In this document: positions 1 through 64,000 of the stretch, piece by piece
How positions within the stretch are numbered: position 1 is the first letter of the stretch
Layout: the number at the start of each line of letters is the position of its first letter
Origin: a virus
Length of the DNA stretch: 64,000 nt
Reading direction: 5' to 3' (one strand)
IMG/VR virus record: IMGVR_UViG_3300047554_000255
Location: 1-64,000 of that record
Program-made: the position numbers and the translations under genes
Notes under the pieces: model-generated
The model's input: the letters and a program-made list of their open reading frames with translations, nothing else
The model's database searches: none
Told to the model about the DNA's origin: nothing

Positions 1-134
1 ACTTCAAGATACAAGCTAGTCAGTGTAAAACGCTTGTAGAACGAGAGATAATAAACATAGTTTGCTTATGGCCACGCGATGCGTCAACTGAGCCATGAAC
101 GCTAATTGCATACTTGAACTCTCAACTATTACTC

Positions 135-162
135 AACCTGTATAAATCATACAGGTTTTTTT
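135..162 (+). terminator. Rho-independent terminator
   Basis: AACCTGTAT-aaatc-ATACAGGTT perfect 9-bp stem followed by a T-run. Confidence 0.75.
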
Positions 163-193
163 GTTTATTTCTCACACTTTAACAGTTTAAACT

Positions 194-391
194 ATGGCTG
201 AAGAAAAACCCAGAAACCCATTTGGGATCTCGTACAATCAATGGATAGCCAGATTGAACGAAGAGATCGTAAAAGATCAAACAAAGTTGGCAGCAAAAAA
301 GGATCATATCCCACTGTCACAAATCAACTCTCACTCACAATTAAAACTACACAAAAAACATGTCACAGAAAGTATTAGCAAGAGGTCATAA
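194..391 (+). CDS. hypothetical protein
   Basis: 65-aa ORF with A-rich leader, first in the + strand gene array. Confidence 0.6.
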   Translation: MAEEKPRNPFGISYNQWIARLNEEIVKDQTKLAAKKDHIPLSQINSHSQLKLHKKHVTESISKRS

Positions 392-755
392 AAAGTATAA
401 CTTAATCGTTTACATGGGTCTATGCGGAATGATGACTAACTTCATTGAAGAAAACGTCTTTCCTGACAAGTCAATGACAAAACAGAAAGTTAAGTTGTTG
501 ACTAAACAACTGCATGGTGAACTATTAAAAGTAGTTGATAGCTTCTTTGATCGTATAAAAGATGATGTTGATCATGATCCAATGGAGTTAACAGAGCAAA
601 TACACATAGCTACTATTGCTATGGAACACTTCTTTAGACTAGCTCTACAGATTGAAGACCTTGATGATATGAAGAAACAAGGCTTAGTTACGCAGTTGAA
701 TATCTTACTTGTATCATATGGTCTAGAAACTATTGAAATCCCAGTTGGTATATGA
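360..755 (+). CDS. hypothetical protein
   Basis: 131-aa ORF overlapping both neighbours in the tightly packed array. Confidence 0.7.
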   Translation: MSQKVLARGHKKYNLIVYMGLCGMMTNFIEENVFPDKSMTKQKVKLLTKQLHGELLKVVDSFFDRIKDDVDHDPMELTEQIHIATIAMEHFFRLALQIEDLDDMKKQGLVTQLNILLVSYGLETIEIPVGI

Positions 756-1417
756 AAAAACTAAAGCTTTTAAACTCAGTAGATAGTAAAGTATACTTTA
801 CTTCTGATACTCATTATGGTCATAAGAACATATGTAAAGGTGTAACCTCATGGGAAGATGCAAATGACTCTACAAGAGACTTTGATACCCTAGAAGAGAT
901 GAATGAATGGCTTATTCATGGTATCAACTTACTTGTAAAACGACAAGATATACTTATTCATCTTGGAGACTGGTCTTTTGGTGGCTTTGAAAACGTAAGA
1001 AAGTTTAGAGAAAGAATATGGTGTGAAAACATACATCTCGTTCTTGGTAATCATGATCATCATATTGAAAACAATCGCGAAGGTATACAAGATATCTTTA
1101 CATCTGTTAGTGATATGCTTGAGATTGAGATAAACTATGTTGCTGGTGGTCAAGTAACTGCAAGCTATATGGTTCAAGCATGTCATTATCCAATGATGTC
1201 TTGGAAAGATATGAACAAAGGAGCTATTCATCTTCATGGACATGTTCATTTACCAGGACATAATAAACATGCTGGTAAAGGACGTATCATGGATGTTGGC
1301 GTTGATGCAAACGGTATGCTTCCTGTTCCTTTTAGAGCTATTGCAATGATGTTAAAAGACAGAGAACCTGTATCATCATTACCTTTTCCAGATCATCACT
1401 CAAAAAACATACGATGA
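752..1417 (+). CDS. calcineurin-like metallophosphoesterase
   Basis: Motifs FTSDTHYGH, HLGD, LGNHD, CHYP, HLHGHVH, DVGVD. Confidence 0.92.
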   Translation: MKKLKLLNSVDSKVYFTSDTHYGHKNICKGVTSWEDANDSTRDFDTLEEMNEWLIHGINLLVKRQDILIHLGDWSFGGFENVRKFRERIWCENIHLVLGNHDHHIENNREGIQDIFTSVSDMLEIEINYVAGGQVTASYMVQACHYPMMSWKDMNKGAIHLHGHVHLPGHNKHAGKGRIMDVGVDANGMLPVPFRAIAMMLKDREPVSSLPFPDHHSKNIR

Positions 1418-1653
1418 AAGAGACACTAAAACTATTTGCAGTTATTGCATTGATATGCACACCTGTATTCTTTGTAGCTCAATGTGCTGCAACACCAGAT
1501 GTTCAGTATAAGTATGACATATATGTAACAAATGGAGGAACTTATCATACAAACTCGTTTAGATTATACGGTAGAAGTATTATCTTTGACACTGATACTA
1601 AGCGAGTTATAGTTAGTGGTGACTATGTCATCGTATCAAAGCTTGATGAGTAA
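1414..1653 (+). CDS. small exported/membrane protein
   Basis: N-terminal hydrophobic stretch (LFAVIALICTPVFFVAQC); ATGA overlap with upstream gene. Confidence 0.6.
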   Translation: MKETLKLFAVIALICTPVFFVAQCAATPDVQYKYDIYVTNGGTYHTNSFRLYGRSIIFDTDTKRVIVSGDYVIVSKLDE

Positions 1654-1654
1654 T

Positions 1655-1684
1655 AGAGCTAGTCACAAAGACTAGTTCTTTTTT
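1655..1684 (+). terminator. Rho-independent terminator
   Basis: AGAGCTAGTC-acaaa-GACTAGTTCT stem followed by a T-run. Confidence 0.7.
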
Positions 1685-1703
1685 AATCTTTAAAAACCCT
1701 GTT

Positions 1704-2102
1704 ATGGAAAACCTATTACCTGTTGTTGGTCGTGTACTATCATTATGCTTATTGATATACACGGTTAGTGCTTTAGTTATAACTATCGCATTTTGGGACA
1801 TGTTTAAAAGCTTACCAAAAACGTATGCTGCATTAAGAGATGGTCGCTATACTTTGCAAGAAAACTTCAATGGTACAAGATACTTTATGAAGAAAGAAAC
1901 CCATCTTAGATGGTGGCAAAGATGGGGTGGTGCAGATACTATTATTATCTTTGATGACAATGCTGTAAAGCTGCTTGGAAGCGATTTATATCTTCACGGT
2001 TACCCACTAGTTATTTTTCATCCGTATTATACATATTGGAGAATCCGTTATGACCGTTTAATCAAACATAAAGAAGATGAGTGGAATAAAGTACAACCGT
2101 AG
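1704..2102 (+). CDS. hypothetical membrane protein
   Basis: 132 aa with an N-terminal transmembrane segment. Confidence 0.65.
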   Translation: MENLLPVVGRVLSLCLLIYTVSALVITIAFWDMFKSLPKTYAALRDGRYTLQENFNGTRYFMKKETHLRWWQRWGGADTIIIFDDNAVKLLGSDLYLHGYPLVIFHPYYTYWRIRYDRLIKHKEDEWNKVQP

Positions 2103-2493
2103 AGTAGTAGAGATATTACTACTATGCTTATTTGCAATAGCACTAGTAAACGTTTCCATCTTACTAGCAAAAAATGCTGAAGATGGTGTAAAGCAAAAGC
2201 AAATCAAGTCTCAGAAACTATTAAATCAAGTTGATAGCTCATCAGCAAAATGTGATAGTGTTACATCACAAGCTCTTGTTCAAGTAGAACGTGGAGCAAA
2301 AGCTAATGAACATCTATTAGAGCTTATTGGTAAATATGAGTTAGCTCTTGAGCAATTAAGAACACATGACTTTGAAGCATACAAGTATTTTGTTAAGACT
2401 GCTCAGTTCAAAGAGGAGTACAATGAGTTAGTGAACTACGAGTTTCACGGAGAGAATAAGTATATAAAAGAAAAAGCTAACAGTTATAAGTAA
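2077..2493 (+). CDS. membrane-anchored coiled-coil protein
   Basis: N-terminal TM helix followed by a helical, heptad-like region. Confidence 0.65.
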   Translation: MSGIKYNRRVVEILLLCLFAIALVNVSILLAKNAEDGVKQKQIKSQKLLNQVDSSSAKCDSVTSQALVQVERGAKANEHLLELIGKYELALEQLRTHDFEAYKYFVKTAQFKEEYNELVNYEFHGENKYIKEKANSYK

Positions 2494-2765
2494 TGCGAAG
2501 AATAATTATCTATGCAATCTGTACTCTAGGAGTATTAGGTTGTGTGTATCCAAAGTATAAGATTCGTGTAGCTAGTACGACTCCTGATACAAAGGTATAT
2601 ACACCAATGCAAAAGAAGAAGCTAGTTAAAGACTGGCAAGAAGGTACACCTGTATTTAGTATATCTGAAGCACAGTATCAAGTACGTGATTGGCAGAAAG
2701 CTAATGAGTTTGAAAGACGTGCACAAAGAGCTGCATATATCAAAGTTAAACGCATAAAGCCATGA
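2493..2765 (+). CDS. putative lipoprotein
   Basis: MRR + hydrophobic stretch + LGVLG-C lipobox-like site. Confidence 0.6.
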   Translation: MRRIIIYAICTLGVLGCVYPKYKIRVASTTPDTKVYTPMQKKKLVKDWQEGTPVFSISEAQYQVRDWQKANEFERRAQRAAYIKVKRIKP

Positions 2766-2827
2766 CAGTAGTAGTTTTTATACTTGGTGTTATCGCTGGT
2801 ATGCGTATTCATTCACTATTAAATAAT
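2762..2827 (+). CDS. 21-aa hydrophobic micropeptide (MTVVVFILGVIAGMRIHSLLK)
   Basis: ATGA overlap with upstream stop; fills the gap to the next gene; not in the ORF track. Confidence 0.45.
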
Positions 2828-2834
2828 AAGTAAG

Positions 2835-3554
2835 ATGAAGATACTTCATATATCAGACACACACAGCTTTCATGAAATGATGCCTGAAGATAGGTTCTTA
2901 GGTATTGACGTAGTTATACATAGTGGGGATTGTTCTAATCCAAAGAACCCTTACACGAATGAACATGAGGTAAGAAAGTTTATCGATTGGTATGCTATGG
3001 TTCCTGTACAACACAAAATCTATGTTGCAGGTAATCATGATACATCAATTGAGCGTAGACTTGTTAAAGCAACTGACTTTGAAGATAAGGGTATTATATA
3101 CCTTGAGAATGATAGTGTTACTATTGATGGTGTTAACTTCTGGGGATCACCACATACTCCAAAGTTTGGTGACTGGGCTTTTATGAAAGCAAGAGACAAA
3201 CTAAACAAAGTATGGGAATCAATACCAGATAATACTGATGTCATTATTGTTCATGGTCCACCAAAAAGTGTTAGAGACCTTAGTTATAATCGTGCTGGTG
3301 AACTTGAGTTCTGTGGTTGTTCAGCGTTGATGAAACGTTGTTTAGCTTTAAAAGATAATCTCAAGCTTGTAGCCTTTGGACATATCCATAACATGGATGG
3401 TATAGAGACTAATCAAGGCGTATCACAATACTCGACCACGCCTACTATATTCTCGAATGGTGCTTGTGTATATGATGGTAGATTTAGACAAGGTTTAACC
3501 TCATTTGGTAATGTAATAGAACTAGCTAAACAACAAGACCATGAAACTAAATGA
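2835..3554 (+). CDS. metallophosphoesterase (MPPED/239FB-like)
   Basis: Motifs HISDTH, HSGD, AGNHD, HGPP, FGHIH. Confidence 0.92.
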   Translation: MKILHISDTHSFHEMMPEDRFLGIDVVIHSGDCSNPKNPYTNEHEVRKFIDWYAMVPVQHKIYVAGNHDTSIERRLVKATDFEDKGIIYLENDSVTIDGVNFWGSPHTPKFGDWAFMKARDKLNKVWESIPDNTDVIIVHGPPKSVRDLSYNRAGELEFCGCSALMKRCLALKDNLKLVAFGHIHNMDGIETNQGVSQYSTTPTIFSNGACVYDGRFRQGLTSFGNVIELAKQQDHETK

Positions 3555-3750
3555 ATTAAAGCCTAATACCTTCTATACAGGATATTCAGCTGATGGTTCA
3601 GATATCCAGGAGGTTGAAGGTATGTATGTTTCATCATGTGGTAACTTCTGGAGCTCTACACCTTTTACAAAGCAAGAAGAAAAAGCTTGTAGAAAGAATG
3701 CGTACAAGAGAAGAATAAGAAACCTAATGAACTCAGAGTTTAAACAATAA
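3541..3750 (+). CDS. hypothetical protein
   Basis: 69-aa ORF in the contiguous array. Confidence 0.55.
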   Translation: MKLNELKPNTFYTGYSADGSDIQEVEGMYVSSCGNFWSSTPFTKQEEKACRKNAYKRRIRNLMNSEFKQ

Positions 3751-3754
3751 GACA

Positions 3755-3958
3755 ATGACTGAAGATGAAGTATATAGTGCTATAGAAAACACTATCATAA
3801 AATGGGTTATTGACGGTACTAAAACTGCAGGTTCTTTAACTAGAGAGATTATGCCAATAGTAAAAAAGTATAAACCAACTCCTTACCAGGAACATCGTAA
3901 GATTAAAGACGAGTGGGGTAATACCGACTGGCGAGATACAGGTGAAATGGGAGGCTAA
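3755..3958 (+). CDS. hypothetical protein
   Basis: 67-aa ORF in the contiguous array. Confidence 0.6.
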   Translation: MTEDEVYSAIENTIIKWVIDGTKTAGSLTREIMPIVKKYKPTPYQEHRKIKDEWGNTDWRDTGEMGG

Positions 3959-3969
3959 ACAACAAGAAG

Positions 3970-4383
3970 ATGGCAAATAAAGAAGAAGATGAGTTATTAG
4001 ACTATCCTTATCCAGATAAGTTATTAGATGAAGATGGATACCCAACTGAAGAAGCTTTAGATTATATCAAAAACTGGAGCTGTGGTTTTGTTAACGGTAC
4101 TTATGTCTTAGGTAAGTATTACAAGAATCTTGACTTTACAGACCTTATTGAGTATATCCGATCTATCTGGTATTATGATGATGCTATTGTTTATAAGCAT
4201 GGTCTTTTAGAGATACATACACTAGGTTGGTCTGGTAATGAAGATATCATTCGTGAGTTACGTAATACTACTATGTGGCAGTTTAGACACGAAGCTACAG
4301 AATCAGGTGGTCACTACTACTTTCGTTTGAATAAGAAGAGTAGATATACTTGGGCAGTAAAAAGAGTTAAAGCACTTTGGTAA
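3970..4383 (+). CDS. hypothetical phage protein
   Basis: 137 aa; DEDGYPTEEAL...HTLGWSGNE...GGHYYF pattern resembles a recurrent small phage protein. Confidence 0.7.
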   Translation: MANKEEDELLDYPYPDKLLDEDGYPTEEALDYIKNWSCGFVNGTYVLGKYYKNLDFTDLIEYIRSIWYYDDAIVYKHGLLEIHTLGWSGNEDIIRELRNTTMWQFRHEATESGGHYYFRLNKKSRYTWAVKRVKALW

Positions 4384-4649
4384 TGGAATCACCTTATTTA
4401 ATGTTAATCCTTGCTATACTATCAATGGGTATGTTTCTTCCAGCCCCTCCAGGAATCTTTGGAGCTTTGCTGGATTACTATGTTTTTGGTGGTAAGGAAG
4501 AAGAACGAAGAAAACAAAGACTGTTTGAGCTATTGCAAAAACTTGAAGATCATGGTACTGACTTTCATACTGAGCTTAGAAAAGCCAGAAAAGGTGAGAG
4601 TAAATACTTCACAGTAAACAATGTTCGACGTAAACAACAAGACAAATGA
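4377..4649 (+). CDS. hypothetical membrane protein
   Basis: N-terminal hydrophobic segment; overlaps neighbours. Confidence 0.6.
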   Translation: MVMESPYLMLILAILSMGMFLPAPPGIFGALLDYYVFGGKEEERRKQRLFELLQKLEDHGTDFHTELRKARKGESKYFTVNNVRRKQQDK

Positions 4650-4888
4650 CATACGAAGAAGCACAAGAGTTATCTCTTATAGTAAAGTGGAAAACATCCA
4701 CTTGTAGTCAAGGTGAAGAGTGCTGGTGTAGAACTATTGTTCCTGTTGTACCTATTCTATATAGCGAGTATCAAATGATTGATACAGAACAAGAGTATAC
4801 AGTAGTACGTCCAGGTGAACTTAATAAAGAACTAGCCGAACACTTTGTTAGATTACATAATAATTGGATAGATGACGAAAGAGAGTAA
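4646..4888 (+). CDS. hypothetical protein
   Basis: 80 aa; CSQGEECWC motif and HFVRLHN C-terminus. Confidence 0.6.
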   Translation: MTYEEAQELSLIVKWKTSTCSQGEECWCRTIVPVVPILYSEYQMIDTEQEYTVVRPGELNKELAEHFVRLHNNWIDDERE

Positions 4889-5231
4889 ATATGGTAAAGT
4901 AGTCACTGGGAGTGGTGAACTAGAAATAATAGACTTTGTACAAGCACATTATCTTGATAATCGTACAATAACAGTTGCTTCATTAGAAGATGGTAGTTAT
5001 GCTTTACTTGTTGAGAATCCTGAATCATCAGGAAGAAACACAACATCAAAGATGTGGTTAAGTAAAGAAAGTACTGTAGGTTTATTTAGCACTATATCTA
5101 TGCACTTTGAAGCAAAAGGTATAAACTTGCTTGATGAGTTAAAACAAGCACTTAATAGTGATGGAAAGATATCTTATGGTATCTCTGACAACCTACAAAA
5201 ACTAAAAGATGATGACAAAACTAGTAGTTAA
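4872..5231 (+). CDS. hypothetical protein
   Basis: 119-aa ORF in array. Confidence 0.65.
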   Translation: MTKESKYGKVVTGSGELEIIDFVQAHYLDNRTITVASLEDGSYALLVENPESSGRNTTSKMWLSKESTVGLFSTISMHFEAKGINLLDELKQALNSDGKISYGISDNLQKLKDDDKTSS

Positions 5232-5511
5232 ACTAAACATTCTGTGGAATATCATAACTAACAAGTATAAGCACTTTGTTGTACTTGATATCAGTGAAGA
5301 GCAGATGATCAATCTGTTTTCTGATGAAGACTTTGAAGTTGAAGTAATGTATCATGGGCTACAACCTTATGTTGTTCAGAGAATGATTAATCAGTGCTCA
5401 ACTGTAAAAGATGATATCGATATGATATTAGATAAAGCACAGTTTGAAGCAGAAGCTGAGTTACATAACCGTAAAAAAAAGCCAGATGGTAATCAAACAT
5501 CAGAAGACTAA
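5209..5511 (+). CDS. hypothetical protein
   Basis: 100-aa ORF in array. Confidence 0.6.
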   Translation: MMTKLVVKLNILWNIITNKYKHFVVLDISEEQMINLFSDEDFEVEVMYHGLQPYVVQRMINQCSTVKDDIDMILDKAQFEAEAELHNRKKKPDGNQTSED

Positions 5512-6358
5512 AACATTAGTCACAAAACCAAATGGGAGGAGTAGCGATGCTGTTTCTCCCAACTTTATTTATGGGTGTGCAGGAGGATGTATGGTATCAT
5601 ATTGTTATGTTGGACGATTTAACGATACAACAGTTTATATCAATGATAATGTTGACGACATACTAGCTAGTATTGAAAGCTGGGTTGATAAACAACCATG
5701 GCCTAAAGAACCTAACCAGTGTGATGATAGATACTATACTATCGATATTGGTTGTAGTACTGATATTGCTTTACATCATAAACATTATGACTGGCAAAAA
5801 GTATTTACGTTCTTTAATGAGCATCCAAAACTGAAGAGCACGTTTGCAACAAAGTATCCTAATAGATTTCCTCTTGATGATTATATAATAGATCCTACAA
5901 AGAACCGTATTAGAGTGTCTTTAATGCCTCAGATATATGCTGAGATACTTGAGCCTAATACAACTCGTATTGATAAAAGGATTGCTAGTATAAAAGATCT
6001 ACAAAAGAAGTTTGAAGTACACATAAACTTCTCTCCTATTATCATTAGAGAAGAAAGTAGTTGGTTGCATCAATATGCTAAGTTATTTAATTCATTACGT
6101 GTTCTTGGTATTGATGTACCATGTGAGTGTATCTTTATGACTTATAGTGATATACAAGCAAAGCGTAATCAAGAGAGTGAAGAAGGTAAACGCATCAATG
6201 TATTACTCTATAATCCAGCCTCGCAAGAGTACAAGAAATCAGAGTATGGAGGTATAAACTTGCGTTACTCACGAGACATAAAGCCTCTAGCGATTGATAC
6301 GTTTAAGGCAGTTTATCGTCAGTACTTTGATGTATCTAATATCAGATATATTTTTTAA
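5486..6358 (+). CDS. spore photoproduct lyase-like radical SAM protein
   Basis: GCAGGCMVSYCYV cluster-binding motif; DIGCSTD, FATKY, RIRVSLMP, NFSPII and LRY match SplB-family blocks. Start moved to the ATG at 5486. Confidence 0.8.
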   Translation: MVIKHQKTKTLVTKPNGRSSDAVSPNFIYGCAGGCMVSYCYVGRFNDTTVYINDNVDDILASIESWVDKQPWPKEPNQCDDRYYTIDIGCSTDIALHHKHYDWQKVFTFFNEHPKLKSTFATKYPNRFPLDDYIIDPTKNRIRVSLMPQIYAEILEPNTTRIDKRIASIKDLQKKFEVHINFSPIIIREESSWLHQYAKLFNSLRVLGIDVPCECIFMTYSDIQAKRNQESEEGKRINVLLYNPASQEYKKSEYGGINLRYSRDIKPLAIDTFKAVYRQYFDVSNIRYIF

Positions 6359-6371
6359 CTTGCAAAAAACT

Positions 6372-6680
6372 ATGAGCAATCAAAGAAATGAGTATACTAA
6401 GTTTGGTATTAACTATATTAGCAGCAACTCAACACTAATATATAATCATGTTGCTTTACATGAAGAGACAGGTAATGTATTAGAGGTAAAAGAGTTTTAT
6501 GATAATGGAGTTAGTAACGGTTGGTTGCCACACAATCTACCAGGAGAGATAGCAAGTACATGCGGTGCAAACTTTGCAATAAACGTAAAGCTCCATGTTG
6601 AGATAACAGCTGAAGAGTTTTGGCTGGTATATGAACGAGTAGCAACAAAGCTACTATTATTAGCAATAAGCAATGAATAA
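6372..6680 (+). CDS. hypothetical protein
   Basis: ATG at 6372 after an A-rich leader. Confidence 0.6.
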   Translation: MSNQRNEYTKFGINYISSNSTLIYNHVALHEETGNVLEVKEFYDNGVSNGWLPHNLPGEIASTCGANFAINVKLHVEITAEEFWLVYERVATKLLLLAISNE

Positions 6681-7221
6681 GTTAAAAGAGATACAACTAA
6701 AGTTGATATACTGGAAACATCGAGTATATACGTTAGTAAGCAATCTATGGTATTGGATACCACGAATCTACGACTGTAACCCTTGGGATTATGTGTACTT
6801 AGAAAGACTAGTAACAGATCAGCTTGCTCGTATGACTAATGAGTTTGAGTTATTCAATGCTAAGTATAACTCAGAGCGTGAACTAAGAGAGATAAAGATA
6901 GCTCATAAGTTATTATATCGAGTACAGACTGGTTATTACCACAATGAACTAGATAAATACTATGGTGCAGATTATAATATCGATGCTCAAGGACATTTTA
7001 CAGCAACAACTAACTTCGACAACCTTGGTGAATACTTTGATAAGTATCCAAATGCATACAAAAAAGCAGTTCGTTGGCATAGTAAGATGAGTAAAGCAGA
7101 ACATGGTAGTGATAAGTCTAGATTTATGATAGGCAACTATATGTCTGAGATTCTGCATTCAAAAGCTAGACGATTAGCTTATAAAATAATCGCTGAATAC
7201 TCACCAAGATGGTGGGTTTAA
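6673..7221 (+). CDS. hypothetical protein
   Basis: 182 aa, aromatic-rich (WDYVYL...RWW). Confidence 0.7.
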   Translation: MNKLKEIQLKLIYWKHRVYTLVSNLWYWIPRIYDCNPWDYVYLERLVTDQLARMTNEFELFNAKYNSERELREIKIAHKLLYRVQTGYYHNELDKYYGADYNIDAQGHFTATTNFDNLGEYFDKYPNAYKKAVRWHSKMSKAEHGSDKSRFMIGNYMSEILHSKARRLAYKIIAEYSPRWWV

Positions 7222-7230
7222 ATACTTAGT

Positions 7231-7821
7231 ATGAAAAAATCAAAGATAACACTGTTGATTAATGAGTTTAAAGATCTCATGGAAAAGATGCTTGTTGACG
7301 ATGGAGAACTATCTCCAACAATAGGTATCATAGCTCAGAAACAAGAAGCTAAAGATGAGACTGAAAGAGACCACTTGATGATCTGTCCTTTACCAGATAG
7401 ATTACTAGAAACAAGAGACTCAAAAGCTTTTCTTATGGAGGATATATTACCTAAGTTAGGTGATAAGCTTACAAAAGATAAGTTTACTGTAGTTGGTTCA
7501 ATCTTTGCTTATGTTGGAATGGTAAGAACAGTCCCAACAGATGCGTTAGATAGTAAATCAGTAGAAGATGTAACTGAGGATGATATAAAACATGTCAAAC
7601 CAAAAGAGATACTTTTCTTACACTATCAATCTGAAAGTGAAGACCTAGTAAATGCCTTTAACATAACAAGAAAAGGCAAAGCTGTAAACGCAGAAGGTAA
7701 CTTAGTTGATATAGTTACATTAACAAAGAACAGCAAGATGTCAGCAAAGACAACTGACCCAGTGGTTATTGGAGGTAGTCTTAGTGCTGTTTATAAACAG
7801 ATAACTAAAAACGTTAAATAA
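7231..7821 (+). CDS. hypothetical protein
   Basis: 196-aa ORF. Confidence 0.7.
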   Translation: MKKSKITLLINEFKDLMEKMLVDDGELSPTIGIIAQKQEAKDETERDHLMICPLPDRLLETRDSKAFLMEDILPKLGDKLTKDKFTVVGSIFAYVGMVRTVPTDALDSKSVEDVTEDDIKHVKPKEILFLHYQSESEDLVNAFNITRKGKAVNAEGNLVDIVTLTKNSKMSAKTTDPVVIGGSLSAVYKQITKNVK

Positions 7822-7976
7822 TGGGATTACTAGATTTTTTCCAGTCACGACAAATACGTGATCTAAAACAAGAGTTAGCAGAAGCAAAAGTAGAACTAGA
7901 CAAACGTCAAGAAGCAATCAATAGAACGAATGCTTACTGGAAACGAGTTGTCAGTGATCTACGCCGTAAAAAATAG
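7821..7976 (+). CDS. 51-aa coiled-coil protein (MGLLDFFQSRQIRDLKQELAEAK...)
   Basis: TAATG overlap with upstream stop; not in the ORF track. Confidence 0.6.
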   Translation: MGLLDFFQSRQIRDLKQELAEAKVELDKRQEAINRTNAYWKRVVSDLRRKK

Positions 7977-8041
7977 TTGATGGTATAGCTCTATAGTCCA
8001 TTGTTCGTTTATTATAGCCTTTTTTGGTGAAAAGTAACTTA

Positions 8042-8049
8042 TATATTTG
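8042..8049 (+). promoter_or_regulatory. Bacteroidota sigma-70 -7 element (TATATTTG)
   Basis: Matches TAnnTTTG; intergenic, ~20 nt upstream of ATG 8071. Confidence 0.6.
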
Positions 8050-8070
8050 CATTACTTACTATGCCTATAT

Positions 8071-8325
8071 ATGATTTATCAAATGCCAAACGGGAAGATT
8101 ATTGAAATGTCAGTAGAACAATACTTAGACATGACTGATGATGACTTCCAAGACTTAATGGCAAACAACTACGGAGAAGAGGTAGAGGATCCATGGTTTG
8201 GATCAGTACTGACTAGCACTAAGTCCTACCCCGATATACCTGAGATAGAAGACTTAACACAGATATCTTTTGAAGATAAGATCAAACCAACTGATCTTGA
8301 TTTACCTGATACAGTAGAAGAGTAA
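8071..8325 (+). CDS. acidic hypothetical protein
   Basis: MIYQMPNGKIIEMSVEQYL...; start moved to the ATG at 8071. Confidence 0.65.
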   Translation: MIYQMPNGKIIEMSVEQYLDMTDDDFQDLMANNYGEEVEDPWFGSVLTSTKSYPDIPEIEDLTQISFEDKIKPTDLDLPDTVEE

Positions 8326-8349
8326 CAATTTTTTTCATAAGTAACGGTT

Positions 8350-8384
8350 AATCCTACCTGGTCTTGCTGGGTAGGATTTTTTTT
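8350..8384 (+). terminator. Rho-independent terminator
   Basis: AATCCTACC...GGTAGGATT stem followed by a T-run. Confidence 0.8.
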
Positions 8385-8416
8385 GTCCTTGTAAATAACT
8401 TAAACTAACAAATAAC

Positions 8417-8917
8417 ATGTCAAAACAAGTATTAGTATCCGCAGATGAGTTTGGTAATGTAGTACACATGTCTCCAAACAACCCAGAGTATGGCTTTGTA
8501 ATCGTAAAGCAACATACTCACACCATTAGTGATAATGGATGGTTAAGATTATCAAAGCGTTCAGCATTGATTAAAGGTTTAGTAACTGATTTAGTTGCAG
8601 CAAACTTTAAAGCTGATCAACCATTACCTGGTCGTATCATTGTTAAAGAATCTTTAGAACCGTTTAACCCAGAGAATCCAGACCAGCATTTGAAGATTGC
8701 AGGTACAACAGGTGTTGTATGTAACATTGATGGACAACCTATCTATAGAGATACGTTCTATGTTAATGATGCAGATGCACATGATGTATTAATCATGCAT
8801 GATGAAGAATGTTCAGAAGCAATCCGTAATGCAATGAAAGCAGAAAAGGTTCTTGCTGATAAGTTTATTAAGAAGTCAACAAACATTGAAGACTTCGAAA
8901 GAGAAGCCGTTTTATAA
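8417..8917 (+). CDS. hypothetical protein
   Basis: 166-aa ORF bracketed by terminators. Confidence 0.75.
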   Translation: MSKQVLVSADEFGNVVHMSPNNPEYGFVIVKQHTHTISDNGWLRLSKRSALIKGLVTDLVAANFKADQPLPGRIIVKESLEPFNPENPDQHLKIAGTTGVVCNIDGQPIYRDTFYVNDADAHDVLIMHDEECSEAIRNAMKAEKVLADKFIKKSTNIEDFEREAVL

Positions 8918-8928
8918 TATGTAGTTTA

Positions 8929-8957
8929 GGGAGGAGTCATAGTGATTCCTCCTTTTT
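8929..8957 (+). terminator. Rho-independent terminator
   Basis: GGAGGAGTCA-tag-TGATTCCTCC followed by T5. Confidence 0.8.
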
Positions 8958-8977
8958 ATCTTTAAATCATCTCACAC

Positions 8978-9484
8978 ATGAAAAAGCTAGAAGTAGTCTC
9001 AGCAAACAAGAACGGTATTGTAATATACCGAGTAGGGGCATCAAACTTTACAAGCGTTCCGTATCACTACACGGAAGAATCTAATCAACCGATTAGAAAA
9101 GTAAACACAGCACGAATATATCGTGAGTTTACAACACAACAACAGGTTTTATACAAGCGTGTTGTTTATGGTCTATCTTCATTTCACACAGAAGAGTTAG
9201 AACATATGACAAAGAGAGCAAAGAAAGATGTATCAATCGTTCATCATAAAGCTCAAGATGTTATTACTGCATTTAAGAATAAGAAGACAAACGAGTATGT
9301 TAGTCGTCTTATGAAAGCATGGTTCCCGAAATCAAAACTAGCAAAAGACTTCTCATCCTATAAGAATGGCGAAGTAACTACTCCTAATACTTTGAGCTTT
9401 AAGACTCTTGGTATTGATAAGTATACTCTTGCTCAAGTTCTTGTATCGGAAAGTTTACTACCAGATAACTTCTTTGCACTATGA
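8978..9484 (+). CDS. hypothetical protein
   Basis: 168-aa basic ORF. Confidence 0.7.
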   Translation: MKKLEVVSANKNGIVIYRVGASNFTSVPYHYTEESNQPIRKVNTARIYREFTTQQQVLYKRVVYGLSSFHTEELEHMTKRAKKDVSIVHHKAQDVITAFKNKKTNEYVSRLMKAWFPKSKLAKDFSSYKNGEVTTPNTLSFKTLGIDKYTLAQVLVSESLLPDNFFAL

Positions 9485-9891
9485 TCCCAAAGCAAAAGTT
9501 ATGCAACGGATGTAATCAGATGAAGGTAATATGGAAAGCTCATGGAAAAGAGAAGTACTGCAAAGACTGCTGGTATTCTATTGAGCGTCCAAAAGCTTTG
9601 GCAAAACCAACAAGTAAGCCAAATCCTGTATCAAAAAAGATGAGTAAGACAATGTCGGAGTATGAGCGTAAGCGTGTAGCTTTCTTTGCTCTTCATCCGT
9701 TTTGTCAAGCTCGTCTTGCAGGATGCACTATTGGTGCTGCACAGATACATCACAAAGCTGGTAGAGGTGAAAACCACAACAACATGAGTACATGGCTTGG
9801 AGTCTGTGCTTCTTGTCACGAGTACATTGAGCTTCATCCTAACGAAGCAAAAGAGTTAGGATTTTCAGTAAACCGTTTAGATAAAGAATAA
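9481..9891 (+). CDS. HNH endonuclease-like protein with N-terminal Zn finger
   Basis: CNGC...CKDC, then CQARLAGC...QIHHKAGRG...N...VCASCH. Confidence 0.75.
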   Translation: MIPKQKLCNGCNQMKVIWKAHGKEKYCKDCWYSIERPKALAKPTSKPNPVSKKMSKTMSEYERKRVAFFALHPFCQARLAGCTIGAAQIHHKAGRGENHNNMSTWLGVCASCHEYIELHPNEAKELGFSVNRLDKE

Positions 9892-10274
9892 TGTCACATC
9901 CGTTACACCACGCTATTTCTTCCCAGAAAAAACATGGGGGTCAGATAGAAGACTATCTACCATTGCACAATTGGTTCGATGAAACCAAACAACATTATCC
10001 AGACATGAGACATAGAGCTCTTAGACATCACTCAGAAGGTATCTTCTGGGCTGAGAAAGAGTTTGGTGTATTTATTGTTAACTCCAGTGGTAAGATGGTT
10101 CCAACAAGAGTTCTTGGTGAACAACATATCATGGAAGATCTTGGTTGGATACCAACAATAAAAGATTACTTAGATCTTATGGATACTAAGTCTTGGTTGT
10201 ATAAACCAGGAGAAGGGAGAAAGCTAGTTAGAGAGATACGTGATAAAAAACTAGATCACGTTACTGATATCTAG
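9891..10274 (+). CDS. DUF6915-like protein
   Basis: MSHPLHHAISS..KHGG..EDYLPLHNWFDETK...RHRALRHHSEGIF...EQHIMEDLG.IPT. Confidence 0.8.
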   Translation: MSHPLHHAISSQKKHGGQIEDYLPLHNWFDETKQHYPDMRHRALRHHSEGIFWAEKEFGVFIVNSSGKMVPTRVLGEQHIMEDLGWIPTIKDYLDLMDTKSWLYKPGEGRKLVREIRDKKLDHVTDI

Positions 10275-10518
10275 ACTTCTTTGTCAAGCACCAAAGGCTT
10301 ACTATGTTTACGCTCTGCGCGAATGATTGTAGTCTTTGAAAACTTAGACAAAGTAGCTCCTAAAGAAGAGCATAGTAAAAGAACGGCAAGTATTAGATTT
10401 ATCATAGAAGTATTGTATTATCTTAAGAAAGATACTGCAAAAAACTGTATAAAACTAATACTTGTTGTATTTTACCAAGAAGTTAATAATAGTTCTTAAC
10501 ATATTACAAAAAGAAAAG

Positions 10519-11217
10519 ATGAAAAAACAACAAGCGTTTGAACTTCTCTTAGAAGCAGAGAAGATTACAAGAGCAAGACAATGGTGTGAAGCTGAGTTAG
10601 CAGTAGGAAGAGAAGTAAGAATAGAGTGGGATGGTGGTAATGATTCTGGTTGTGTTAATTGGCGAGGTGATTCAGATGAGAATGAGATTACTGACTTTTT
10701 AGTTGATTCTGTATACGATGAACTTGATTATGGTTCATGGGCAGGAGAGTATTCTGCATCAGGGTATATGGAATATGATTCACATCAACAAGCACTTGTT
10801 GGTACTGACTACTACGCTGAAGATGAATACTTAGATCTTGATAAGAAAGCTATATTACATATACCAAAAAAATATTACTTTGATCAGATTAGTTATCAAG
10901 TTACTGATTATGATAGTGGTGGTGATTGTAGTGTTGAGTTTACTGTTAATGTAACTCAAGGCTTTATTGATCCAGAACTAGAGGAGTATCTAAAAGTACA
11001 AGCTGATCTAATAAAAGATTATATTGATAATCAAGTTAAATCATTAGATCTTGGTGATCGAGAATATTTAGGTATTGATAACTCTGAAAGCATTAGCTAT
11101 GATAGATTAGAAGTTGATGGTGATAACCTAACACTTGAGCTTGATATCTATGCTAGAGTAGAAAGTACCGAAGAAAAAGAGGTAGTATTAAACTTAAAAG
11201 ATGAAGATGATGAGTAA
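10519..11217 (+). CDS. DUF6878-like acidic protein
   Basis: WDGGNDSG motif; next to the DUF6915-like gene; start moved to ATG 10519. Confidence 0.6.
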   Translation: MKKQQAFELLLEAEKITRARQWCEAELAVGREVRIEWDGGNDSGCVNWRGDSDENEITDFLVDSVYDELDYGSWAGEYSASGYMEYDSHQQALVGTDYYAEDEYLDLDKKAILHIPKKYYFDQISYQVTDYDSGGDCSVEFTVNVTQGFIDPELEEYLKVQADLIKDYIDNQVKSLDLGDREYLGIDNSESISYDRLEVDGDNLTLELDIYARVESTEEKEVVLNLKDEDDE

Positions 11218-11974
11218 TATAAAGTATGCAGATTTAGAGTATACGGTATCAGCATACCGTAACTTTACATTAACTGAAGCATTACGTCTTTGGAAAAGTA
11301 AGTATCCTGAGTTTGTTGACTTCAAAAAGGATGTTATAAAGCATGAATCACACGAAGATTTTGGTATCTTTGTACATAGTGTATGGGATACTATTACTCC
11401 TGTAACTGTTGACGAAGCGTTCAAAGAAACTAACCTTGAAAGACGCCGTGTATTCTTTGATTGTATTGGTATACGTCGTATATTCAGTGAGTTAAATCCT
11501 GAGATGCTTGATCGACAAGTTATTACAAAGAAGCGTACAAAGTGGGATGAGGATAACAATCAAGAAGAGTACATATTTGAAGATGTATACGAGTTGTACA
11601 AGATTCCTGTTCAGAAGATAAACCCTGATAACATAGACGCAGATGTATCAGTTAGCTGGACAACAAGAAGATTGTTTAAAGATGATGATATCTATGCAGT
11701 TAGGTGTTGGTGTACAACAACTAATCGTGAATATTGGATATACGTACCAAAAATGGCTTGTGATCCATCTTTTGTTAACCATCGCGGAAATACTTTCAAA
11801 CCTGATGCTATATCAGCTATTGCTTGGACTATACGGATCAATGTTGATAAACCTGAACGAATCTATCGTCAAGGTGATATCATCGTTGTAAAGGTAGGAG
11901 AAGAGTCTAAAATAACATGGCCTAGACATCTAACAAAAGAACAGTACTTAGATTTAATGTATTCAGAAACATAG
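11201..11974 (+). CDS. DUF6745-related protein with C-terminal RQGD module
   Basis: NLERRRV..DCIG, VRCWCTTTNREYWIYVP, AIAWT, RQGD motifs. Confidence 0.65.
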   Translation: MKMMSNIKYADLEYTVSAYRNFTLTEALRLWKSKYPEFVDFKKDVIKHESHEDFGIFVHSVWDTITPVTVDEAFKETNLERRRVFFDCIGIRRIFSELNPEMLDRQVITKKRTKWDEDNNQEEYIFEDVYELYKIPVQKINPDNIDADVSVSWTTRRLFKDDDIYAVRCWCTTTNREYWIYVPKMACDPSFVNHRGNTFKPDAISAIAWTIRINVDKPERIYRQGDIIVVKVGEESKITWPRHLTKEQYLDLMYSET

Positions 11975-11992
11975 TATTAAACAAATCCAGTT

Positions 11993-12244
11993 ATGGAAAA
12001 GAAAAAAGCAAAACGCTTAGTCCTAGGCGAAGGAGAAATCGTAGGACACAAACATATCTTGACTTCTGAGTCTGATATAGAATACTTAGATAATGGTACA
12101 GCCTTAAACTTTGAACTAAAGTCAATAGGTATACTAACTCATGATGAGCATGCTCGTATGGTATTTCCTCCAGGACAATACGCGAGCTTTAATCAAGTAG
12201 AGTTTGATCCATTTAGTGGTGAGATAACAAAGGTATATGACTAG
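11993..12244 (+). CDS. small His-rich beta protein (DUF6745 partner)
   Basis: LVLGEGEIVGHKH, LTHDEH, PPGQY...QVEFDP. Confidence 0.7.
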   Translation: MEKKKAKRLVLGEGEIVGHKHILTSESDIEYLDNGTALNFELKSIGILTHDEHARMVFPPGQYASFNQVEFDPFSGEITKVYD

Positions 12245-13340
12245 AGATGAGATTCAAGAAGAAGCTCTAGCTCAAGTAGTACCAAAGCATCATGCTGGTA
12301 TCGCAGTTTCAATGGGGGTCGGAAAGACTCTCATTGGATTGCGTTATCTTGATTCTATTGAGAACAAAACATTGTATCCTCATAGAGTACTTATTGTTGC
12401 TCCAAAGGTCAGTATCTTTAAGAGCTGGACGGATGATGCAGTAAAGTTTGGATTAGAGCATGTGCTTACTTCAGCAACGTTTTCTACTTACATCTCTTTA
12501 CCAAAGCATGATCCAACAAAGTATGACGTTATCATTCTTGATGAGTGTCATAGTTTACTATATACACATCAGAAGTTTTTAGCTTTGTATAAAGGGCGTA
12601 TACTAGGTTTAACTGGTACACCTCCAAGGTATAAAAAATCTGAAAAGTATGTAATGGTTTCTTCTTATTGCCCAATAGTATATACGTATAAGACTGATGA
12701 TGCAGTTGAAGATAGTATTCTTAATGATTATAGGATATTTGTACATAAGCTGCCGTTAAGTACAGCAAGTGACATACCAGTAAACATGAAAGGTAAAAAC
12801 TTCTTTACATCTGAAAATGCATCGTATGCCTACTGGACAAAAAGATTAGCAACAGCACCATCAAAGAAGATGGAACAGATATCTGCTGTAATGAGAATGC
12901 GAGTAATGATGGACTTTAAGACTAAAGAGCGGTATGCACAATACTTGCTTAAAGGTATAAAAGATAAGTGCATCATATTTTGTAATACTCAAGAGCAAGC
13001 AGATAGACTATGTCCGCATTCCTACCATAGTAATAACGAACACTCTGACTTACATCTTGCAGCCTTTGAAAAAGGAAAGATTATGCAGCTTAGTTGTGTT
13101 GCACAGTTGTCAGAAGGTGTTACTATCCCTGATTTAAAGTGCGGTATCATCATGCATGCATTTGGTAATGAACGTAAGTCTAATCAAAGAATAGGTCGTA
13201 TGTTGCGACTTAATCCTGATGAAACAGCTATTGTTCATATCTTATGCTATGCAAATACAAAAGATGAAGACTGGGTAGAAGAAGCACTAAAGGATTTAGA
13301 TCCAACTAAAATCACGTATCACACAATCGGAGTATCCTAA
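12237..13340 (+). CDS. superfamily II DExH helicase
   Basis: MGVGKT, ILDECH, GLTGTP, LSEGVTIP, QRIGRMLR. Confidence 0.92.
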   Translation: MTRDEIQEEALAQVVPKHHAGIAVSMGVGKTLIGLRYLDSIENKTLYPHRVLIVAPKVSIFKSWTDDAVKFGLEHVLTSATFSTYISLPKHDPTKYDVIILDECHSLLYTHQKFLALYKGRILGLTGTPPRYKKSEKYVMVSSYCPIVYTYKTDDAVEDSILNDYRIFVHKLPLSTASDIPVNMKGKNFFTSENASYAYWTKRLATAPSKKMEQISAVMRMRVMMDFKTKERYAQYLLKGIKDKCIIFCNTQEQADRLCPHSYHSNNEHSDLHLAAFEKGKIMQLSCVAQLSEGVTIPDLKCGIIMHAFGNERKSNQRIGRMLRLNPDETAIVHILCYANTKDEDWVEEALKDLDPTKITYHTIGVS

Positions 13341-13720
13341 TGAGACTTTATATAGGTAAAATGATTAAGAAGGGTGATAGCTTTCAGCCATTGACCAATC
13401 AGGACAAAGCTTTATACGGACAGTTTAAAGACAGTGTTCCTGATGGTTCAATGATTGAGATCACCATGCAGGTGTATAACCCTAATGCTACCTTAGCACA
13501 GATCAGTAAGATCCATGCAATGATAAGAGAGCTTGCTAATCACGGTGGTCACACCGTTGATGAGATGAAATACTACGTTAAAGACAGAGCTGGTCTAATT
13601 ATAAAGACTGAAGGACAACACATTGTCAAAAGCTTTGGCGACTGTAGTAGAGATGAACTTAGTGATGTTATCCAAGCAGCTATTGTGCTTGGGGAGCAGA
13701 TGGGCTGTCCTGTTCACTAA
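13340..13720 (+). CDS. NinB/Orf-like recombination protein (tentative)
   Basis: TLAQISKIHAMIRELA...DEMK and SFGDCSRDELSDVI patterns resemble NinB-like proteins. Confidence 0.5.
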   Translation: MRLYIGKMIKKGDSFQPLTNQDKALYGQFKDSVPDGSMIEITMQVYNPNATLAQISKIHAMIRELANHGGHTVDEMKYYVKDRAGLIIKTEGQHIVKSFGDCSRDELSDVIQAAIVLGEQMGCPVH

Positions 13721-13982
13721 GATCAGAGTATGTTACTAGATTCTTTTCGACAGCAACTTCCTCAATATGTTTAACTAATACAGCAATAGTTACATACGCA
13801 GCCATCCAAGGCTCATCGTTGTAAGTATTATTCTCTATTGCTTTATTTAAAGCAGCTACTTGCTCTGGACTCTTATCGCTAAGGATAAAGCCCATAGTAG
13901 TGAATAGCTGTTGAACAAAACCTGTGCCTATACTAATAGGAACTTCAGTGTTTGGAGGAAGAACGGGAACACCTTTTGACAT
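13680..13982 (-). CDS. hypothetical protein (lone reverse-strand gene)
   Basis: 100 aa; fills the gap between + genes; has its own upstream TAnnTTTG. Confidence 0.7.
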   Translation of the reverse strand: MSKGVPVLPPNTEVPISIGTGFVQQLFTTMGFILSDKSPEQVAALNKAIENNTYNDEPWMAAYVTIAVLVKHIEEVAVEKNLVTYSDLSEQDSPSAPQAQ

Positions 13983-13998
13983 AGTATTATATTTTTTA

Positions 13999-14006
13999 CA
14001 AAGATA
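13999..14006 (-). promoter_or_regulatory. Bacteroidota -7 element (TATCTTTG) for the reverse gene
   Basis: Reverse complement of CAAAGATA, 17 nt upstream of the ATG at 13982. Confidence 0.55.
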
Positions 14007-14015
14007 ACAAGATTT

Positions 14016-14738
14016 ATGAGTTCACAAACAGTTGATCTGAAAGAGATTCAAGAGAAGTTGATTGATAAGCTGAGAGATTCAGGATGGGCAGACAAGCTAA
14101 AAAGCTTCTTGATGTCTAATGAGTTCAGTGAGGTATTACAAACACTTCACTCAATGAAGGATGATGGTAAACGTTTTACCCCACCTTTAAAGCATATCTT
14201 CTCTGCTTTTGAAGAATGTCCTTATAGAGACCTTAAGGTTGTCATCATAGGACAAGATCCATATCCACAGTTAGGTGTGGCAGATGGTAAAGCATTCTCT
14301 TGCTCAATAACAAAAGAGTTACAACCAAGTCTTAAGTACATCTTTGATGCTATTGAAAAGACTATACATCAAGAGTTTCCAACGTACCAAGATCCAGATC
14401 TAACCCGTTGGTCAAATCAAGGCGTATTGTTGCTTAATACGGCGTTAACCACAGAAGTGGGAAAGATTGGTAGTCACTATAACGTGTGGCTAAAGTTTAT
14501 AGTATATGTAGTTGATATGCTTTCATGGTATAATCCTGGTTTAATCTGGGTATTCATGGGTAAGCAAGCACAAGAGTTAGAATCTCTTGTTAGTAGTAAT
14601 CATTATAAGTTTTTAATCTCACACCCTGCATCAGCTGGTTATCAAGGATCAAAAGAGTGGGACTGTGAAGATGTGTTTAATAAAGTTAATGAGATTATTG
14701 CAGCCAATAATGGCAAGGATCAAACAATTAAATGGTAG
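14016..14738 (+). CDS. ung: uracil-DNA glycosylase (family 1)
   Basis: KVVIIGQDPY, PSL, QGVLLLNTALT, SHPAS. Confidence 0.95.
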   Translation: MSSQTVDLKEIQEKLIDKLRDSGWADKLKSFLMSNEFSEVLQTLHSMKDDGKRFTPPLKHIFSAFEECPYRDLKVVIIGQDPYPQLGVADGKAFSCSITKELQPSLKYIFDAIEKTIHQEFPTYQDPDLTRWSNQGVLLLNTALTTEVGKIGSHYNVWLKFIVYVVDMLSWYNPGLIWVFMGKQAQELESLVSSNHYKFLISHPASAGYQGSKEWDCEDVFNKVNEIIAANNGKDQTIKW

Positions 14739-14739
14739 T

Positions 14740-15087
14740 ATGAAAAAAGTAGAATTACATATCAGTACCTTAATCGAGGCACTAGAAAACGGTTTATCTT
14801 GGCTTAAGTCAGAAGACCAAGGTTTTGGATCTATCCAAGAAACGTATGAAGCAACCGATGCTGAAATCAATATGATTAAAAAGCATCCAAAACTTAAAGA
14901 TGTAGAGCCTAACTTCATGAGATTTATCTTAATCGATGATCTTGAAGAAGAAAGCATCTCTCTTGTAAAAGAAAAGCGTCAACGCAAACCAAAAGAGTTT
15001 GATGTAGCTCAGAACATCACACAATCTGATATGTTTCAAGTAGAAGAAACATCTCAAGAAGAGTTAAATGCATTCATTCATATCTAA
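14740..15087 (+). CDS. hypothetical protein
   Basis: Start moved to ATG 14740, just after the ung stop. Confidence 0.65.
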   Translation: MKKVELHISTLIEALENGLSWLKSEDQGFGSIQETYEATDAEINMIKKHPKLKDVEPNFMRFILIDDLEEESISLVKEKRQRKPKEFDVAQNITQSDMFQVEETSQEELNAFIHI

Positions 15088-15099
15088 TAATAAAAACTA

Positions 15100-16317
15100 A
15101 TGTCAACAGTAAAAGCAAAGTCACTAGCAAAAGTAAAAACTCAAGAAGTACGTACAATCAGTACTTCTTTAATGAACAAAGAAGAAGTGTTCAAGACTCT
15201 AGCATTAGCAGAGTCAGCTCAGTTACCAGTATTATTAGAGGGTCGTCCTGGTGTTGGTAAAACCAAGACTGTGGTCGAGTATGCGAAAGCATGGTTGATC
15301 GAGAATAAGTTAGCAACTGCTGAGAACTTTATGTCAAAGATCTATATCTTAGAGACTGACGAAGGTACTAAACAATCAGAGGTGAAGGGTATGCCAGACT
15401 TAGAAGCGTTATTTACAAACAATAAGTTTGAACTTAATGCTCCTATCACTGAGGCTGAGATCATTATCATTAACGAGGTAGATAAAGCTAGTTCTGGTAT
15501 CCGTAACTCTTTATTGGGTATTATGAACGAGCGTTTCTTATTTAACGGTAAGAACAAGGTACCATGCAAGTGGAAGTTGTTTGTTGCAACTTGTAATGAG
15601 ATTCCAAAAGACGAGATTAACTCACCTTTCTGGGATCGTTTCATGATCAAGATGCAGGTATCTCGTATCTCTGCGGGTGATATGGTTAAGTATCACAGTA
15701 AAGGTGGTAAAGACTATGTACAGAACATCAGTCTTAACATTCCAAACTCACAAGAGTTAAAGGATGTAGTATTATCACCAAGTCGTATCGAGAAGTTCAT
15801 CGAGGTATCTTATGACAAGACTACTGACCGTACTTTAACCTTTGTTCCTCGTCTTGCAGCAGGTATTCACTATATCTGGGATGTTAGTCTTGACAAAGCT
15901 TTAGTTAAGTTAGCTGAGATGATGGTTGATAAAGCAGCAAGTACTCGTCTTAATGACATGCTTACATCAATGGAGATGAAGATTATCATGTCTAAGATCG
16001 ATATGCTTAAGTCTTATCACGATCAAACTAGTTTATCTCTTGCAGTAAAAGAGATTGAGGATCTAACAGCAACTTATATCTCAAACGGTAAACTTGCGGA
16101 TGATGATGCTCAAACTATCGATGCTACAATGACTATTGTACTTGAGAACCACGTCCTTGCTAATCAAGATGAAGCAGAAGAGGAGTTAGCATCAGAGATT
16201 TTAGGTGAGATTGAAGGAGATATGAGTGAGTCAAGCATGCCTTTATCTGGTACTATTCAATATGCTGCTTACACAACGTCTACATCACCAGCAGATAGTA
16301 ATGTAGATCCATTCTAA
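15100..16317 (+). CDS. MoxR/RavA-like AAA+ ATPase
   Basis: VLLEGRPGVGKT Walker A; IIIINEVDK Walker B variant; RNSLLGIMNER; ATCNE; FWDRF. Confidence 0.88.
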   Translation: MSTVKAKSLAKVKTQEVRTISTSLMNKEEVFKTLALAESAQLPVLLEGRPGVGKTKTVVEYAKAWLIENKLATAENFMSKIYILETDEGTKQSEVKGMPDLEALFTNNKFELNAPITEAEIIIINEVDKASSGIRNSLLGIMNERFLFNGKNKVPCKWKLFVATCNEIPKDEINSPFWDRFMIKMQVSRISAGDMVKYHSKGGKDYVQNISLNIPNSQELKDVVLSPSRIEKFIEVSYDKTTDRTLTFVPRLAAGIHYIWDVSLDKALVKLAEMMVDKAASTRLNDMLTSMEMKIIMSKIDMLKSYHDQTSLSLAVKEIEDLTATYISNGKLADDDAQTIDATMTIVLENHVLANQDEAEEELASEILGEIEGDMSESSMPLSGTIQYAAYTTSTSPADSNVDPF

Positions 16318-16330
16318 ATAAGAGAAAGCC

Positions 16331-17887
16331 ATGGCTAAGAAACAGTATAAAAACGTGTTTACAATCATGGAGAAAGTAAAGAAGGGGGAGCTAGATTTTT
16401 CTGGCTCTTCCCGATTTACGAGTATCATTGGTTCGTATAAAAAACCTGAGTTAGTAGAGCCATATATTCACTATATAGATGCTTATCGATTAAATGAGTT
16501 TGTAAAGAAAGCCTTTATTCCTGGCTATTCAGCTAGTGGTAGTAACCATAACACTATGGTTCAAACCGCTGAGAAGATTAATAAGATGAAAGGTCGTGAG
16601 CAGTGGCACTTTTCAGTTGAAGAGATGACTGAAGCTTATCAATCAATCCCATCTTCACTAAAGAACGATATCTTTAATATGTTTAACAAACCTATTGACA
16701 AGATTGACTTCAAAGCTCGTAATGAGAAGAATCAGATGCGCTATAAACTTCTTGAGTTAGCGAATGATCCAAGTTTAAAGATCTTAACTGAAGGATCAAA
16801 TGTAAAGTCTGGTATGTTTACTCAGAGCATGATGACATATCTTACTTACTTTATGCTAAGACTAAAGAAGCAAGATGAAGAAGCTCATGAGGAGATGAAA
16901 AATCAGCTAAATCAACCTGATGGCGACGGAGATGATGATGATCAAGACGGAGACCAAGATGACCAAGCACAAGGTCAAAGTGGTTCTGGTAAAGGATCTG
17001 GAAAGAATCAGCAGAAGATAGAGAAAGCTATTGATAAAGCTCTTAAGCAAACTAGAGATCAGTTAGAAAGAGAGATGCAAGATGCAGCTCAACATATCAA
17101 TGAACTAACTGAGAATATTGGTGAAGAAGAGCTTGAAGAAGCTTGGAACAAGAACACTGGTATCGGTGGTATGACTAAGCATGAGATAGAGCGAGCACTT
17201 GAGTCTTTAAAGAAGATCAAGATGAATGATTCTGTACTTAAGAACAACATCAAGATGATCTTAGATAAATCAAAGAATTACTTCTCAGGGCAAGAACGCA
17301 TTACACATGAGTCTTTGTTCGAGTCAGGTAACTTCGATGGCTTAGAGGACTATGTAATGCTTCATCCAAAGCTCAGAAATCTATTTCCAGAAGATATCAC
17401 AACAAGAAACGTTGAACGTAAAGGTAAGATTAACCTTTATATCGATATATCTGGTTCGATGTCTGAAGGATGTGGCGTTAGAGATGTTGACGGTAGAGGA
17501 TTAAGCAAGCTTGAGTTTGCAAAAGCGATTGCTCTTGTAATGAAAAAGAATAATATGCTTAATAAACTGTATTCTTTCAATCAAGACATCCATCCACTAA
17601 GAACAACAGACTTTGCTATTGCATCTTTGGATGACATGGGTGGTACAAGTATTACTAAGGTAGTACAGCATGTGATTAAATCACAAGAGAACAGCTTAGT
17701 ACTTACTGATGCTGAAGATCGTTGTGGTATCTATACTGATAAAGTATTCTTCCTTGGTGTTAAAGGTAGTATGTTTAGTTACTTTAGTGACCACGTACTA
17801 GCTGACTACCATCAAAACCAGATGTCTGTATTCGATGGTGAAAGAATCTTATCAGTTGATAAGAAAGGCTATACCATTAAAGGTTAA
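16331..17887 (+). CDS. VWA-domain protein (MoxR partner)
   Basis: MIDAS motif YIDISGSMS, GGTSI, VLTDAE; acidic/Gly linker. Confidence 0.88.
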   Translation: MAKKQYKNVFTIMEKVKKGELDFSGSSRFTSIIGSYKKPELVEPYIHYIDAYRLNEFVKKAFIPGYSASGSNHNTMVQTAEKINKMKGREQWHFSVEEMTEAYQSIPSSLKNDIFNMFNKPIDKIDFKARNEKNQMRYKLLELANDPSLKILTEGSNVKSGMFTQSMMTYLTYFMLRLKKQDEEAHEEMKNQLNQPDGDGDDDDQDGDQDDQAQGQSGSGKGSGKNQQKIEKAIDKALKQTRDQLEREMQDAAQHINELTENIGEEELEEAWNKNTGIGGMTKHEIERALESLKKIKMNDSVLKNNIKMILDKSKNYFSGQERITHESLFESGNFDGLEDYVMLHPKLRNLFPEDITTRNVERKGKINLYIDISGSMSEGCGVRDVDGRGLSKLEFAKAIALVMKKNNMLNKLYSFNQDIHPLRTTDFAIASLDDMGGTSITKVVQHVIKSQENSLVLTDAEDRCGIYTDKVFFLGVKGSMFSYFSDHVLADYHQNQMSVFDGERILSVDKKGYTIKG

Positions 17888-19199
17888 GCTTGGTACCAAT
17901 CATAAACATATAACTGTTAGGTCTAATGCTCTGCTCACTAAAAGCGAGTGTTAGACCACAGTTAAGTTTAAAACGTTTGGTTAGATTAAGATCAAAACTA
18001 GATCCTGTCATGGCGTTGAATGCTGGAGTTACAGTAACGCCTGTCTCTGATGCAACAACTGGAAAAGCTGAAGCTGTAATTGTTGGAGCTATTGATACTC
18101 TTTTACTAAGTACAATAGGCTTACTATAGAACATAAGCAAGCTACTACTTACTGTGTTCATTGCATAACTGATAGTCTCGTTTATACCAAAGATACCTTT
18201 ATTATTCTTTAAAGGTTTGATATAAGCAGCAGTAGCAAATGCTACATAGTTTCCTGATAAGTAAACTCCTGTAACACCATAGTTTGTTATATGAGATAAC
18301 TGACCTTTTGCAAAGTTCATCTTTGTATATCTACCAGATAAAGCAAACTGATTAAAGGTAGACCAGATCATACTGGTAACACCCCATGAGTCTGCTCCAG
18401 TCATTGAAGACTGAGACATACCAACTGATATTATTTGAGAAAAACTATTATCATCAGATAATAGAGAAGTAAGATCAGAGTTATATAAAATAGGATTAAC
18501 ACGGGCACTGGATTTGGCAGAGCTCTTACTGCTTTTCTTATCTTCGCTTTTTTTCTCTGACTTGGACTCACTTTTACTTTCTTCTTTGCTTTCTGACTTT
18601 GACTCATTACTTGATTCGCTTTTGGTTTCACTCTTTGTTTCAGAAGATGAGCTTGAACTACTACTTTCTGAAGAACTAGACGATGAACTAGATGATGATG
18701 AACTACTAGTACTTGTTGCACTTGGTGCTGGAGTACTACTTGCTGCAGAAGATGCAGCTGCGGATGCAGCAGAACTAGCTGTTGATGTAGCAGCTGATGT
18801 TGCAGAACTTGTTGCTGCACTAGTAGCAGCACTTGTCGCCGCAGATGTTGCAGCGGCAGTAGCAGCAGCGGTTGCACTTGCAGTTGCTTGATTAACTGCT
18901 GCACTAACTGCAGTATTAACTGTCTGCGTTACTACTTGATTTACTACTTGTTGTGTTTCAGGACATGGATATGCTGTTGTCAACATATTTAACCATGCTG
19001 TTAAAGCACCTGTAGTTATATCGTTTGCTGTAACTACTTTGTATTGACCTCTGTAAACAACAGTAACTGACCCACTTGCGATAGGTACAGTTACCGTTAA
19101 TACTTTTCCTGAACAAGGATCAACATATGTTTGTGACAACACTTGAGCATTACTCGTGTTCCACAATAATAACAAGATGATAATCCCTAACCATTTCAC
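17877..19199 (-). CDS. exported protein with Ala/Ser/Thr linker and probable C-terminal beta-barrel
   Basis: Signal peptide ending SNA-Q; poly-A/S/T and KSE repeats; alternating beta pattern ending FMIGTKLNL. Confidence 0.7.
   Translation of the reverse strand: MKWLGIIILLLLWNTSNAQVLSQTYVDPCSGKVLTVTVPIASGSVTVVYRGQYKVVTANDITTGALTAWLNMLTTAYPCPETQQVVNQVVTQTVNTAVSAAVNQATASATAAATAAATSAATSAATSAATSSATSAATSTASSAASAAASSAASSTPAPSATSTSSSSSSSSSSSSSESSSSSSSSETKSETKSESSNESKSESKEESKSESKSEKKSEDKKSSKSSAKSSARVNPILYNSDLTSLLSDDNSFSQIISVGMSQSSMTGADSWGVTSMIWSTFNQFALSGRYTKMNFAKGQLSHITNYGVTGVYLSGNYVAFATAAYIKPLKNNKGIFGINETISYAMNTVSSSLLMFYSKPIVLSKRVSIAPTITASAFPVVASETGVTVTPAFNAMTGSSFDLNLTKRFKLNCGLTLAFSEQSIRPNSYMFMIGTKLNL
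18520..18900 (-). repeat. low-complexity coding repeat (AATS / poly-Ser / KSES)
   Basis: Degenerate GCW/AGT/TCA codon repeats inside the 440-aa ORF. Confidence 0.8.
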
Positions 19200-19537
19200 T
19201 ACTTCGGTTCAATCTTTATAGTTGAATCAACAGAAACTTGAAAACGCTTTAACTTAAGCATCTCTTCTTGATAGTCCCATTTAGCTTCAAGAGCCTTAAT
19301 CTTTTGACGTGCTTTAATCTTTGTACGTACTTTAAGAATCTTACCCTCGATCTTTGAAAGCTTTACGTAACGCTTTGCAGGGTCAGTCTCTGTCAACTTA
19401 ACAATCTCCATCTGATGTTCTAGATTAGAGATACGTGTTTGATACATTGGTATCTTAGCACCTTCGTATATCTTATACGCAGGATAAATACTAGCAGCAA
19501 TAGCAATACTAGCAGCAATGATTAGTTTTTCTAACAT
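19199..19537 (-). CDS. membrane-anchored basic coiled-coil protein
   Basis: N-terminal TM segment, Lys-rich helical C-terminal region. Confidence 0.65.
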   Translation of the reverse strand: MLEKLIIAASIAIAASIYPAYKIYEGAKIPMYQTRISNLEHQMEIVKLTETDPAKRYVKLSKIEGKILKVRTKIKARQKIKALEAKWDYQEEMLKLKRFQVSVDSTIKIEPK

Positions 19538-19544
19538 GGTTGGT

Positions 19545-20276
19545 TTATTTAGTGAAAATCTTTTTCTTAATCATCCGTACCACAATCTTACTAGCAGCGT
19601 TTTCAAGCGCTTTCTTAGTCGTTGTACCAATCGTGGATTGATTAAACTTAATATCAGCAAAGTTAGCATCGTTCATTAGTGTTGCTTCCCTAACAGTCTT
19701 AGCTTCCCCCATTCCTGAGCCTGTAAAATACTCTCCCGTCTCAGCGTTAACAAACTTAACCTGTAAACCCATGCGAGTTACAACTGTCTGTTTTACACCG
19801 TCTTTCAAAGATAATGATTCATCTTCAGAAACCGAAAAATCATAGACCTCAATATAAACAAAATACTGAGCAAGCTTAATCTTACCTCTACCATCTAACT
19901 TATTTTCTGTGATACCAGACTGTGAAGCTTGAAACTGCTTTACCATTCTGTTCTTGATCTCAGCTTTATCTTCAGTAAAAGTAAAACGGTTTGTCTCTTC
20001 AAGGTATTCAACAACAATATTTGTAACACCAAGACCAACACGTTTATCTTTTAACTCAGGATAAGCAGCATAAACATCTTCGTTTATACCTAAAGATAGT
20101 AACTGTATAGGAATCTTTGGACCTTCATAGTCCATTAAAGAATCTATGTTTATCTTCTTCTCAAAAGATGCAGTATAAGACTCTGTTCTTGTTGCTGCTA
20201 TCTGTGCTTGAGTCTTATGACTGGAAGCTAGAAAGAAGATAAAACAAGCACTTAAGAATACGCTTAACTTTTTCAT
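19545..20276 (-). CDS. CsgG/HfaB-family protein
   Basis: Signal peptide (AQ); GLGVTNIVVEYLEETNRF; GKIKLAQYFVYIEVYDF; LQVKFVNAETGE. Confidence 0.75.
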   Translation of the reverse strand: MKKLSVFLSACFIFFLASSHKTQAQIAATRTESYTASFEKKINIDSLMDYEGPKIPIQLLSLGINEDVYAAYPELKDKRVGLGVTNIVVEYLEETNRFTFTEDKAEIKNRMVKQFQASQSGITENKLDGRGKIKLAQYFVYIEVYDFSVSEDESLSLKDGVKQTVVTRMGLQVKFVNAETGEYFTGSGMGEAKTVREATLMNDANFADIKFNQSTIGTTTKKALENAASKIVVRMIKKKIFTK

Positions 20277-20821
20277 ACAGTTTCTTCATTGTCTTTTATT
20301 TTACCGCACTTAACACACTCTTCATCACCGTCATTGTCAACATCGTCCCATACGTGTTCACATTGTCTGTGTGCAAAGTATACATCGATCTTACCATCAC
20401 CGTCAAAGTCAATACCATCCATGGTACCATCACCATCTTCATCAACCTCAATACCAATACGAGGTTCTGCTTTTGGTTTATCGACTTCAACTGGTGAAGA
20501 AACAGGAGCTGCAGGCATATCTGAAGTATTAGATAAGCTTACACCGTCCTCCTCATCCATCTTTTGGACTAGCATCTTGTCTTTGTCTGTATCAGAAAAC
20601 CAATAGTCAATGATCTTACCGTAAGAACCAATAAATGCACCAAGTAATAAGAGTAATAACTCTTTCCACTCACCAGCAATAGCAGTATTCTGAGCAATAG
20701 CTAAGAAAATACCGCCAATAATAATCATAAAACCTCCAAGAACGATAGCTGTTATCAACCAACGTCTTGTCATCATTTGATTTAACAGGTCTTTAAACCC
20801 TGTGCTTGTACTTTGTTCCAT
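20273..20821 (-). CDS. two-TM membrane protein with DxDxDG Ca-binding repeats
   Basis: Two TM helices; DEDGDG, DFDGDG, DVDNDG; CEH...CVKC. Confidence 0.7.
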   Translation of the reverse strand: MEQSTSTGFKDLLNQMMTRRWLITAIVLGGFMIIIGGIFLAIAQNTAIAGEWKELLLLLLGAFIGSYGKIIDYWFSDTDKDKMLVQKMDEEDGVSLSNTSDMPAAPVSSPVEVDKPKAEPRIGIEVDEDGDGTMDGIDFDGDGKIDVYFAHRQCEHVWDDVDNDGDEECVKCGKIKDNEETV

Positions 20822-20825
20822 GATA

Positions 20826-21137
20826 TTACCACTTAGGAGCTTCTTCTAACTCTTCCTTTGCTGTCTTAGGCTTAGGTTTTGGAGCTGGAGCTGCTTGTGC
20901 CGCAGGAGCTGCAGTCTTGTTAACAATAATAGTTTTAGCTACAGGTGCTGGAGCAGCTGCCGCTTGATTGATATTAATAACAGGAGCTGCTGCAGTTGTT
21001 GCTGCTGGAGCTGGTTCATCACCTTCACCTGTTAATTGTTTTGTAACGTAACCACCAACACCTAGTGCGATAGTACTTGCTAATCCGATTAAGATGCTCT
21101 TTAATGAGCCTCCTGTGCTTTCTGCTTCTTCTGACAT
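20826..21137 (-). CDS. membrane-anchored Pro/Ala-rich protein
   Basis: Single TM followed by a PAPAA-rich tail. Confidence 0.65.
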   Translation of the reverse strand: MSEEAESTGGSLKSILIGLASTIALGVGGYVTKQLTGEGDEPAPAATTAAAPVININQAAAAPAPVAKTIIVNKTAAPAAQAAPAPKPKPKTAKEELEEAPKW

Positions 21138-21142
21138 GTTGT

Positions 21143-21505
21143 TTATCGTTTAATAACTAAAGGTTTTCTAATAGATGTACCAGACACATCTGTTAATGTT
21201 AAGTCATATAACCCGTCTGGCAGGTCACTAAAATCATAGATCTTTGTTGTAATCTCAGTCTCTGCTGTTAATGGTAAAGACTTTACAGGTTCAATAGCAG
21301 CAAAAGAGTAAACCTGAACAGAGTATTTAGCTCCAGGTGTTACTGCAAATAAAGCTGTAACCTTACCTCCAATAGATGTAGCACTTAATATTTCTGTTGA
21401 AGTAGCTTTTACACCTAGATTTATTGGAGCATCCTCAAGTTTTTCTAGATCAGAGCATGCAAACACAAAAGTGATAAGCAATAATAACAATAATGTATTC
21501 TTCAT
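21143..21505 (-). CDS. lipoprotein with T9SS CTD-like Ig domain
   Basis: Lipobox FVFA-C; C-terminus DFSDLPDGLYDLTL...IRKPLVIKR. Confidence 0.65.
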   Translation of the reverse strand: MKNTLLLLLLITFVFACSDLEKLEDAPINLGVKATSTEILSATSIGGKVTALFAVTPGAKYSVQVYSFAAIEPVKSLPLTAETEITTKIYDFSDLPDGLYDLTLTDVSGTSIRKPLVIKR

Positions 21506-21517
21506 AGTGGTTAGATA

Positions 21518-23293
21518 TTAAAAGTTGTTGTATCCAGTAAGTTTAATAGTGTCTGAGTTAAGTGTAATGCCTAACTGAGCACCTGTACTTGATGCAGCAT
21601 CCATTACTGGACTTACTTTAATCAAGGTATTCATATCTAAACCGTTTGTTATTGCACTGAACTTAAGCTTAAACGGTACTAGTTCTCCTGTAACAGATGA
21701 GTTAAGAGCTTTGTCTAATGCACCAAAACGAATAACACCAGGCTTAGTATTATCAGCAAAAGCATACCATGTGTTTGGCATCTGGTTCATGATCTCTTCA
21801 AACTTAATAGAAGCAGGATTATATCTAAACTCAAACTGTAAGCCTGATAACTTATTACCGTTTGTATTAACCTTGATAGGTATCTCGATTGTATTAGATG
21901 TTAGAGTCTGATTAGCTAAGCTTACTGAAATATTTGAAGCTGCAACTGTTCTGTTTAACGTCTTGTTTGCTGTTGAGTTAGTCTTTAATGATACAGCAGC
22001 GTTCGTTGCAATAGCTCCGTTAATAACTATCTGAGATGAATGTGAACGGTTTATATCACCAGGGATTAAGAACTTAAGCTTTAAAGGTTTATTCTGTCCT
22101 ATAAGACCAGTCTTGAAAGTAACATAACTGTTTGTAATATCTTTCCAGTTTGCTGGTGTTAATGCATTAAAAGTACTATCAGTAAATGTTGGAACTGAAG
22201 CATACATATCTGTTCCTGCAACGTAGTTTGATGGTAAAGTAAACAACTTATCAACGCCAATTACTTGCGAGTATAACTTTGTTAAGTCACCACCATCAAA
22301 AGTTTTAGAGCGATTAACATCAGCAGCTAAGTAACCAGCTCCTGTAATAATAGATTCACCTTTATAAGTACCGTCTAAGTTCTGTTGTACAAACTCAGCT
22401 TGAGCTGTAGTATAATCAGATACTGTAACAGCAGCCGCATACAAGTTATGAATGCTATCCATGTTTAGCATCATCATTACTCGATACTCTGTGTTAGGTT
22501 CTAGTCTTGATTGATCGATGTTTATTGCACCAGCTGCAGTAGCATCAGCAATAATACCAGTATTTGTTGTTGGATTCAAAAACAATACTCGATGTAAACT
22601 AAAGTTATCAATATTAGGATTCGTCTCTATAGTTGCATTAACATACTTAGTAGCTGTAGGATCAAGATAGATAACACTTGTTAAAGGTATTGTCATCTCA
22701 GTTGAACCTGATGTACCGTCTTGATTAAACGCAGCCGCAAAGTTCATCTTGATTGGATCCCATGCATACCCAGGAGCTGTAGTCTTTAACTTAAACTTAA
22801 GACGAATCAAATCATCCCAGCCTCCAGCATATGGCATACCATTAGGAGTAGCCCAGTTTAAATAGACCCTAAGAATAGTTTTAGGTCCACCAGCCGTAAA
22901 AGTATAAGCAGCACGATTATAGTTAATATTACCGTCTGCAGTGGTATTCTGTTGCGAAGATGTCCACGTATAACCAGGATAAGTGTACCAGTCCATAGTA
23001 ATACTAGAGCCGTAAGGAAGTATCCCACCGTTTCCACCTGTTCCCGTATTTGTAACAGTAACAAGCTCAAACGCTGTGTTTTGGTACTCAAAATCGAAAT
23101 AAAGCGATCTAGCTGTTGTATTGCCATTACCATCTGCTTTTACTGATACTATAAACTCATCTCCTTTATTGATAACTGCACCGTTAACATTAACTGTTGT
23201 TGAGTCATCTTGCAGTCTTAACTTAATGTTGTTCTGACTATAGGCTGTACTATAAAAAGATAGTAAAAGGACTATATAAAAAAGTTTTTTCAT
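21518..23293 (-). CDS. exported cohesin/dockerin-like domain protein
   Basis: Signal peptide; KGDEFIVSV...FDFEY and IEIPIKV...SGLQFEFRYNP cohesin-like strands; AADVNRSKTFDGGDL and GDINRS dockerin-like motifs. Confidence 0.7.
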   Translation of the reverse strand: MKKLFYIVLLLSFYSTAYSQNNIKLRLQDDSTTVNVNGAVINKGDEFIVSVKADGNGNTTARSLYFDFEYQNTAFELVTVTNTGTGGNGGILPYGSSITMDWYTYPGYTWTSSQQNTTADGNINYNRAAYTFTAGGPKTILRVYLNWATPNGMPYAGGWDDLIRLKFKLKTTAPGYAWDPIKMNFAAAFNQDGTSGSTEMTIPLTSVIYLDPTATKYVNATIETNPNIDNFSLHRVLFLNPTTNTGIIADATAAGAINIDQSRLEPNTEYRVMMMLNMDSIHNLYAAAVTVSDYTTAQAEFVQQNLDGTYKGESIITGAGYLAADVNRSKTFDGGDLTKLYSQVIGVDKLFTLPSNYVAGTDMYASVPTFTDSTFNALTPANWKDITNSYVTFKTGLIGQNKPLKLKFLIPGDINRSHSSQIVINGAIATNAAVSLKTNSTANKTLNRTVAASNISVSLANQTLTSNTIEIPIKVNTNGNKLSGLQFEFRYNPASIKFEEIMNQMPNTWYAFADNTKPGVIRFGALDKALNSSVTGELVPFKLKFSAITNGLDMNTLIKVSPVMDAASSTGAQLGITLNSDTIKLTGYNNF

Positions 23294-23826
23294 TATAATA
23301 GTTTTGTGATTAGTGTGTTACAAGATTTTTTTAGGGCTGATGATAGATTAGTTTGGTTAAACTTACCACCTTCATCTATAACTACTGCAGCCATTGATAC
23401 TTCCTCAGCAGACTCTTCAACTATAACTGTCTTCTTTACTTTACCATCTTCAATCAACTTACCTCTCATTCGTATAACCACAGCATCTGTATTTTTATGG
23501 AACACTGATAGGTTAGACTGAGTCTTTAATACATCAAGATAGACAATCTCAATCTCTATCTTCTTTGTAGCATATGGATTGATTACGTAGTCTTTCTCTT
23601 GTAAGAACTCTTCCATGATATTCTTAACACCAAAAGCAAGATTACGATTACCAGCTAGATTACCCATAACAATCTTATTCTCAACAGAAGAAACGTTTAT
23701 GCTTTCTCCTGGTCCTATAAGATTTACAATGTTCTGAGGAGCAAAAAAGTGTGAGTATATAAAGTAACTCTGTATCGATAATGCAGATGCTACAATACTC
23801 CAAACAACAAACAATAATGCTTTCAT
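23293..23826 (-). CDS. CsgG-like paralogue, N-terminally anchored
   Basis: LAFGVKNIMEEFLQE and KFNQTNLSSALKK align with segments of the 19545-20276 protein. Confidence 0.6.
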   Translation of the reverse strand: MKALLFVVWSIVASALSIQSYFIYSHFFAPQNIVNLIGPGESINVSSVENKIVMGNLAGNRNLAFGVKNIMEEFLQEKDYVINPYATKKIEIEIVYLDVLKTQSNLSVFHKNTDAVVIRMRGKLIEDGKVKKTVIVEESAEEVSMAAVVIDEGGKFNQTNLSSALKKSCNTLITKLL

Positions 23827-23858
23827 ATACTTATGGTTTATACATGGAAAAAGAGCGA

Positions 23859-23990
23859 TTAACGCCCTTGCCCAGCATACCTTTTCTTGACTGCTTTTGC
23901 TTTTGGTCCTGCAGTCTTTGCATGTTTTCCTTTACGTCTAGTGCCGAAGACAATCTTCTTTGCTTCAGCAGATCCTTTTGCTTTTGCCAT
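23859..23990 (-). CDS. 43-aa highly basic protein (MAKAKGSAEAKK...KKRYAGQGR)
   Basis: Translated by hand; fills the gap below the endolysin; not in the ORF track. Confidence 0.7.
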   Translation of the reverse strand: MAKAKGSAEAKKIVFGTRRKGKHAKTAGPKAKAVKKRYAGQGR

Positions 23991-23996
23991 GGTTTG

Positions 23997-24833
23997 TTAT
24001 GATAATAAGTGGTAGTATTCTTTGAAATGCTTAATACGATCTGCTAAGCCTATTGTACCGCCGTTAACTCTTTTAGTTACGGCTGTTACTGTTGCTGTAT
24101 CAGCTCCTTTATCACAGATAGCCCATAACTTATTGCTATTAAAGAAGAATGCTGCAGATGCTAGTGCATACTTTGTAGCTACAAGATCTGGATTAGCAAC
24201 AATGTTTTCTGGAACTGTAGCATCAAAACGTGTATAGTTCTCTTTACCAGTCAACTGAATGTAACCACGACCACGAAACTTGTATCCATCACCAGATGCT
24301 TCAGGACCATTCCCCATACGAGATGCATAAACTCTATTAGCAATCTTTTGTGGTTGTCTCTGATAAGCATTAGCTAAAGCATCAGTTGGAAAATACTTTT
24401 TGAATATACCTCTAAGACCTTTTGCTGAGTAGTTAAGATTTTCTTGTGTTGCTTTAAAGCCACCAGACTCATGACCACACTGAGCTAAGAAATGAGCTAA
24501 GCGTAATGGTGTAGTAATATTAAATAAACGAGCTGTATCTGGAATAGCTGCAATAACAGCATCAGGTACATGTCCTTTTAATCGATCTAGTTTGAAGCTG
24601 GAAGTTGCAGCAGGGGGTGTTGTAACTTGGGTGACAGGTGCTTGTGTTTGAGATGGAAACATCTTAGCCCAAGTACCATCACCAACAATACCATCAGCAG
24701 TAAGACCATGAGCAGCTTGCCATGCTTTTACAGCAGCATCTGTCTTTGGTCCAAACTTACCAACGATATCAACACCTAAAAACTGCTGGAGCTTCTTTAC
24801 ATCTTCTCCCTCAGATCCTAGTCTTAATAACAT
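23997..24833 (-). CDS. endolysin: peptidoglycan-binding domain + glycoside hydrolase family 19
   Basis: LRLGSEGEDVKKLQ...ADGIVG PG-binding domain; HFLAQCGHESGGF; FRGRGYIQLTG; TKRVNGG. Confidence 0.93.
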   Translation of the reverse strand: MLLRLGSEGEDVKKLQQFLGVDIVGKFGPKTDAAVKAWQAAHGLTADGIVGDGTWAKMFPSQTQAPVTQVTTPPAATSSFKLDRLKGHVPDAVIAAIPDTARLFNITTPLRLAHFLAQCGHESGGFKATQENLNYSAKGLRGIFKKYFPTDALANAYQRQPQKIANRVYASRMGNGPEASGDGYKFRGRGYIQLTGKENYTRFDATVPENIVANPDLVATKYALASAAFFFNSNKLWAICDKGADTATVTAVTKRVNGGTIGLADRIKHFKEYYHLLS

Positions 24834-24857
24834 ATTATATAGTGGTTAGGTGATTTA

Positions 24858-25046
24858 CTACTTCTTCTTACGTTTGTAGTAGCGTTTCTTTGGCTTAGCT
24901 ACTGCTTCTTCAGCAATTTGCTCAGCAACTGAATCAGATATCTCGACGATCTCTTCTTTTACAGCTTCTACAATAGGTTGGACTTCTTCTAAGATAGTCT
25001 TCTTGGGGCTTGTGAATAGTCCCTTAATGAATGATAAGATACTCAT
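24858..25046 (-). CDS. hypothetical protein
   Basis: 62 aa; amphipathic N-terminus and basic tail. Confidence 0.6.
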   Translation of the reverse strand: MSILSFIKGLFTSPKKTILEEVQPIVEAVKEEIVEISDSVAEQIAEEAVAKPKKRYYKRKKK

Positions 25047-25062
25047 GGTTTATTTGTTTAGG

Positions 25063-25680
25063 TTAATTCTTTCCGATCTTAAAGTACGTCTGTATGCCAA
25101 AAGACGTTGTACCATCCGTGGCAATGTTAACTTTCGCACCATATATTTGATCCTTCTTCGTCTTGTATAGTATACCGCCTTCAGCACTTCGGACGTTACC
25201 CCCGCTAGTAAGGTTAACACCACCACCAACATAGACTTGTCGTTTAGGATCATCGTATTTAGTAATTGTTTTGGTTTCTTTTACAACAGGAATCTTATAG
25301 TTTTCTCTAAAGCTACGCCCAACAATCTTGTTTTCAGTAACTGTATCAACTATACGTATATGACCATACTGACCAACATGAACGCTGTCTGTATAAATCT
25401 TTCTTGAAGCAAAGCGTTTAGCTAAGTCTTCATACTGCTGCTTTAGTTTGGGATAAGCTGTATCAGCTTTATACTCAGTGTTTAATACCTCAAATGGTAC
25501 TGGAACCTCGTATGGGGCAGGAACTTCTCTAACGATAAGACTATCGTGTTTAGTCCAGAATGTGTCAGTAACAACAAGAGTATCAGGTTGTCTACTATTT
25601 GAGTGACCTATACATCCTCGCTGGGTCAGAACTACAAAAAACGCTATAATAATAATAGCGACGGTAACTATATTCTTCAT
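25063..25680 (-). CDS. membrane-anchored lysis-region protein (spanin-like candidate)
   Basis: N-terminal TM, DT-rich segment, beta-rich C-terminus; next to endolysin and holin candidates. Confidence 0.55.
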   Translation of the reverse strand: MKNIVTVAIIIIAFFVVLTQRGCIGHSNSRQPDTLVVTDTFWTKHDSLIVREVPAPYEVPVPFEVLNTEYKADTAYPKLKQQYEDLAKRFASRKIYTDSVHVGQYGHIRIVDTVTENKIVGRSFRENYKIPVVKETKTITKYDDPKRQVYVGGGVNLTSGGNVRSAEGGILYKTKKDQIYGAKVNIATDGTTSFGIQTYFKIGKN

Positions 25681-25967
25681 TATCCTTCCATGTGAACATC
25701 TTCCTCTTTGTTTGAGTCTTTTGTTTTCTTACCCATGATGTTTTCAGCACCAGAGATACCAAATGAACCTAATGTAATAATAGCAAAAGCGTTAAAGATG
25801 TAGTCGTTTATAACTAACTCTTGTCCTAGATATCCTGTAACTAAGTCTACAGTCATTGCGAGTACCATTACAGCAAAAGACATAAAACCAACTACTGACT
25901 TTTCATTCCAGTCGTTGTTGTCTTTAAATATCGTCCAAAAGCTTGTTGATTCGTTTGATTTCTTCAT
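25680..25967 (-). CDS. holin-like two-TM protein
   Basis: 95 aa, two TM helices, charged C-terminus, lysis context. Confidence 0.6.
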   Translation of the reverse strand: MKKSNESTSFWTIFKDNNDWNEKSVVGFMSFAVMVLAMTVDLVTGYLGQELVINDYIFNAFAIITLGSFGISGAENIMGKKTKDSNKEEDVHMEG

Positions 25968-26250
25968 CGTGGTCAGGTTTAATAGCTACCATCTCATGAT
26001 AGAATACCTGAGATGGTAACTTGTTTGGTGGGTGTGGTATACGTATTGATACCAAATGTTGTTTGTTTGTATATACTGCTCGTTCTAAGTTATCTATTCG
26101 TGTCTTATCTATATTTGACTGAGCCATTAATGCTTTGACATCTGATTTAATCTCAGAGACGTCTTGCCAGATCATCATACCAAGGATAGAAACTAAACCT
26201 GGAAAGATCCAGTTTTTAAAAGCTTGAAAAGAATCGTTACGAGGAGCCAT
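25924..26250 (-). CDS. single-TM coiled-coil protein (holin/antiholin candidate)
   Basis: WIFPGLVSILGMMIW TM, then EIKSDVKAL...RIDNLE coiled coil. Confidence 0.55.
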   Translation of the reverse strand: MAPRNDSFQAFKNWIFPGLVSILGMMIWQDVSEIKSDVKALMAQSNIDKTRIDNLERAVYTNKQHLVSIRIPHPPNKLPSQVFYHEMVAIKPDHDEEIKRINKLLDDI

Positions 26251-26261
26251 TATTTATCGTA

Positions 26262-26516
26262 TTATACTGAGTGCAAATCAATAACCTTAGCTAAATCTTG
26301 TGAAGCAAGGCTAATAAAAAGACTGTTAGGTAAGATACTACCTTTCTTATCTTTACGTACATAGTACTTGATCTTTTGTGGATGGTTCCCTAAAGCCATA
26401 TCTGACTTAATCTCAATCAAGTTCTTTTGATTAGGTACTGAAGCACCACTCATCATAGTTCCTACTATAGGAAACCCGAGAGCATCTTTTTGTGCATAAA
26501 ACTTTTTAGCCATCAC
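26262..26516 (-). CDS. small protein, paralogue of 27463-27780
   Basis: YAQKDALGFPIVGTMM motif. Confidence 0.7.
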   Translation of the reverse strand: MMAKKFYAQKDALGFPIVGTMMSGASVPNQKNLIEIKSDMALGNHPQKIKYYVRKDKKGSILPNSLFISLASQDLAKVIDLHSV

Positions 26517-26537
26517 TTAAGAAGTTACTAGTATTGA

Positions 26538-26750
26538 TTACTGAAGCTCTACAGGAATACTTAATCCTAAACGAGCAATCTCTGCCAAGCATTCAGCTTC
26601 TGTAGTAGCAACAAATAACTCGTTATCTTCACCAGTTGCAAGAACGCATGCTTGTTCTTTTAAAACAAGTACAGTTGTTCCATTATGAACTAATCTCCAT
26701 GAAGGAGCTGTAGTTGTTTTTACGTTATTTTGATCAGCTTGAATATACAT
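26538..26750 (-). CDS. hypothetical protein (possible tail-fibre accessory)
   Basis: 70 aa, directly downstream of the fibre-like gene. Confidence 0.55.
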   Translation of the reverse strand: MYIQADQNNVKTTTAPSWRLVHNGTTVLVLKEQACVLATGEDNELFVATTEAECLAEIARLGLSIPVELQ

Positions 26751-26768
26751 GATATATAGTTTTATATG

Positions 26769-27443
26769 TTAGTTATGTGTAATAGTCCAACCTCTTGATA
26801 CAAGAGTAGCTTTACTAGCCAAACCTGCAGATGACGGAGTAGCATTAGCCCCACCGTCTAAATATACTTGGTTGTTAGTAGCACCAGTAGCAACAAACTT
26901 AGCTAAAAGATTATCTACTGTAGCTTGACTTAAAGCGTTCCCGTTAAATGAAAACCAAGCATTGTTTGGTAATGTTGCAAGAACAGGAATGTTTATAGTA
27001 GTTAATGATTGACAGTTGTTTACTGAAAAAATAGCCATTCCAGTATTTATAGCTGTTGTAAAAGCAGGTAAACTTAAAGTAACTAATTGATTTGCATTAC
27101 TAACACTAAGTGATCCTATATCAAAAGTTGGAAGAGTTATAGTTGTTGATGTTGCACCGTTACCAAAATATACTTCTAAAAAGGTCTTAACTTCAACACT
27201 TTGATTACCAGAAGCTGTAGTAATATAGCCCATAGTAACAGGTCTAACTTGTTGATTACTACTAACTACTGTACCATCAGCTATAATATCTAATGTAAGA
27301 GGTTGAGAACCTCCACTAGCTGCTAAATCAGCAATAGCTTGAGCTGTTACTTTCTTTGTAGTACCTGCTTGTACTATTGGTAATACTTCTGTACCTGCTA
27401 ATGCAGATGCTGAAGCTAATTCACTAATGCGTTTATTTGCCAT
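26769..27443 (-). CDS. tail appendage/fibre-like protein
   Basis: N-terminal MANKRISEL...GTEVLPIVQ.GTTKKVT module typical of phage fibres; LRR-like C-terminus. Confidence 0.6.
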   Translation of the reverse strand: MANKRISELASASALAGTEVLPIVQAGTTKKVTAQAIADLAASGGSQPLTLDIIADGTVVSSNQQVRPVTMGYITTASGNQSVEVKTFLEVYFGNGATSTTITLPTFDIGSLSVSNANQLVTLSLPAFTTAINTGMAIFSVNNCQSLTTINIPVLATLPNNAWFSFNGNALSQATVDNLLAKFVATGATNNQVYLDGGANATPSSAGLASKATLVSRGWTITHN

Positions 27444-27462
27444 GTTTAATGTATGTTAAATG

Positions 27463-27780
27463 TTATAGTATGATTAAGTCTTCGTTTTCTGCAACTAGAC
27501 TAAAGTTGTCTTCTGTTAATAGGCTTACTGATCCTCCTGCTGTAACGTCTAAGATGTTACCTTTAGGTACTGTAAGAACAGCAGCTAATGAGTTAGGTAT
27601 AATAGCACCTTTTTTGTTTATACGAACAATGTACTTTAACCCATCAGGATGAGTTGGTAAAACCGTGTTACTAGATATTTCTAGACTATCAGCTGGAACT
27701 TTACCAGTAGTACCCATCATAGTGCCAGGGATTGGAAACCCTAAAGCATCTTTCTGAGCATAGTATTTTAATGTTGCCAT
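27463..27780 (-). CDS. small structural protein, paralogue of 26262-26516
   Basis: YAQKDALGFPIPGTMM; C-terminal LLTEDNFSLVAE; start moved to ATG 27780. Confidence 0.7.
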   Translation of the reverse strand: MATLKYYAQKDALGFPIPGTMMGTTGKVPADSLEISSNTVLPTHPDGLKYIVRINKKGAIIPNSLAAVLTVPKGNILDVTAGGSVSLLTEDNFSLVAENEDLIIL

Positions 27781-27813
27781 CTTATATAAAGTTTTAATAG
27801 CGTTAAGCAGTAG

Positions 27814-27844
27814 TTTGGAGATATGAAACAAAGCATTATCTTTG
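27814..27844 (+). promoter_or_regulatory. Bacteroidota sigma-70 promoter of the replication module
   Basis: TTTG(27814-17)-N19-TATCTTTG(27837-44) matches the full -33/-7 consensus. Confidence 0.75.
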
Positions 27845-27864
27845 CATCCCCTTTAGAGAATCTC

Positions 27865-27904
27865 TACATAATAATATATCAAATAATGAACAAATAACCT
27901 AAAC
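27865..27904 (-). promoter_or_regulatory. candidate late promoter (GTTTAGGTT-N17-TATATTATTATGTA)
   Basis: At the head of the - strand block; similar motif at 61335-61379. Confidence 0.45.
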
Positions 27905-27915
27905 AAAAGTAGCCT

Positions 27916-28500
27916 ATGATTATAAACCTCTGGACACCACTGATTCTTAACCGTCTAACACTGAATCAGTTTGTCTACTTAGATTTTAGACACAAGGGTA
28001 TTATACCTCCCCCTGATCTTATTGACAGCCCTAATATTGACAAAGCGTTAATACTTAAAGGGTTCATGACAGATAAAGGAGCTATTACCCCGTCTGGTAT
28101 AAAAATAATAGATGAGTTCTATGCTCAGATCGAGCCAAAGAAGAAAGTCGTTATAACAAACCAGATGAAACATCCGCAGATAGATGATCTGTTACTTGAT
28201 TACCGAGACTACTTCCCAAAAGGTGCAGTATCAGGAAGAGTACTACGTACTAGTCCAACTGATTTAAAGAAACGTTTTAATGACTTCTTTAAAAAGTATC
28301 CTGACTATACCTGGCAAGAAGTATTTGATGCCACTGAAATGTATGCTAATACGTTCAAGAGCAACCCGAATGGATTTACTTATATGAAAAACTCAACCTA
28401 CTTCATAATGAAAGATGGGGTATCCGAACTAGCTTCTACTATCGAGAGTCTTCGTGACACAGATGGTCAAGTTTTGTCGTCAGGATATGTCCATGACTAG
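27916..28500 (+). CDS. hypothetical protein (possible replication initiator/helicase partner)
   Basis: 194 aa, first gene of the replication operon, directly upstream of dnaB. Confidence 0.6.
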   Translation: MIINLWTPLILNRLTLNQFVYLDFRHKGIIPPPDLIDSPNIDKALILKGFMTDKGAITPSGIKIIDEFYAQIEPKKKVVITNQMKHPQIDDLLLDYRDYFPKGAVSGRVLRTSPTDLKKRFNDFFKKYPDYTWQEVFDATEMYANTFKSNPNGFTYMKNSTYFIMKDGVSELASTIESLRDTDGQVLSSGYVHD

Positions 28501-28538
28501 TTGTTTATGTAGTAACTTTTTCGTATTTTTATCTTCCT

Positions 28539-29546
28539 ATGAGCTCACAACTAACAGACATTTTAGACGACGTAGTACCCTTATCGGTCATAAACCAAAA
28601 GGGCTTAGACTACATTGAGAAGCGCAAAACAGGACAGATCAAATCAGTTCAAACACCATGGAACACTATCAACGAGGTTACTATGGGTGGATTTGAATGG
28701 GGAACTATCTCTGTTGTTGCTGCCAGATCAGGAGGTGGTAAGACTACCTTCATGCTTGAGTTAACAAGAAGTGTTCATGACTTGAACCCAACACAGGATT
28801 TTATCGTACTAGACTTTCAGTTTGAAATGACAGACGAGAAGATTGCCTTGAGAGAGTACAGTCAGAAGACAGGCTTGTCCGTAAAGGAACTTGCTAGTGC
28901 AAAGAAGAAACTTGATGACAGTGTTGTCAGCTTTCTTAAAGGTTATGTTGATTACAAGAAAGAAAAATCAGGAGGTGCTGATAAGATCTTTGTCATTACA
29001 AAAAGATGTACTGTATCTAATATTAGAGCATACATACTTGCCATGTGGACAAAGCATCGTAAGCCAATGATTATTACTATTGACCATAGTTATCTTGTAA
29101 TGATGGGTACTGAGAAGAGTGAGCTTGCAATGCTTCACAATCTTGGTACTATGATGACTGAGTTAAAGAAAGCAATACCATGCTTGTTTATCGTTCTTAA
29201 TCAGATGAACAGAGATATCGAGAGTAATGAAAGACGTCAACCAGGTAAAGCTGGTAACTATCCTAATACATCAGATATATATGGTGGTGATGCTTTGTAT
29301 AACCATGCTGACTTAATGCTTGCACTAGACAGACCTTTTGAAAAGAACCTAATGATTTACGGTCCTAATAAGTACAAAGTAGAACAAGACCACGTTGCTG
29401 TTCACGTACTAAAAGCTAGAGATGGTAAATCAGATGCTGTGTTATTCTTTAGAGGTGACTTTGCAGCAAACAAGTTCATTGAATGTCCCGAACCTGATAG
29501 AGACGTTGATGCTATCAGTACTAGAAGAAGAGTAGTAAATCCTTAA
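28539..29546 (+). CDS. dnaB: DnaB-like replicative helicase (C-terminal domain)
   Basis: AARSGGGKT, FQFEM, ITIDH, LNQMNRDIE, SDIYGGD, LKARDG. Confidence 0.9.
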   Translation: MSSQLTDILDDVVPLSVINQKGLDYIEKRKTGQIKSVQTPWNTINEVTMGGFEWGTISVVAARSGGGKTTFMLELTRSVHDLNPTQDFIVLDFQFEMTDEKIALREYSQKTGLSVKELASAKKKLDDSVVSFLKGYVDYKKEKSGGADKIFVITKRCTVSNIRAYILAMWTKHRKPMIITIDHSYLVMMGTEKSELAMLHNLGTMMTELKKAIPCLFIVLNQMNRDIESNERRQPGKAGNYPNTSDIYGGDALYNHADLMLALDRPFEKNLMIYGPNKYKVEQDHVAVHVLKARDGKSDAVLFFRGDFAANKFIECPEPDRDVDAISTRRRVVNP

Positions 29547-29548
29547 TA

Positions 29549-30295
29549 ATGTTAATAAATATGATCAATCAATTGAAGGGACAGTTTAGTATACTGAACT
29601 CAGTTCCAAAAGCAGTGCCTGACTTAGGCCCGAATGTACTTAGTAAAACAAACATGACTATCGACGAGAAGAAACAGTTGTATAGTAAGCTAACTCAGTT
29701 TCATAAAGATGCTTTAGCTGACTATGGTTTCCCAAACGCAAAGGTTGAGTTTAAAACTATCTGGCATGATGCCACAACAGACCTGGATTCAGTAAACATC
29801 TATGGTAATCAGTTTAGACGTAACTTCTTCTTTGAGATATTGAAGTCTTCAGAAGATAAGAAAGGTTATGTAGCAATGGATGAACGTATCTTATTTACAG
29901 TAGATACAGATTGTCCTTACTGGGAACAGTATCCATTAGCAAACGTTAATGCTAATAACTTGCCAGATGCAGTAGAGAATAGATTGTATAGTGTTCCTTT
30001 AGCAGATCTTATACCAGTTAATGTAAAAAGATCTCCTATATCTACAGCACAACAATCTCGTGCAACAAGAGTACAGCATGCATATGCACCATTACAAGAT
30101 GAACCTGAAGTATCACAAGCAGTACTTGACTTTGAGTTAGAGCAGTTATCATCAAATGATTTTAAAGCAGAAGATCAACACTATAGTAATCTTAGTGTAC
30201 TTGACTTGCTTGCAATCATTCAGTGTGAGCCAATAAGCTCAAAAGATTATCTTAACGAAGCAATAAAGAAAGTAAAACAAAAAAGAAGCAAATAA
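29549..30295 (+). CDS. hypothetical protein
   Basis: 248-aa ORF in the replication operon. Confidence 0.7.
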   Translation: MLINMINQLKGQFSILNSVPKAVPDLGPNVLSKTNMTIDEKKQLYSKLTQFHKDALADYGFPNAKVEFKTIWHDATTDLDSVNIYGNQFRRNFFFEILKSSEDKKGYVAMDERILFTVDTDCPYWEQYPLANVNANNLPDAVENRLYSVPLADLIPVNVKRSPISTAQQSRATRVQHAYAPLQDEPEVSQAVLDFELEQLSSNDFKAEDQHYSNLSVLDLLAIIQCEPISSKDYLNEAIKKVKQKRSK

Positions 30296-31035
30296 TGGAA
30301 GAGTTCTCATTACCTATAGATAAAGTTAAGGCGGAAGTAAAGAATCCAAAGAATCTTGTTATATTCGCAAAACCAAAAGTTGGAAAGACTGAGTTACTAG
30401 CAGGACTACCTGATTGTCTAATCTTAGACCTTGAGAGTGGTACTGACTATGTTGATGCATTGAAGATCAAGGCAACATCTGTTAGAGACATAAAAGCCAT
30501 CGGTGAGCAGATCTTAAAAGCAAATAAACCGTATAAGTACATCGCAGTAGATACAATCACTGCACTTGAAGACATCTGTTTACCATTCGCAGAAGAGTTA
30601 TATGGAAAGACTTCGATGGGAAAGAACTGGTTAACAGAAGGTAAGCCTAAGTATACAAGCTTATTGAACTTACCAAACGGCGCGGGTTATCCGTGGTTAC
30701 GTGAGGCATTCACAAAAGTTATTGATTACATCAAGACTCTTGCTCCTCACATTATTTTAGTTGGACACGTTAAAGATACGATGTTAGAAAAGAACGGAGC
30801 AGAAGTAAATGTTCTTGACTTAGATCTAACAGGTAAGCTTAAACGTATTACCACATCGAATTCAGATGCTATTGGTTATCTGTATCGCAAGGGAAAGCAA
30901 AACTTTCTGAGCTTTAAAACAACAGATGAAATCTCATGTGGGGCTAGACCAACTCACTTAAGAGATCAGGAGTTTATGGTATCAGAGATGACACCAACAG
31001 GTCTGGTAACGTATTGGGACCAAGTATTCATTTAA
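30295..31035 (+). CDS. AAA_24/Sak4-like ATPase (single-strand annealing recombinase)
   Basis: FAKPKVGKT, LILDLESG, IAVDTIT, ILVGH, DAIGY. Confidence 0.85.
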   Translation: MEEFSLPIDKVKAEVKNPKNLVIFAKPKVGKTELLAGLPDCLILDLESGTDYVDALKIKATSVRDIKAIGEQILKANKPYKYIAVDTITALEDICLPFAEELYGKTSMGKNWLTEGKPKYTSLLNLPNGAGYPWLREAFTKVIDYIKTLAPHIILVGHVKDTMLEKNGAEVNVLDLDLTGKLKRITTSNSDAIGYLYRKGKQNFLSFKTTDEISCGARPTHLRDQEFMVSEMTPTGLVTYWDQVFI

Positions 31036-31065
31036 TGTAAACAACAATAATAAACAAAAACAATC

Positions 31066-31758
31066 ATGATTAGTACAAAAGATTTCGCAGCAGTAGAAGA
31101 AAAAGTAGCAAAGACTAGCCCAATTATCGGACCAGGTACAACAGAAGCACGTATTCTTAATGTTCAGTTAACTAAAAACCGTAGTTTTGATACTGATGGT
31201 TCAGTTAGCTTAGTTCTAAACTTAGAAACTCCAGCAGTAACAGATCCAAACTTCCAAGGTTTCTTTATTAATCCTAATGATCCATCTAGCCCTCGTCACT
31301 TGGGTCAGATTGGTCGTGTGAAGTACAAAGCATATCCAATGAAGGATAGCACTGTTACTCGTAATATGCCAGATGGTACTACAAAGACTATCAACAACAA
31401 GCGTGATAATGAGTATTTACAAGCAGTAATCAACTTAGCAAACACTTTAGGTGCTCCTATTAGAGATGCCGTTGATAACATTGCAGCATCTACTATCTTT
31501 GATCACGTTGATGCAGTATCTAAGATATTTGCTAACCGTTCAATGGTATTTACTATTGCAGCAAGCGGATATAAGAATGCAAAAGGTTATACTGCGTATG
31601 ACTTGTTCTTACCATATGACAAGACAGGAAAGAAAGCTTATGTGTTAAAGGGTAACGAAGCTGATCTTATTGCTTTTGATAAGTCACTACATGTTAGTGA
31701 ACCAAAAGAAGATAAACCAGTTGCAGGTTTCGAACCAAACAACGACTTCAGCTTATAG
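31066..31758 (+). CDS. putative single-stranded DNA-binding protein
   Basis: Follows the Sak4-like gene; beta-rich; acidic/aromatic C-terminal tail (FEPNNDFSL). Confidence 0.5.
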   Translation: MISTKDFAAVEEKVAKTSPIIGPGTTEARILNVQLTKNRSFDTDGSVSLVLNLETPAVTDPNFQGFFINPNDPSSPRHLGQIGRVKYKAYPMKDSTVTRNMPDGTTKTINNKRDNEYLQAVINLANTLGAPIRDAVDNIAASTIFDHVDAVSKIFANRSMVFTIAASGYKNAKGYTAYDLFLPYDKTGKKAYVLKGNEADLIAFDKSLHVSEPKEDKPVAGFEPNNDFSL

Positions 31759-31782
31759 TATTAGTGGTTAGGTGATGTAAGA

Positions 31783-31816
31783 AAGGGTGGGGATTTTATC
31801 TCTGCCCTTCTTTTTT
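31783..31816 (+). terminator. Rho-independent terminator
   Basis: AAGGGTGGGGAT/ATCTCTGCCCTT stem followed by a T-run. Confidence 0.7.
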
Positions 31817-31837
31817 CTCCTTTAATTACAACAGGTT

Positions 31838-32848
31838 ATGCTAAGTACAAAAAACTTAATATCAGATGTTAAGCTCGTACCATCAACGTGGATATTTGAG
31901 CACTATTGCAAGCTCCCTGACAAGCTTGTTGGTCAAGACCTTAAGGTAAAGAGTCTTTTCAATCCAAAGGAACGTACACCAAGTATGTGTATCTACTTTG
32001 ATCAGAAGAAAAGTATCTATAAGTTTAAGGACTTCTCAACAGATAAGGGTGGTGGGGCTATTGATTTAGTAAAGCATTTGTACCAGTGTAGCTTTGGACA
32101 GGCAAGTGGAACTATTATTGAGGATTACAATGAGTTTATCTTACATAATAATGGAGGCTTTGATGTTCAAGAGTTTAAAAGCTATAGTAAATACCGTGTT
32201 AAGGATACAACTACACGGCCCTGGACAACAGCAGATCAATACTACTGGACTAAGTTTAACATAGGCAGTAGATTACTTGATGAGCATAATGTTAGGCCCT
32301 TACAATCCTACATTATGGCTAAAGAAGAAGACGGTCAACACAAAGAGCTTGAGATATTAGGCAAGCATTTGTATGGCTACTTTACTAGTGATGATCAGGT
32401 GTATAAGATATACCAACCCACTGTAAAGGATAAAAAGTTTATTAAGGTTGCGAACTATATACAAGGTTCAGAGCAACTAAAAGGACATGATTACTTAGTT
32501 ATTACCTCTAGTCTTAAAGACTTGATGGCATTAAAATCATTAAAGCTTAGTGTTGATGTGATTGCACCAGACTCTGAGAACACAATGATAAAGCAAGAAC
32601 TCATTGATAAGTATAAGACTCAATATAAGAAGATTATTACTATCTTTGACAACGATGAGGCAGGACTTCGAGCAATGAAGAAGTATCAAGAGCATTATGA
32701 TATACCTTATGTTCACTTAAAGATGAGCAAAGATTTAGCTGATGCTATTAGAGACTTTGGACCTAGAGAAGTAATGATCAACTTAGTTCCTTTAATAACA
32801 AAACACGTAGTAGATAATGAGTCAGACAACTTGGATGCACAAGCGTAA
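31838..32848 (+). CDS. dnaG: DNA primase (DnaG-like, TOPRIM)
   Basis: ERTPSM...FKDFS...GGAIDLV N-domain; FDNDEAG; KDLADAI. Confidence 0.85.
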   Translation: MLSTKNLISDVKLVPSTWIFEHYCKLPDKLVGQDLKVKSLFNPKERTPSMCIYFDQKKSIYKFKDFSTDKGGGAIDLVKHLYQCSFGQASGTIIEDYNEFILHNNGGFDVQEFKSYSKYRVKDTTTRPWTTADQYYWTKFNIGSRLLDEHNVRPLQSYIMAKEEDGQHKELEILGKHLYGYFTSDDQVYKIYQPTVKDKKFIKVANYIQGSEQLKGHDYLVITSSLKDLMALKSLKLSVDVIAPDSENTMIKQELIDKYKTQYKKIITIFDNDEAGLRAMKKYQEHYDIPYVHLKMSKDLADAIRDFGPREVMINLVPLITKHVVDNESDNLDAQA

Positions 32849-33260
32849 AGCTATCACTTCTCTTGATAAGCTTCCTAATTACCACGAACTAGAAGGATTT
32901 GTCTATAAGATCACTAACCTAACAACAGGTCAGATCTATATAGGAAAAAAGTCTTTGTACCATACAAAGAAGAAAAGAATCTCAGCACGTAGTAAAGCAG
33001 AAACAAAAACAAGAAAGACATTCGAGTATATAAAGAAAGAGTCAGACTGGTTAAAGTATTATGGATCAAGCAAAGAACTATCAGCAGATGTTAAGTTACT
33101 TGGCGTAGAGCAGTTCTCAAGAGAGATCTTAGAGTTATGTAAAACAAAGAAGTACTTGACATATGCTGAGTTTGCTTGGCAAGTTAAGTTAGATGTATTA
33201 AGAACAAACTCCTATAACGGAAACATACTAGGTAAATGGTATGGTCGTGATATGGAATAA
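32817..33260 (+). CDS. GIY-YIG nuclease
   Basis: GFVYKITNLTTGQIYIGKK, SDWLKYYGSS, REIL, SYNGNI. Confidence 0.85.
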   Translation: MSQTTWMHKRKAITSLDKLPNYHELEGFVYKITNLTTGQIYIGKKSLYHTKKKRISARSKAETKTRKTFEYIKKESDWLKYYGSSKELSADVKLLGVEQFSREILELCKTKKYLTYAEFAWQVKLDVLRTNSYNGNILGKWYGRDME

Positions 33261-33271
33261 ATAAAACTATT

Positions 33272-33616
33272 ATGCCAGAACTACATGAAACACTGATGGG
33301 TCAGAAGCTGATATCAACAAATATCCCTGGTATCCATCACGAATTAAAACGCATTGCAGACTTGTTAGAAACTTATGTTGTGATGCAAACAAAAAAACTA
33401 AGACCTAGCGATGACAGAAGTATTGTTCTCGTAAAACCAGGTATATACAGAGTAACTCTCTGTGGAGATTTATGGACACTAGAACAAGATAGATTCAACT
33501 CAAAAATATGGAGAGGTGTATTAGAAACTAGTGTAAGTACAAAGAAAGTTGGTACATCAGTAAAAGCACAAACAAAAAGAGATGCTCTTATAATGATGGA
33601 AGAAAAGTATAGTTAA
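33272..33616 (+). CDS. hypothetical protein
   Basis: 114-aa ORF. Confidence 0.65.
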   Translation: MPELHETLMGQKLISTNIPGIHHELKRIADLLETYVVMQTKKLRPSDDRSIVLVKPGIYRVTLCGDLWTLEQDRFNSKIWRGVLETSVSTKKVGTSVKAQTKRDALIMMEEKYS

Positions 33617-33617
33617 T

Positions 33618-33791
33618 ATGGAAGACCCAATTATTGAAGCTGTTATAGAACAGATGAAGGAAGACTTTGCGATGCAGGATGTAACAGCTATCTATGAATT
33701 ACTAGAGTTCCTTCCAAAGAAAAACTTATTAGGCTATCTACCAGAAGAGGTAGCAGAACAACTTAAACAACAAAAACATGGCGGACAATAA
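33618..33791 (+). CDS. 57-aa hypothetical protein (MEDPIIEAVIEQ...)
   Basis: Translated by hand; fills a gap in the operon. Confidence 0.6.
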   Translation: MEDPIIEAVIEQMKEDFAMQDVTAIYELLEFLPKKNLLGYLPEEVAEQLKQQKHGGQ

Positions 33792-33957
33792 AAACATTGA
33801 AGAAGCTTGTGTTGATTTGATTGGCTTTCTTGAAAGAATAGAGTCAACAACAAACGATAAGATAACAGGTGCTGAGATTCGTAATTACATGTATCAACAA
33901 GGATACTGGTCAAAAGAAGAAGAGCATGATCACAATAATGAATCAACTGGTATCTAA
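33778..33957 (+). CDS. 59-aa hypothetical protein (MADNKNIEEAC...)
   Basis: Translated by hand; stop lies 1 nt before the next ATG. Confidence 0.6.
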   Translation: MADNKNIEEACVDLIGFLERIESTTNDKITGAEIRNYMYQQGYWSKEEEHDHNNESTGI

Positions 33958-33958
33958 T

Positions 33959-34957
33959 ATGGAAGAGCAAATATTAATGAATAGCTTCTATGAGAAGCCT
34001 TTTCAGTTTAGTTACAGTAGTCTTAGTAGATTACTATGGAGTCCAAAGTCTTTTAAAGACGTTTATATCAATGGTATAAGAGAAGAGATTGTTGCAGATC
34101 ACCTTATTAAGGGTAAGCTTATACATAATCTGATCTTAGAACCAGATAGTATTACAAAGAACTATATTGTAATGCCCACTGAGTTACCTGCTGCAAAAGC
34201 AAAGATGGTTATCGATAGAGTGTTTGCACACAAGCAACAACTACAAGATGACTCAAGAGAAGAGCTTGATCAGTTTGGTGGAGCTATCTTAGATATCATG
34301 GCTGACATGAACTACTTTCAGAACTTAAAGACTGATGCCCAGCGTCTTGATAAGATAATAACACTTGACCATCAAGTATACTGGTCTTTCTTAAAGATGA
34401 AGAAGGGTAAAGATCTAATCGATCAAGATACTTTAACGTTCTGTACAGAAGCAGTTAATACGATCAAGAGTCATGCAGATATCTGTGAGTTACTTGGTCT
34501 TCACCTAGATAGCATGTCTGGTAATATTGAGACAGTAAACGAGAAGATGTTCTATATAGAGAAGTTTAAAAACTACCCGTTTGGACTCAAGGGTATTATT
34601 GACAACTTAGTTATCGATCATGATAAGAAGATCATCTATATCAATGACTTAAAGACAACATCAAAAGATCTTATTAACTTTGATGGATCTATTGAGCATT
34701 ATGATTACTGGATGCAAGCTGCTATCTATGTTCAGTTAGTTAATGAAAACTATGCTGATCTTATTGGATACACTATTGAGTTTAACTTCGTTGCTATCGA
34801 TAAAAACTACTGCACATATGCCTTTGGTGTATCAGCAGAAAGTATTATTGCATGGACTGAACGATTAATAGATACTTTAAACAAAGCTAAGTGGCATTAC
34901 GAAGAAAGAAACTACTATCTTCCGTTTGAACTTGCAAGTAAAAAAGTATATTTGTAG
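33959..34957 (+). CDS. PD-(D/E)XK exonuclease (RecE/DUF3799-like)
   Basis: FSYSSL, LKGIIDNL, INDLKTT, YWMQAAIY; start moved to ATG 33959. Confidence 0.85.
   Translation: MEEQILMNSFYEKPFQFSYSSLSRLLWSPKSFKDVYINGIREEIVADHLIKGKLIHNLILEPDSITKNYIVMPTELPAAKAKMVIDRVFAHKQQLQDDSREELDQFGGAILDIMADMNYFQNLKTDAQRLDKIITLDHQVYWSFLKMKKGKDLIDQDTLTFCTEAVNTIKSHADICELLGLHLDSMSGNIETVNEKMFYIEKFKNYPFGLKGIIDNLVIDHDKKIIYINDLKTTSKDLINFDGSIEHYDYWMQAAIYVQLVNENYADLIGYTIEFNFVAIDKNYCTYAFGVSAESIIAWTERLIDTLNKAKWHYEERNYYLPFELASKKVYL
34947..34954 (+). promoter_or_regulatory. Bacteroidota -7 element (TATATTTG)
   Basis: TAnnTTTG 20 nt upstream of ATG 34975. Confidence 0.45.
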
Positions 34958-34974
34958 TATAAAACCAACATACA

Positions 34975-35550
34975 ATGATAGACGCACACAAGATACCATC
35001 GTTATATAGCAGATACTTTCAGAAGTCAAAGACGTTCTTATTACCGTTTGTTCTTACAGATCGTAAGTCAATGACTCAACCTGAGAATGTATACATTGCC
35101 TGGAAAGATAGATATACTGTAAAAGATAAGCGTTTGATTGTTGTTTATAAAGCAGGGAATAAATCCGCTGCGTTCAAGAAGGCGGAGGCTGTACTAACAG
35201 CTTCCCCTTTATTTGAATCAAGAGAAGAGTACAACGATAGGATTATCTTTATCTTTAACTTTACAAAAAAGAGAAGAGACTGGAAGTGTTTTATTGATGG
35301 TAAGTATTCTATGCTTGATGAGGATGCTAAACTAGACATCCTTTACTTCTTTAGAAAAGAACCAAAAGAGTGCACATATATTAACTCATACTTATATCCT
35401 GAATACCACTTTGATCACTACGCAAGCTTACTTGATGTTGATGTTAGAGTACTTCTTGAAGTAGGTGAACTATGTGATAAGTACGACGAAGACAAAGAAA
35501 CACTAACATTAGTTACTGAAGATTTGGAGATCTTAGAAAAAGCTATTTAA
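34975..35550 (+). CDS. hypothetical protein
   Basis: 191 aa; YFQKSKTFLLP...FIDGKYS...VGELCD. Confidence 0.75.
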   Translation: MIDAHKIPSLYSRYFQKSKTFLLPFVLTDRKSMTQPENVYIAWKDRYTVKDKRLIVVYKAGNKSAAFKKAEAVLTASPLFESREEYNDRIIFIFNFTKKRRDWKCFIDGKYSMLDEDAKLDILYFFRKEPKECTYINSYLYPEYHFDHYASLLDVDVRVLLEVGELCDKYDEDKETLTLVTEDLEILEKAI

Positions 35551-35574
35551 TTTGTTAAAAAACCAAACAACATT

Positions 35575-35952
35575 ATGACACACAGTATGTTTATCATCTC
35601 CGCAAAGTGGGGAGAACTTGACAGTTTCCGTATGATTCCATCACACATTGACTGTCCTTATTCAGAATGTATCTATGATGCTTCTCAAGGTATCTTAGCT
35701 ATCATCTCAAAAGAGAAAAGACAAAAGTATCACTTCTTACCTAAGTTAGATGACCGTGGTAAAGTTATACCAGTAAAAAGAAAAGCAGGAGATCCAGAAG
35801 AGTTTACACCTTTTGCTGAAGAAAGACGTTTAATGGAATCATCTTACGAGTATTATATTGAGAATGCAGATGAGATCCTTGACTTTATCCAAAACATGCA
35901 TGACAATACTCAAAAGGTTCACAGTGATTACGAATCTTTGATAAAGAAGTAG
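35575..35952 (+). CDS. hypothetical protein
   Basis: 125-aa ORF. Confidence 0.75.
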   Translation: MTHSMFIISAKWGELDSFRMIPSHIDCPYSECIYDASQGILAIISKEKRQKYHFLPKLDDRGKVIPVKRKAGDPEEFTPFAEERRLMESSYEYYIENADEILDFIQNMHDNTQKVHSDYESLIKK

Positions 35953-35971
35953 TTTAAGTTGCTAATGTACT

Positions 35972-36002
35972 AATGGGAGAGGTTCTGCTTCTCCCATTTT
36001 TT
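35972..36002 (+). terminator. Rho-independent terminator
   Basis: AATGGGAGA...TCTCCCATT stem followed by a T-run. Confidence 0.8.
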
Positions 36003-36045
36003 ATGCACTATACACGGGGGAACAGCTTAACTGAACAACTGCATA

Positions 36046-37992
36046 ATGAAAACTAAAGCACACTGGGTGATGGACTACGAGACAATCTGTAATTGTTTCA
36101 TGGCAGTCTTCATCCATTACAAGAATGACAAGGTCCGTAAGTACTTTGTGGTATCAGAGTTCAGAGATGACTTTGATGCTTACGTTGACTTCTTAAAAGA
36201 AAACGTTAAAAATCAAGAGTATCATATATCATATAATGGTCTTGGCTTTGACAGTCAGATCACTCAATACGTTCTTGAGAATCATCAAGAGTGGAAAGGT
36301 CTCTCACCTTTAGTTATTGCTCGTATAATCTACGGATATGCTCAGACAGTAATCAATAAGCAAGAGTTAAAAGAGATGCTTGACTATGCACCATACAAGT
36401 TGTCTATCAAGCAGATCGATGTATTCAAGCTTAACCACTGGGATAACCCTGCAAAGATGAGTAGTCTTAAGTGGATCCAGTATAGTATGGATTGGTTTAG
36501 TGTACTTGAGATGCCACATCATCACAATGATCCTATAACATCAGAGGAAACTCAAAGGATGGTACTAGAGTATTGTGTTAATGACGTTGAGAGTACGCGT
36601 AATATTATGGAGATTAGTAAAGAACAGATTAATCTACGTCTTAGCTTAAGCAAAGAATACAAGATTGACTTACTATCTGCATCTGAGCCACGCATATCAA
36701 AAGAGTTGTTTGCTTACTTCTTAACAAATAAGTTAAACATCGAAAAAAGCGTGCTTAAAAAACTACGCACGCCAAGAAAACAAATTATATTAGAGGACTG
36801 TATACTGCCTTATATTAAGTTTAAAACACCTGAGTTTAACAATCTACTTAACTTCTTTAAAAGCAAGGTTGTAGTGGAAACAAAAGGGGCTCTAGACTAT
36901 AAGGTTACATACAAAGGAGTTGATAGTTACTATGGTCTTGGTGGTATCCATGGTGCAACAAAAGCTGGTATCTATGAAGCAAAACCAGGATGGACTATTA
37001 TGTCAAGCGACGTAACGTCTTTCTATCCTAACCTTGCTATTAGAAACGGTTTTGCACCAGAGCATTTACCAAAGAAAGAGTTCTTAGAGTTGTACGAGTG
37101 GTTCTTTGAAGAAAGAAAGAAGATACCAAAGTCAGATCCAAAGAACTATGTGTACAAGATTATCTTGAACTCTACTTATGGTTTGAGTAATGATGAGAAT
37201 AGTTTCTTGTATGACCCACAGATGACTATGCAGATTACTGTAAACGGTCAACTACAACTATCAATGTTGTATGAGATGTTAGCAGAAGCTATACCTGATT
37301 GTCAACCATTAATGCAAAACACAGATGGTCTTGAGATGATGATTCCTGAAAAGGATGTTCAGACATACATGGACGTTTGTGCTGAATGGGAAAAGATAAC
37401 TAATCTTGGACTAGAGCATGATGAGTATAAGAAGATGATTATCGGTGATGTAAACAACTACATTGCTATCTATAAGAAAGAAGGTAAGACACCAAAGTGC
37501 AAGGGTCGTTTTGAGTGGGAAGCATTAAGTTCAAAGAGTGCATCAACGTTGCACAAGAACAAAAGCTTTCTTGTAATACCAAAAGGTATCTATGAGTACT
37601 TTGTTAATGGAGTTAAGCCCGAAGATTATGTTCGTAATCATACTAACTTCTTAGACTTCTGTGGTGGAGCTAAAGCAAAGGGTAAGTGGTTCTTTGAAAA
37701 GTATAGTATTGTTGATGGTGAAGAGAAGTTTGAAAAGCTTCAGAAGATTATCAGATACTATGTTAGCACAAAAGGATCTAAGATCGTAAAGAAAGAACCA
37801 GCATCTGGTAGAGCTATCCAAGTTCTTGCTGATCGATGGTTACTAACTGAGATGAATCTTATTAACGATGACACTGAAACACCAGATGACATCAACTATC
37901 AGTTCTATATTGACAGTATTAACAAAGAGATAGAAAACATCTCAAACATAAAGCAGTCTAACACAGGACAGCTTGAATTATTCGGTTTTTAA
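36046..37992 (+). CDS. polB: family B DNA polymerase
   Basis: Exonuclease motifs DYET, SYNGLGFD, YCVND; polymerase motifs SDVTSFYPN, KIILNSTYG, QNTDG. Confidence 0.93.
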   Translation: MKTKAHWVMDYETICNCFMAVFIHYKNDKVRKYFVVSEFRDDFDAYVDFLKENVKNQEYHISYNGLGFDSQITQYVLENHQEWKGLSPLVIARIIYGYAQTVINKQELKEMLDYAPYKLSIKQIDVFKLNHWDNPAKMSSLKWIQYSMDWFSVLEMPHHHNDPITSEETQRMVLEYCVNDVESTRNIMEISKEQINLRLSLSKEYKIDLLSASEPRISKELFAYFLTNKLNIEKSVLKKLRTPRKQIILEDCILPYIKFKTPEFNNLLNFFKSKVVVETKGALDYKVTYKGVDSYYGLGGIHGATKAGIYEAKPGWTIMSSDVTSFYPNLAIRNGFAPEHLPKKEFLELYEWFFEERKKIPKSDPKNYVYKIILNSTYGLSNDENSFLYDPQMTMQITVNGQLQLSMLYEMLAEAIPDCQPLMQNTDGLEMMIPEKDVQTYMDVCAEWEKITNLGLEHDEYKKMIIGDVNNYIAIYKKEGKTPKCKGRFEWEALSSKSASTLHKNKSFLVIPKGIYEYFVNGVKPEDYVRNHTNFLDFCGGAKAKGKWFFEKYSIVDGEEKFEKLQKIIRYYVSTKGSKIVKKEPASGRAIQVLADRWLLTEMNLINDDTETPDDINYQFYIDSINKEIENISNIKQSNTGQLELFGF

Positions 37993-38002
37993 TAATATAG
38001 TT

Positions 38003-38389
38003 ATGACAAAAGTAAGTATCGATTTTGATGGTACACTCAGTCAACCAGAAGTCCAGGAGTTTGCAAAAGAGCTCCTGGATGCTGGTATTGATGTATGGGT
38101 AGTAACAACACGTTATGACGAGAATCACTTGCATAAGTATGCAATGGATTATCCACCAACGTTAGAAGATTTATGGGAAGTAGTTGAAAAACTGGGTATT
38201 CCAAGATGGAAGGTAAGATTTACCAACATGGAATGGAAGTATACCTATCTATGTGACACTGAGTTTGTCTGGCACTTAGACGATAATGACCACGAGATTC
38301 GTAGGGCTCTTTATAATAAGTGTAAAGTACCAATGATACAAGTTGCTCGCGAAGATTTTAAGGAAGAGTGTTTACGTTTAATCAAATAA
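38003..38389 (+). CDS. HAD-superfamily phosphatase
   Basis: SIDFDGTL, VVTTR, HLDDN; start moved to ATG 38003. Confidence 0.8.
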   Translation: MTKVSIDFDGTLSQPEVQEFAKELLDAGIDVWVVTTRYDENHLHKYAMDYPPTLEDLWEVVEKLGIPRWKVRFTNMEWKYTYLCDTEFVWHLDDNDHEIRRALYNKCKVPMIQVAREDFKEECLRLIK

Positions 38390-38391
38390 TC

Positions 38392-38820
38392 ATGAAAGTA
38401 AAAGTAAAAAAGCTGCATGCTAATGCAGTAGCCCCTAAGTTTGGAAAGCCTGGTGATGCAGGTGCAGATCTTACAGCTACAAGTATTGATACATCACGTG
38501 GTGGTCAAGTAGTATACGGTACTGGTATTGCTGTTGAGATACCAGAAGGAATGGTAGGACTTGTGTTTCCACGTTCTTCTGTACGTAACTTCCCATTAAT
38601 TATGAGTAACTCTGTAGGTGTTATTGATTCTGGTTACAGAGGAGAAGTTATGGTTACGTTTAATCTTACTTCAAAAGAATGGTTTACTGATCTTTATAAA
38701 GTAGGTGATCGTATTGCTCAATTAGTAATCATGCCTGTACCATTGATTGAGTATATGATTGTTGATGAGTTATCTGAAACTGAACGCGGAACTGGCGGAC
38801 ACGGTTCAACAGGAAAATGA
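38392..38820 (+). CDS. dut: dUTPase (trimeric)
   Basis: AGADL, PRSS, GVIDSGYRGE, RIAQL, RGTGGHGSTG. Confidence 0.96.
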   Translation: MKVKVKKLHANAVAPKFGKPGDAGADLTATSIDTSRGGQVVYGTGIAVEIPEGMVGLVFPRSSVRNFPLIMSNSVGVIDSGYRGEVMVTFNLTSKEWFTDLYKVGDRIAQLVIMPVPLIEYMIVDELSETERGTGGHGSTGK

Positions 38821-39260
38821 CACACCTAAAGACTTGCTTATATCTTGATGATGTACGTACTCCACTAGAAGATAAGCCTGGATATCATCCATGGGTTATC
38901 GTTAGAAACTATGATCAGTTTGTTGAATACATAACTCAGCATGGAGTACCTGACTTTATATCGTTTGACCATGACTTAGGTAAAGAACATACTAATGACT
39001 ACTTTGCTCAAGTATTAGCTCAGGGTTTCCAAGATCCTAAGTACGATGACTATAAAGAAAAGACTGGTCTACACTGTGCTATGTGGCTAACAGAATATTG
39101 CATGGATAATAATGTTCCTCCAAAGACATGTGCTGTTCATAGTCATAATCCTGTAGGATCTAATAACATACAAAGTTGTATTAATAGTTTTAAGAAACAT
39201 CTAGGACTTCCTCAAGATTGTTATCTTGGAAGAGTACCTTTTAAAGTAACTGAAGAATGA
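38817..39260 (+). CDS. cyclic-phosphate-processing receiver-like domain protein
   Basis: LYLDDVR, ISFDHDLG, KTG..CA.WL, VHSHNPVG. Confidence 0.8.
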   Translation: MTHLKTCLYLDDVRTPLEDKPGYHPWVIVRNYDQFVEYITQHGVPDFISFDHDLGKEHTNDYFAQVLAQGFQDPKYDDYKEKTGLHCAMWLTEYCMDNNVPPKTCAVHSHNPVGSNNIQSCINSFKKHLGLPQDCYLGRVPFKVTEE

Positions 39261-39973
39261 GAAAGAATCTAATAGGTATATCAGGTAAGATTGGTTCAGG
39301 AAAAGATACGGTTGGTAAAATCATACAGTATCTAAGTTCTGAATCATCTCAACAAAGAGGTAGAACGTTTGAAGAGTTTCTTAGAGGGAATAGTAATCCA
39401 GATGCTTATGGTTATTACTACCACTCTGATTGGGAAATCAAGAAGTTTGCTGGTAAACTAAAAGAAGTAGCTAGTTTGCTTACAGGTATTAGCGTACATG
39501 ACTTTGAGGACCAGGAGTTCAAGAAAACTGAGTTAGGTCCTGAGTGGAATCAGACAAGACTTTATAATAGCAATGCTCCGTGGATGACAGGTAATGAAAC
39601 ATACGAAGTACCTTTAACAGTAAGAGAACTCTTACAAAAAATAGGTACTGAGTGTATGAGAGATTGCCTACATGAAAATGTATGGGTCAACGCTTTATTT
39701 GCTGACTATGAATGTACTCACTCAGATCATTCCCCACATGGAGTTGACTGTTCTCAATGGCTTATTACTGATACACGTTTTCCTAATGAAGCACAAGCTA
39801 TAAAAAGCAAAGGGGGGATCATAGTTAAGGTAACTAGACCAGGGGAACAACAAGGTACTCACCCTAGTGAGACTGCTCTTGACGATTGGGACTTTGATGT
39901 TGTTATAGAGAACAACGGATCTATAGAAGATCTAATAGAAAAAGTTAAGATACAGTTAGGAGATATGCTATAA
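39257..39973 (+). CDS. deoxynucleoside monophosphate kinase
   Basis: IGISGKIGSGKDT, FAGKLK, RELLQKIGTE, ITDTRFPNE, HPSE. Confidence 0.9.
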   Translation: MRKNLIGISGKIGSGKDTVGKIIQYLSSESSQQRGRTFEEFLRGNSNPDAYGYYYHSDWEIKKFAGKLKEVASLLTGISVHDFEDQEFKKTELGPEWNQTRLYNSNAPWMTGNETYEVPLTVRELLQKIGTECMRDCLHENVWVNALFADYECTHSDHSPHGVDCSQWLITDTRFPNEAQAIKSKGGIIVKVTRPGEQQGTHPSETALDDWDFDVVIENNGSIEDLIEKVKIQLGDML

Positions 39974-39978
39974 TTAAG

Positions 39979-39986
39979 TATCTTTG
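39979..39986 (+). promoter_or_regulatory. Bacteroidota -7 element (TATCTTTG)
   Basis: Intergenic TAnnTTTG just after the kinase stop. Confidence 0.55.
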
Positions 39987-40016
39987 TATCACTTGTATGT
40001 TATTGTGTAGTTCGGT

Positions 40017-40058
40017 TGCTACCTACCTTCCAAACGGAGAAAGGCAGCATTTTTTTTT
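40017..40058 (+). terminator. terminator-like hairpin
   Basis: TGCTACCT...AGGCAGCA imperfect stem followed by T9. Confidence 0.6.
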
Positions 40059-40076
40059 CACTTAAACTAACAAGCA

Positions 40077-40283
40077 ATGTTTGCAAGCATAGAATTATCA
40101 GTACAGGACCTAGAAGACTTTACGTTTGAACTAGGTATAACTCTTAACAAATACCATGAATCAACAGCTGATCATCAATGGACAAGAAAAGAGCTATCAT
40201 TTGGCTTCTTATTGTTTTCTATAAAGCTAAACTGGATCTTTGACCTAGAAATGTATCAAGGAGAACAAGATGAAGAAGAATAA
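40077..40283 (+). CDS. hypothetical protein
   Basis: 68-aa ORF, last of the + strand block. Confidence 0.6.
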   Translation: MFASIELSVQDLEDFTFELGITLNKYHESTADHQWTRKELSFGFLLFSIKLNWIFDLEMYQGEQDEEE

Positions 40284-40313
40284 AAAAGGGGCCCTTAAAG
40301 CCCCTCTTCTTTT
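40282..40313. terminator. bidirectional terminator between convergent blocks
   Basis: A6-GGGGC-ccttaaa-GCCCCT-cttctttt. Confidence 0.7.
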
Positions 40314-43300
40314 ATCTAACGTTACCCATTCGACCTGAGTAGTAAATTATACGGTTGACGTTATTAACATAAGGTAAGGACTTACTAATCTTTAATAAAG
40401 TTCTCTCACCATCATATTCTAATGTACCCTCTTCATCTGTCTTCTCAACACGAGCAAGATAATATGTTGTTGCTACAACAGCATCTCTTGTTTGATTAAG
40501 AGTAGCTGTTATTGGTACAGCATTCTGTAATAGTTCAGAGAAAGAGAACGGGTTAATATAATATGTTAAGTCACGATTTAATAGAGTAAGCTGATTAAGT
40601 AATATGTTTGCATACTTCTTATCTTCATCGTCCTCATCATCACCTCCAATAGCAAGCTTTAATGCTAAGTAAGTCGCTGCTAGTACTACAATAGCTGCAA
40701 GCTCCATCATCATCTTTCTGATATTTGCAACCTGCATCTTATCTAATCCTTCAACTTCTCCTTTTGTTATAGCATCAATGATCTCTGATATTGATTCCTT
40801 TATTCTTAGACCATCATCGTTTATGAAGTTACCAAAGAATGTTTTATAGTATCCCTCTGTATCTCTCTCTAGTATAGGATCGTGACGCTTAGTCTCAAAA
40901 CGAGTAGCTAATGTTTCAGGCAACCATGATCTAAAGACGAATAAGATACGACCAATGATATTATCTTTACCAGCTAATGACTGAACATCACCAGAGAAAC
41001 CATGAAGCTTCTTTGAGATCTGATTAATCTTTAGCATTGATTTATCATATACTTCATCAAAGGTTTTACCACCATTTGCTTCCATATCCCACTCACCAAA
41101 CTTTTCAGTATCTATGTTAAGATCTTTATCCATGATCTCAAATAGATTAAACTCTCCTTTTGTTGTCTTAACTTTTGTGTTTAACAACATAGCAATAGCC
41201 GTCTGAGATCTAAAGAAATAATCTGTTGACTTCATCAAACTAAATGGACTAGGAATAGCACTCTTGATAGTATCAAGCATACTTCTACCGTTTAATCCTT
41301 TTATTGCATGAGCAAAGGTATTATCTTCTCCTTCAATAGTCTTAGTGTCAAGCATCATACGCAAAATCTTTTCAGACTGCTCTGACTCAATGGTTCCCCA
41401 TGATACATATTTAGCAACAGATGTCTTTAGTATAGAGGTTGCTTTTCTTAGTTGTGCTGAATCAAAGTCTTCTTTACCATAAGCATGTATCTGGTTATTG
41501 ACACCACCAACAGCTAAGTTTCGAACAGCTGAGAATGGGTTTAATGCAATACCTTTCTCTCTTGTAAACTTATTAAAAGCATCAAAGAAGCTACTAATAC
41601 TTAAGTTTCTACCACCAAGTTCATAATAAGCATCTGTCTTTTCTGTTATCTGACGTTCAATACTTTTCCGCTCAGCAGTTGTTAACGAGCGATTGTTCTC
41701 TAACTCTTGTGATAATGCTTCAAGTTCTTTCTCAAGAGCTTTTGCTTGCTTATACTTCTCAGACTTATATGTTCCAAGTGTTAATAACTCAAGTGAGTTG
41801 TAAAAAGGTCTGTCCATTACTCCTTCTGCTTCAGGAGTTATTCTATAGAATGATCTTAGTACAGTACTTTGAACCATCTCTTGTAAGACTTTTGGAGCCT
41901 CACTAACAACAACATCTCCTTTTAAACGTACATTCTTTGTTGAAGAAGTAGCACCTTGAACAATATTGTTGATCGTATCAACAGTATCCTGAACCTCAAT
42001 CTTATGTTTATAGATAAGAGCCATGTCACTGAACAGCTTTGCAATAAGATTTAAGTCTGTACTGCGTTGTTCAACTGGAACGTTCTCGTTTATAAAACGT
42101 GGCGTGAAACCATAACGTGTTACGCCGCTAATAGGATCAGCTTTACCTGCTGTCTTGTAATCGATTGTAGTTAAGTTTTTAAAAAACCACTCATCGATAC
42201 CTTTCATGCCTTCTTTAAGACCAGACAAACCATACTCTTTACTTAATCTTTCTGTTACAACAGGTAAGAAGTTAGACTGCAAAGAGTCAATCTCATCTTG
42301 TGGAAGATAAGACAACTGTTGCTTCATAAAGTCACGGAAGAAAACATAGAACTCATATAAGTCTTTATCTGCTGCAATCCTAGCAAAGTCTTGGTCATAG
42401 TAGTTACTATTAGTACCATTAACTATCTTACGTGGAATCTTGATAGAGTACTTACTGCCTTTTGTTACGGTTGCTCGATCAAACTTTAGCGTACCATTAA
42501 TCAAAGCATTGTATGCTAACGGATCATTGATCTTCTTCCACTCTTCAACTTGCTTCTCTATATACTCTTCGTCAGTACCATCCTCTGGTTGTAATACAAC
42601 AATACCTTTTATAATATCATCTTGCAAACTAATAGAGAATGTTTCTGCATCAGTAAGATACTGAGAGTAACGAGCTCGTGCTTGTTTAACAAAGTCATTT
42701 ATCTCTTCTGCAGTAAAGCCTTGATTCTTAAGATCGTTTATTACATTAAGTCTTTGCTCATCAGTAAAAGCACTTGTGTTAATAAAAGGAGCTGAGTTAA
42801 AAGCAATTGTGTGTTCTTTAACCCATTGGTTATGCTCAGCCCATACAGCAGCAACAACTTCTTTGTTATCTTTTGCTGTATCAAGATTCTCTTTTAACTG
42901 ACGGTATCTTCTTTTTATAGACTCATACCACTCCTGAGAGAAACGACCTTTAAATCCAAGAGTTTTGATAGGTTCACCAAAAGGATTCTTAGTCTCTTGC
43001 TGCTTAATAAACAGATCAAACCCGTTCTCTTTGAACAAAGGATTATCCATGATCTTTGCAGTTGCTTCGTCAATCTTTTTGTGATTACGGTTATGCTCTT
43101 TTTCAATACGCATATTAACCTCAGTGATCAACTTAGCTAGGTATCCAACAAGCTTGTTATCAACAGTTGTGATATCACGAGCTTTTGCTTTCCAATAGCT
43201 GACATCTTTCATTGCTTCGATGTCTTTTATTGTAACCTCTTGACCTTCACCAACATTCTTGTTGATTGCTTTTAGTATCTCGTTCTTTGCAAAGTAAGCA

Positions 43301-44133
43301 ATACGATTGTTAAAAGACTGAGCTGCATCATTAATCTCTATTAGAGTATCCCTAGTAGTAAAAGTACCATCTGAATCAGCAGGTACCTCCATGATGTTTG
43401 GAATATTAAACAAACGTTCCATGTTTGTCCAGGTCTTTATAATATCATCAGCAAGTAATAACTCACTTAATGATACAACAGAACCAGACAACATCTCTTT
43501 TATTGTTTGGATATCAGCTAAACCTTGAGCAACAACAATCTTAATGCTGTTCTCTTTTTGTAATGTATCTATCTGAGTCTCAAGACGTTTGATCAAAGCA
43601 TTATAATACTTTTCACGCTCAATCTTCTGCTCTTTTGAATACTCTTTGTTTAGCTTAGCTCTTTCTCTTGCATCAACATGTTGCTTGATACGATCTTTTA
43701 ACTCATCACGCATCAACTTAACTGTTGGAAGCAATCCTTTTATAGACTTAACTCTTCGTGAAGATAACTTAACATCTAATGGATGAGTGAACTCAATGAA
43801 GTCAAAGATAGAACGAGTAAGTCCATCCTTTGTAATAGTATAATCAGCATTAATCTTTGGCTCTTCTACCCACTGACCATACCATGACTGGAACTTTGGT
43901 GTGTACAACGTAAGATAAATACCTAAAGCTTGCTCACTAGGATCAGTAGTATTCTTTATGTACTTACCTACATGCTTTTGCAACGAAGCATTGATGTTTC
44001 CACCATGCTCCGCTGGAAGACCTTTAGTCTCAATCCCAGATAATATATCGTAATAAGCAGTTGATACTGTCTTCCCATCAGGTAGACGCACATCTGTGAT
44101 TAAGTTATTCTTTCTTTTAATAAGGCAAGCCAT
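40312..44133 (-). CDS. large virion cargo/ejection protein (1273 aa)
   Basis: Follows the virion RNAP as in crAss-like gene order; helical; hydrophobic segment near the C-terminus; single Cys at position 3. Confidence 0.75.
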   Translation of the reverse strand: MACLIKRKNNLITDVRLPDGKTVSTAYYDILSGIETKGLPAEHGGNINASLQKHVGKYIKNTTDPSEQALGIYLTLYTPKFQSWYGQWVEEPKINADYTITKDGLTRSIFDFIEFTHPLDVKLSSRRVKSIKGLLPTVKLMRDELKDRIKQHVDARERAKLNKEYSKEQKIEREKYYNALIKRLETQIDTLQKENSIKIVVAQGLADIQTIKEMLSGSVVSLSELLLADDIIKTWTNMERLFNIPNIMEVPADSDGTFTTRDTLIEINDAAQSFNNRIAYFAKNEILKAINKNVGEGQEVTIKDIEAMKDVSYWKAKARDITTVDNKLVGYLAKLITEVNMRIEKEHNRNHKKIDEATAKIMDNPLFKENGFDLFIKQQETKNPFGEPIKTLGFKGRFSQEWYESIKRRYRQLKENLDTAKDNKEVVAAVWAEHNQWVKEHTIAFNSAPFINTSAFTDEQRLNVINDLKNQGFTAEEINDFVKQARARYSQYLTDAETFSISLQDDIIKGIVVLQPEDGTDEEYIEKQVEEWKKINDPLAYNALINGTLKFDRATVTKGSKYSIKIPRKIVNGTNSNYYDQDFARIAADKDLYEFYVFFRDFMKQQLSYLPQDEIDSLQSNFLPVVTERLSKEYGLSGLKEGMKGIDEWFFKNLTTIDYKTAGKADPISGVTRYGFTPRFINENVPVEQRSTDLNLIAKLFSDMALIYKHKIEVQDTVDTINNIVQGATSSTKNVRLKGDVVVSEAPKVLQEMVQSTVLRSFYRITPEAEGVMDRPFYNSLELLTLGTYKSEKYKQAKALEKELEALSQELENNRSLTTAERKSIERQITEKTDAYYELGGRNLSISSFFDAFNKFTREKGIALNPFSAVRNLAVGGVNNQIHAYGKEDFDSAQLRKATSILKTSVAKYVSWGTIESEQSEKILRMMLDTKTIEGEDNTFAHAIKGLNGRSMLDTIKSAIPSPFSLMKSTDYFFRSQTAIAMLLNTKVKTTKGEFNLFEIMDKDLNIDTEKFGEWDMEANGGKTFDEVYDKSMLKINQISKKLHGFSGDVQSLAGKDNIIGRILFVFRSWLPETLATRFETKRHDPILERDTEGYYKTFFGNFINDDGLRIKESISEIIDAITKGEVEGLDKMQVANIRKMMMELAAIVVLAATYLALKLAIGGDDEDDEDKKYANILLNQLTLLNRDLTYYINPFSFSELLQNAVPITATLNQTRDAVVATTYYLARVEKTDEEGTLEYDGERTLLKISKSLPYVNNVNRIIYYSGRMGNVR

Positions 44134-44135
44134 AC

Positions 44136-47100
44136 TTATTTACATTGATTGTTTAAAGAGTAGTCACTAAGATTATCTGTCGCTGCACTAAACAAGGTTG
44201 TTTGACCTGTAGTATCTGTACTGTCTTCAGTCTTTGTATCAACAACACTAAGCAAGTTAGTAATATTTTTTATACCTTGATCTAATACTGAGTCAGTTTT
44301 TACATCCATACCTAATGCTTTTGTTAAAGCTTGAAGTAAACGCTTTAATATATCAGCAAACTTAAACGTCACTGTCTTCTTTGATGAGTCAACAGAAACT
44401 CCATTCATAAACTCCTGGAACTTCTTATCAGTCATTAACATACTAACAAACTCATGTTCGCTTGTTAAGCCGTAGTACATGCTCTTCTCGTCTTCTGTAA
44501 GAGTGTTAGCATCACTATCTTCAAACACAGAGTTAGAAACTTTTGCAATAACAGCCTTTAGTTTTTCAGCATGCTCTGGATTTGATAATAAAGACTCTCT
44601 TGTTAATAGATATAACTGCTTAATAGAAGCTGCATACATACGCTCTTCTTTAATCTTATAAGCAGAAGCCTTACCACTTAACTTGAACAATGACTGAGCT
44701 GTATATCCATGTAATAACTCATGAACAATAGCATCCTCAAGATTTTCACTTCTTGACTTAGCACTGTTACTTTGTAGTACAAGATCAGGATTAATCACAA
44801 TCTGATTAGTTACTGTATTGTATATCGCAGGATCAGAGATAGTATTTAACAATACAACTGATATTTTATTCACATCACCAGTAAACTTAAGTGAGTCAAT
44901 CAATACTTTGTAGAACTCATTAGATGTATTAGCTCTTACCTTTGTTAGAACAGAAGCAAGTGTATTAACACCTTCAGCATCAGGAATATAATCTTCTATT
45001 ACAGAAGTATCAGATGCTATTGGAGATCCGTTAGAAGCATTTGTATCTTCACCACTTAAGAATATCTCAGGATCAGAAGGCATATCAGCAAAACTAAACA
45101 AGTCCATACTAGCAACTACAACATCATCATCCATCTGAGGAATAAATGTATCCTCAGCAAATAAATCAGTAGGCTCTTGTGTAGGGATAGCTTCTCCGTA
45201 TTCTAGCTTAATATTATTAAACTGACCAATCTCAGAAGCTTTATATCCTTTTGCTTCAAGATAGTTCTTTACAAGAGTATTGATACCTTCTGCTTTACTG
45301 TATAATACAACAGATGCTTTTGCTTTTATAATACTCTCAAGCATTGGAACATATAGATCCTCAAACATTGGAGATAACTTATCAATAGCTTCGTTTCTTG
45401 TAATATGGTTAAGCTTAGCATCAGGTGATAATACCTCAATGAATCGCTCACCAGATACAAGAACTACATCTTTATCAGTATACTCACCTGTATTAATGTT
45501 TCCTTTATAACGTGATGATAAAATATTATGCTTGTTCGTAGGATTGTTAGCATCATAAGGGAATGATACTGCCGTAGTTGCATAATTAGATAACTCAATC
45601 TCATCAACAACAAGACTAGTATTACCTGCAAACCCAATAAATGGATTGGTATCAGCTGTAATAATCTTCTCAAGCTTCTGACTTGGTAACAAGTTACTAA
45701 AGTCAACAGAGCGCATTGTTGCTGGATTAACACCTAACTGATATTCATATGCTGAGTTGTTTCCTAGTGTTTGTATTCTCTTGTATGAGTTTTCTCCAAT
45801 ACGTTTAAATAATAGTATTTGACTATTAACATAGTAACGCAAGAACTTAGGGAATGTTGGTACTGTATTCTTATAACCTTCAAGCGACTGGAAAGAACTG
45901 TTTATAAGCAAATGAGTCATGTTTTTTGGTAAAGTATAAATACTTTCTCCTCTTGAATCTTTTGTTACAGTATTTGCATTTGTCAACGCTTTATATGCAT
46001 CCTTATCAATATAAGAAGCCATATCAGGATTATTCATGATATACTGCTCATAGAAGTTATCAACGTTTTGTCTAAACGTGTCATAGAACTTACCAATGAA
46101 ATCTGTGTGCTGCTTATTAAGCAATCTTACTTCAATAGGAATGTATCTAAAGAACGAAGCTTTATCTGCAACAGATCCACTAACAAACGCATACTTGATT
46201 AAGTCTTTACCAATACTTGCTATCTCAGGATCTTCGTTTAGCATTAAGTCTAAGAAGCCTTTATTGTTTGCAAGCTCGTCAATGTCTTGACTAAATGGAG
46301 ACTTATACTCTACTGATTTAATACTTAATCTTGTTTTACCTGCTGGTATAACGGGTTTTAATCTAGCAAAGAAGTAGTTGTTCTTTAACTCTGGATACTT
46401 GATGTTTAAGGCAAGAATACGCTCAGCTAAAGAAGGATTTTGTTCTGTACCAACAAGAAGTCTATATCTCTCTTCTTCCATATCACCAGTAATAAAACCA
46501 GCTTCTGGGCTACTGTAGATATATGCTTTCAAGTTGCTAAGAACATCTTCAGCTAAAGCATTAAACTTAATTCGACCATAGTTGTCAACACCACCTTTGC
46601 CCTTGTTCTTTTGAGTAACGATCTCTTCTAATAAGTTCTGGAATACTGTATCAAAGTGAATAGGAGATACCTTACTTAATACCTTATATGCTAAGAAGAT
46701 ACTATTCTTCACAGCATGACCAGTCTGAGTAGTTGGTGTAAAGTCAACGCTTTCACTAATTGGATCAGTCTCAAACTTACCAAAGATAGTATCGATGTTT
46801 AATAATCTATCAACAACTACAGGATCTCTTTTTAATGGCTTAATAACAACAGGTAAGCCTTCGCCGTATTGAGTATCAGCAGCTTTTGCAATACTCTGGA
46901 ACTTACGATACTTACTTAGTAAAGTAAACAAGTTAGATCCAATACCTTGACTAATAACGTTACTGTTATTTAATAATGTTGATTGAGGTGTGCTGTAAGC
47001 ATGTAGTGTCTCATAGTAAGTAAGAATAGATAACTGCTTCATGATAAACTCATCAAGTGCTTTTCTATCTTCTGGCTTAAAGTTGATATCTGCTGGCGAA

Positions 47101-50100
47101 TAAGCAAGCATGAGTTGATTCAACTTAGGTCGCAGTACTACTTCCTCTTTTAAAAGATCAAGAAGCTCTTTCGGATTAAGTACTGGCATAGCACCAATAT
47201 TCTCTTCTGTTGCAAGCTCTTTCGCATTTGGACTTAATAGATTAATAAAATGTCTCTTAACATCAGCAATGATCTCAGATGTATACTTCTTTTGTCCAAT
47301 AGCAAAACTATCTTTTGATATCTCTTCTTGTTCGTTAAGATACTTAACAATAAACTGAGGGAAGAAACGTGTTACGTAACGTAAGTCAGCAATCTCACCA
47401 CTGTTAGAACTTAATGACATAAGTAACTTAGCTGGCGCCATTGAGGCACTATTCAAGTTAAATACGTTAAGGTTCTTATTCTTTGCGTTGTCTAATGATT
47501 CGTTAAGAGTAGCAGAAGCATTCTGAGTCTTTGATCTTGTTAATGTCTTACCCGTAGCATCGCTCTTAAATGTAGTATTACCTTCTGCAGTTAGATAGCT
47601 AAGATTTACAATCTCACCGCTATCTTTCTTAATGTTAATACCAGCAGAAAAACCAACAGTCTTTTTGTCTTGATGTTCAGCAAGGAATGATAATAGCTGA
47701 GCAAAGATACCTGTACCTAGTTTACCACTTCTATTATCTAAGAACGTATTAATCTGAGTATTGTAATCAAACGGTAAGAAGTTAACTGGTAATGTTGCAA
47801 TACCTTCTTTATAGAATAACTCTTTCTCATCGTTGTAATCAGACAAGTCAATAGATGACGTAATCTTATCAAACGTTGTTGGGTGAGTAAGTACTGACCA
47901 GTGTATATCTTTATACATCTCAAACAACTGCTCTTCTGATAAAGACTTTGGATCAAAGTTTTTAAAATCGCTAATAGACGACTCGTAAGCAACTGGCTCA
48001 ATAGATTCAATCTGTGACTTCTGTGCTTTTATCTTATCGTTTATAGCAGTTAACTCAGCAGCTCTTTGACTCTTGATCTTATACTTTGTTTGATTAAGCT
48101 TCTTACGCTCCGTACCATTAGCTACTTCATTATAAACAGCAGATCTCTTCTCATACAAACCATCAAGAATACGTTGCTTTTGCTCACGCTCTTTCTCACC
48201 TAGATTCTTATAACCTAAACGAGCTCTATACTTTTCAATACTTTCATTAAGCTTTGCGATCTCGAACTGTTGCTCACTATTAAGAAGCTTTGCTAAATCA
48301 CCATCTACTTTTTCTAACTCTTCTTTGTACTTGTTCTTTATAGCTTCTTTCTCTTTTGTAAGCTCATCTATTAACTTAGATGCAGAATCCTTGTAAGTAT
48401 ACTTAGGATTAGATAGATATGCGTATAACTTATCAACGTCAAAGTCAGAACCCATTTGTGCTGTAATACCATCAGGAACAATAATAGTGTTCTCCATATA
48501 TGATGGTAAGAAACCAGCAACTTCAATAGGAAGCATTGATGAGTGTAGCTGATTTGGAATACGTGCACCAATAAGTTGTAATAACTTTCTTGGAATACGT
48601 GTACTATCAAGAATCAATCTACCGTTCTCATCTTTTGTAGCAAAATCTTTTATGTTTATAAGCTTTCCGTTCTCATCCTTTAAGAACTGAGACATGAATA
48701 CTTGTGCTGCTTGTACTTCACCTTTCTTTACCTTCCCACCTTTAGCTACAGTATCAGCTTCTTTTCTGATATACTGTAATCCTTTTGATGCATCATACAC
48801 TTCTGTATAAACAATCTCACTCTTTAGCTTATCAGATAACTCACCCTCTTTAATCTTTGTACCAACTGCAGATACTTGTACTAATGATGTACCAGTAAGC
48901 TTTAGCTTCACTACTTTACTAAAGATAGATGTAAGTAATCCTTCGAACTTAGAGCTGTTTGATAATAGATATACAGGTATAACTAACTTACCGTCTTTGT
49001 TTGTTGCAATAGAACGGATATCGTTTATACTTAAGTTACGAGAAACTGCTTCTTCTTTTAATAAGTTAGCAAGACTTCTCTCACTCTTGAAAGAAACATA
49101 CTCATCAGTTATTGAAACACCTATTCTATCAAGAAGCTCTTCAGCATTGCCTTCAAATAAAGCAACACGAATCTGTTCTTTCAATCCTTTTAACTGAGCT
49201 GCAGTAAGTTTCTTACCTGCAAACATAAAGTCAAGAACATTATCAAGACCTTCGAATAACTGACGGTCCATCTGACTAACAACGTTAATCATCTCTTTTT
49301 GATGAGGAATCTCTTGTTGTGTACGAAGACCTTCTCTTGAAAGAGTCTGCACGTTAGAAGAGAACTCAGCTTCAGATGGCTCAATAAAGTTACCATTATC
49401 ATCAAACACTTCTAGTGTCGATATTGGAGCACCTGTTTTTGTTGCCGTCTTAAATGCAGCAGAACCAACGTTGTTTTTCTCCATGAATACACGAAGCTTA
49501 TCCATCTCTGAATCGCGTGTGTTATCTGGAATAAGAGGATATGCTGAAGACTTAACGTAGTTAATCTCATTAAAACCATCAGTCTCAGAGTTAGAAGAGT
49601 GTACAGGCTTTGTTGGCTGTAATACAAAACCTAACTCAATATCAGATAAAGAGTAATCAAAGGTTTTCTTCTTACGAGCTTCTGCTATCTTATCAGAAAT
49701 ACTCTCATAAATATCTAAAGGTATTCTACCCTCAGACATCATACGATTAATATGCTCTTGTAATGTAACAAACTCCTGAGCATCCGTTGTTTCAATCTTG
49801 CTAAACTGATCGTTAGACTTAATCACGTCTTTTAACGTAATCATCTTGTATAAAGATACATCAACAATCTTTCCCTTTGTGCTTTGCCAAGTTGTGGTAC
49901 CCTGAGAACCAGGAGCAATAAACATAGCAGCACGTTTTGAGAACTCATCAACTGTACTTAGTACTGTACCGTTAAGAACATCGTTTATAATATTACGTTT
50001 GCTCTGCTCTTCTGGTGTCATCTCAGTTGATACATTGTATGACAATAACTGATTAACAGTCATTGACTCACCAAATACCTCTTTGATTTGATCAGCACTA

Positions 50101-52625
50101 ACAAGCTTTGATTCTTTATAGAACAAAGCCATATCAGCACCTAATACTTGAGTAGTATTGATTTGAGCTCTAAGAACATTATACTTTAAATCTGCAATAG
50201 CAAAGATCGCTTTACTTGAATCTTGTAGCTGTGAAAGCTGATTCATGTAAACATTATTAAAGAAAGGAAAGTAATAAGATGTCTGCACTCTATTTGTCGC
50301 TGGATCAATACTAGTTGGTCCTTTTGATATAATGTTTTTACGCAACAAGTTAGACAACTCTTTTATAACGTCATCTTTTATTGACTCACCAATAAGATCT
50401 TTTAAGTATTGAGCATCTTCTATAGATGGTTCAACTCCTTGATAGATCTTTGTTCTGATCATGTTAAGCTTTGCATCAGAACGATTGTTTAATACTGGGA
50501 ATAAAAAGAACATCTTACTAGCTGTTTCAAAGTTAGCAATGTTCAGCTTTTCTTTCTTAGTATAGTTAGCATACGCAATCATACGATCTATCTCAGCTTT
50601 TGCTAGATCATATAACTTATTCTTGAATGCGTCTTTAAACTGGAATGAATCTCTAACGGTTGGCTTAGTCTTGAAGAAAGCAAAATCAGTTGATGGATCA
50701 AGACTATCTTTTGTTATCTGTATTACCGGAGCAGTTGTCTTATCCGATAAAGTAAACATATTATAGTAACCAGTCTTAGCAAAGTTATTCTGATGCTTTA
50801 AATATGTATCAAGAATCAACTCTCTTGGCGATTGGTTCTTCTTAACCTTACCAATCTCTCCTTTCTTATCTTCTTTTATACTATCTGAATACGATATTGC
50901 ATAAACAAATGATTCGTTATCAGTCTTCTCGTCTTCAAGCAAACGTCTAACTACTTCTGAACTTTTACTATAAGCTCTTTTACTTAATACCTCTAAGAAA
51001 CTCTTTGTCTTTAGCTTCTTCTTTACTGTTTCTAAGTAAGAAGGTTGTACATAAGCATAGATGTTTTTGTTCTCACCATTCTGATAGCTACCAGTTTGAT
51101 AGATATCTGAGTGTAGATCATAGTAAAGACTTGCAAGTATATTAAATACACGCTCGTGAACAATAGGGTTGTTCTTGTCTTCGTAGTTTGCTGACTCAGT
51201 TGTTGTATCAATATCAGCTGTTAACGTATTAAGAATATTATCAACAACATTACCTGTTGCAAGTAAATCAGAGAAGCTCTTTGCTTTAAAGGTTTTGAAC
51301 TTGTTTGCTTTTAATGCTGCTCCAACATGTTTCATGTAAGCATCATCAACAGGAATATTCATTGAAGTAAGTAACTCTTTAAAGAACTCTTGTTTCTTTG
51401 TTAAGTTATTACCAGATCTAATCTCTAAGTACTTCTCTTTCAATGACTTAGCTAACTCAGTGTTTATAACTAAGTTGCCAAACTTATTCTTGTTAACAAG
51501 CTTTGATACTTTTTGTAACTCTAACCAATCGTTTTTTATTTGTCTAACAACACTATTACGATTAGAGCTAATAACCTTAACACTTACACCACCTTCTTTA
51601 ACTTTCTCCCAAAGCAACATAGTATGATCTGTGTATGCTTTGTTTATTACAGTAAGTACTTCGTTTAGTAACTGAACATTCTTTGATGCTTGTAACTCAC
51701 CTAACTTCTTGTGAACGTTTAATAGGTATGGCTTAACTTGAGCTTTCTCTAAAATAGCTTCTTGTAAAGACTCATAAGTAACATGTTGTAATCCTGCACC
51801 TAATACAAGTAAGTCTTCAAATACTTGATCGTAAGGCACGAAATCAGCAAGACCTAATAGATTAGCCTTGTCACTCTTAATACTTGAAAATAACAGCTTT
51901 ACACGAGTCGTAGCTGTATCCTTTGGGTTCATCTGGAATGAACGTGAATCAGAAAAGCTTTCATTTACAGAAGGGTCTTCAACATCAACATCGTCTTCAC
52001 CAAATAACTCACCTGCATCAGCAAGTAAGCTCTCATAATATTCGTTTGTTAAACCAAAGTCTTGGATCTCGTTTTCAGATGTAACCTTTAGTCCTAAACG
52101 ATTAAGCTTAATGATAACTTGCTCTGTGAACTTATCGAAGTTCTCATCATCAGTAACGTTATCTAGCAACTCTCCAAGATAAGAGAATTCCTTGTAGTTA
52201 AGAATACCAAGCTCAGGTATCTTAGAAAGCATATCTTCTGTTGCTGATTCTTTTAAAGCATTATATGCTTCTTCTGAAGTAGCAATATTCTCAGTAAAGT
52301 ACTTAACCTTTAAAGCTGTGTTCTTTAACTTACTCTTTATATCAGCAAATAAAACACGAGATGATTTCTCATACGTACCACCTGGCTTTAACAAACCAAG
52401 CTCATCAACGAACTGTGAAAAGATCGCGTTCGTTATTGACTGCTCTTGTACAAGATTAAATAAGTTGATGTTAACAAAGCGATCTTCAACAGCTTGTTTT
52501 ACAAGATCTAATAATTGTTCATCAGACAAACCTTCATTACCTGGTAGAGTAGCAGCACTCTTTAGAATCTGCTTAACCTCTACTTCTGAAAACTCTGATC
52601 CGCTAATGTTATATAAACATGCCAT
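44136..52625 (-). CDS. virion-associated RNA polymerase of crAss-like phage (2829 aa), with C-terminal zincin-like domain
   Basis: RIPNQ...QMGSDFDVDKLY catalytic DxDxD (~48432-48446); TDAQ and LQPTKP motifs; HELLH near the C-terminus. Confidence 0.9.
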   Translation of the reverse strand: MACLYNISGSEFSEVEVKQILKSAATLPGNEGLSDEQLLDLVKQAVEDRFVNINLFNLVQEQSITNAIFSQFVDELGLLKPGGTYEKSSRVLFADIKSKLKNTALKVKYFTENIATSEEAYNALKESATEDMLSKIPELGILNYKEFSYLGELLDNVTDDENFDKFTEQVIIKLNRLGLKVTSENEIQDFGLTNEYYESLLADAGELFGEDDVDVEDPSVNESFSDSRSFQMNPKDTATTRVKLLFSSIKSDKANLLGLADFVPYDQVFEDLLVLGAGLQHVTYESLQEAILEKAQVKPYLLNVHKKLGELQASKNVQLLNEVLTVINKAYTDHTMLLWEKVKEGGVSVKVISSNRNSVVRQIKNDWLELQKVSKLVNKNKFGNLVINTELAKSLKEKYLEIRSGNNLTKKQEFFKELLTSMNIPVDDAYMKHVGAALKANKFKTFKAKSFSDLLATGNVVDNILNTLTADIDTTTESANYEDKNNPIVHERVFNILASLYYDLHSDIYQTGSYQNGENKNIYAYVQPSYLETVKKKLKTKSFLEVLSKRAYSKSSEVVRRLLEDEKTDNESFVYAISYSDSIKEDKKGEIGKVKKNQSPRELILDTYLKHQNNFAKTGYYNMFTLSDKTTAPVIQITKDSLDPSTDFAFFKTKPTVRDSFQFKDAFKNKLYDLAKAEIDRMIAYANYTKKEKLNIANFETASKMFFLFPVLNNRSDAKLNMIRTKIYQGVEPSIEDAQYLKDLIGESIKDDVIKELSNLLRKNIISKGPTSIDPATNRVQTSYYFPFFNNVYMNQLSQLQDSSKAIFAIADLKYNVLRAQINTTQVLGADMALFYKESKLVSADQIKEVFGESMTVNQLLSYNVSTEMTPEEQSKRNIINDVLNGTVLSTVDEFSKRAAMFIAPGSQGTTTWQSTKGKIVDVSLYKMITLKDVIKSNDQFSKIETTDAQEFVTLQEHINRMMSEGRIPLDIYESISDKIAEARKKKTFDYSLSDIELGFVLQPTKPVHSSNSETDGFNEINYVKSSAYPLIPDNTRDSEMDKLRVFMEKNNVGSAAFKTATKTGAPISTLEVFDDNGNFIEPSEAEFSSNVQTLSREGLRTQQEIPHQKEMINVVSQMDRQLFEGLDNVLDFMFAGKKLTAAQLKGLKEQIRVALFEGNAEELLDRIGVSITDEYVSFKSERSLANLLKEEAVSRNLSINDIRSIATNKDGKLVIPVYLLSNSSKFEGLLTSIFSKVVKLKLTGTSLVQVSAVGTKIKEGELSDKLKSEIVYTEVYDASKGLQYIRKEADTVAKGGKVKKGEVQAAQVFMSQFLKDENGKLINIKDFATKDENGRLILDSTRIPRKLLQLIGARIPNQLHSSMLPIEVAGFLPSYMENTIIVPDGITAQMGSDFDVDKLYAYLSNPKYTYKDSASKLIDELTKEKEAIKNKYKEELEKVDGDLAKLLNSEQQFEIAKLNESIEKYRARLGYKNLGEKEREQKQRILDGLYEKRSAVYNEVANGTERKKLNQTKYKIKSQRAAELTAINDKIKAQKSQIESIEPVAYESSISDFKNFDPKSLSEEQLFEMYKDIHWSVLTHPTTFDKITSSIDLSDYNDEKELFYKEGIATLPVNFLPFDYNTQINTFLDNRSGKLGTGIFAQLLSFLAEHQDKKTVGFSAGINIKKDSGEIVNLSYLTAEGNTTFKSDATGKTLTRSKTQNASATLNESLDNAKNKNLNVFNLNSASMAPAKLLMSLSSNSGEIADLRYVTRFFPQFIVKYLNEQEEISKDSFAIGQKKYTSEIIADVKRHFINLLSPNAKELATEENIGAMPVLNPKELLDLLKEEVVLRPKLNQLMLAYSPADINFKPEDRKALDEFIMKQLSILTYYETLHAYSTPQSTLLNNSNVISQGIGSNLFTLLSKYRKFQSIAKAADTQYGEGLPVVIKPLKRDPVVVDRLLNIDTIFGKFETDPISESVDFTPTTQTGHAVKNSIFLAYKVLSKVSPIHFDTVFQNLLEEIVTQKNKGKGGVDNYGRIKFNALAEDVLSNLKAYIYSSPEAGFITGDMEEERYRLLVGTEQNPSLAERILALNIKYPELKNNYFFARLKPVIPAGKTRLSIKSVEYKSPFSQDIDELANNKGFLDLMLNEDPEIASIGKDLIKYAFVSGSVADKASFFRYIPIEVRLLNKQHTDFIGKFYDTFRQNVDNFYEQYIMNNPDMASYIDKDAYKALTNANTVTKDSRGESIYTLPKNMTHLLINSSFQSLEGYKNTVPTFPKFLRYYVNSQILLFKRIGENSYKRIQTLGNNSAYEYQLGVNPATMRSVDFSNLLPSQKLEKIITADTNPFIGFAGNTSLVVDEIELSNYATTAVSFPYDANNPTNKHNILSSRYKGNINTGEYTDKDVVLVSGERFIEVLSPDAKLNHITRNEAIDKLSPMFEDLYVPMLESIIKAKASVVLYSKAEGINTLVKNYLEAKGYKASEIGQFNNIKLEYGEAIPTQEPTDLFAEDTFIPQMDDDVVVASMDLFSFADMPSDPEIFLSGEDTNASNGSPIASDTSVIEDYIPDAEGVNTLASVLTKVRANTSNEFYKVLIDSLKFTGDVNKISVVLLNTISDPAIYNTVTNQIVINPDLVLQSNSAKSRSENLEDAIVHELLHGYTAQSLFKLSGKASAYKIKEERMYAASIKQLYLLTRESLLSNPEHAEKLKAVIAKVSNSVFEDSDANTLTEDEKSMYYGLTSEHEFVSMLMTDKKFQEFMNGVSVDSSKKTVTFKFADILKRLLQALTKALGMDVKTDSVLDQGIKNITNLLSVVDTKTEDSTDTTGQTTLFSAATDNLSDYSLNNQCK

Positions 52626-52626
52626 A

Positions 52627-55600
52627 TTAGTTACACTTCTTGTTAAGTTTATTCTCGTTCTCTAGTTTCTTAGTAGTAGTTGCTATTGACTTCAACTCAT
52701 CATCGTTACCTTTGATTAGATCTTTGTTAACTGTTTGGTTAGTACCAAACTGTTGTCCAAAGTCCATATCCATGAACTTAGCCAATGCTTCTTCTTGAGA
52801 TAAAGGTGCTTGTGATTTAGATGTATCCGTTACATTAATATACGCAGAATCATTGACTTTAGCCTCCTCTTCAGCAATTAACATAGTGTATCTTGCATCA
52901 ATCTCTTTTGCTTTTTCTTCGTAGTATTTTACTTGCTCAGGTAATGCATTAATTGCTTCTTCTGCAGTATCATACTCATCAATAGTAGAACCATCTGTAT
53001 CATCAATAATCTCATTACCATTAAGAACTGGTTTACGAACCAACTCTAGTTCTTTTGCTTGCTTTTCTTTTAACTTACTAATAGCATCAGATGTAGATAA
53101 AGTAGGAGCTATAGGAGCAGGAGCTTTTGGTGCAACTTCAGGTTTAGTACCTGATGATGGAGTCTCTGAATCTATATTACCAAATACAACAACAGGGTTA
53201 GAGAAGTGTACTAACTCATCAGCATCTGTATTAGCTTCATCGTAAGGACGTCCTTCTTCTAATGTAGTCTCAAGTGTTTGTAACATATATTCGTTATACG
53301 TCATAGGCTGTGATTGCTCTAAAGCACCAGTATCAGGATTGATAGTAAGATCAGTCATTAACTTATCATTACCAATACCTGCTGATTGCTCAGTACCAAA
53401 GCGTATACTGTATCTTAAGTTTGCTGCAATATCGTAAAACTTATTGATTTTTTCTTCTGATATCTCATCTAAGTTTCCGATAATAAGACTATCTTTCTTC
53501 TTATCACCTGTGTTTACTTGCCATATTGATAAGTATCCTTTTGGTGTAATGTTAAAGTGAACCTTACCTTGACTTATTGGATTGTATGCTTTTGAGCTAG
53601 TATGAGTAATATAATCATTAACATACTTGCTTAAACGTGCAAAGTCAGCAGTCTCTCCGTCAATAAACTCAATACCATAAGCTTTGTACACAGCTTGGAT
53701 AATAGCAAGATCACTATCTTTACCATTCTTTCCTGCTGCTACATCAACGTTATAGTTATGAAACGCTCTCCATGAACCAAGAATAAAATCAATATGTCCG
53801 TCTTTTAATACAGGAACTGTAACAAGAGAAGCAAGACGCTTACCTGTTGGAGTTGGTATTATAGCAACTGGCCATCCATTAGCTTTACCGTCAGTAATAA
53901 TGTTTGGTACATAAAGATTACTCTCAGAGTACTTATCAGTAACATGTACTTTACCTTGCTTGATAATAGCAACTTGAGTATTCTTACTTAAAGCTTGCTT
54001 CAATGGTTTCTTTGAACCGTCAGTTCTTAGTACACCAACTGACTTTGCTATTACAGTACTTGTAAATACAGTTGCTTTATCTTTATTAAAGCCGTTGAAC
54101 AATGCTTTTCTATGATCAAGAATAGCTTGACGTTGAATAGCAAGGTTATCAATAACGGTACCGTCAGGTGTAACAATACGTTCTTTTGTGTGAGCTAATA
54201 CTCCTGAGTCAGAATATCTAGCTGTAACAAACTTAACTGTTGGTAAGTATCCAAGCTTTATCTTTTTACCATTATGCATAGTATAGATAGCAACTGGGAA
54301 GTCATCAATAGCTTCTTGTTTTATTTTACCGTCAGCATCAAAGAAGTCTTCTTTCTTACGCTTTGTGATACCAGTTTGTTGAACGTAATCATAATCATCA
54401 AAGTCAGCAATGTTAGAATCAATCTCAAACATTAAAGGAGTACCTTCTTGTATACGAGATGTTCCTAAGATTAATGGATAAGACTCATTACCGTCAGTAC
54501 GCTTTAATCTACGTACACCTTTTTTATCTGTATATACTACAAAGTTATCAGATGCATTGTTAATCTTTGATCCAGAGTTGATTGGAGTTCTTGAATCTTC
54601 CTCAACAGATGTATCAGGATTTGTACCATCAACATAATCAATATCAACATTATCCGTAGTATACTCAAGAGCATCAAGATCAACATCTTCTTCTTGAGCT
54701 TCTTTTGCTTTCTGTACTTCTTTCTTCTGAGCTTCAGTAACCGTAGCTACTGGAGTGACCATTGTTTTTGCTTTTGGATTAGAAGATACAGTAATAGCAT
54801 TGTTTGTAAGGAAATCAGCTAACTGCTTATCTGTAAGCTCATACTCTGATTCATTACCATGTTGTACCCAAACTCTATCTTTACCAACAGAAACAATTTT
54901 GACTACTATCTCTGAACCATCAGTTGGTACTATATAATTACCAAGAACAAACTTAACTCCGTTTACTTCAAGACTATTGTTAGGATTAGCTTCATATTCT
55001 TCTTGCTCAGGATCAAGTTGTTCTTCATCAACAACTACTGGAGTCTCAGTTGGAGCTTCAGCAACTACTGGAGGTTGTTCAACTTGAACAGCTTCTTCTG
55101 GAGTTACTGGTACTGGTTGATCTTCAGTTGATACTTCTAGTGTTGGTTCAACCTCTGTAGGCTCTGCTACTTCAGTTGGAATATTATTAGATGACTTAGC
55201 ACCTGTATAAGTAAACTCAACATCAGTGTAGTTCTCTTTTGAAGGATGAGCAATATTAAACGCTATATCTTTATTATTAACACCGTAGTTTAAAAGAATC
55301 TCTCTACCTTTTGTGCTAAATCCAACAAAAGCAGCAGGGTTCATAACCCCCATACCCTCTTCAGATATCTCTAGTTGTGACTTAATTACTTGGATATAAC
55401 CTTCTTTTAAATCTGCAAGAAGAGCTTCAACATTTATAGTTCCTCCTTCTGGTGCATTTGCTGCATCTTCAACATCTTCTGTTAAGTCAGATGTATCAGC
55501 ATCAGTAACGTTCTCTCCATCTTCTGGTGCTACAGCTCCTGTAAGAGCATCTGTAAATGATTTAGTAGCCTCATCCTTTGCTTCTTTTGCTAACTGCTCT

Positions 55601-58296
55601 TGTACTACTTTCTTTGCAGCCTTCATACGATTAGCTAAAGCAACAATACTTGTTGGATCTGCTAGGAAGTTATAAGCATTAAGATGTTCTTCAGAGTCAT
55701 TGTTTAACTGGATGTACTCTAATAGATCTTCGTAAGTCTCATCAATATCTGTATTAGATAAAAGAGCAGTGTTTAAACCAGCTTCTTCAGTCTTATAGTT
55801 AATGAATCTCTTGTAAGCATCTTTTGCATAACGTTGCTCACGCTTAGACATGTTAGTCTCATCGCGATTAGATAACTTCTCCCATGAGTCTAACCACTTT
55901 GCAATAGCTTGTAGTTGACGCTCTTTATACTTAAGAGTTTGTGCCTCTTCAGGAGTACGCTTCTTTACTTGTTTAAGGTTGTCTATCTCCTTTATAAGAA
56001 GATCCATCTCACCAAGCATCTTAGCTTGAGAACCTAATACTTTATATGCAGCAGAAGCGGCTCCTCCAAGGTTAGGATTAGCAGCAGCTCTTGTGTATAA
56101 GTTATTTGCTCTTTCAATAGCAGACTTTGCTTTGAATGAGTTTGTTGCAAGCATCTCAATATAATCATCAAGAACACTCTTTAACATCTGAGCATCTTTC
56201 TGACCTTGACTACCTTCAGCGTATAAATCTGGTTGGATTAAATCGCCATACTTTTCGTTTAACGTTTCCCATGTTTTGTTAAACGTTTCAACATCATCAG
56301 CAATCTTGTTAAAGTATTCCTTAACAGACTTAGCACTATCAACTGTTGGATCTAAGCCGTATGCTTCTTTTGCATCCTCAACACTAAATGATTCTCCTTG
56401 ACCTCTAATAGTATCAATCAAAGCAGAAACCATACCTGCTTTCTTTGCAGCTGAAACAGCTTTTGCAAATGCAGTATCTCTTGAGTTGTAGTAAGTATAC
56501 TTATCTTTATTACCAACAGCTTCCTGCATTGTAGCAGCAGCCTTATTTTGAACCTTAAAGTTTGCTATCTCATCTTTTAATACAGCATAAGGATTCTTGT
56601 AGAACTCGTTTATCGCAGCAACAGTAGCAGCCTTATCTTTCTTTATCTCTTCTCTCTGCTTATCAGTGGTCATCATACGTTCTTGTACTTTGCCCATTGT
56701 AAAGTTGATTGGAGATAATAATCGACCAGTAACAGCACCCATCAAGAATGTCTTCATTCCTTGAGTATCTGCTAATGGATTCTGAACACTACTCATGATA
56801 GCATCAGTCTTACCAGAGTATCCTTTCTTACCATGATATAAGTCATAGTAATAATCCTGAAGACCCTTGTTAGAACCTTCTTGGAATAACTCTTGTAAAC
56901 CTTCTGATGTCTCCCACTTGAATAAGTTCTTTCCAAGAAACTTACTTACTTGCCATGCTGCTTCCTTTTTACCAAAGTCAGTAGCAATCTCTTTTGCTGC
57001 ACCAAGAGCTCCTAATGAACCAACTTGATATACTTTAGTCAGTTCTTTATCAGCAACCTTACCTGATACCTTTAATACGTCATCAGCATATTGTCCAACA
57101 TTCTTGAATAATCTACGCTCAGCATTAAAGTGACCAAGCATGTTATCAAACTGGAATCTATTAAGAGCAAATAGCATACCAAAGTTAACGTTGAAGTTAT
57201 CTGAGGATGCATCTTTTGATACTCTATCAATACGCTCTAAATCTTCACCAACTGGTAACTCACCTGTTCTTTCAAGATGCTGTTCTGTTAAACGATCTTT
57301 AAGTTCTTTGTATGTACCAGCTGCTTCAAAAATGGCTTCTGAGCGAGCCATGTTAGCTTCACTTAACGTTCTTCTAAACCCACCAAAGGTTAACGCTGCA
57401 ATCTGAGCAGCACCTGCACCATTCTTACCAGCAACAACTGCTTTCTCAATAGCGTTTGTAGTAGATCCAATAGGATTAAACTTCTGGAAACCTTTCCATA
57501 TAGTCTTTGCTAATCCTTCTTGTTTATAAATATCTCCAAGTGATTTGTTTAATCTTGCAAACTCTTCAACGTCTTGAAGCTTATCAACCCCTTTCATGAA
57601 TCGCATTCCAAGCTTTGTAGCTGAGAATAAACTAGATGCACCAAAGGTTAATAACTCTTCTGATAAAGCTTGAGCAATCGCACCAACTGCAAAACCTGAG
57701 TTCTGAACAAGATCACCAAAGAATTGCTTGTTAAACACAGACTTCTCTGAATCAGCACTTCTAAAGATAGCGTACTTATTCATTACATCTTCTTGCATCT
57801 TTGCCATCTGATACATCTCTGTTTCATCTGGTTGTAGCTTTGATGCATCAAAAGAAGTCATTGCATCAGCAAGTCTTCCCCAACCTTTCCATCCTTCAAG
57901 GAATGTATTAGAAGCTAGACGACCTGCACCTGCAAAAGCATTACCCATTGTATCACCCCAAGTTTGTCTTGACGCATACAACTCTTCATTATTTCTTCTA
58001 GGATCAAAACCGAGCTCAGCAGAGTATGATGAGTTAGTATATCTATCTAACTGTGTCTGCTCAGGATTAAAGTTTATTGGCTGCATTTGAGTGGACAAAG
58101 AAGGTCCACCTGCCAATGCTCCTGATAAAAAAGAAGCCGTAGGATCAGCAGTAGATGAGCTAACTAGTTGTTGTGCTTGTTCTTGACCACGTTGCTCAAA
58201 AGGATCGATAAAATCTAACAGCTTTGGCTCTAAGTCTGGTGTTTTAATATCAGGACCTCCAAGGCTATTATTGAGCGAGTTTAATATAGACTCCAT
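52627..58296 (-). CDS. large virion cargo/ejection protein (1889 aa)
   Basis: Upstream of the RNAP; Gly/Ala-rich amphipathic N-terminal region, EGLQELFQE motif, acidic Pro/Glu linker. Confidence 0.75.
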   Translation of the reverse strand: MESILNSLNNSLGGPDIKTPDLEPKLLDFIDPFEQRGQEQAQQLVSSSTADPTASFLSGALAGGPSLSTQMQPINFNPEQTQLDRYTNSSYSAELGFDPRRNNEELYASRQTWGDTMGNAFAGAGRLASNTFLEGWKGWGRLADAMTSFDASKLQPDETEMYQMAKMQEDVMNKYAIFRSADSEKSVFNKQFFGDLVQNSGFAVGAIAQALSEELLTFGASSLFSATKLGMRFMKGVDKLQDVEEFARLNKSLGDIYKQEGLAKTIWKGFQKFNPIGSTTNAIEKAVVAGKNGAGAAQIAALTFGGFRRTLSEANMARSEAIFEAAGTYKELKDRLTEQHLERTGELPVGEDLERIDRVSKDASSDNFNVNFGMLFALNRFQFDNMLGHFNAERRLFKNVGQYADDVLKVSGKVADKELTKVYQVGSLGALGAAKEIATDFGKKEAAWQVSKFLGKNLFKWETSEGLQELFQEGSNKGLQDYYYDLYHGKKGYSGKTDAIMSSVQNPLADTQGMKTFLMGAVTGRLLSPINFTMGKVQERMMTTDKQREEIKKDKAATVAAINEFYKNPYAVLKDEIANFKVQNKAAATMQEAVGNKDKYTYYNSRDTAFAKAVSAAKKAGMVSALIDTIRGQGESFSVEDAKEAYGLDPTVDSAKSVKEYFNKIADDVETFNKTWETLNEKYGDLIQPDLYAEGSQGQKDAQMLKSVLDDYIEMLATNSFKAKSAIERANNLYTRAAANPNLGGAASAAYKVLGSQAKMLGEMDLLIKEIDNLKQVKKRTPEEAQTLKYKERQLQAIAKWLDSWEKLSNRDETNMSKREQRYAKDAYKRFINYKTEEAGLNTALLSNTDIDETYEDLLEYIQLNNDSEEHLNAYNFLADPTSIVALANRMKAAKKVVQEQLAKEAKDEATKSFTDALTGAVAPEDGENVTDADTSDLTEDVEDAANAPEGGTINVEALLADLKEGYIQVIKSQLEISEEGMGVMNPAAFVGFSTKGREILLNYGVNNKDIAFNIAHPSKENYTDVEFTYTGAKSSNNIPTEVAEPTEVEPTLEVSTEDQPVPVTPEEAVQVEQPPVVAEAPTETPVVVDEEQLDPEQEEYEANPNNSLEVNGVKFVLGNYIVPTDGSEIVVKIVSVGKDRVWVQHGNESEYELTDKQLADFLTNNAITVSSNPKAKTMVTPVATVTEAQKKEVQKAKEAQEEDVDLDALEYTTDNVDIDYVDGTNPDTSVEEDSRTPINSGSKINNASDNFVVYTDKKGVRRLKRTDGNESYPLILGTSRIQEGTPLMFEIDSNIADFDDYDYVQQTGITKRKKEDFFDADGKIKQEAIDDFPVAIYTMHNGKKIKLGYLPTVKFVTARYSDSGVLAHTKERIVTPDGTVIDNLAIQRQAILDHRKALFNGFNKDKATVFTSTVIAKSVGVLRTDGSKKPLKQALSKNTQVAIIKQGKVHVTDKYSESNLYVPNIITDGKANGWPVAIIPTPTGKRLASLVTVPVLKDGHIDFILGSWRAFHNYNVDVAAGKNGKDSDLAIIQAVYKAYGIEFIDGETADFARLSKYVNDYITHTSSKAYNPISQGKVHFNITPKGYLSIWQVNTGDKKKDSLIIGNLDEISEEKINKFYDIAANLRYSIRFGTEQSAGIGNDKLMTDLTINPDTGALEQSQPMTYNEYMLQTLETTLEEGRPYDEANTDADELVHFSNPVVVFGNIDSETPSSGTKPEVAPKAPAPIAPTLSTSDAISKLKEKQAKELELVRKPVLNGNEIIDDTDGSTIDEYDTAEEAINALPEQVKYYEEKAKEIDARYTMLIAEEEAKVNDSAYINVTDTSKSQAPLSQEEALAKFMDMDFGQQFGTNQTVNKDLIKGNDDELKSIATTTKKLENENKLNKKCN

Positions 58297-58299
58297 CTA

Positions 58300-61200
58300 T
58301 TACTGGTTATTTAATAAATCTCCTAATGTAACATTACTTTGTTGCTTTGGTGCAGCAGCAATTCTAAAATCTCTTAACCGCTTGTAGTTTTCTATTTTTT
58401 GCTTTTGAATATACTGATACAACTCTTCAGGAGCCATTTGAGCATATGATATGTTTTGCCAACTACCCTCAACAAACTCATTCTCCCCAGCAATAATTGT
58501 TTTACCATCTGGACCAACTTCCTGTCTTAAGTTTTTTTGATCTATCTTAATCATTACACCATCTCCAGTTGAGTTTTGTTTAAGGATGTATTTAAAACCA
58601 CCTACTTCATCCATTTGATTGCTCTTTAGAATCTCACCTTGAGTAAGAACCTTTGAGATATAACCAGCTTCTTGAACAGATGGTGCATTCTTTAACTTAA
58701 TACCATTAGCAAGGTTTACTTCAATACCTAAGCGACCAATAGCAGCAATCGACTTTTCATCTAATATACCACTACCTGACTTACTCTCTTCTTTTAAAAG
58801 CTCTTGCTTATACCCAATGATTACAGAAGGATTACCGTTTTTACCTATTGTTGTATAATCAACACGACCTAATGCATTACCACCATCTCTTGCTGTTGTA
58901 TTAAAGAAGGTGATAACTTTTTCTCTATCAGCACCAAGTTGTACTAAAGCATCAATGTTAGCAACACCGCCATTACCATCAGCTTGTTCAAAGTTACTAC
59001 CAGCTAAAGCTTCAGTAACTAATAACTGACCCTTATCTAAAGTATCACGCTTACCATCTGATGTATAAGTAGTAACCATACCTACTTTACCTAATCTATC
59101 AATATAGTATTTAGCGTTCGGTACAATCTCAGACTGAACAGATTTATACAAGGGAGCTAGTTTTGCAAAGTCATAATCATCTTTAAACTTTGAAATATAA
59201 CCGCTAACATTATACTCCTCACCAGTACTTTTTGATACTACATACTGTCTTCCAGAATGATAGTTTCCTGCTTTATCAGACCATGGTATATCATATTTAA
59301 CAACACCATCACCTGAATATAGCATAGATACTAGATCTTTAGTTGATATCTCCTTAGAACTAATACTATATTTTTTACTTGCAATAGATGTAAGTGTGGA
59401 AGGATCTAATACTTTATAATTACCAGGAGTTCCTGTTCTAATAGGAGCATACTTATCATTAGCAAGAGCCTTATTAACTAAATCTTTTTGCTCTTTACTC
59501 TGTAAGCCCCATTCATTTATAGCATCTCTTGATTGCTCTAACTCATTATATATATCTAACTCGTTATCAGTAGCTTTACCACTCTTGTACTTCTCACTAT
59601 ACTTATTATACATCCAAGATGTAATTGCATTAACTACACGAGTTGGTCCAGAAGCATAGTCATACTTAGCATCAGCAGGTATAATACCTTTTTCTTTTAG
59701 CTTTGTAAAAACCTCATCTTTGTATTTAGTTTTTGCAGAAGCAGGAGTAACACCATCAGCTGCACGTAATGACTTAACAAAATCAGTAGGTAATATACCT
59801 TGTAAATCTGCGTCTTTCTCTATAGCACTAAAGATACTGTTATATGCTGAGTAACGCTGCTTTGTAACATTATCAACATATACTTCATAAGCATTAGCTT
59901 TTGTGATCTGAGCTTGAGTATTGATACCAGTAACCATTGGTGTATCAAACTGAGTCTTTCCTTTTCCTTCTGGAGTAGTATCTTGACCGTTTAATGTAGC
60001 ATTATTACTACCACCTCCAAAACTAATCTGTGGACTACCATCAGGACCAACACCAAGAATAGCTTTACCTGTCCCACTAAAAGGATATTCTCCTCTTGCA
60101 ACAGCTTTTGTAAACTCAAACTGTGCTTTCTTAAGATCAAGATCTTCAAGCTTTACTCTTAAATCATCAGTTGCAAAAAAAGCATCGTTCTTCTTAACAT
60201 CTTGTTTAATATTAGAAGCTAATGCATTTGCTATATCGTTAATCTTCTTCATCTTACCATACTGGGTAAAATAAACAGGACCGTTTGCTGTAACACCTCT
60301 AAGATTAGAATCGTAGTTTTTATCAATATCTGTTAAACGTTCATCATAATCTGAGATCTGTTTGCCATATTGTTTTTTAGCTTCTTCTAGTTCCCTATAC
60401 TTCTGCATTAAAGCTGCAGAGTTATTCGGAGTTACTTTAGTTTTCTTAAGCTCTTCTAACTGTGAATCAATACCAGCAATGTTTGCGGTAAGTTCTACTT
60501 TACCACTCTCATAAGTCTTTCTTGTATCTGCAAGATAATCTTTACCGATCATCTGTTTTGCTTCTATCTCAGATACTCCAAACTGATTCATCTTCTCTTT
60601 TACAGAACGCTCATGAGCAACTGTCATCTCCATTCGTAGATAGTCATCATACTCTGGCTTCCAGTTAGCTTGCATAAAGTTCTTGTAAGATTGTAATGAC
60701 TTAACACCATTTGTTGTGGTTACAATCTGTGGACCAGATGCATCAACTGTTTGTATTTCAAATCCATACTCCTTACGTAGTTTTTCCATATCCCCAGCAA
60801 TATTCTGAGCTCTAATAAAACGACGCTGTTGTACTTTTGCAAAGTCTTCTTCAGTTCTATTTGCTGTACGTAAAGGATCTAAACCGTTCTGAATATACTG
60901 AATAGCAGTATCACTATACGTAGCTCTAATCTTTTCGTCTGTTGAATCTCTTGCAGCAAATGCTTTACTTATTTCAGACTGAGCTTGTTTAGTATAAGCC
61001 ATGTCTTTTAACATAAACTTATCTTGCCAGAATGGAGCAAATACAGACTGAGCCTCATCAACGTTTCTACCTTCAGATAAATCCATACTAGATATATCTT
61101 TAAGACGTTGCTGTGCTTGCTGTAAGTATTGAGTTCTTAAGACTTCGTTATTCTGATTAGTTAATGGAGCATTGACAATAGAATCGTTTGCAGCTTTTAT

Positions 61201-61332
61201 TTGATTAAAGCCTTGCTCATACATAGCTGACCTCCGTTGTAACAACGTGCCTATTGCTCCAAAGTCTGGAGTAAATAAAGGAAGAGGAGCTATTGCGTTA
61301 TTCCCTGAAGGATATGGATTTACTGATGCCAT
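58300..61332 (-). CDS. large virion protein (1010 aa)
   Basis: Cys-free, coiled-coil-rich; part of the cargo gene cluster. Confidence 0.7.
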   Translation of the reverse strand: MASVNPYPSGNNAIAPLPLFTPDFGAIGTLLQRRSAMYEQGFNQIKAANDSIVNAPLTNQNNEVLRTQYLQQAQQRLKDISSMDLSEGRNVDEAQSVFAPFWQDKFMLKDMAYTKQAQSEISKAFAARDSTDEKIRATYSDTAIQYIQNGLDPLRTANRTEEDFAKVQQRRFIRAQNIAGDMEKLRKEYGFEIQTVDASGPQIVTTTNGVKSLQSYKNFMQANWKPEYDDYLRMEMTVAHERSVKEKMNQFGVSEIEAKQMIGKDYLADTRKTYESGKVELTANIAGIDSQLEELKKTKVTPNNSAALMQKYRELEEAKKQYGKQISDYDERLTDIDKNYDSNLRGVTANGPVYFTQYGKMKKINDIANALASNIKQDVKKNDAFFATDDLRVKLEDLDLKKAQFEFTKAVARGEYPFSGTGKAILGVGPDGSPQISFGGGSNNATLNGQDTTPEGKGKTQFDTPMVTGINTQAQITKANAYEVYVDNVTKQRYSAYNSIFSAIEKDADLQGILPTDFVKSLRAADGVTPASAKTKYKDEVFTKLKEKGIIPADAKYDYASGPTRVVNAITSWMYNKYSEKYKSGKATDNELDIYNELEQSRDAINEWGLQSKEQKDLVNKALANDKYAPIRTGTPGNYKVLDPSTLTSIASKKYSISSKEISTKDLVSMLYSGDGVVKYDIPWSDKAGNYHSGRQYVVSKSTGEEYNVSGYISKFKDDYDFAKLAPLYKSVQSEIVPNAKYYIDRLGKVGMVTTYTSDGKRDTLDKGQLLVTEALAGSNFEQADGNGGVANIDALVQLGADREKVITFFNTTARDGGNALGRVDYTTIGKNGNPSVIIGYKQELLKEESKSGSGILDEKSIAAIGRLGIEVNLANGIKLKNAPSVQEAGYISKVLTQGEILKSNQMDEVGGFKYILKQNSTGDGVMIKIDQKNLRQEVGPDGKTIIAGENEFVEGSWQNISYAQMAPEELYQYIQKQKIENYKRLRDFRIAAAPKQQSNVTLGDLLNNQ

Positions 61333-61334
61333 AG

Positions 61335-61379
61335 TACATTAATAATATACACAAAAATATGTTAAGTTTAAACTTAAAC
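61335..61379 (-). promoter_or_regulatory. candidate late promoter (GTTTAAGTT-N21-TATATTATTAATGTA)
   Basis: Intergenic, directly upstream of the cargo genes; resembles 27865-27904. Confidence 0.45.
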
Positions 61380-61388
61380 TTATTGGGT

Positions 61389-64000
61389 TTAACGTTGCCC
61401 GAACATTGCTAAGAATGGATTAACAGCACCCATCATACTTGCTACTTGCTTGTCTGGATACCCATCGTAGTTACTATCTGTTGTAGTTCTAGTTGATTTA
61501 CCAGATAACTGTGATTCTGCCCACTTCTCAGCCATTGCTTGAGGCATACCTAATGTTTTAGTTGCATAAGCTAACAAATCAGGATATGTATTCATACCTG
61601 CAGCAGAACTACCAGTTGTTGAGTTAAAAGGATTCTTACCACCTTTAAATGTAGATCTACCAGTAATAGGATCCATTGCAAAGTATGGATTAGATCTATT
61701 AACCATATCAAGCATAGCTCTATTCATAAATGCATTCTGATATGCAGCTAATGTTTGCTTATCAGCAGCATCTCTCATTGAGAAGTTCTCTAAGTTATAC
61801 TTATTAACCATCTCACCTAACATATTAGCAGCTTGTGCTCTTTGTGCTAAGTTTTGATTCTCAAGGGCAGTGTTTGTAGCATTAACTTGATTAGCAATAC
61901 CAACGTTCTGCATGTTTGTTGCAGCACCAATATTTGATATAGCTTCTAGTTGCTTACCTGCTATTTGACTAGCTCCTGCAAGATTAGCTTGTGGTCTACC
62001 AAATGTACGTAAGCCTTGGTTCTGCATGTTTGCTTGTTCAGCAACTGCAGCATACTGTCTTGTAGGATCAGCAAATGCAGCTTCTTGTTTTACATAATCA
62101 GGAGCTTGAACAAACGGAGTCATTGTTGGAACACCAGCTCTTGTAAATAAAGATTGTAGCATTGCTAACTTATCTGGTGTCATATAAGAAAATCTATCAG
62201 CAGATTGCTTTTTAGCTACTTGTTTTACTGAAGCTTGCTTAGCTGCTACTGGTGCTGTTTCTTCAGGTCCCATTTGAGCTTCGTCATCACCTGTCCAATA
62301 AGATACAGGTTTTGTTTGTCCAATAACTGGTTGTTGAATATTAACTGGAAGACCTGGCTTCTTTAAAGGAAGCTTATTATAAGGAGTTAATGAAGGAGTA
62401 CTATACGTTAACTCACCAAACTTATCATCTGTAGCAAGAGGAGAAAGACCCGCTGCTATCAACTGTGGATTAACATACTCTTGGAAAGCTCTTGTAGCAC
62501 CAGGTATTCTTGGATCCCATGTTGGAGCGTTTTGGAAGAACTCTGGGAATCTTTGCTTAAAGTCTGCTTGATGTGCAGCATCCCACCAGTTCTCTTCTCC
62601 GTATACACCAGCTTTAGTTTTTGATTGCATTACAGGAACTGATCCTGGAGTACGTGCGTTCAACGGCATGCCAACATTATAGTTTGGCATCAATGAACTA
62701 AGAGTAGCTTGATCTTGTGGAGAATAAACTGGAACTCTCTGTACTTGACCTGCTGTTTGATATTCAACAAGACCACCATCTTCTTTTGCAAAGTTTCTAG
62801 CAAAGTTAGCTTTCTTAACCATCTCTGGTGAATACTCATCTTTATTTGCTAAGATGTGTGCAGCAGCTTCTTGAGTGCTCATACCCATGCGTGTAGCTTG
62901 AGCTTTGAATGTACCTTTCTTTGATGGATCTAAATGAATACCACCATAAGCCATATTAGATGTAATCTTTTCTTGAACGTAATCTGGTAAAGCTTTGAAG
63001 CCTGGATTATTAATACCACCTTCTTGATACCATGCATTACCTGAGAATGTTGAACCACCACGCTTTTGATACTCCATAGCTTCAGGTGATTGTTCCATAC
63101 CTTGCGGTTCTTGCATTCCTTGTAACTGTTCTGCAATCTCTGGAGGTAAAGCCATCATAGCAGCTTGAGGGATACCTTGAGGGAACCCTTTCTTTGCTTC
63201 TTGAGCTAACGCTAACTGGGCAAGCTTTAACTTGTTGTTGTTCATCATCATCTCAGCAGTACGTTTCTGATACTGATCTGCATTTGGATCTGCTAAGATA
63301 GCTTTATATTTGTTTATTTCATACTGTTTAGCTAAATCAGCAGGAGTATATCCTTTGCTTGAACCAACAGATTTACCAAACTGAGCTAAAGCTTGACCTT
63401 TTAACTTCATGCTTTTTGTATCAGAATAGATAAATGTACCTGGTTGTAAGTTTAATGGAGTACCACCTTGCGAGTGACGCTTACCGCCAATCTTTGAGTG
63501 TTCCATCTCACCATCGTTATCTAAGTCACCATACGCAGTTTCACCACGTTCAGCTTCTAAGTTTGCCATATCTCTTGGTACAGCTTGTAAGGTATCTTTA
63601 ACAACATATGGATCTGGTTGACCCATCTCATTATCAATAACACGAGAACCAAGATCTAAACCAAGACCAGATTGTCCACCGTAAGCCATCATCTCACCGC
63701 CTTCTTCTCTACCAAAGATATTCTGTGGCATATAGAAAGGACGCTTTGAATCCCAACCATCACCCATCTGATCACCAGGTATTCTGTTACGAGTCCAGTT
63801 TGGCATATTAGTAACTACAGGTGTTTGCTTCTTACCTTTTTTTGCAGGTAAGTTTGGATAAAATACAGGACCTTGGATTATTGATTCCCAAACAGATGGA
63901 GCATCATCCCAACCATCTCCATAGTTTGCAGCACCAACAAAAGGTTGTGGGATATATCTAATACCGCTTGCAGGAAGTGGTCCTTGATCTTCCCAAGAAT
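61389..64000 (-). CDS. crAss-like virion protein with xxGG-delimited modules (5' end outside window)
   Basis: ANLEAERGET...GGKRHSQGGTPL motif; the frame stays open from 63806 to the window edge (SWEDQGPLP...VVTN-MPN). Confidence 0.7.
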   Translation of the reverse strand, partial: SWEDQGPLPASGIRYIPQPFVGAANYGDGWDDAPSVWESIIQGPVFYPNLPAKKGKKQTPVVTNMPNWTRNRIPGDQMGDGWDSKRPFYMPQNIFGREEGGEMMAYGGQSGLGLDLGSRVIDNEMGQPDPYVVKDTLQAVPRDMANLEAERGETAYGDLDNDGEMEHSKIGGKRHSQGGTPLNLQPGTFIYSDTKSMKLKGQALAQFGKSVGSSKGYTPADLAKQYEINKYKAILADPNADQYQKRTAEMMMNNNKLKLAQLALAQEAKKGFPQGIPQAAMMALPPEIAEQLQGMQEPQGMEQSPEAMEYQKRGGSTFSGNAWYQEGGINNPGFKALPDYVQEKITSNMAYGGIHLDPSKKGTFKAQATRMGMSTQEAAAHILANKDEYSPEMVKKANFARNFAKEDGGLVEYQTAGQVQRVPVYSPQDQATLSSLMPNYNVGMPLNARTPGSVPVMQSKTKAGVYGEENWWDAAHQADFKQRFPEFFQNAPTWDPRIPGATRAFQEYVNPQLIAAGLSPLATDDKFGELTYSTPSLTPYNKLPLKKPGLPVNIQQPVIGQTKPVSYWTGDDEAQMGPEETAPVAAKQASVKQVAKKQSADRFSYMTPDKLAMLQSLFTRAGVPTMTPFVQAPDYVKQEAAFADPTRQYAAVAEQANMQNQGLRTFGRPQANLAGASQIAGKQLEAISNIGAATNMQNVGIANQVNATNTALENQNLAQRAQAANMLGEMVNKYNLENFSMRDAADKQTLAAYQNAFMNRAMLDMVNRSNPYFAMDPITGRSTFKGGKNPFNSTTGSSAAGMNTYPDLLAYATKTLGMPQAMAEKWAESQLSGKSTRTTTDSNYDGYPDKQVASMMGAVNPFLAMFGQR

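Follow-up and report, generated by a model that had tools for sequence, protein, structure and literature searches.

Facing terminal cysteines at the breaks of the crAss-type RNA polymerase cargo module covary with gene fission and fusion and may join its proteins head to tail

It is an open question how crassviruses pack and order an RNA polymerase (RNAP) cargo that exceeds half a megadalton and deliver it through a narrow tail, and Bayfield et al. put the order of the cargo down, as likely, to packing and mutual interactions. The locus studied here bears on this question through the placement of its cysteines. It lies in the first 64,000 nt (the window) of the 111,220-bp virus record IMGVR_UViG_3300047554_000255, where five cargo ORFs are encoded on the minus strand. 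The central one, at 44136..52625, encodes a virion-type two-barrel RNAP of 2829 aa, which matches PDB 6VR4 (phi14:2 gp66) with an E-value of 6e-23, has 93 homologues and is the only cargo protein with a clear PHROGs match (phrog_16227); PHROGs returned a single weak match of unknown function besides, in an ORF of 805 aa. Its catalytic DFDVD motif (residues 1394-1398, 48432..48446, minus strand) carries the aspartates D1394, D1396 and D1398, all invariant in the 49-sequence alignment A1, and a zincin-like HExxH motif (residues 2635-2639, 44709..44723, minus strand), which aligns with the HExxH region of phi14:2 gp65, is found 194 residues ahead of the C-terminus.

On either side of the RNAP gene lie those of an 1889-aa protein (52627..58296), the family profile of which matches phi14:2 gp67 (E 3e-30) and crAss002 gp32 (E 5e-22), and of a 1273-aa protein (40312..44133) at the position of phi14:2 gp65 and crAss001 gp49, the latter matching it with an E-value of 1.5e-10. 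Judging by these matches, the three proteins are the crAss-type RNAP cargo module. The homologous proteins phi14:2 gp67-gp66-gp65 and crAss001 gp47-gp50-gp49 are virion components by mass spectrometry, and by this homology the cargo proteins of the present phage are presumably packaged and ejected as well. For crAss001, Bayfield et al. recorded LC-MS/MS data from both reduced and non-reduced material. Pfam gave no match in any of the five cargo proteins, PDB sequence searches gave none for the 1273-aa and 1889-aa proteins, and the region had no megablast match among GenBank phages. The AlphaFold2 model of the 1273-aa protein (pLDDT 78.9), in which Cys3 is placed directly ahead of an N-terminal beta-hairpin, retrieved only generic helical solenoids in Foldseek (a 1200-residue model searched whole, best E 0.039) and only helical hairpins in VIA-align (Z up to 10.3).

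The 1889-aa protein ends KKCN, its sole Cys being residue 1888 (codon 52633-52635). The RNAP has two, residue 3 of a protein that starts MAC (codon 52617-52619) and residue 2828 of one that ends NQCK (codon 44142-44144), and the 1273-aa protein again starts MAC, with residue 3 as its sole Cys (codon 44125-44127). Junction J1 (52617..52635, minus strand) thus reads ..KKCN, stop, 1 nt, MAC.., and junction J2 (44125..44144, minus strand) reads ..NQCK, stop, 2 nt, MAC... The original prediction, that the five cargo ORFs hold four Cys, all at facing ends of genes 1 and 2 nt apart, was right in both gaps and, for every codon, to the base. Upstream of these three genes, a 1010-aa protein (58300..61332) has no Cys, and its relatives are likewise without terminal Cys. 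The last ORF (61389..64000) runs off the window: from its first ATG it is 805 aa long (61389-63806) and in the full record it extends to 64535 (1048 aa), with 0 Cys in both cases. Neither of these two proteins is a member of the chain proposed below. Many tail ORFs of this genome also begin or finish with Cys.

Four Cys in the ~7,870 residues of the five cargo ORFs amount to 0.05%, compared with 0.98% in the 53 remaining ORFs of the window, a rate from which ~77 would be expected, and base composition alone predicts ~208 Cys codons; Cys is therefore strongly suppressed. If four Cys were placed at random, the probability that one would fall within three residues of each facing end is ~5e-13. 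The Schitoviridae virion polymerase belongs to a different RNAP family from the crAss-type enzyme. The avoidance of Cys in ejected proteins, which had been invoked as established, is indeed documented for N4 gp50 and DEV gp71-73, and the Schitoviridae resemble the present phage in having a giant ejected virion RNAP and an ejection operon in which Cys is strongly suppressed (PMC11445570). Unlike the window module, which keeps four conserved terminal Cys, those N4 and DEV proteins have essentially no Cys anywhere, the termini included.

The same arrangement recurs in many relatives. Among the 93 RNAP homologues (25-100% identity) the overall Cys frequency is 0.059%; Cys is present within the first 8 residues in 66, within the last 15 residues in 77, and exclusively at the termini in 61. 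In a 47-member alignment of the 1273-aa family, M1 and C3 are the only invariant columns. The donor Cys is positioned 0-2 residues from the C-terminus (rarely up to 14) and the acceptor Cys is residue 3-6 of the following protein. Positions -3 to +1 relative to the C-terminal Cys are enriched in Lys, which would favour a reactive thiolate, and acceptor residue 2 is mostly Ala, Ser or Gly, which would favour removal of the Met. Cultured and reference crassviruses (phi14:2, Fpv20, crAss001, crAss002, cr55_1, cr8_1 and cr111_1) keep the rule. There are two exceptions: in L051 J2 is broken and neither side has Cys, and in L012 the partner starts MQHC while the sole Cys of the RNAP is 398 residues from its end.

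At 79 loci we scored the junctions between Cys-poor cargo ORFs and found Cys on both sides in 75, on neither side in 83 and on one side in a single case (Fisher p 2e-45, a value that ignores kinship, although some of the genomes counted are related and the junctions are thus not wholly independent of one another). On a tree of the RNAP core, built with FastTree and containing some long branches, the state of J1 changed at least nine times and that of J2 at least ten times, and at every change both partners switched together. Independent pairs on well-supported branches gave 5/5 and 4/4 (combined sign test, p 0.004).

The absence of the Cys pair is visible in the fused relatives, the number of ORFs that encode the module in other phages ranging from one to four. 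The 1273-aa family is fused to the C-terminus of the RNAP at five loci (L009, L027, L036, L057 and L059; E 1e-31 to 1e-46, the fused junction in L009 and L036 being mapped only to within ~100 residues), and at all five the RNAP is without a C-terminal Cys. Similarly, at 15 loci the N-terminal ~1,500 aa of a fused RNAP ORF belong to the 1889-aa family, and an N-terminal Cys is found in 0/15. Cys is completely absent from two all-fused ORFs, each of more than 6,300 aa. The reverse is seen where the catalytic core itself is split, at six complete loci and a seventh (L075) cut by a contig end: the new ends read ..NCD and MACQYF... The position of the J2 break also differs, lying before the zincin domain in phi14:2 and after it in the window. 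The Cys pair at module breaks is thus conserved and covaries with gene fission and fusion, and the expectation that terminal Cys would be conserved in orthologues and lost upon gene fusion was borne out in the 93 homologues and 79 loci. Cyclisation of the RNAP through its own two Cys was considered and rejected, as there is a single Cys in each end protein and the fused forms retain the outward pair only.

In crAss001, gp47 (Cys at -3) is encoded on the strand opposite to gp50 (Cys 5 and -9) and gp49 (Cys 5), and the partners of L080 are also on opposite strands; in L025 two additional genes come between the partners, and in the split-core clade a ferritin-like gene lies between the two halves. 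The terminal-Cys rule therefore tracks the order of the proteins and not the adjacency of the genes, and the signal is at the level of protein rather than DNA. That both window junctions read alike, TGTAAnTAA(n)ATGGCnTGy, might suggest a nucleic-acid signal such as stop-start translational coupling, or else neutral drift where Cys is tolerated. Such an explanation is hardly credible given the opposite strands, the inserted genes and an offset from Cys to stop that ranges from 0 to 14 residues, and near-perfect covariation together with an invariant C3 among proteins only 14-40% identical argues against neutrality. Frameshifting or readthrough was rejected as well, since the downstream gene lies in the +1 frame at J1 but in the +2 frame at J2, and the crAss001 partners are on opposite strands. 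The terminal-Cys pattern of the window is neither due to chance nor a DNA signal.

We propose that the facing terminal Cys form inter-protein disulfides that tie the 1889-aa protein, the RNAP and the 1273-aa protein head to tail in that order, which, from the comparison of sequences, we consider the probable reading. Each of the two ends created at any break of the module would carry one Cys, the remainder being kept Cys-free, and in the assembled, oxidised virion the two facing thiols would form a disulfide that stands in for the peptide bond of the fused relatives, giving a chain of 5,991 residues. With the Cys at the extreme ends the joint would be nearly as thin as a single chain, and the absence of other Cys would avert wrong cross-links. 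As the cytoplasm of the host is reducing, the bond would need to form within the capsid or once lysis has taken place. Disulfides between subunits are indeed present in crassvirus virions (PMC10172136). In a complex prediction that paired the C-terminal 150 aa of the RNAP with residues 1-850 of the 1273-aa protein, each supplied as an alignment, the score was 0.00, a neutral outcome. The original claim that the facing Cys link the three proteins in gene order has strong comparative support in the conservation of the Cys, their loss upon fusion and the protein order of crAss001; that the chemistry of the link is a disulfide is likely rather than certain.

A disulfide of this kind has been resolved elsewhere. 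Cryo-EM of the cyanopodophage A4 (Anabaena phage A-4L) revealed a bond between gp27 Cys1715 and gp26 Cys5 inside the capsid (PNAS 2025, PMC12002296). These too are consecutive ejection proteins that are otherwise Cys-free, gp27 (1717 aa) having its sole Cys at -3 and gp26 (1114 aa) its sole Cys at residue 5, and the window proteins share this signature of a single Cys near the C-terminus followed by one at residue 3-6 of the next protein. Pf-WMP3, a distant relative of A4 (23% identity), retains it. A4 differs in having one Cys pair and no RNAP and in belonging to a T7-like phage family; its bond was interpreted as stabilising a pentameric core, and no family-wide rule or covariation with fission and fusion was described (PMC12002296). 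No homology between the 1273-aa family and A4 gp26 was detected by hhalign (probability 0.05%, E 0.84), and the Foldseek and VIA-align searches, with their generic helical matches, brought up no clear fold match to gp26. T7 gp14 has a lone Cys2 and T7 gp15 and gp16 have 0 Cys, so that the rule does not extend to podophages in general. The phi14:2 and crAss001 modules, of which that of phi14:2 adds up to 5,398 aa, consist of homologous proteins with the identical terminal-Cys rule, and their cysteines are unmentioned in the papers cited. We found no account of terminal-Cys chaining in the literature on crAss-like phages, in line with the original remark that no description of it was known; beyond them, the disulfide between the C-terminal Cys of gp27 and the N-terminal Cys of gp26 of A4 is a precedent.

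The A4 structure also suggests another purpose for the same disulfides, namely that they act as static staples in an internal core of ordered proteins, a pre-ejectosome like that of A4, fixing the stoichiometry of the RNAP module and its position at the portal, with no thread pulled through the tail. The A4 bond indeed lies in a ring that encircles the portal axis, in which gp27 and gp26 alternate and a C-terminal helix docks into a cleft, and covariation with fusion and fission is equally expected if the ends merely must stay together. We nevertheless regard this purpose as unlikely, as it leaves unexplained why the Cys have to be so near the chain ends, at most a few residues away, and why a break is tolerated at any position, and the crAss001 structure resolved no ordered density for the RNAP module.

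The same covariation requires only that the two thiols act jointly, and they could do so unoxidised, as a joint metal site for Cu(I), Zn or Fe or through another thiol bridge, forming a reversible clasp. The gut hosts are anaerobes, and in one clade the ferritin-like gene is found at the split-core junction itself. Most metals, however, would be bound only weakly by two thiolates alone, there is no conserved His, Asp or second Cys next to either end, and the only solved example of the signature, that of A4, is a disulfide; a metal clasp is accordingly improbable. More improbable still is that the Cys serve protein ligation or processing, either thioester-mediated joining into one chain or recognition by the zincin protease. 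Although the fused relatives demonstrate that the proteins can work as one continuous chain and Cys is the nucleophile of protein splicing, there are no Hint or intein blocks and no Pfam match, the sequence beyond the donor Cys is just 0-2 residues long and that ahead of the acceptor Cys 2-5, and the MS-based annotation of phi14:2 and crAss001 has separate protein species. For the window, where one residue follows each donor Cys and two precede each acceptor Cys, a split intein or trans-splicing was likewise rejected.

If the facing Cys do form disulfides, what the chain is for can be answered with less assurance. That the link helps to keep stoichiometry and order in packaging and ejection is a suggestion for and against which we see the balance as about even. 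More speculative is the original proposal that the chain passes through the tail as one thread, with reduction in the cytoplasm releasing the RNAP. An extension of it, which we offer tentatively, is that peptide bond and terminal disulfide are interchangeable joints of one giant ejection polyprotein. The gene could then be broken almost anywhere, with no fewer than three different break sites seen here, provided that a Cys is acquired at each new end; the chain of ~6,000 residues so joined would leave the capsid through the tail as a single thread, and the reductants of the host cytoplasm would cut the joints, releasing and activating the RNAP without a protease. In AB-type translocated toxins an interchain disulfide tethers the cargo chain while it crosses a narrow channel, and the bond is reduced once in the cytosol. 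These are unrelated systems and the resemblance is one of mechanism only, hypothetical for the phage.

A conserved, redox-sensitive, end-to-end tether, if true, would provide a concrete delivery mechanism amenable to bench experiments, and would account for the free splitting and fusing of the module across the order. The Cys rule itself can be used to predict partner cargo proteins, to locate partners encoded on the other strand and to correct start codons, as for crAss002 gp33.

Five large cargo ORFs lie consecutively on the minus strand of the window, and a script count finds four Cys in total. As read, they are an ORF spanning 61389-63806 and running past the window end, a 1010-aa ORF (58300-61332), the 1889-aa protein (52627-58296; Cys 1888), the 2829-aa RNAP (44136-52625; Cys 3 and 2828) and the 1273-aa protein (40312-44133; Cys 3). 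In the full virus record of 111,220 bp, of which the window covers the first 64 kb, the truncated ORF is complete with 1048 aa and no Cys. Read directly, the junction of the 1889-aa protein with RNAP (J1) is ..AAG AAG TGT AAC TAA, T, ATG GCA TGT.., and that of RNAP with the 1273-aa protein (J2) is ..AAT CAA TGT AAA TAA, GT, ATG GCT TGC... The Cys frequency of the remaining 53 window ORFs (0.98%) gives an expectation of ~77 Cys in the cargo block, and the probability that random placement would put four at the four facing ends is ~5e-13. Junction reading and the script count thus confirm the terminal Cys of the original prediction, with all its coordinates correct. The Cys avoidance in ejected proteins that it took as established is documented for Schitoviridae (PMC11445570).

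The 2829-aa protein is a virion RNA polymerase of the crAss type. Its match to phi14:2 gp66 (PDB 6VR4) has E 6e-23, the RNAP sequences of Flavobacterium phages, phi14:2 and gut crassviruses are recovered by tblastn, its DFDVD motif (residues 1394-1398) does not vary among 49 aligned sequences, and an HExxH zincin motif is found at residue 2635 (residues 2635-2639; 44709-44723). Homologues of the 1889-aa family are phi14:2 gp67 (E 3e-30) and crAss002 gp32 (E 5e-22), and the 1273-aa protein is homologous to crAss001 gp49 (E 1.5e-10). Mass spectrometry has shown the cargo-module proteins of phi14:2 and crAss001 to be virion components, and by homology those of the window phage would be packaged and ejected. 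For the 1273-aa protein, AF2 modelling of residues 1-1200 gave a mainly helical structure (pLDDT 78.9, pTM 0.74) in which Cys3 directly precedes an N-terminal beta-hairpin; a PDB fold search with this model returned generic helical matches only. On the plus strand of the window, ORFs of the replication and early region encode a metallophosphatase (2835-3554; Pfam), a spore-photoproduct-lyase-like protein (5486-6358; Pfam E 4e-12), a cREC_REC receiver domain (38817-39260; Pfam E 7e-22) and a dNMP kinase (39257-39973; Pfam).

The terminal Cys were predicted to be conserved in orthologues, and they are. Among 93 RNAP homologues retrieved by database search, with identity down to ~25%, Cys occurs within the first 8 residues in 66/93 and within the last 15 in 77/93; all Cys are terminal in 61/93, three have none, and Cys makes up 0.059% of 329,293 residues. 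An alignment of 47 downstream proteins that share 13-80% identity with the window 1273-aa protein has Met1 and Cys3 as its sole invariant columns. The donor Cys, near the C-terminus, is followed by no residue in 18 cases, one in 39, two in 17, and up to 14, while the acceptor Cys of the next protein is at residue 3 (41 cases), 4 (21), 5 (19) or 6 (2). Lys is enriched near the donor. At acceptor residue 2, Ala, Ser or Gly predominates; this favours removal of Met, which would put the thiol beside a free amine. Both features are expected to lower thiol pKa. Pro-Asn often comes directly after the acceptor Cys, at J1 and J2 alike and in unrelated lineages (e.g. L004, L005, L031, L014, L029, L054, L073, L076, L079).

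Presence of Cys on the two sides of a junction is coupled. In 78 distant loci from IMG/VR and two close ones, we tabulated all junctions at which two Cys-poor ORFs of 500 aa or more meet: Cys is found on both sides in 75, on neither side in 83, and a single junction (locus L012) is discordant. There the RNAP's sole Cys lies 398 residues from the C-terminus, and a Cys-free 584-aa ORF separates RNAP from a partner that starts MQHC. In an RNAP-core tree, the J1 state changes at least 9 times and the J2 state at least 10 times, counts that are approximate since this is a FastTree tree with several long branches, and the partners change jointly every time. Independent pairs on well-supported branches agree in 5/5 cases for J1 and 4/4 for J2 (combined sign test p 0.004). 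Before this count, the trait table was corrected by hand in four cells: the L072 partner, earlier dropped by the Cys-density cut-off, those of crAss001 (L083) and L080, encoded on the other strand, and crAss002, whose start was moved.

Cultured and reference phages obey the same rule (negative numbers count from the C-terminus). In phi14:2, gp67 carries Cys -1, gp66 Cys 3 and -2, and gp65 Cys 3; in Fpv20 the fused RNAP has Cys -2 and gp34 Cys 3; cr111_1 has Cys -3, then 5 and -3, then 3; cr55_1 has Cys -4, then 5; and cr8_1 has Cys -2, then 5. In crAss002 (NC_055828; L084) gp32 ends ..FVCS and the first Cys of annotated gp33 (locus 12899-25636) is residue 35, after an internal Met33-Ser34; as a start at Met33 would yield the usual MSC (Met33-Ser-Cys35), the annotation probably begins 32 codons too far upstream. 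The 170-nt gap 3' of crAss002 gp32 contains a hairpin-like element. In T7 (L086), gp14, gp15 and gp16 showed no facing pair, gp14 having a single Cys at residue 2 and gp15 and gp16 none; Cys avoidance is present in these internal proteins.

A nucleic-acid signal at the junctions is contradicted by opposite strands, inserted genes and variable Cys offsets. crAss001, which also obeys the rule, encodes gp47 (sole Cys -3) on the strand opposite to gp50 (Cys 5, -1079 and -9) and gp49 (sole Cys 5), the partner in L080 is similarly arranged, and in L025 the ends ..TCKY and MILSC.. are separated by two unrelated genes.

The loss of Cys on gene fusion, anticipated by the original prediction, is borne out at both junctions. 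Homology search (E 1e-31 to 1e-46) finds the 1273-aa family fused to the RNAP C-terminus in L009, L027, L036, L057 and L059, all five lacking the C-terminal Cys, and in 15 loci the RNAP ORF begins with ~1,500 residues that belong to the 1889-aa family, with an N-terminal Cys in 0/15. In L008 and L064 the whole module is fused into single ORFs of >6,385 and >6,744 aa that run off the contig end, with no Cys. The phi14:2 RNAP preprint suggests that fused RNAP forms are cleaved. Conversely, six loci (L029, L050, L061, L063, L065 and L078) split the catalytic core between successive ORFs (HMM positions 1-295 vs 288-510), as does L075, where the contig end cuts the second half; the ends at these splits are ..NCD (or ..KCD, ..KCE, ..KKC) and MACQYF... 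Between the RNAP halves of these six loci lies a 158-aa ferritin-like/rubrerythrin-like gene (PF00210, E 3e-12; L029:13078-13554). The window and 69/72 loci have the HExxH zincin-like domain in the RNAP ORF, whereas phi14:2 and L051 have it in the downstream ORF; therefore the break point of the module moved during evolution. In phi14:2 the J2 break precedes the domain (HExxH at gp65 residue 245), whereas it falls 170 to 1,350 residues past the motif in the window and in another 68 loci, so that the Cys pair tracks the break rather than a fixed site. L051, with its break before the zincin domain, is an exception with Cys on neither side. The pairing rule is thus genuine: it is conserved throughout the order and follows the architecture of the genes.

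By these data, the paired thiols must act together, replacing a peptide bond. A disulfide between the facing Cys is the most likely, though unproven, link, favoured as the simplest chemistry and by a direct precedent: in the cryo-EM structure of cyanopodophage A4, gp27 Cys1715 is bonded to gp26 Cys5 in the pre-ejectosome (PMC12002296). Our sequence check finds that these are the sole Cys of gp27 (1717 aa; -3) and gp26 (1114 aa; 5), a signature that Pf-WMP3 retains at 23% identity. The A4 and crAss proteins are alike in having a facing terminal Cys pair in otherwise Cys-free chains, but no homology of A4 gp26 to the crAss proteins was detected (hhalign probability 0.05%); the crAss pair would thus work like gp27-gp26 without being assignable to that family. 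No account of terminal cysteines in crAss cargo emerged from full-text literature searches, neither 'Cys' nor 'disulf' occurs in the text of the phi14:2 RNAP preprint, and the disulfide list of the crAss001 atlas comprises tail and portal-vertex proteins only.

In keeping with a disulfide link, inter-subunit disulfides are known in the tail and portal vertex of crassvirus virions (PMC10172136). Past the window in the same record (64603-98129; L087, L088), Cys is found at the C-terminal end or at residue 3 in numerous ORFs for tail or structural proteins. A 330-aa ORF (77379-78371) ends ..TPTC, and 2 nt on a 320-aa ORF (76414-77376) starts MACPVTR; other C-terminal Cys are found in ORFs of 1183 aa (..VEFC), 143 aa (..VVDC) and 184 aa (..GQYC), and a 765-aa ORF with 39 Cys ends ..LGPC. 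These ends suggest that terminal disulfides may be widely used in the virion of the window phage. A thioredoxin gene is annotated near the RNAP module of the gut crassviruses cr8_1 (L090) and cr111_1 (L091); that it serves to reduce the cargo joints would be purely speculative.

Placing Cys at the extreme chain ends would keep the joint as thin as possible, which makes sense if the chain must cross the portal and tail constrictions in a partly unfolded state, as the crAss001 atlas proposed for its cargo. Ejection of the linked cargo as a single thread is a plausible hypothesis, and we infer that it would traverse these constrictions as a thin-jointed chain whose joints would be released by reduction in the cytoplasm.
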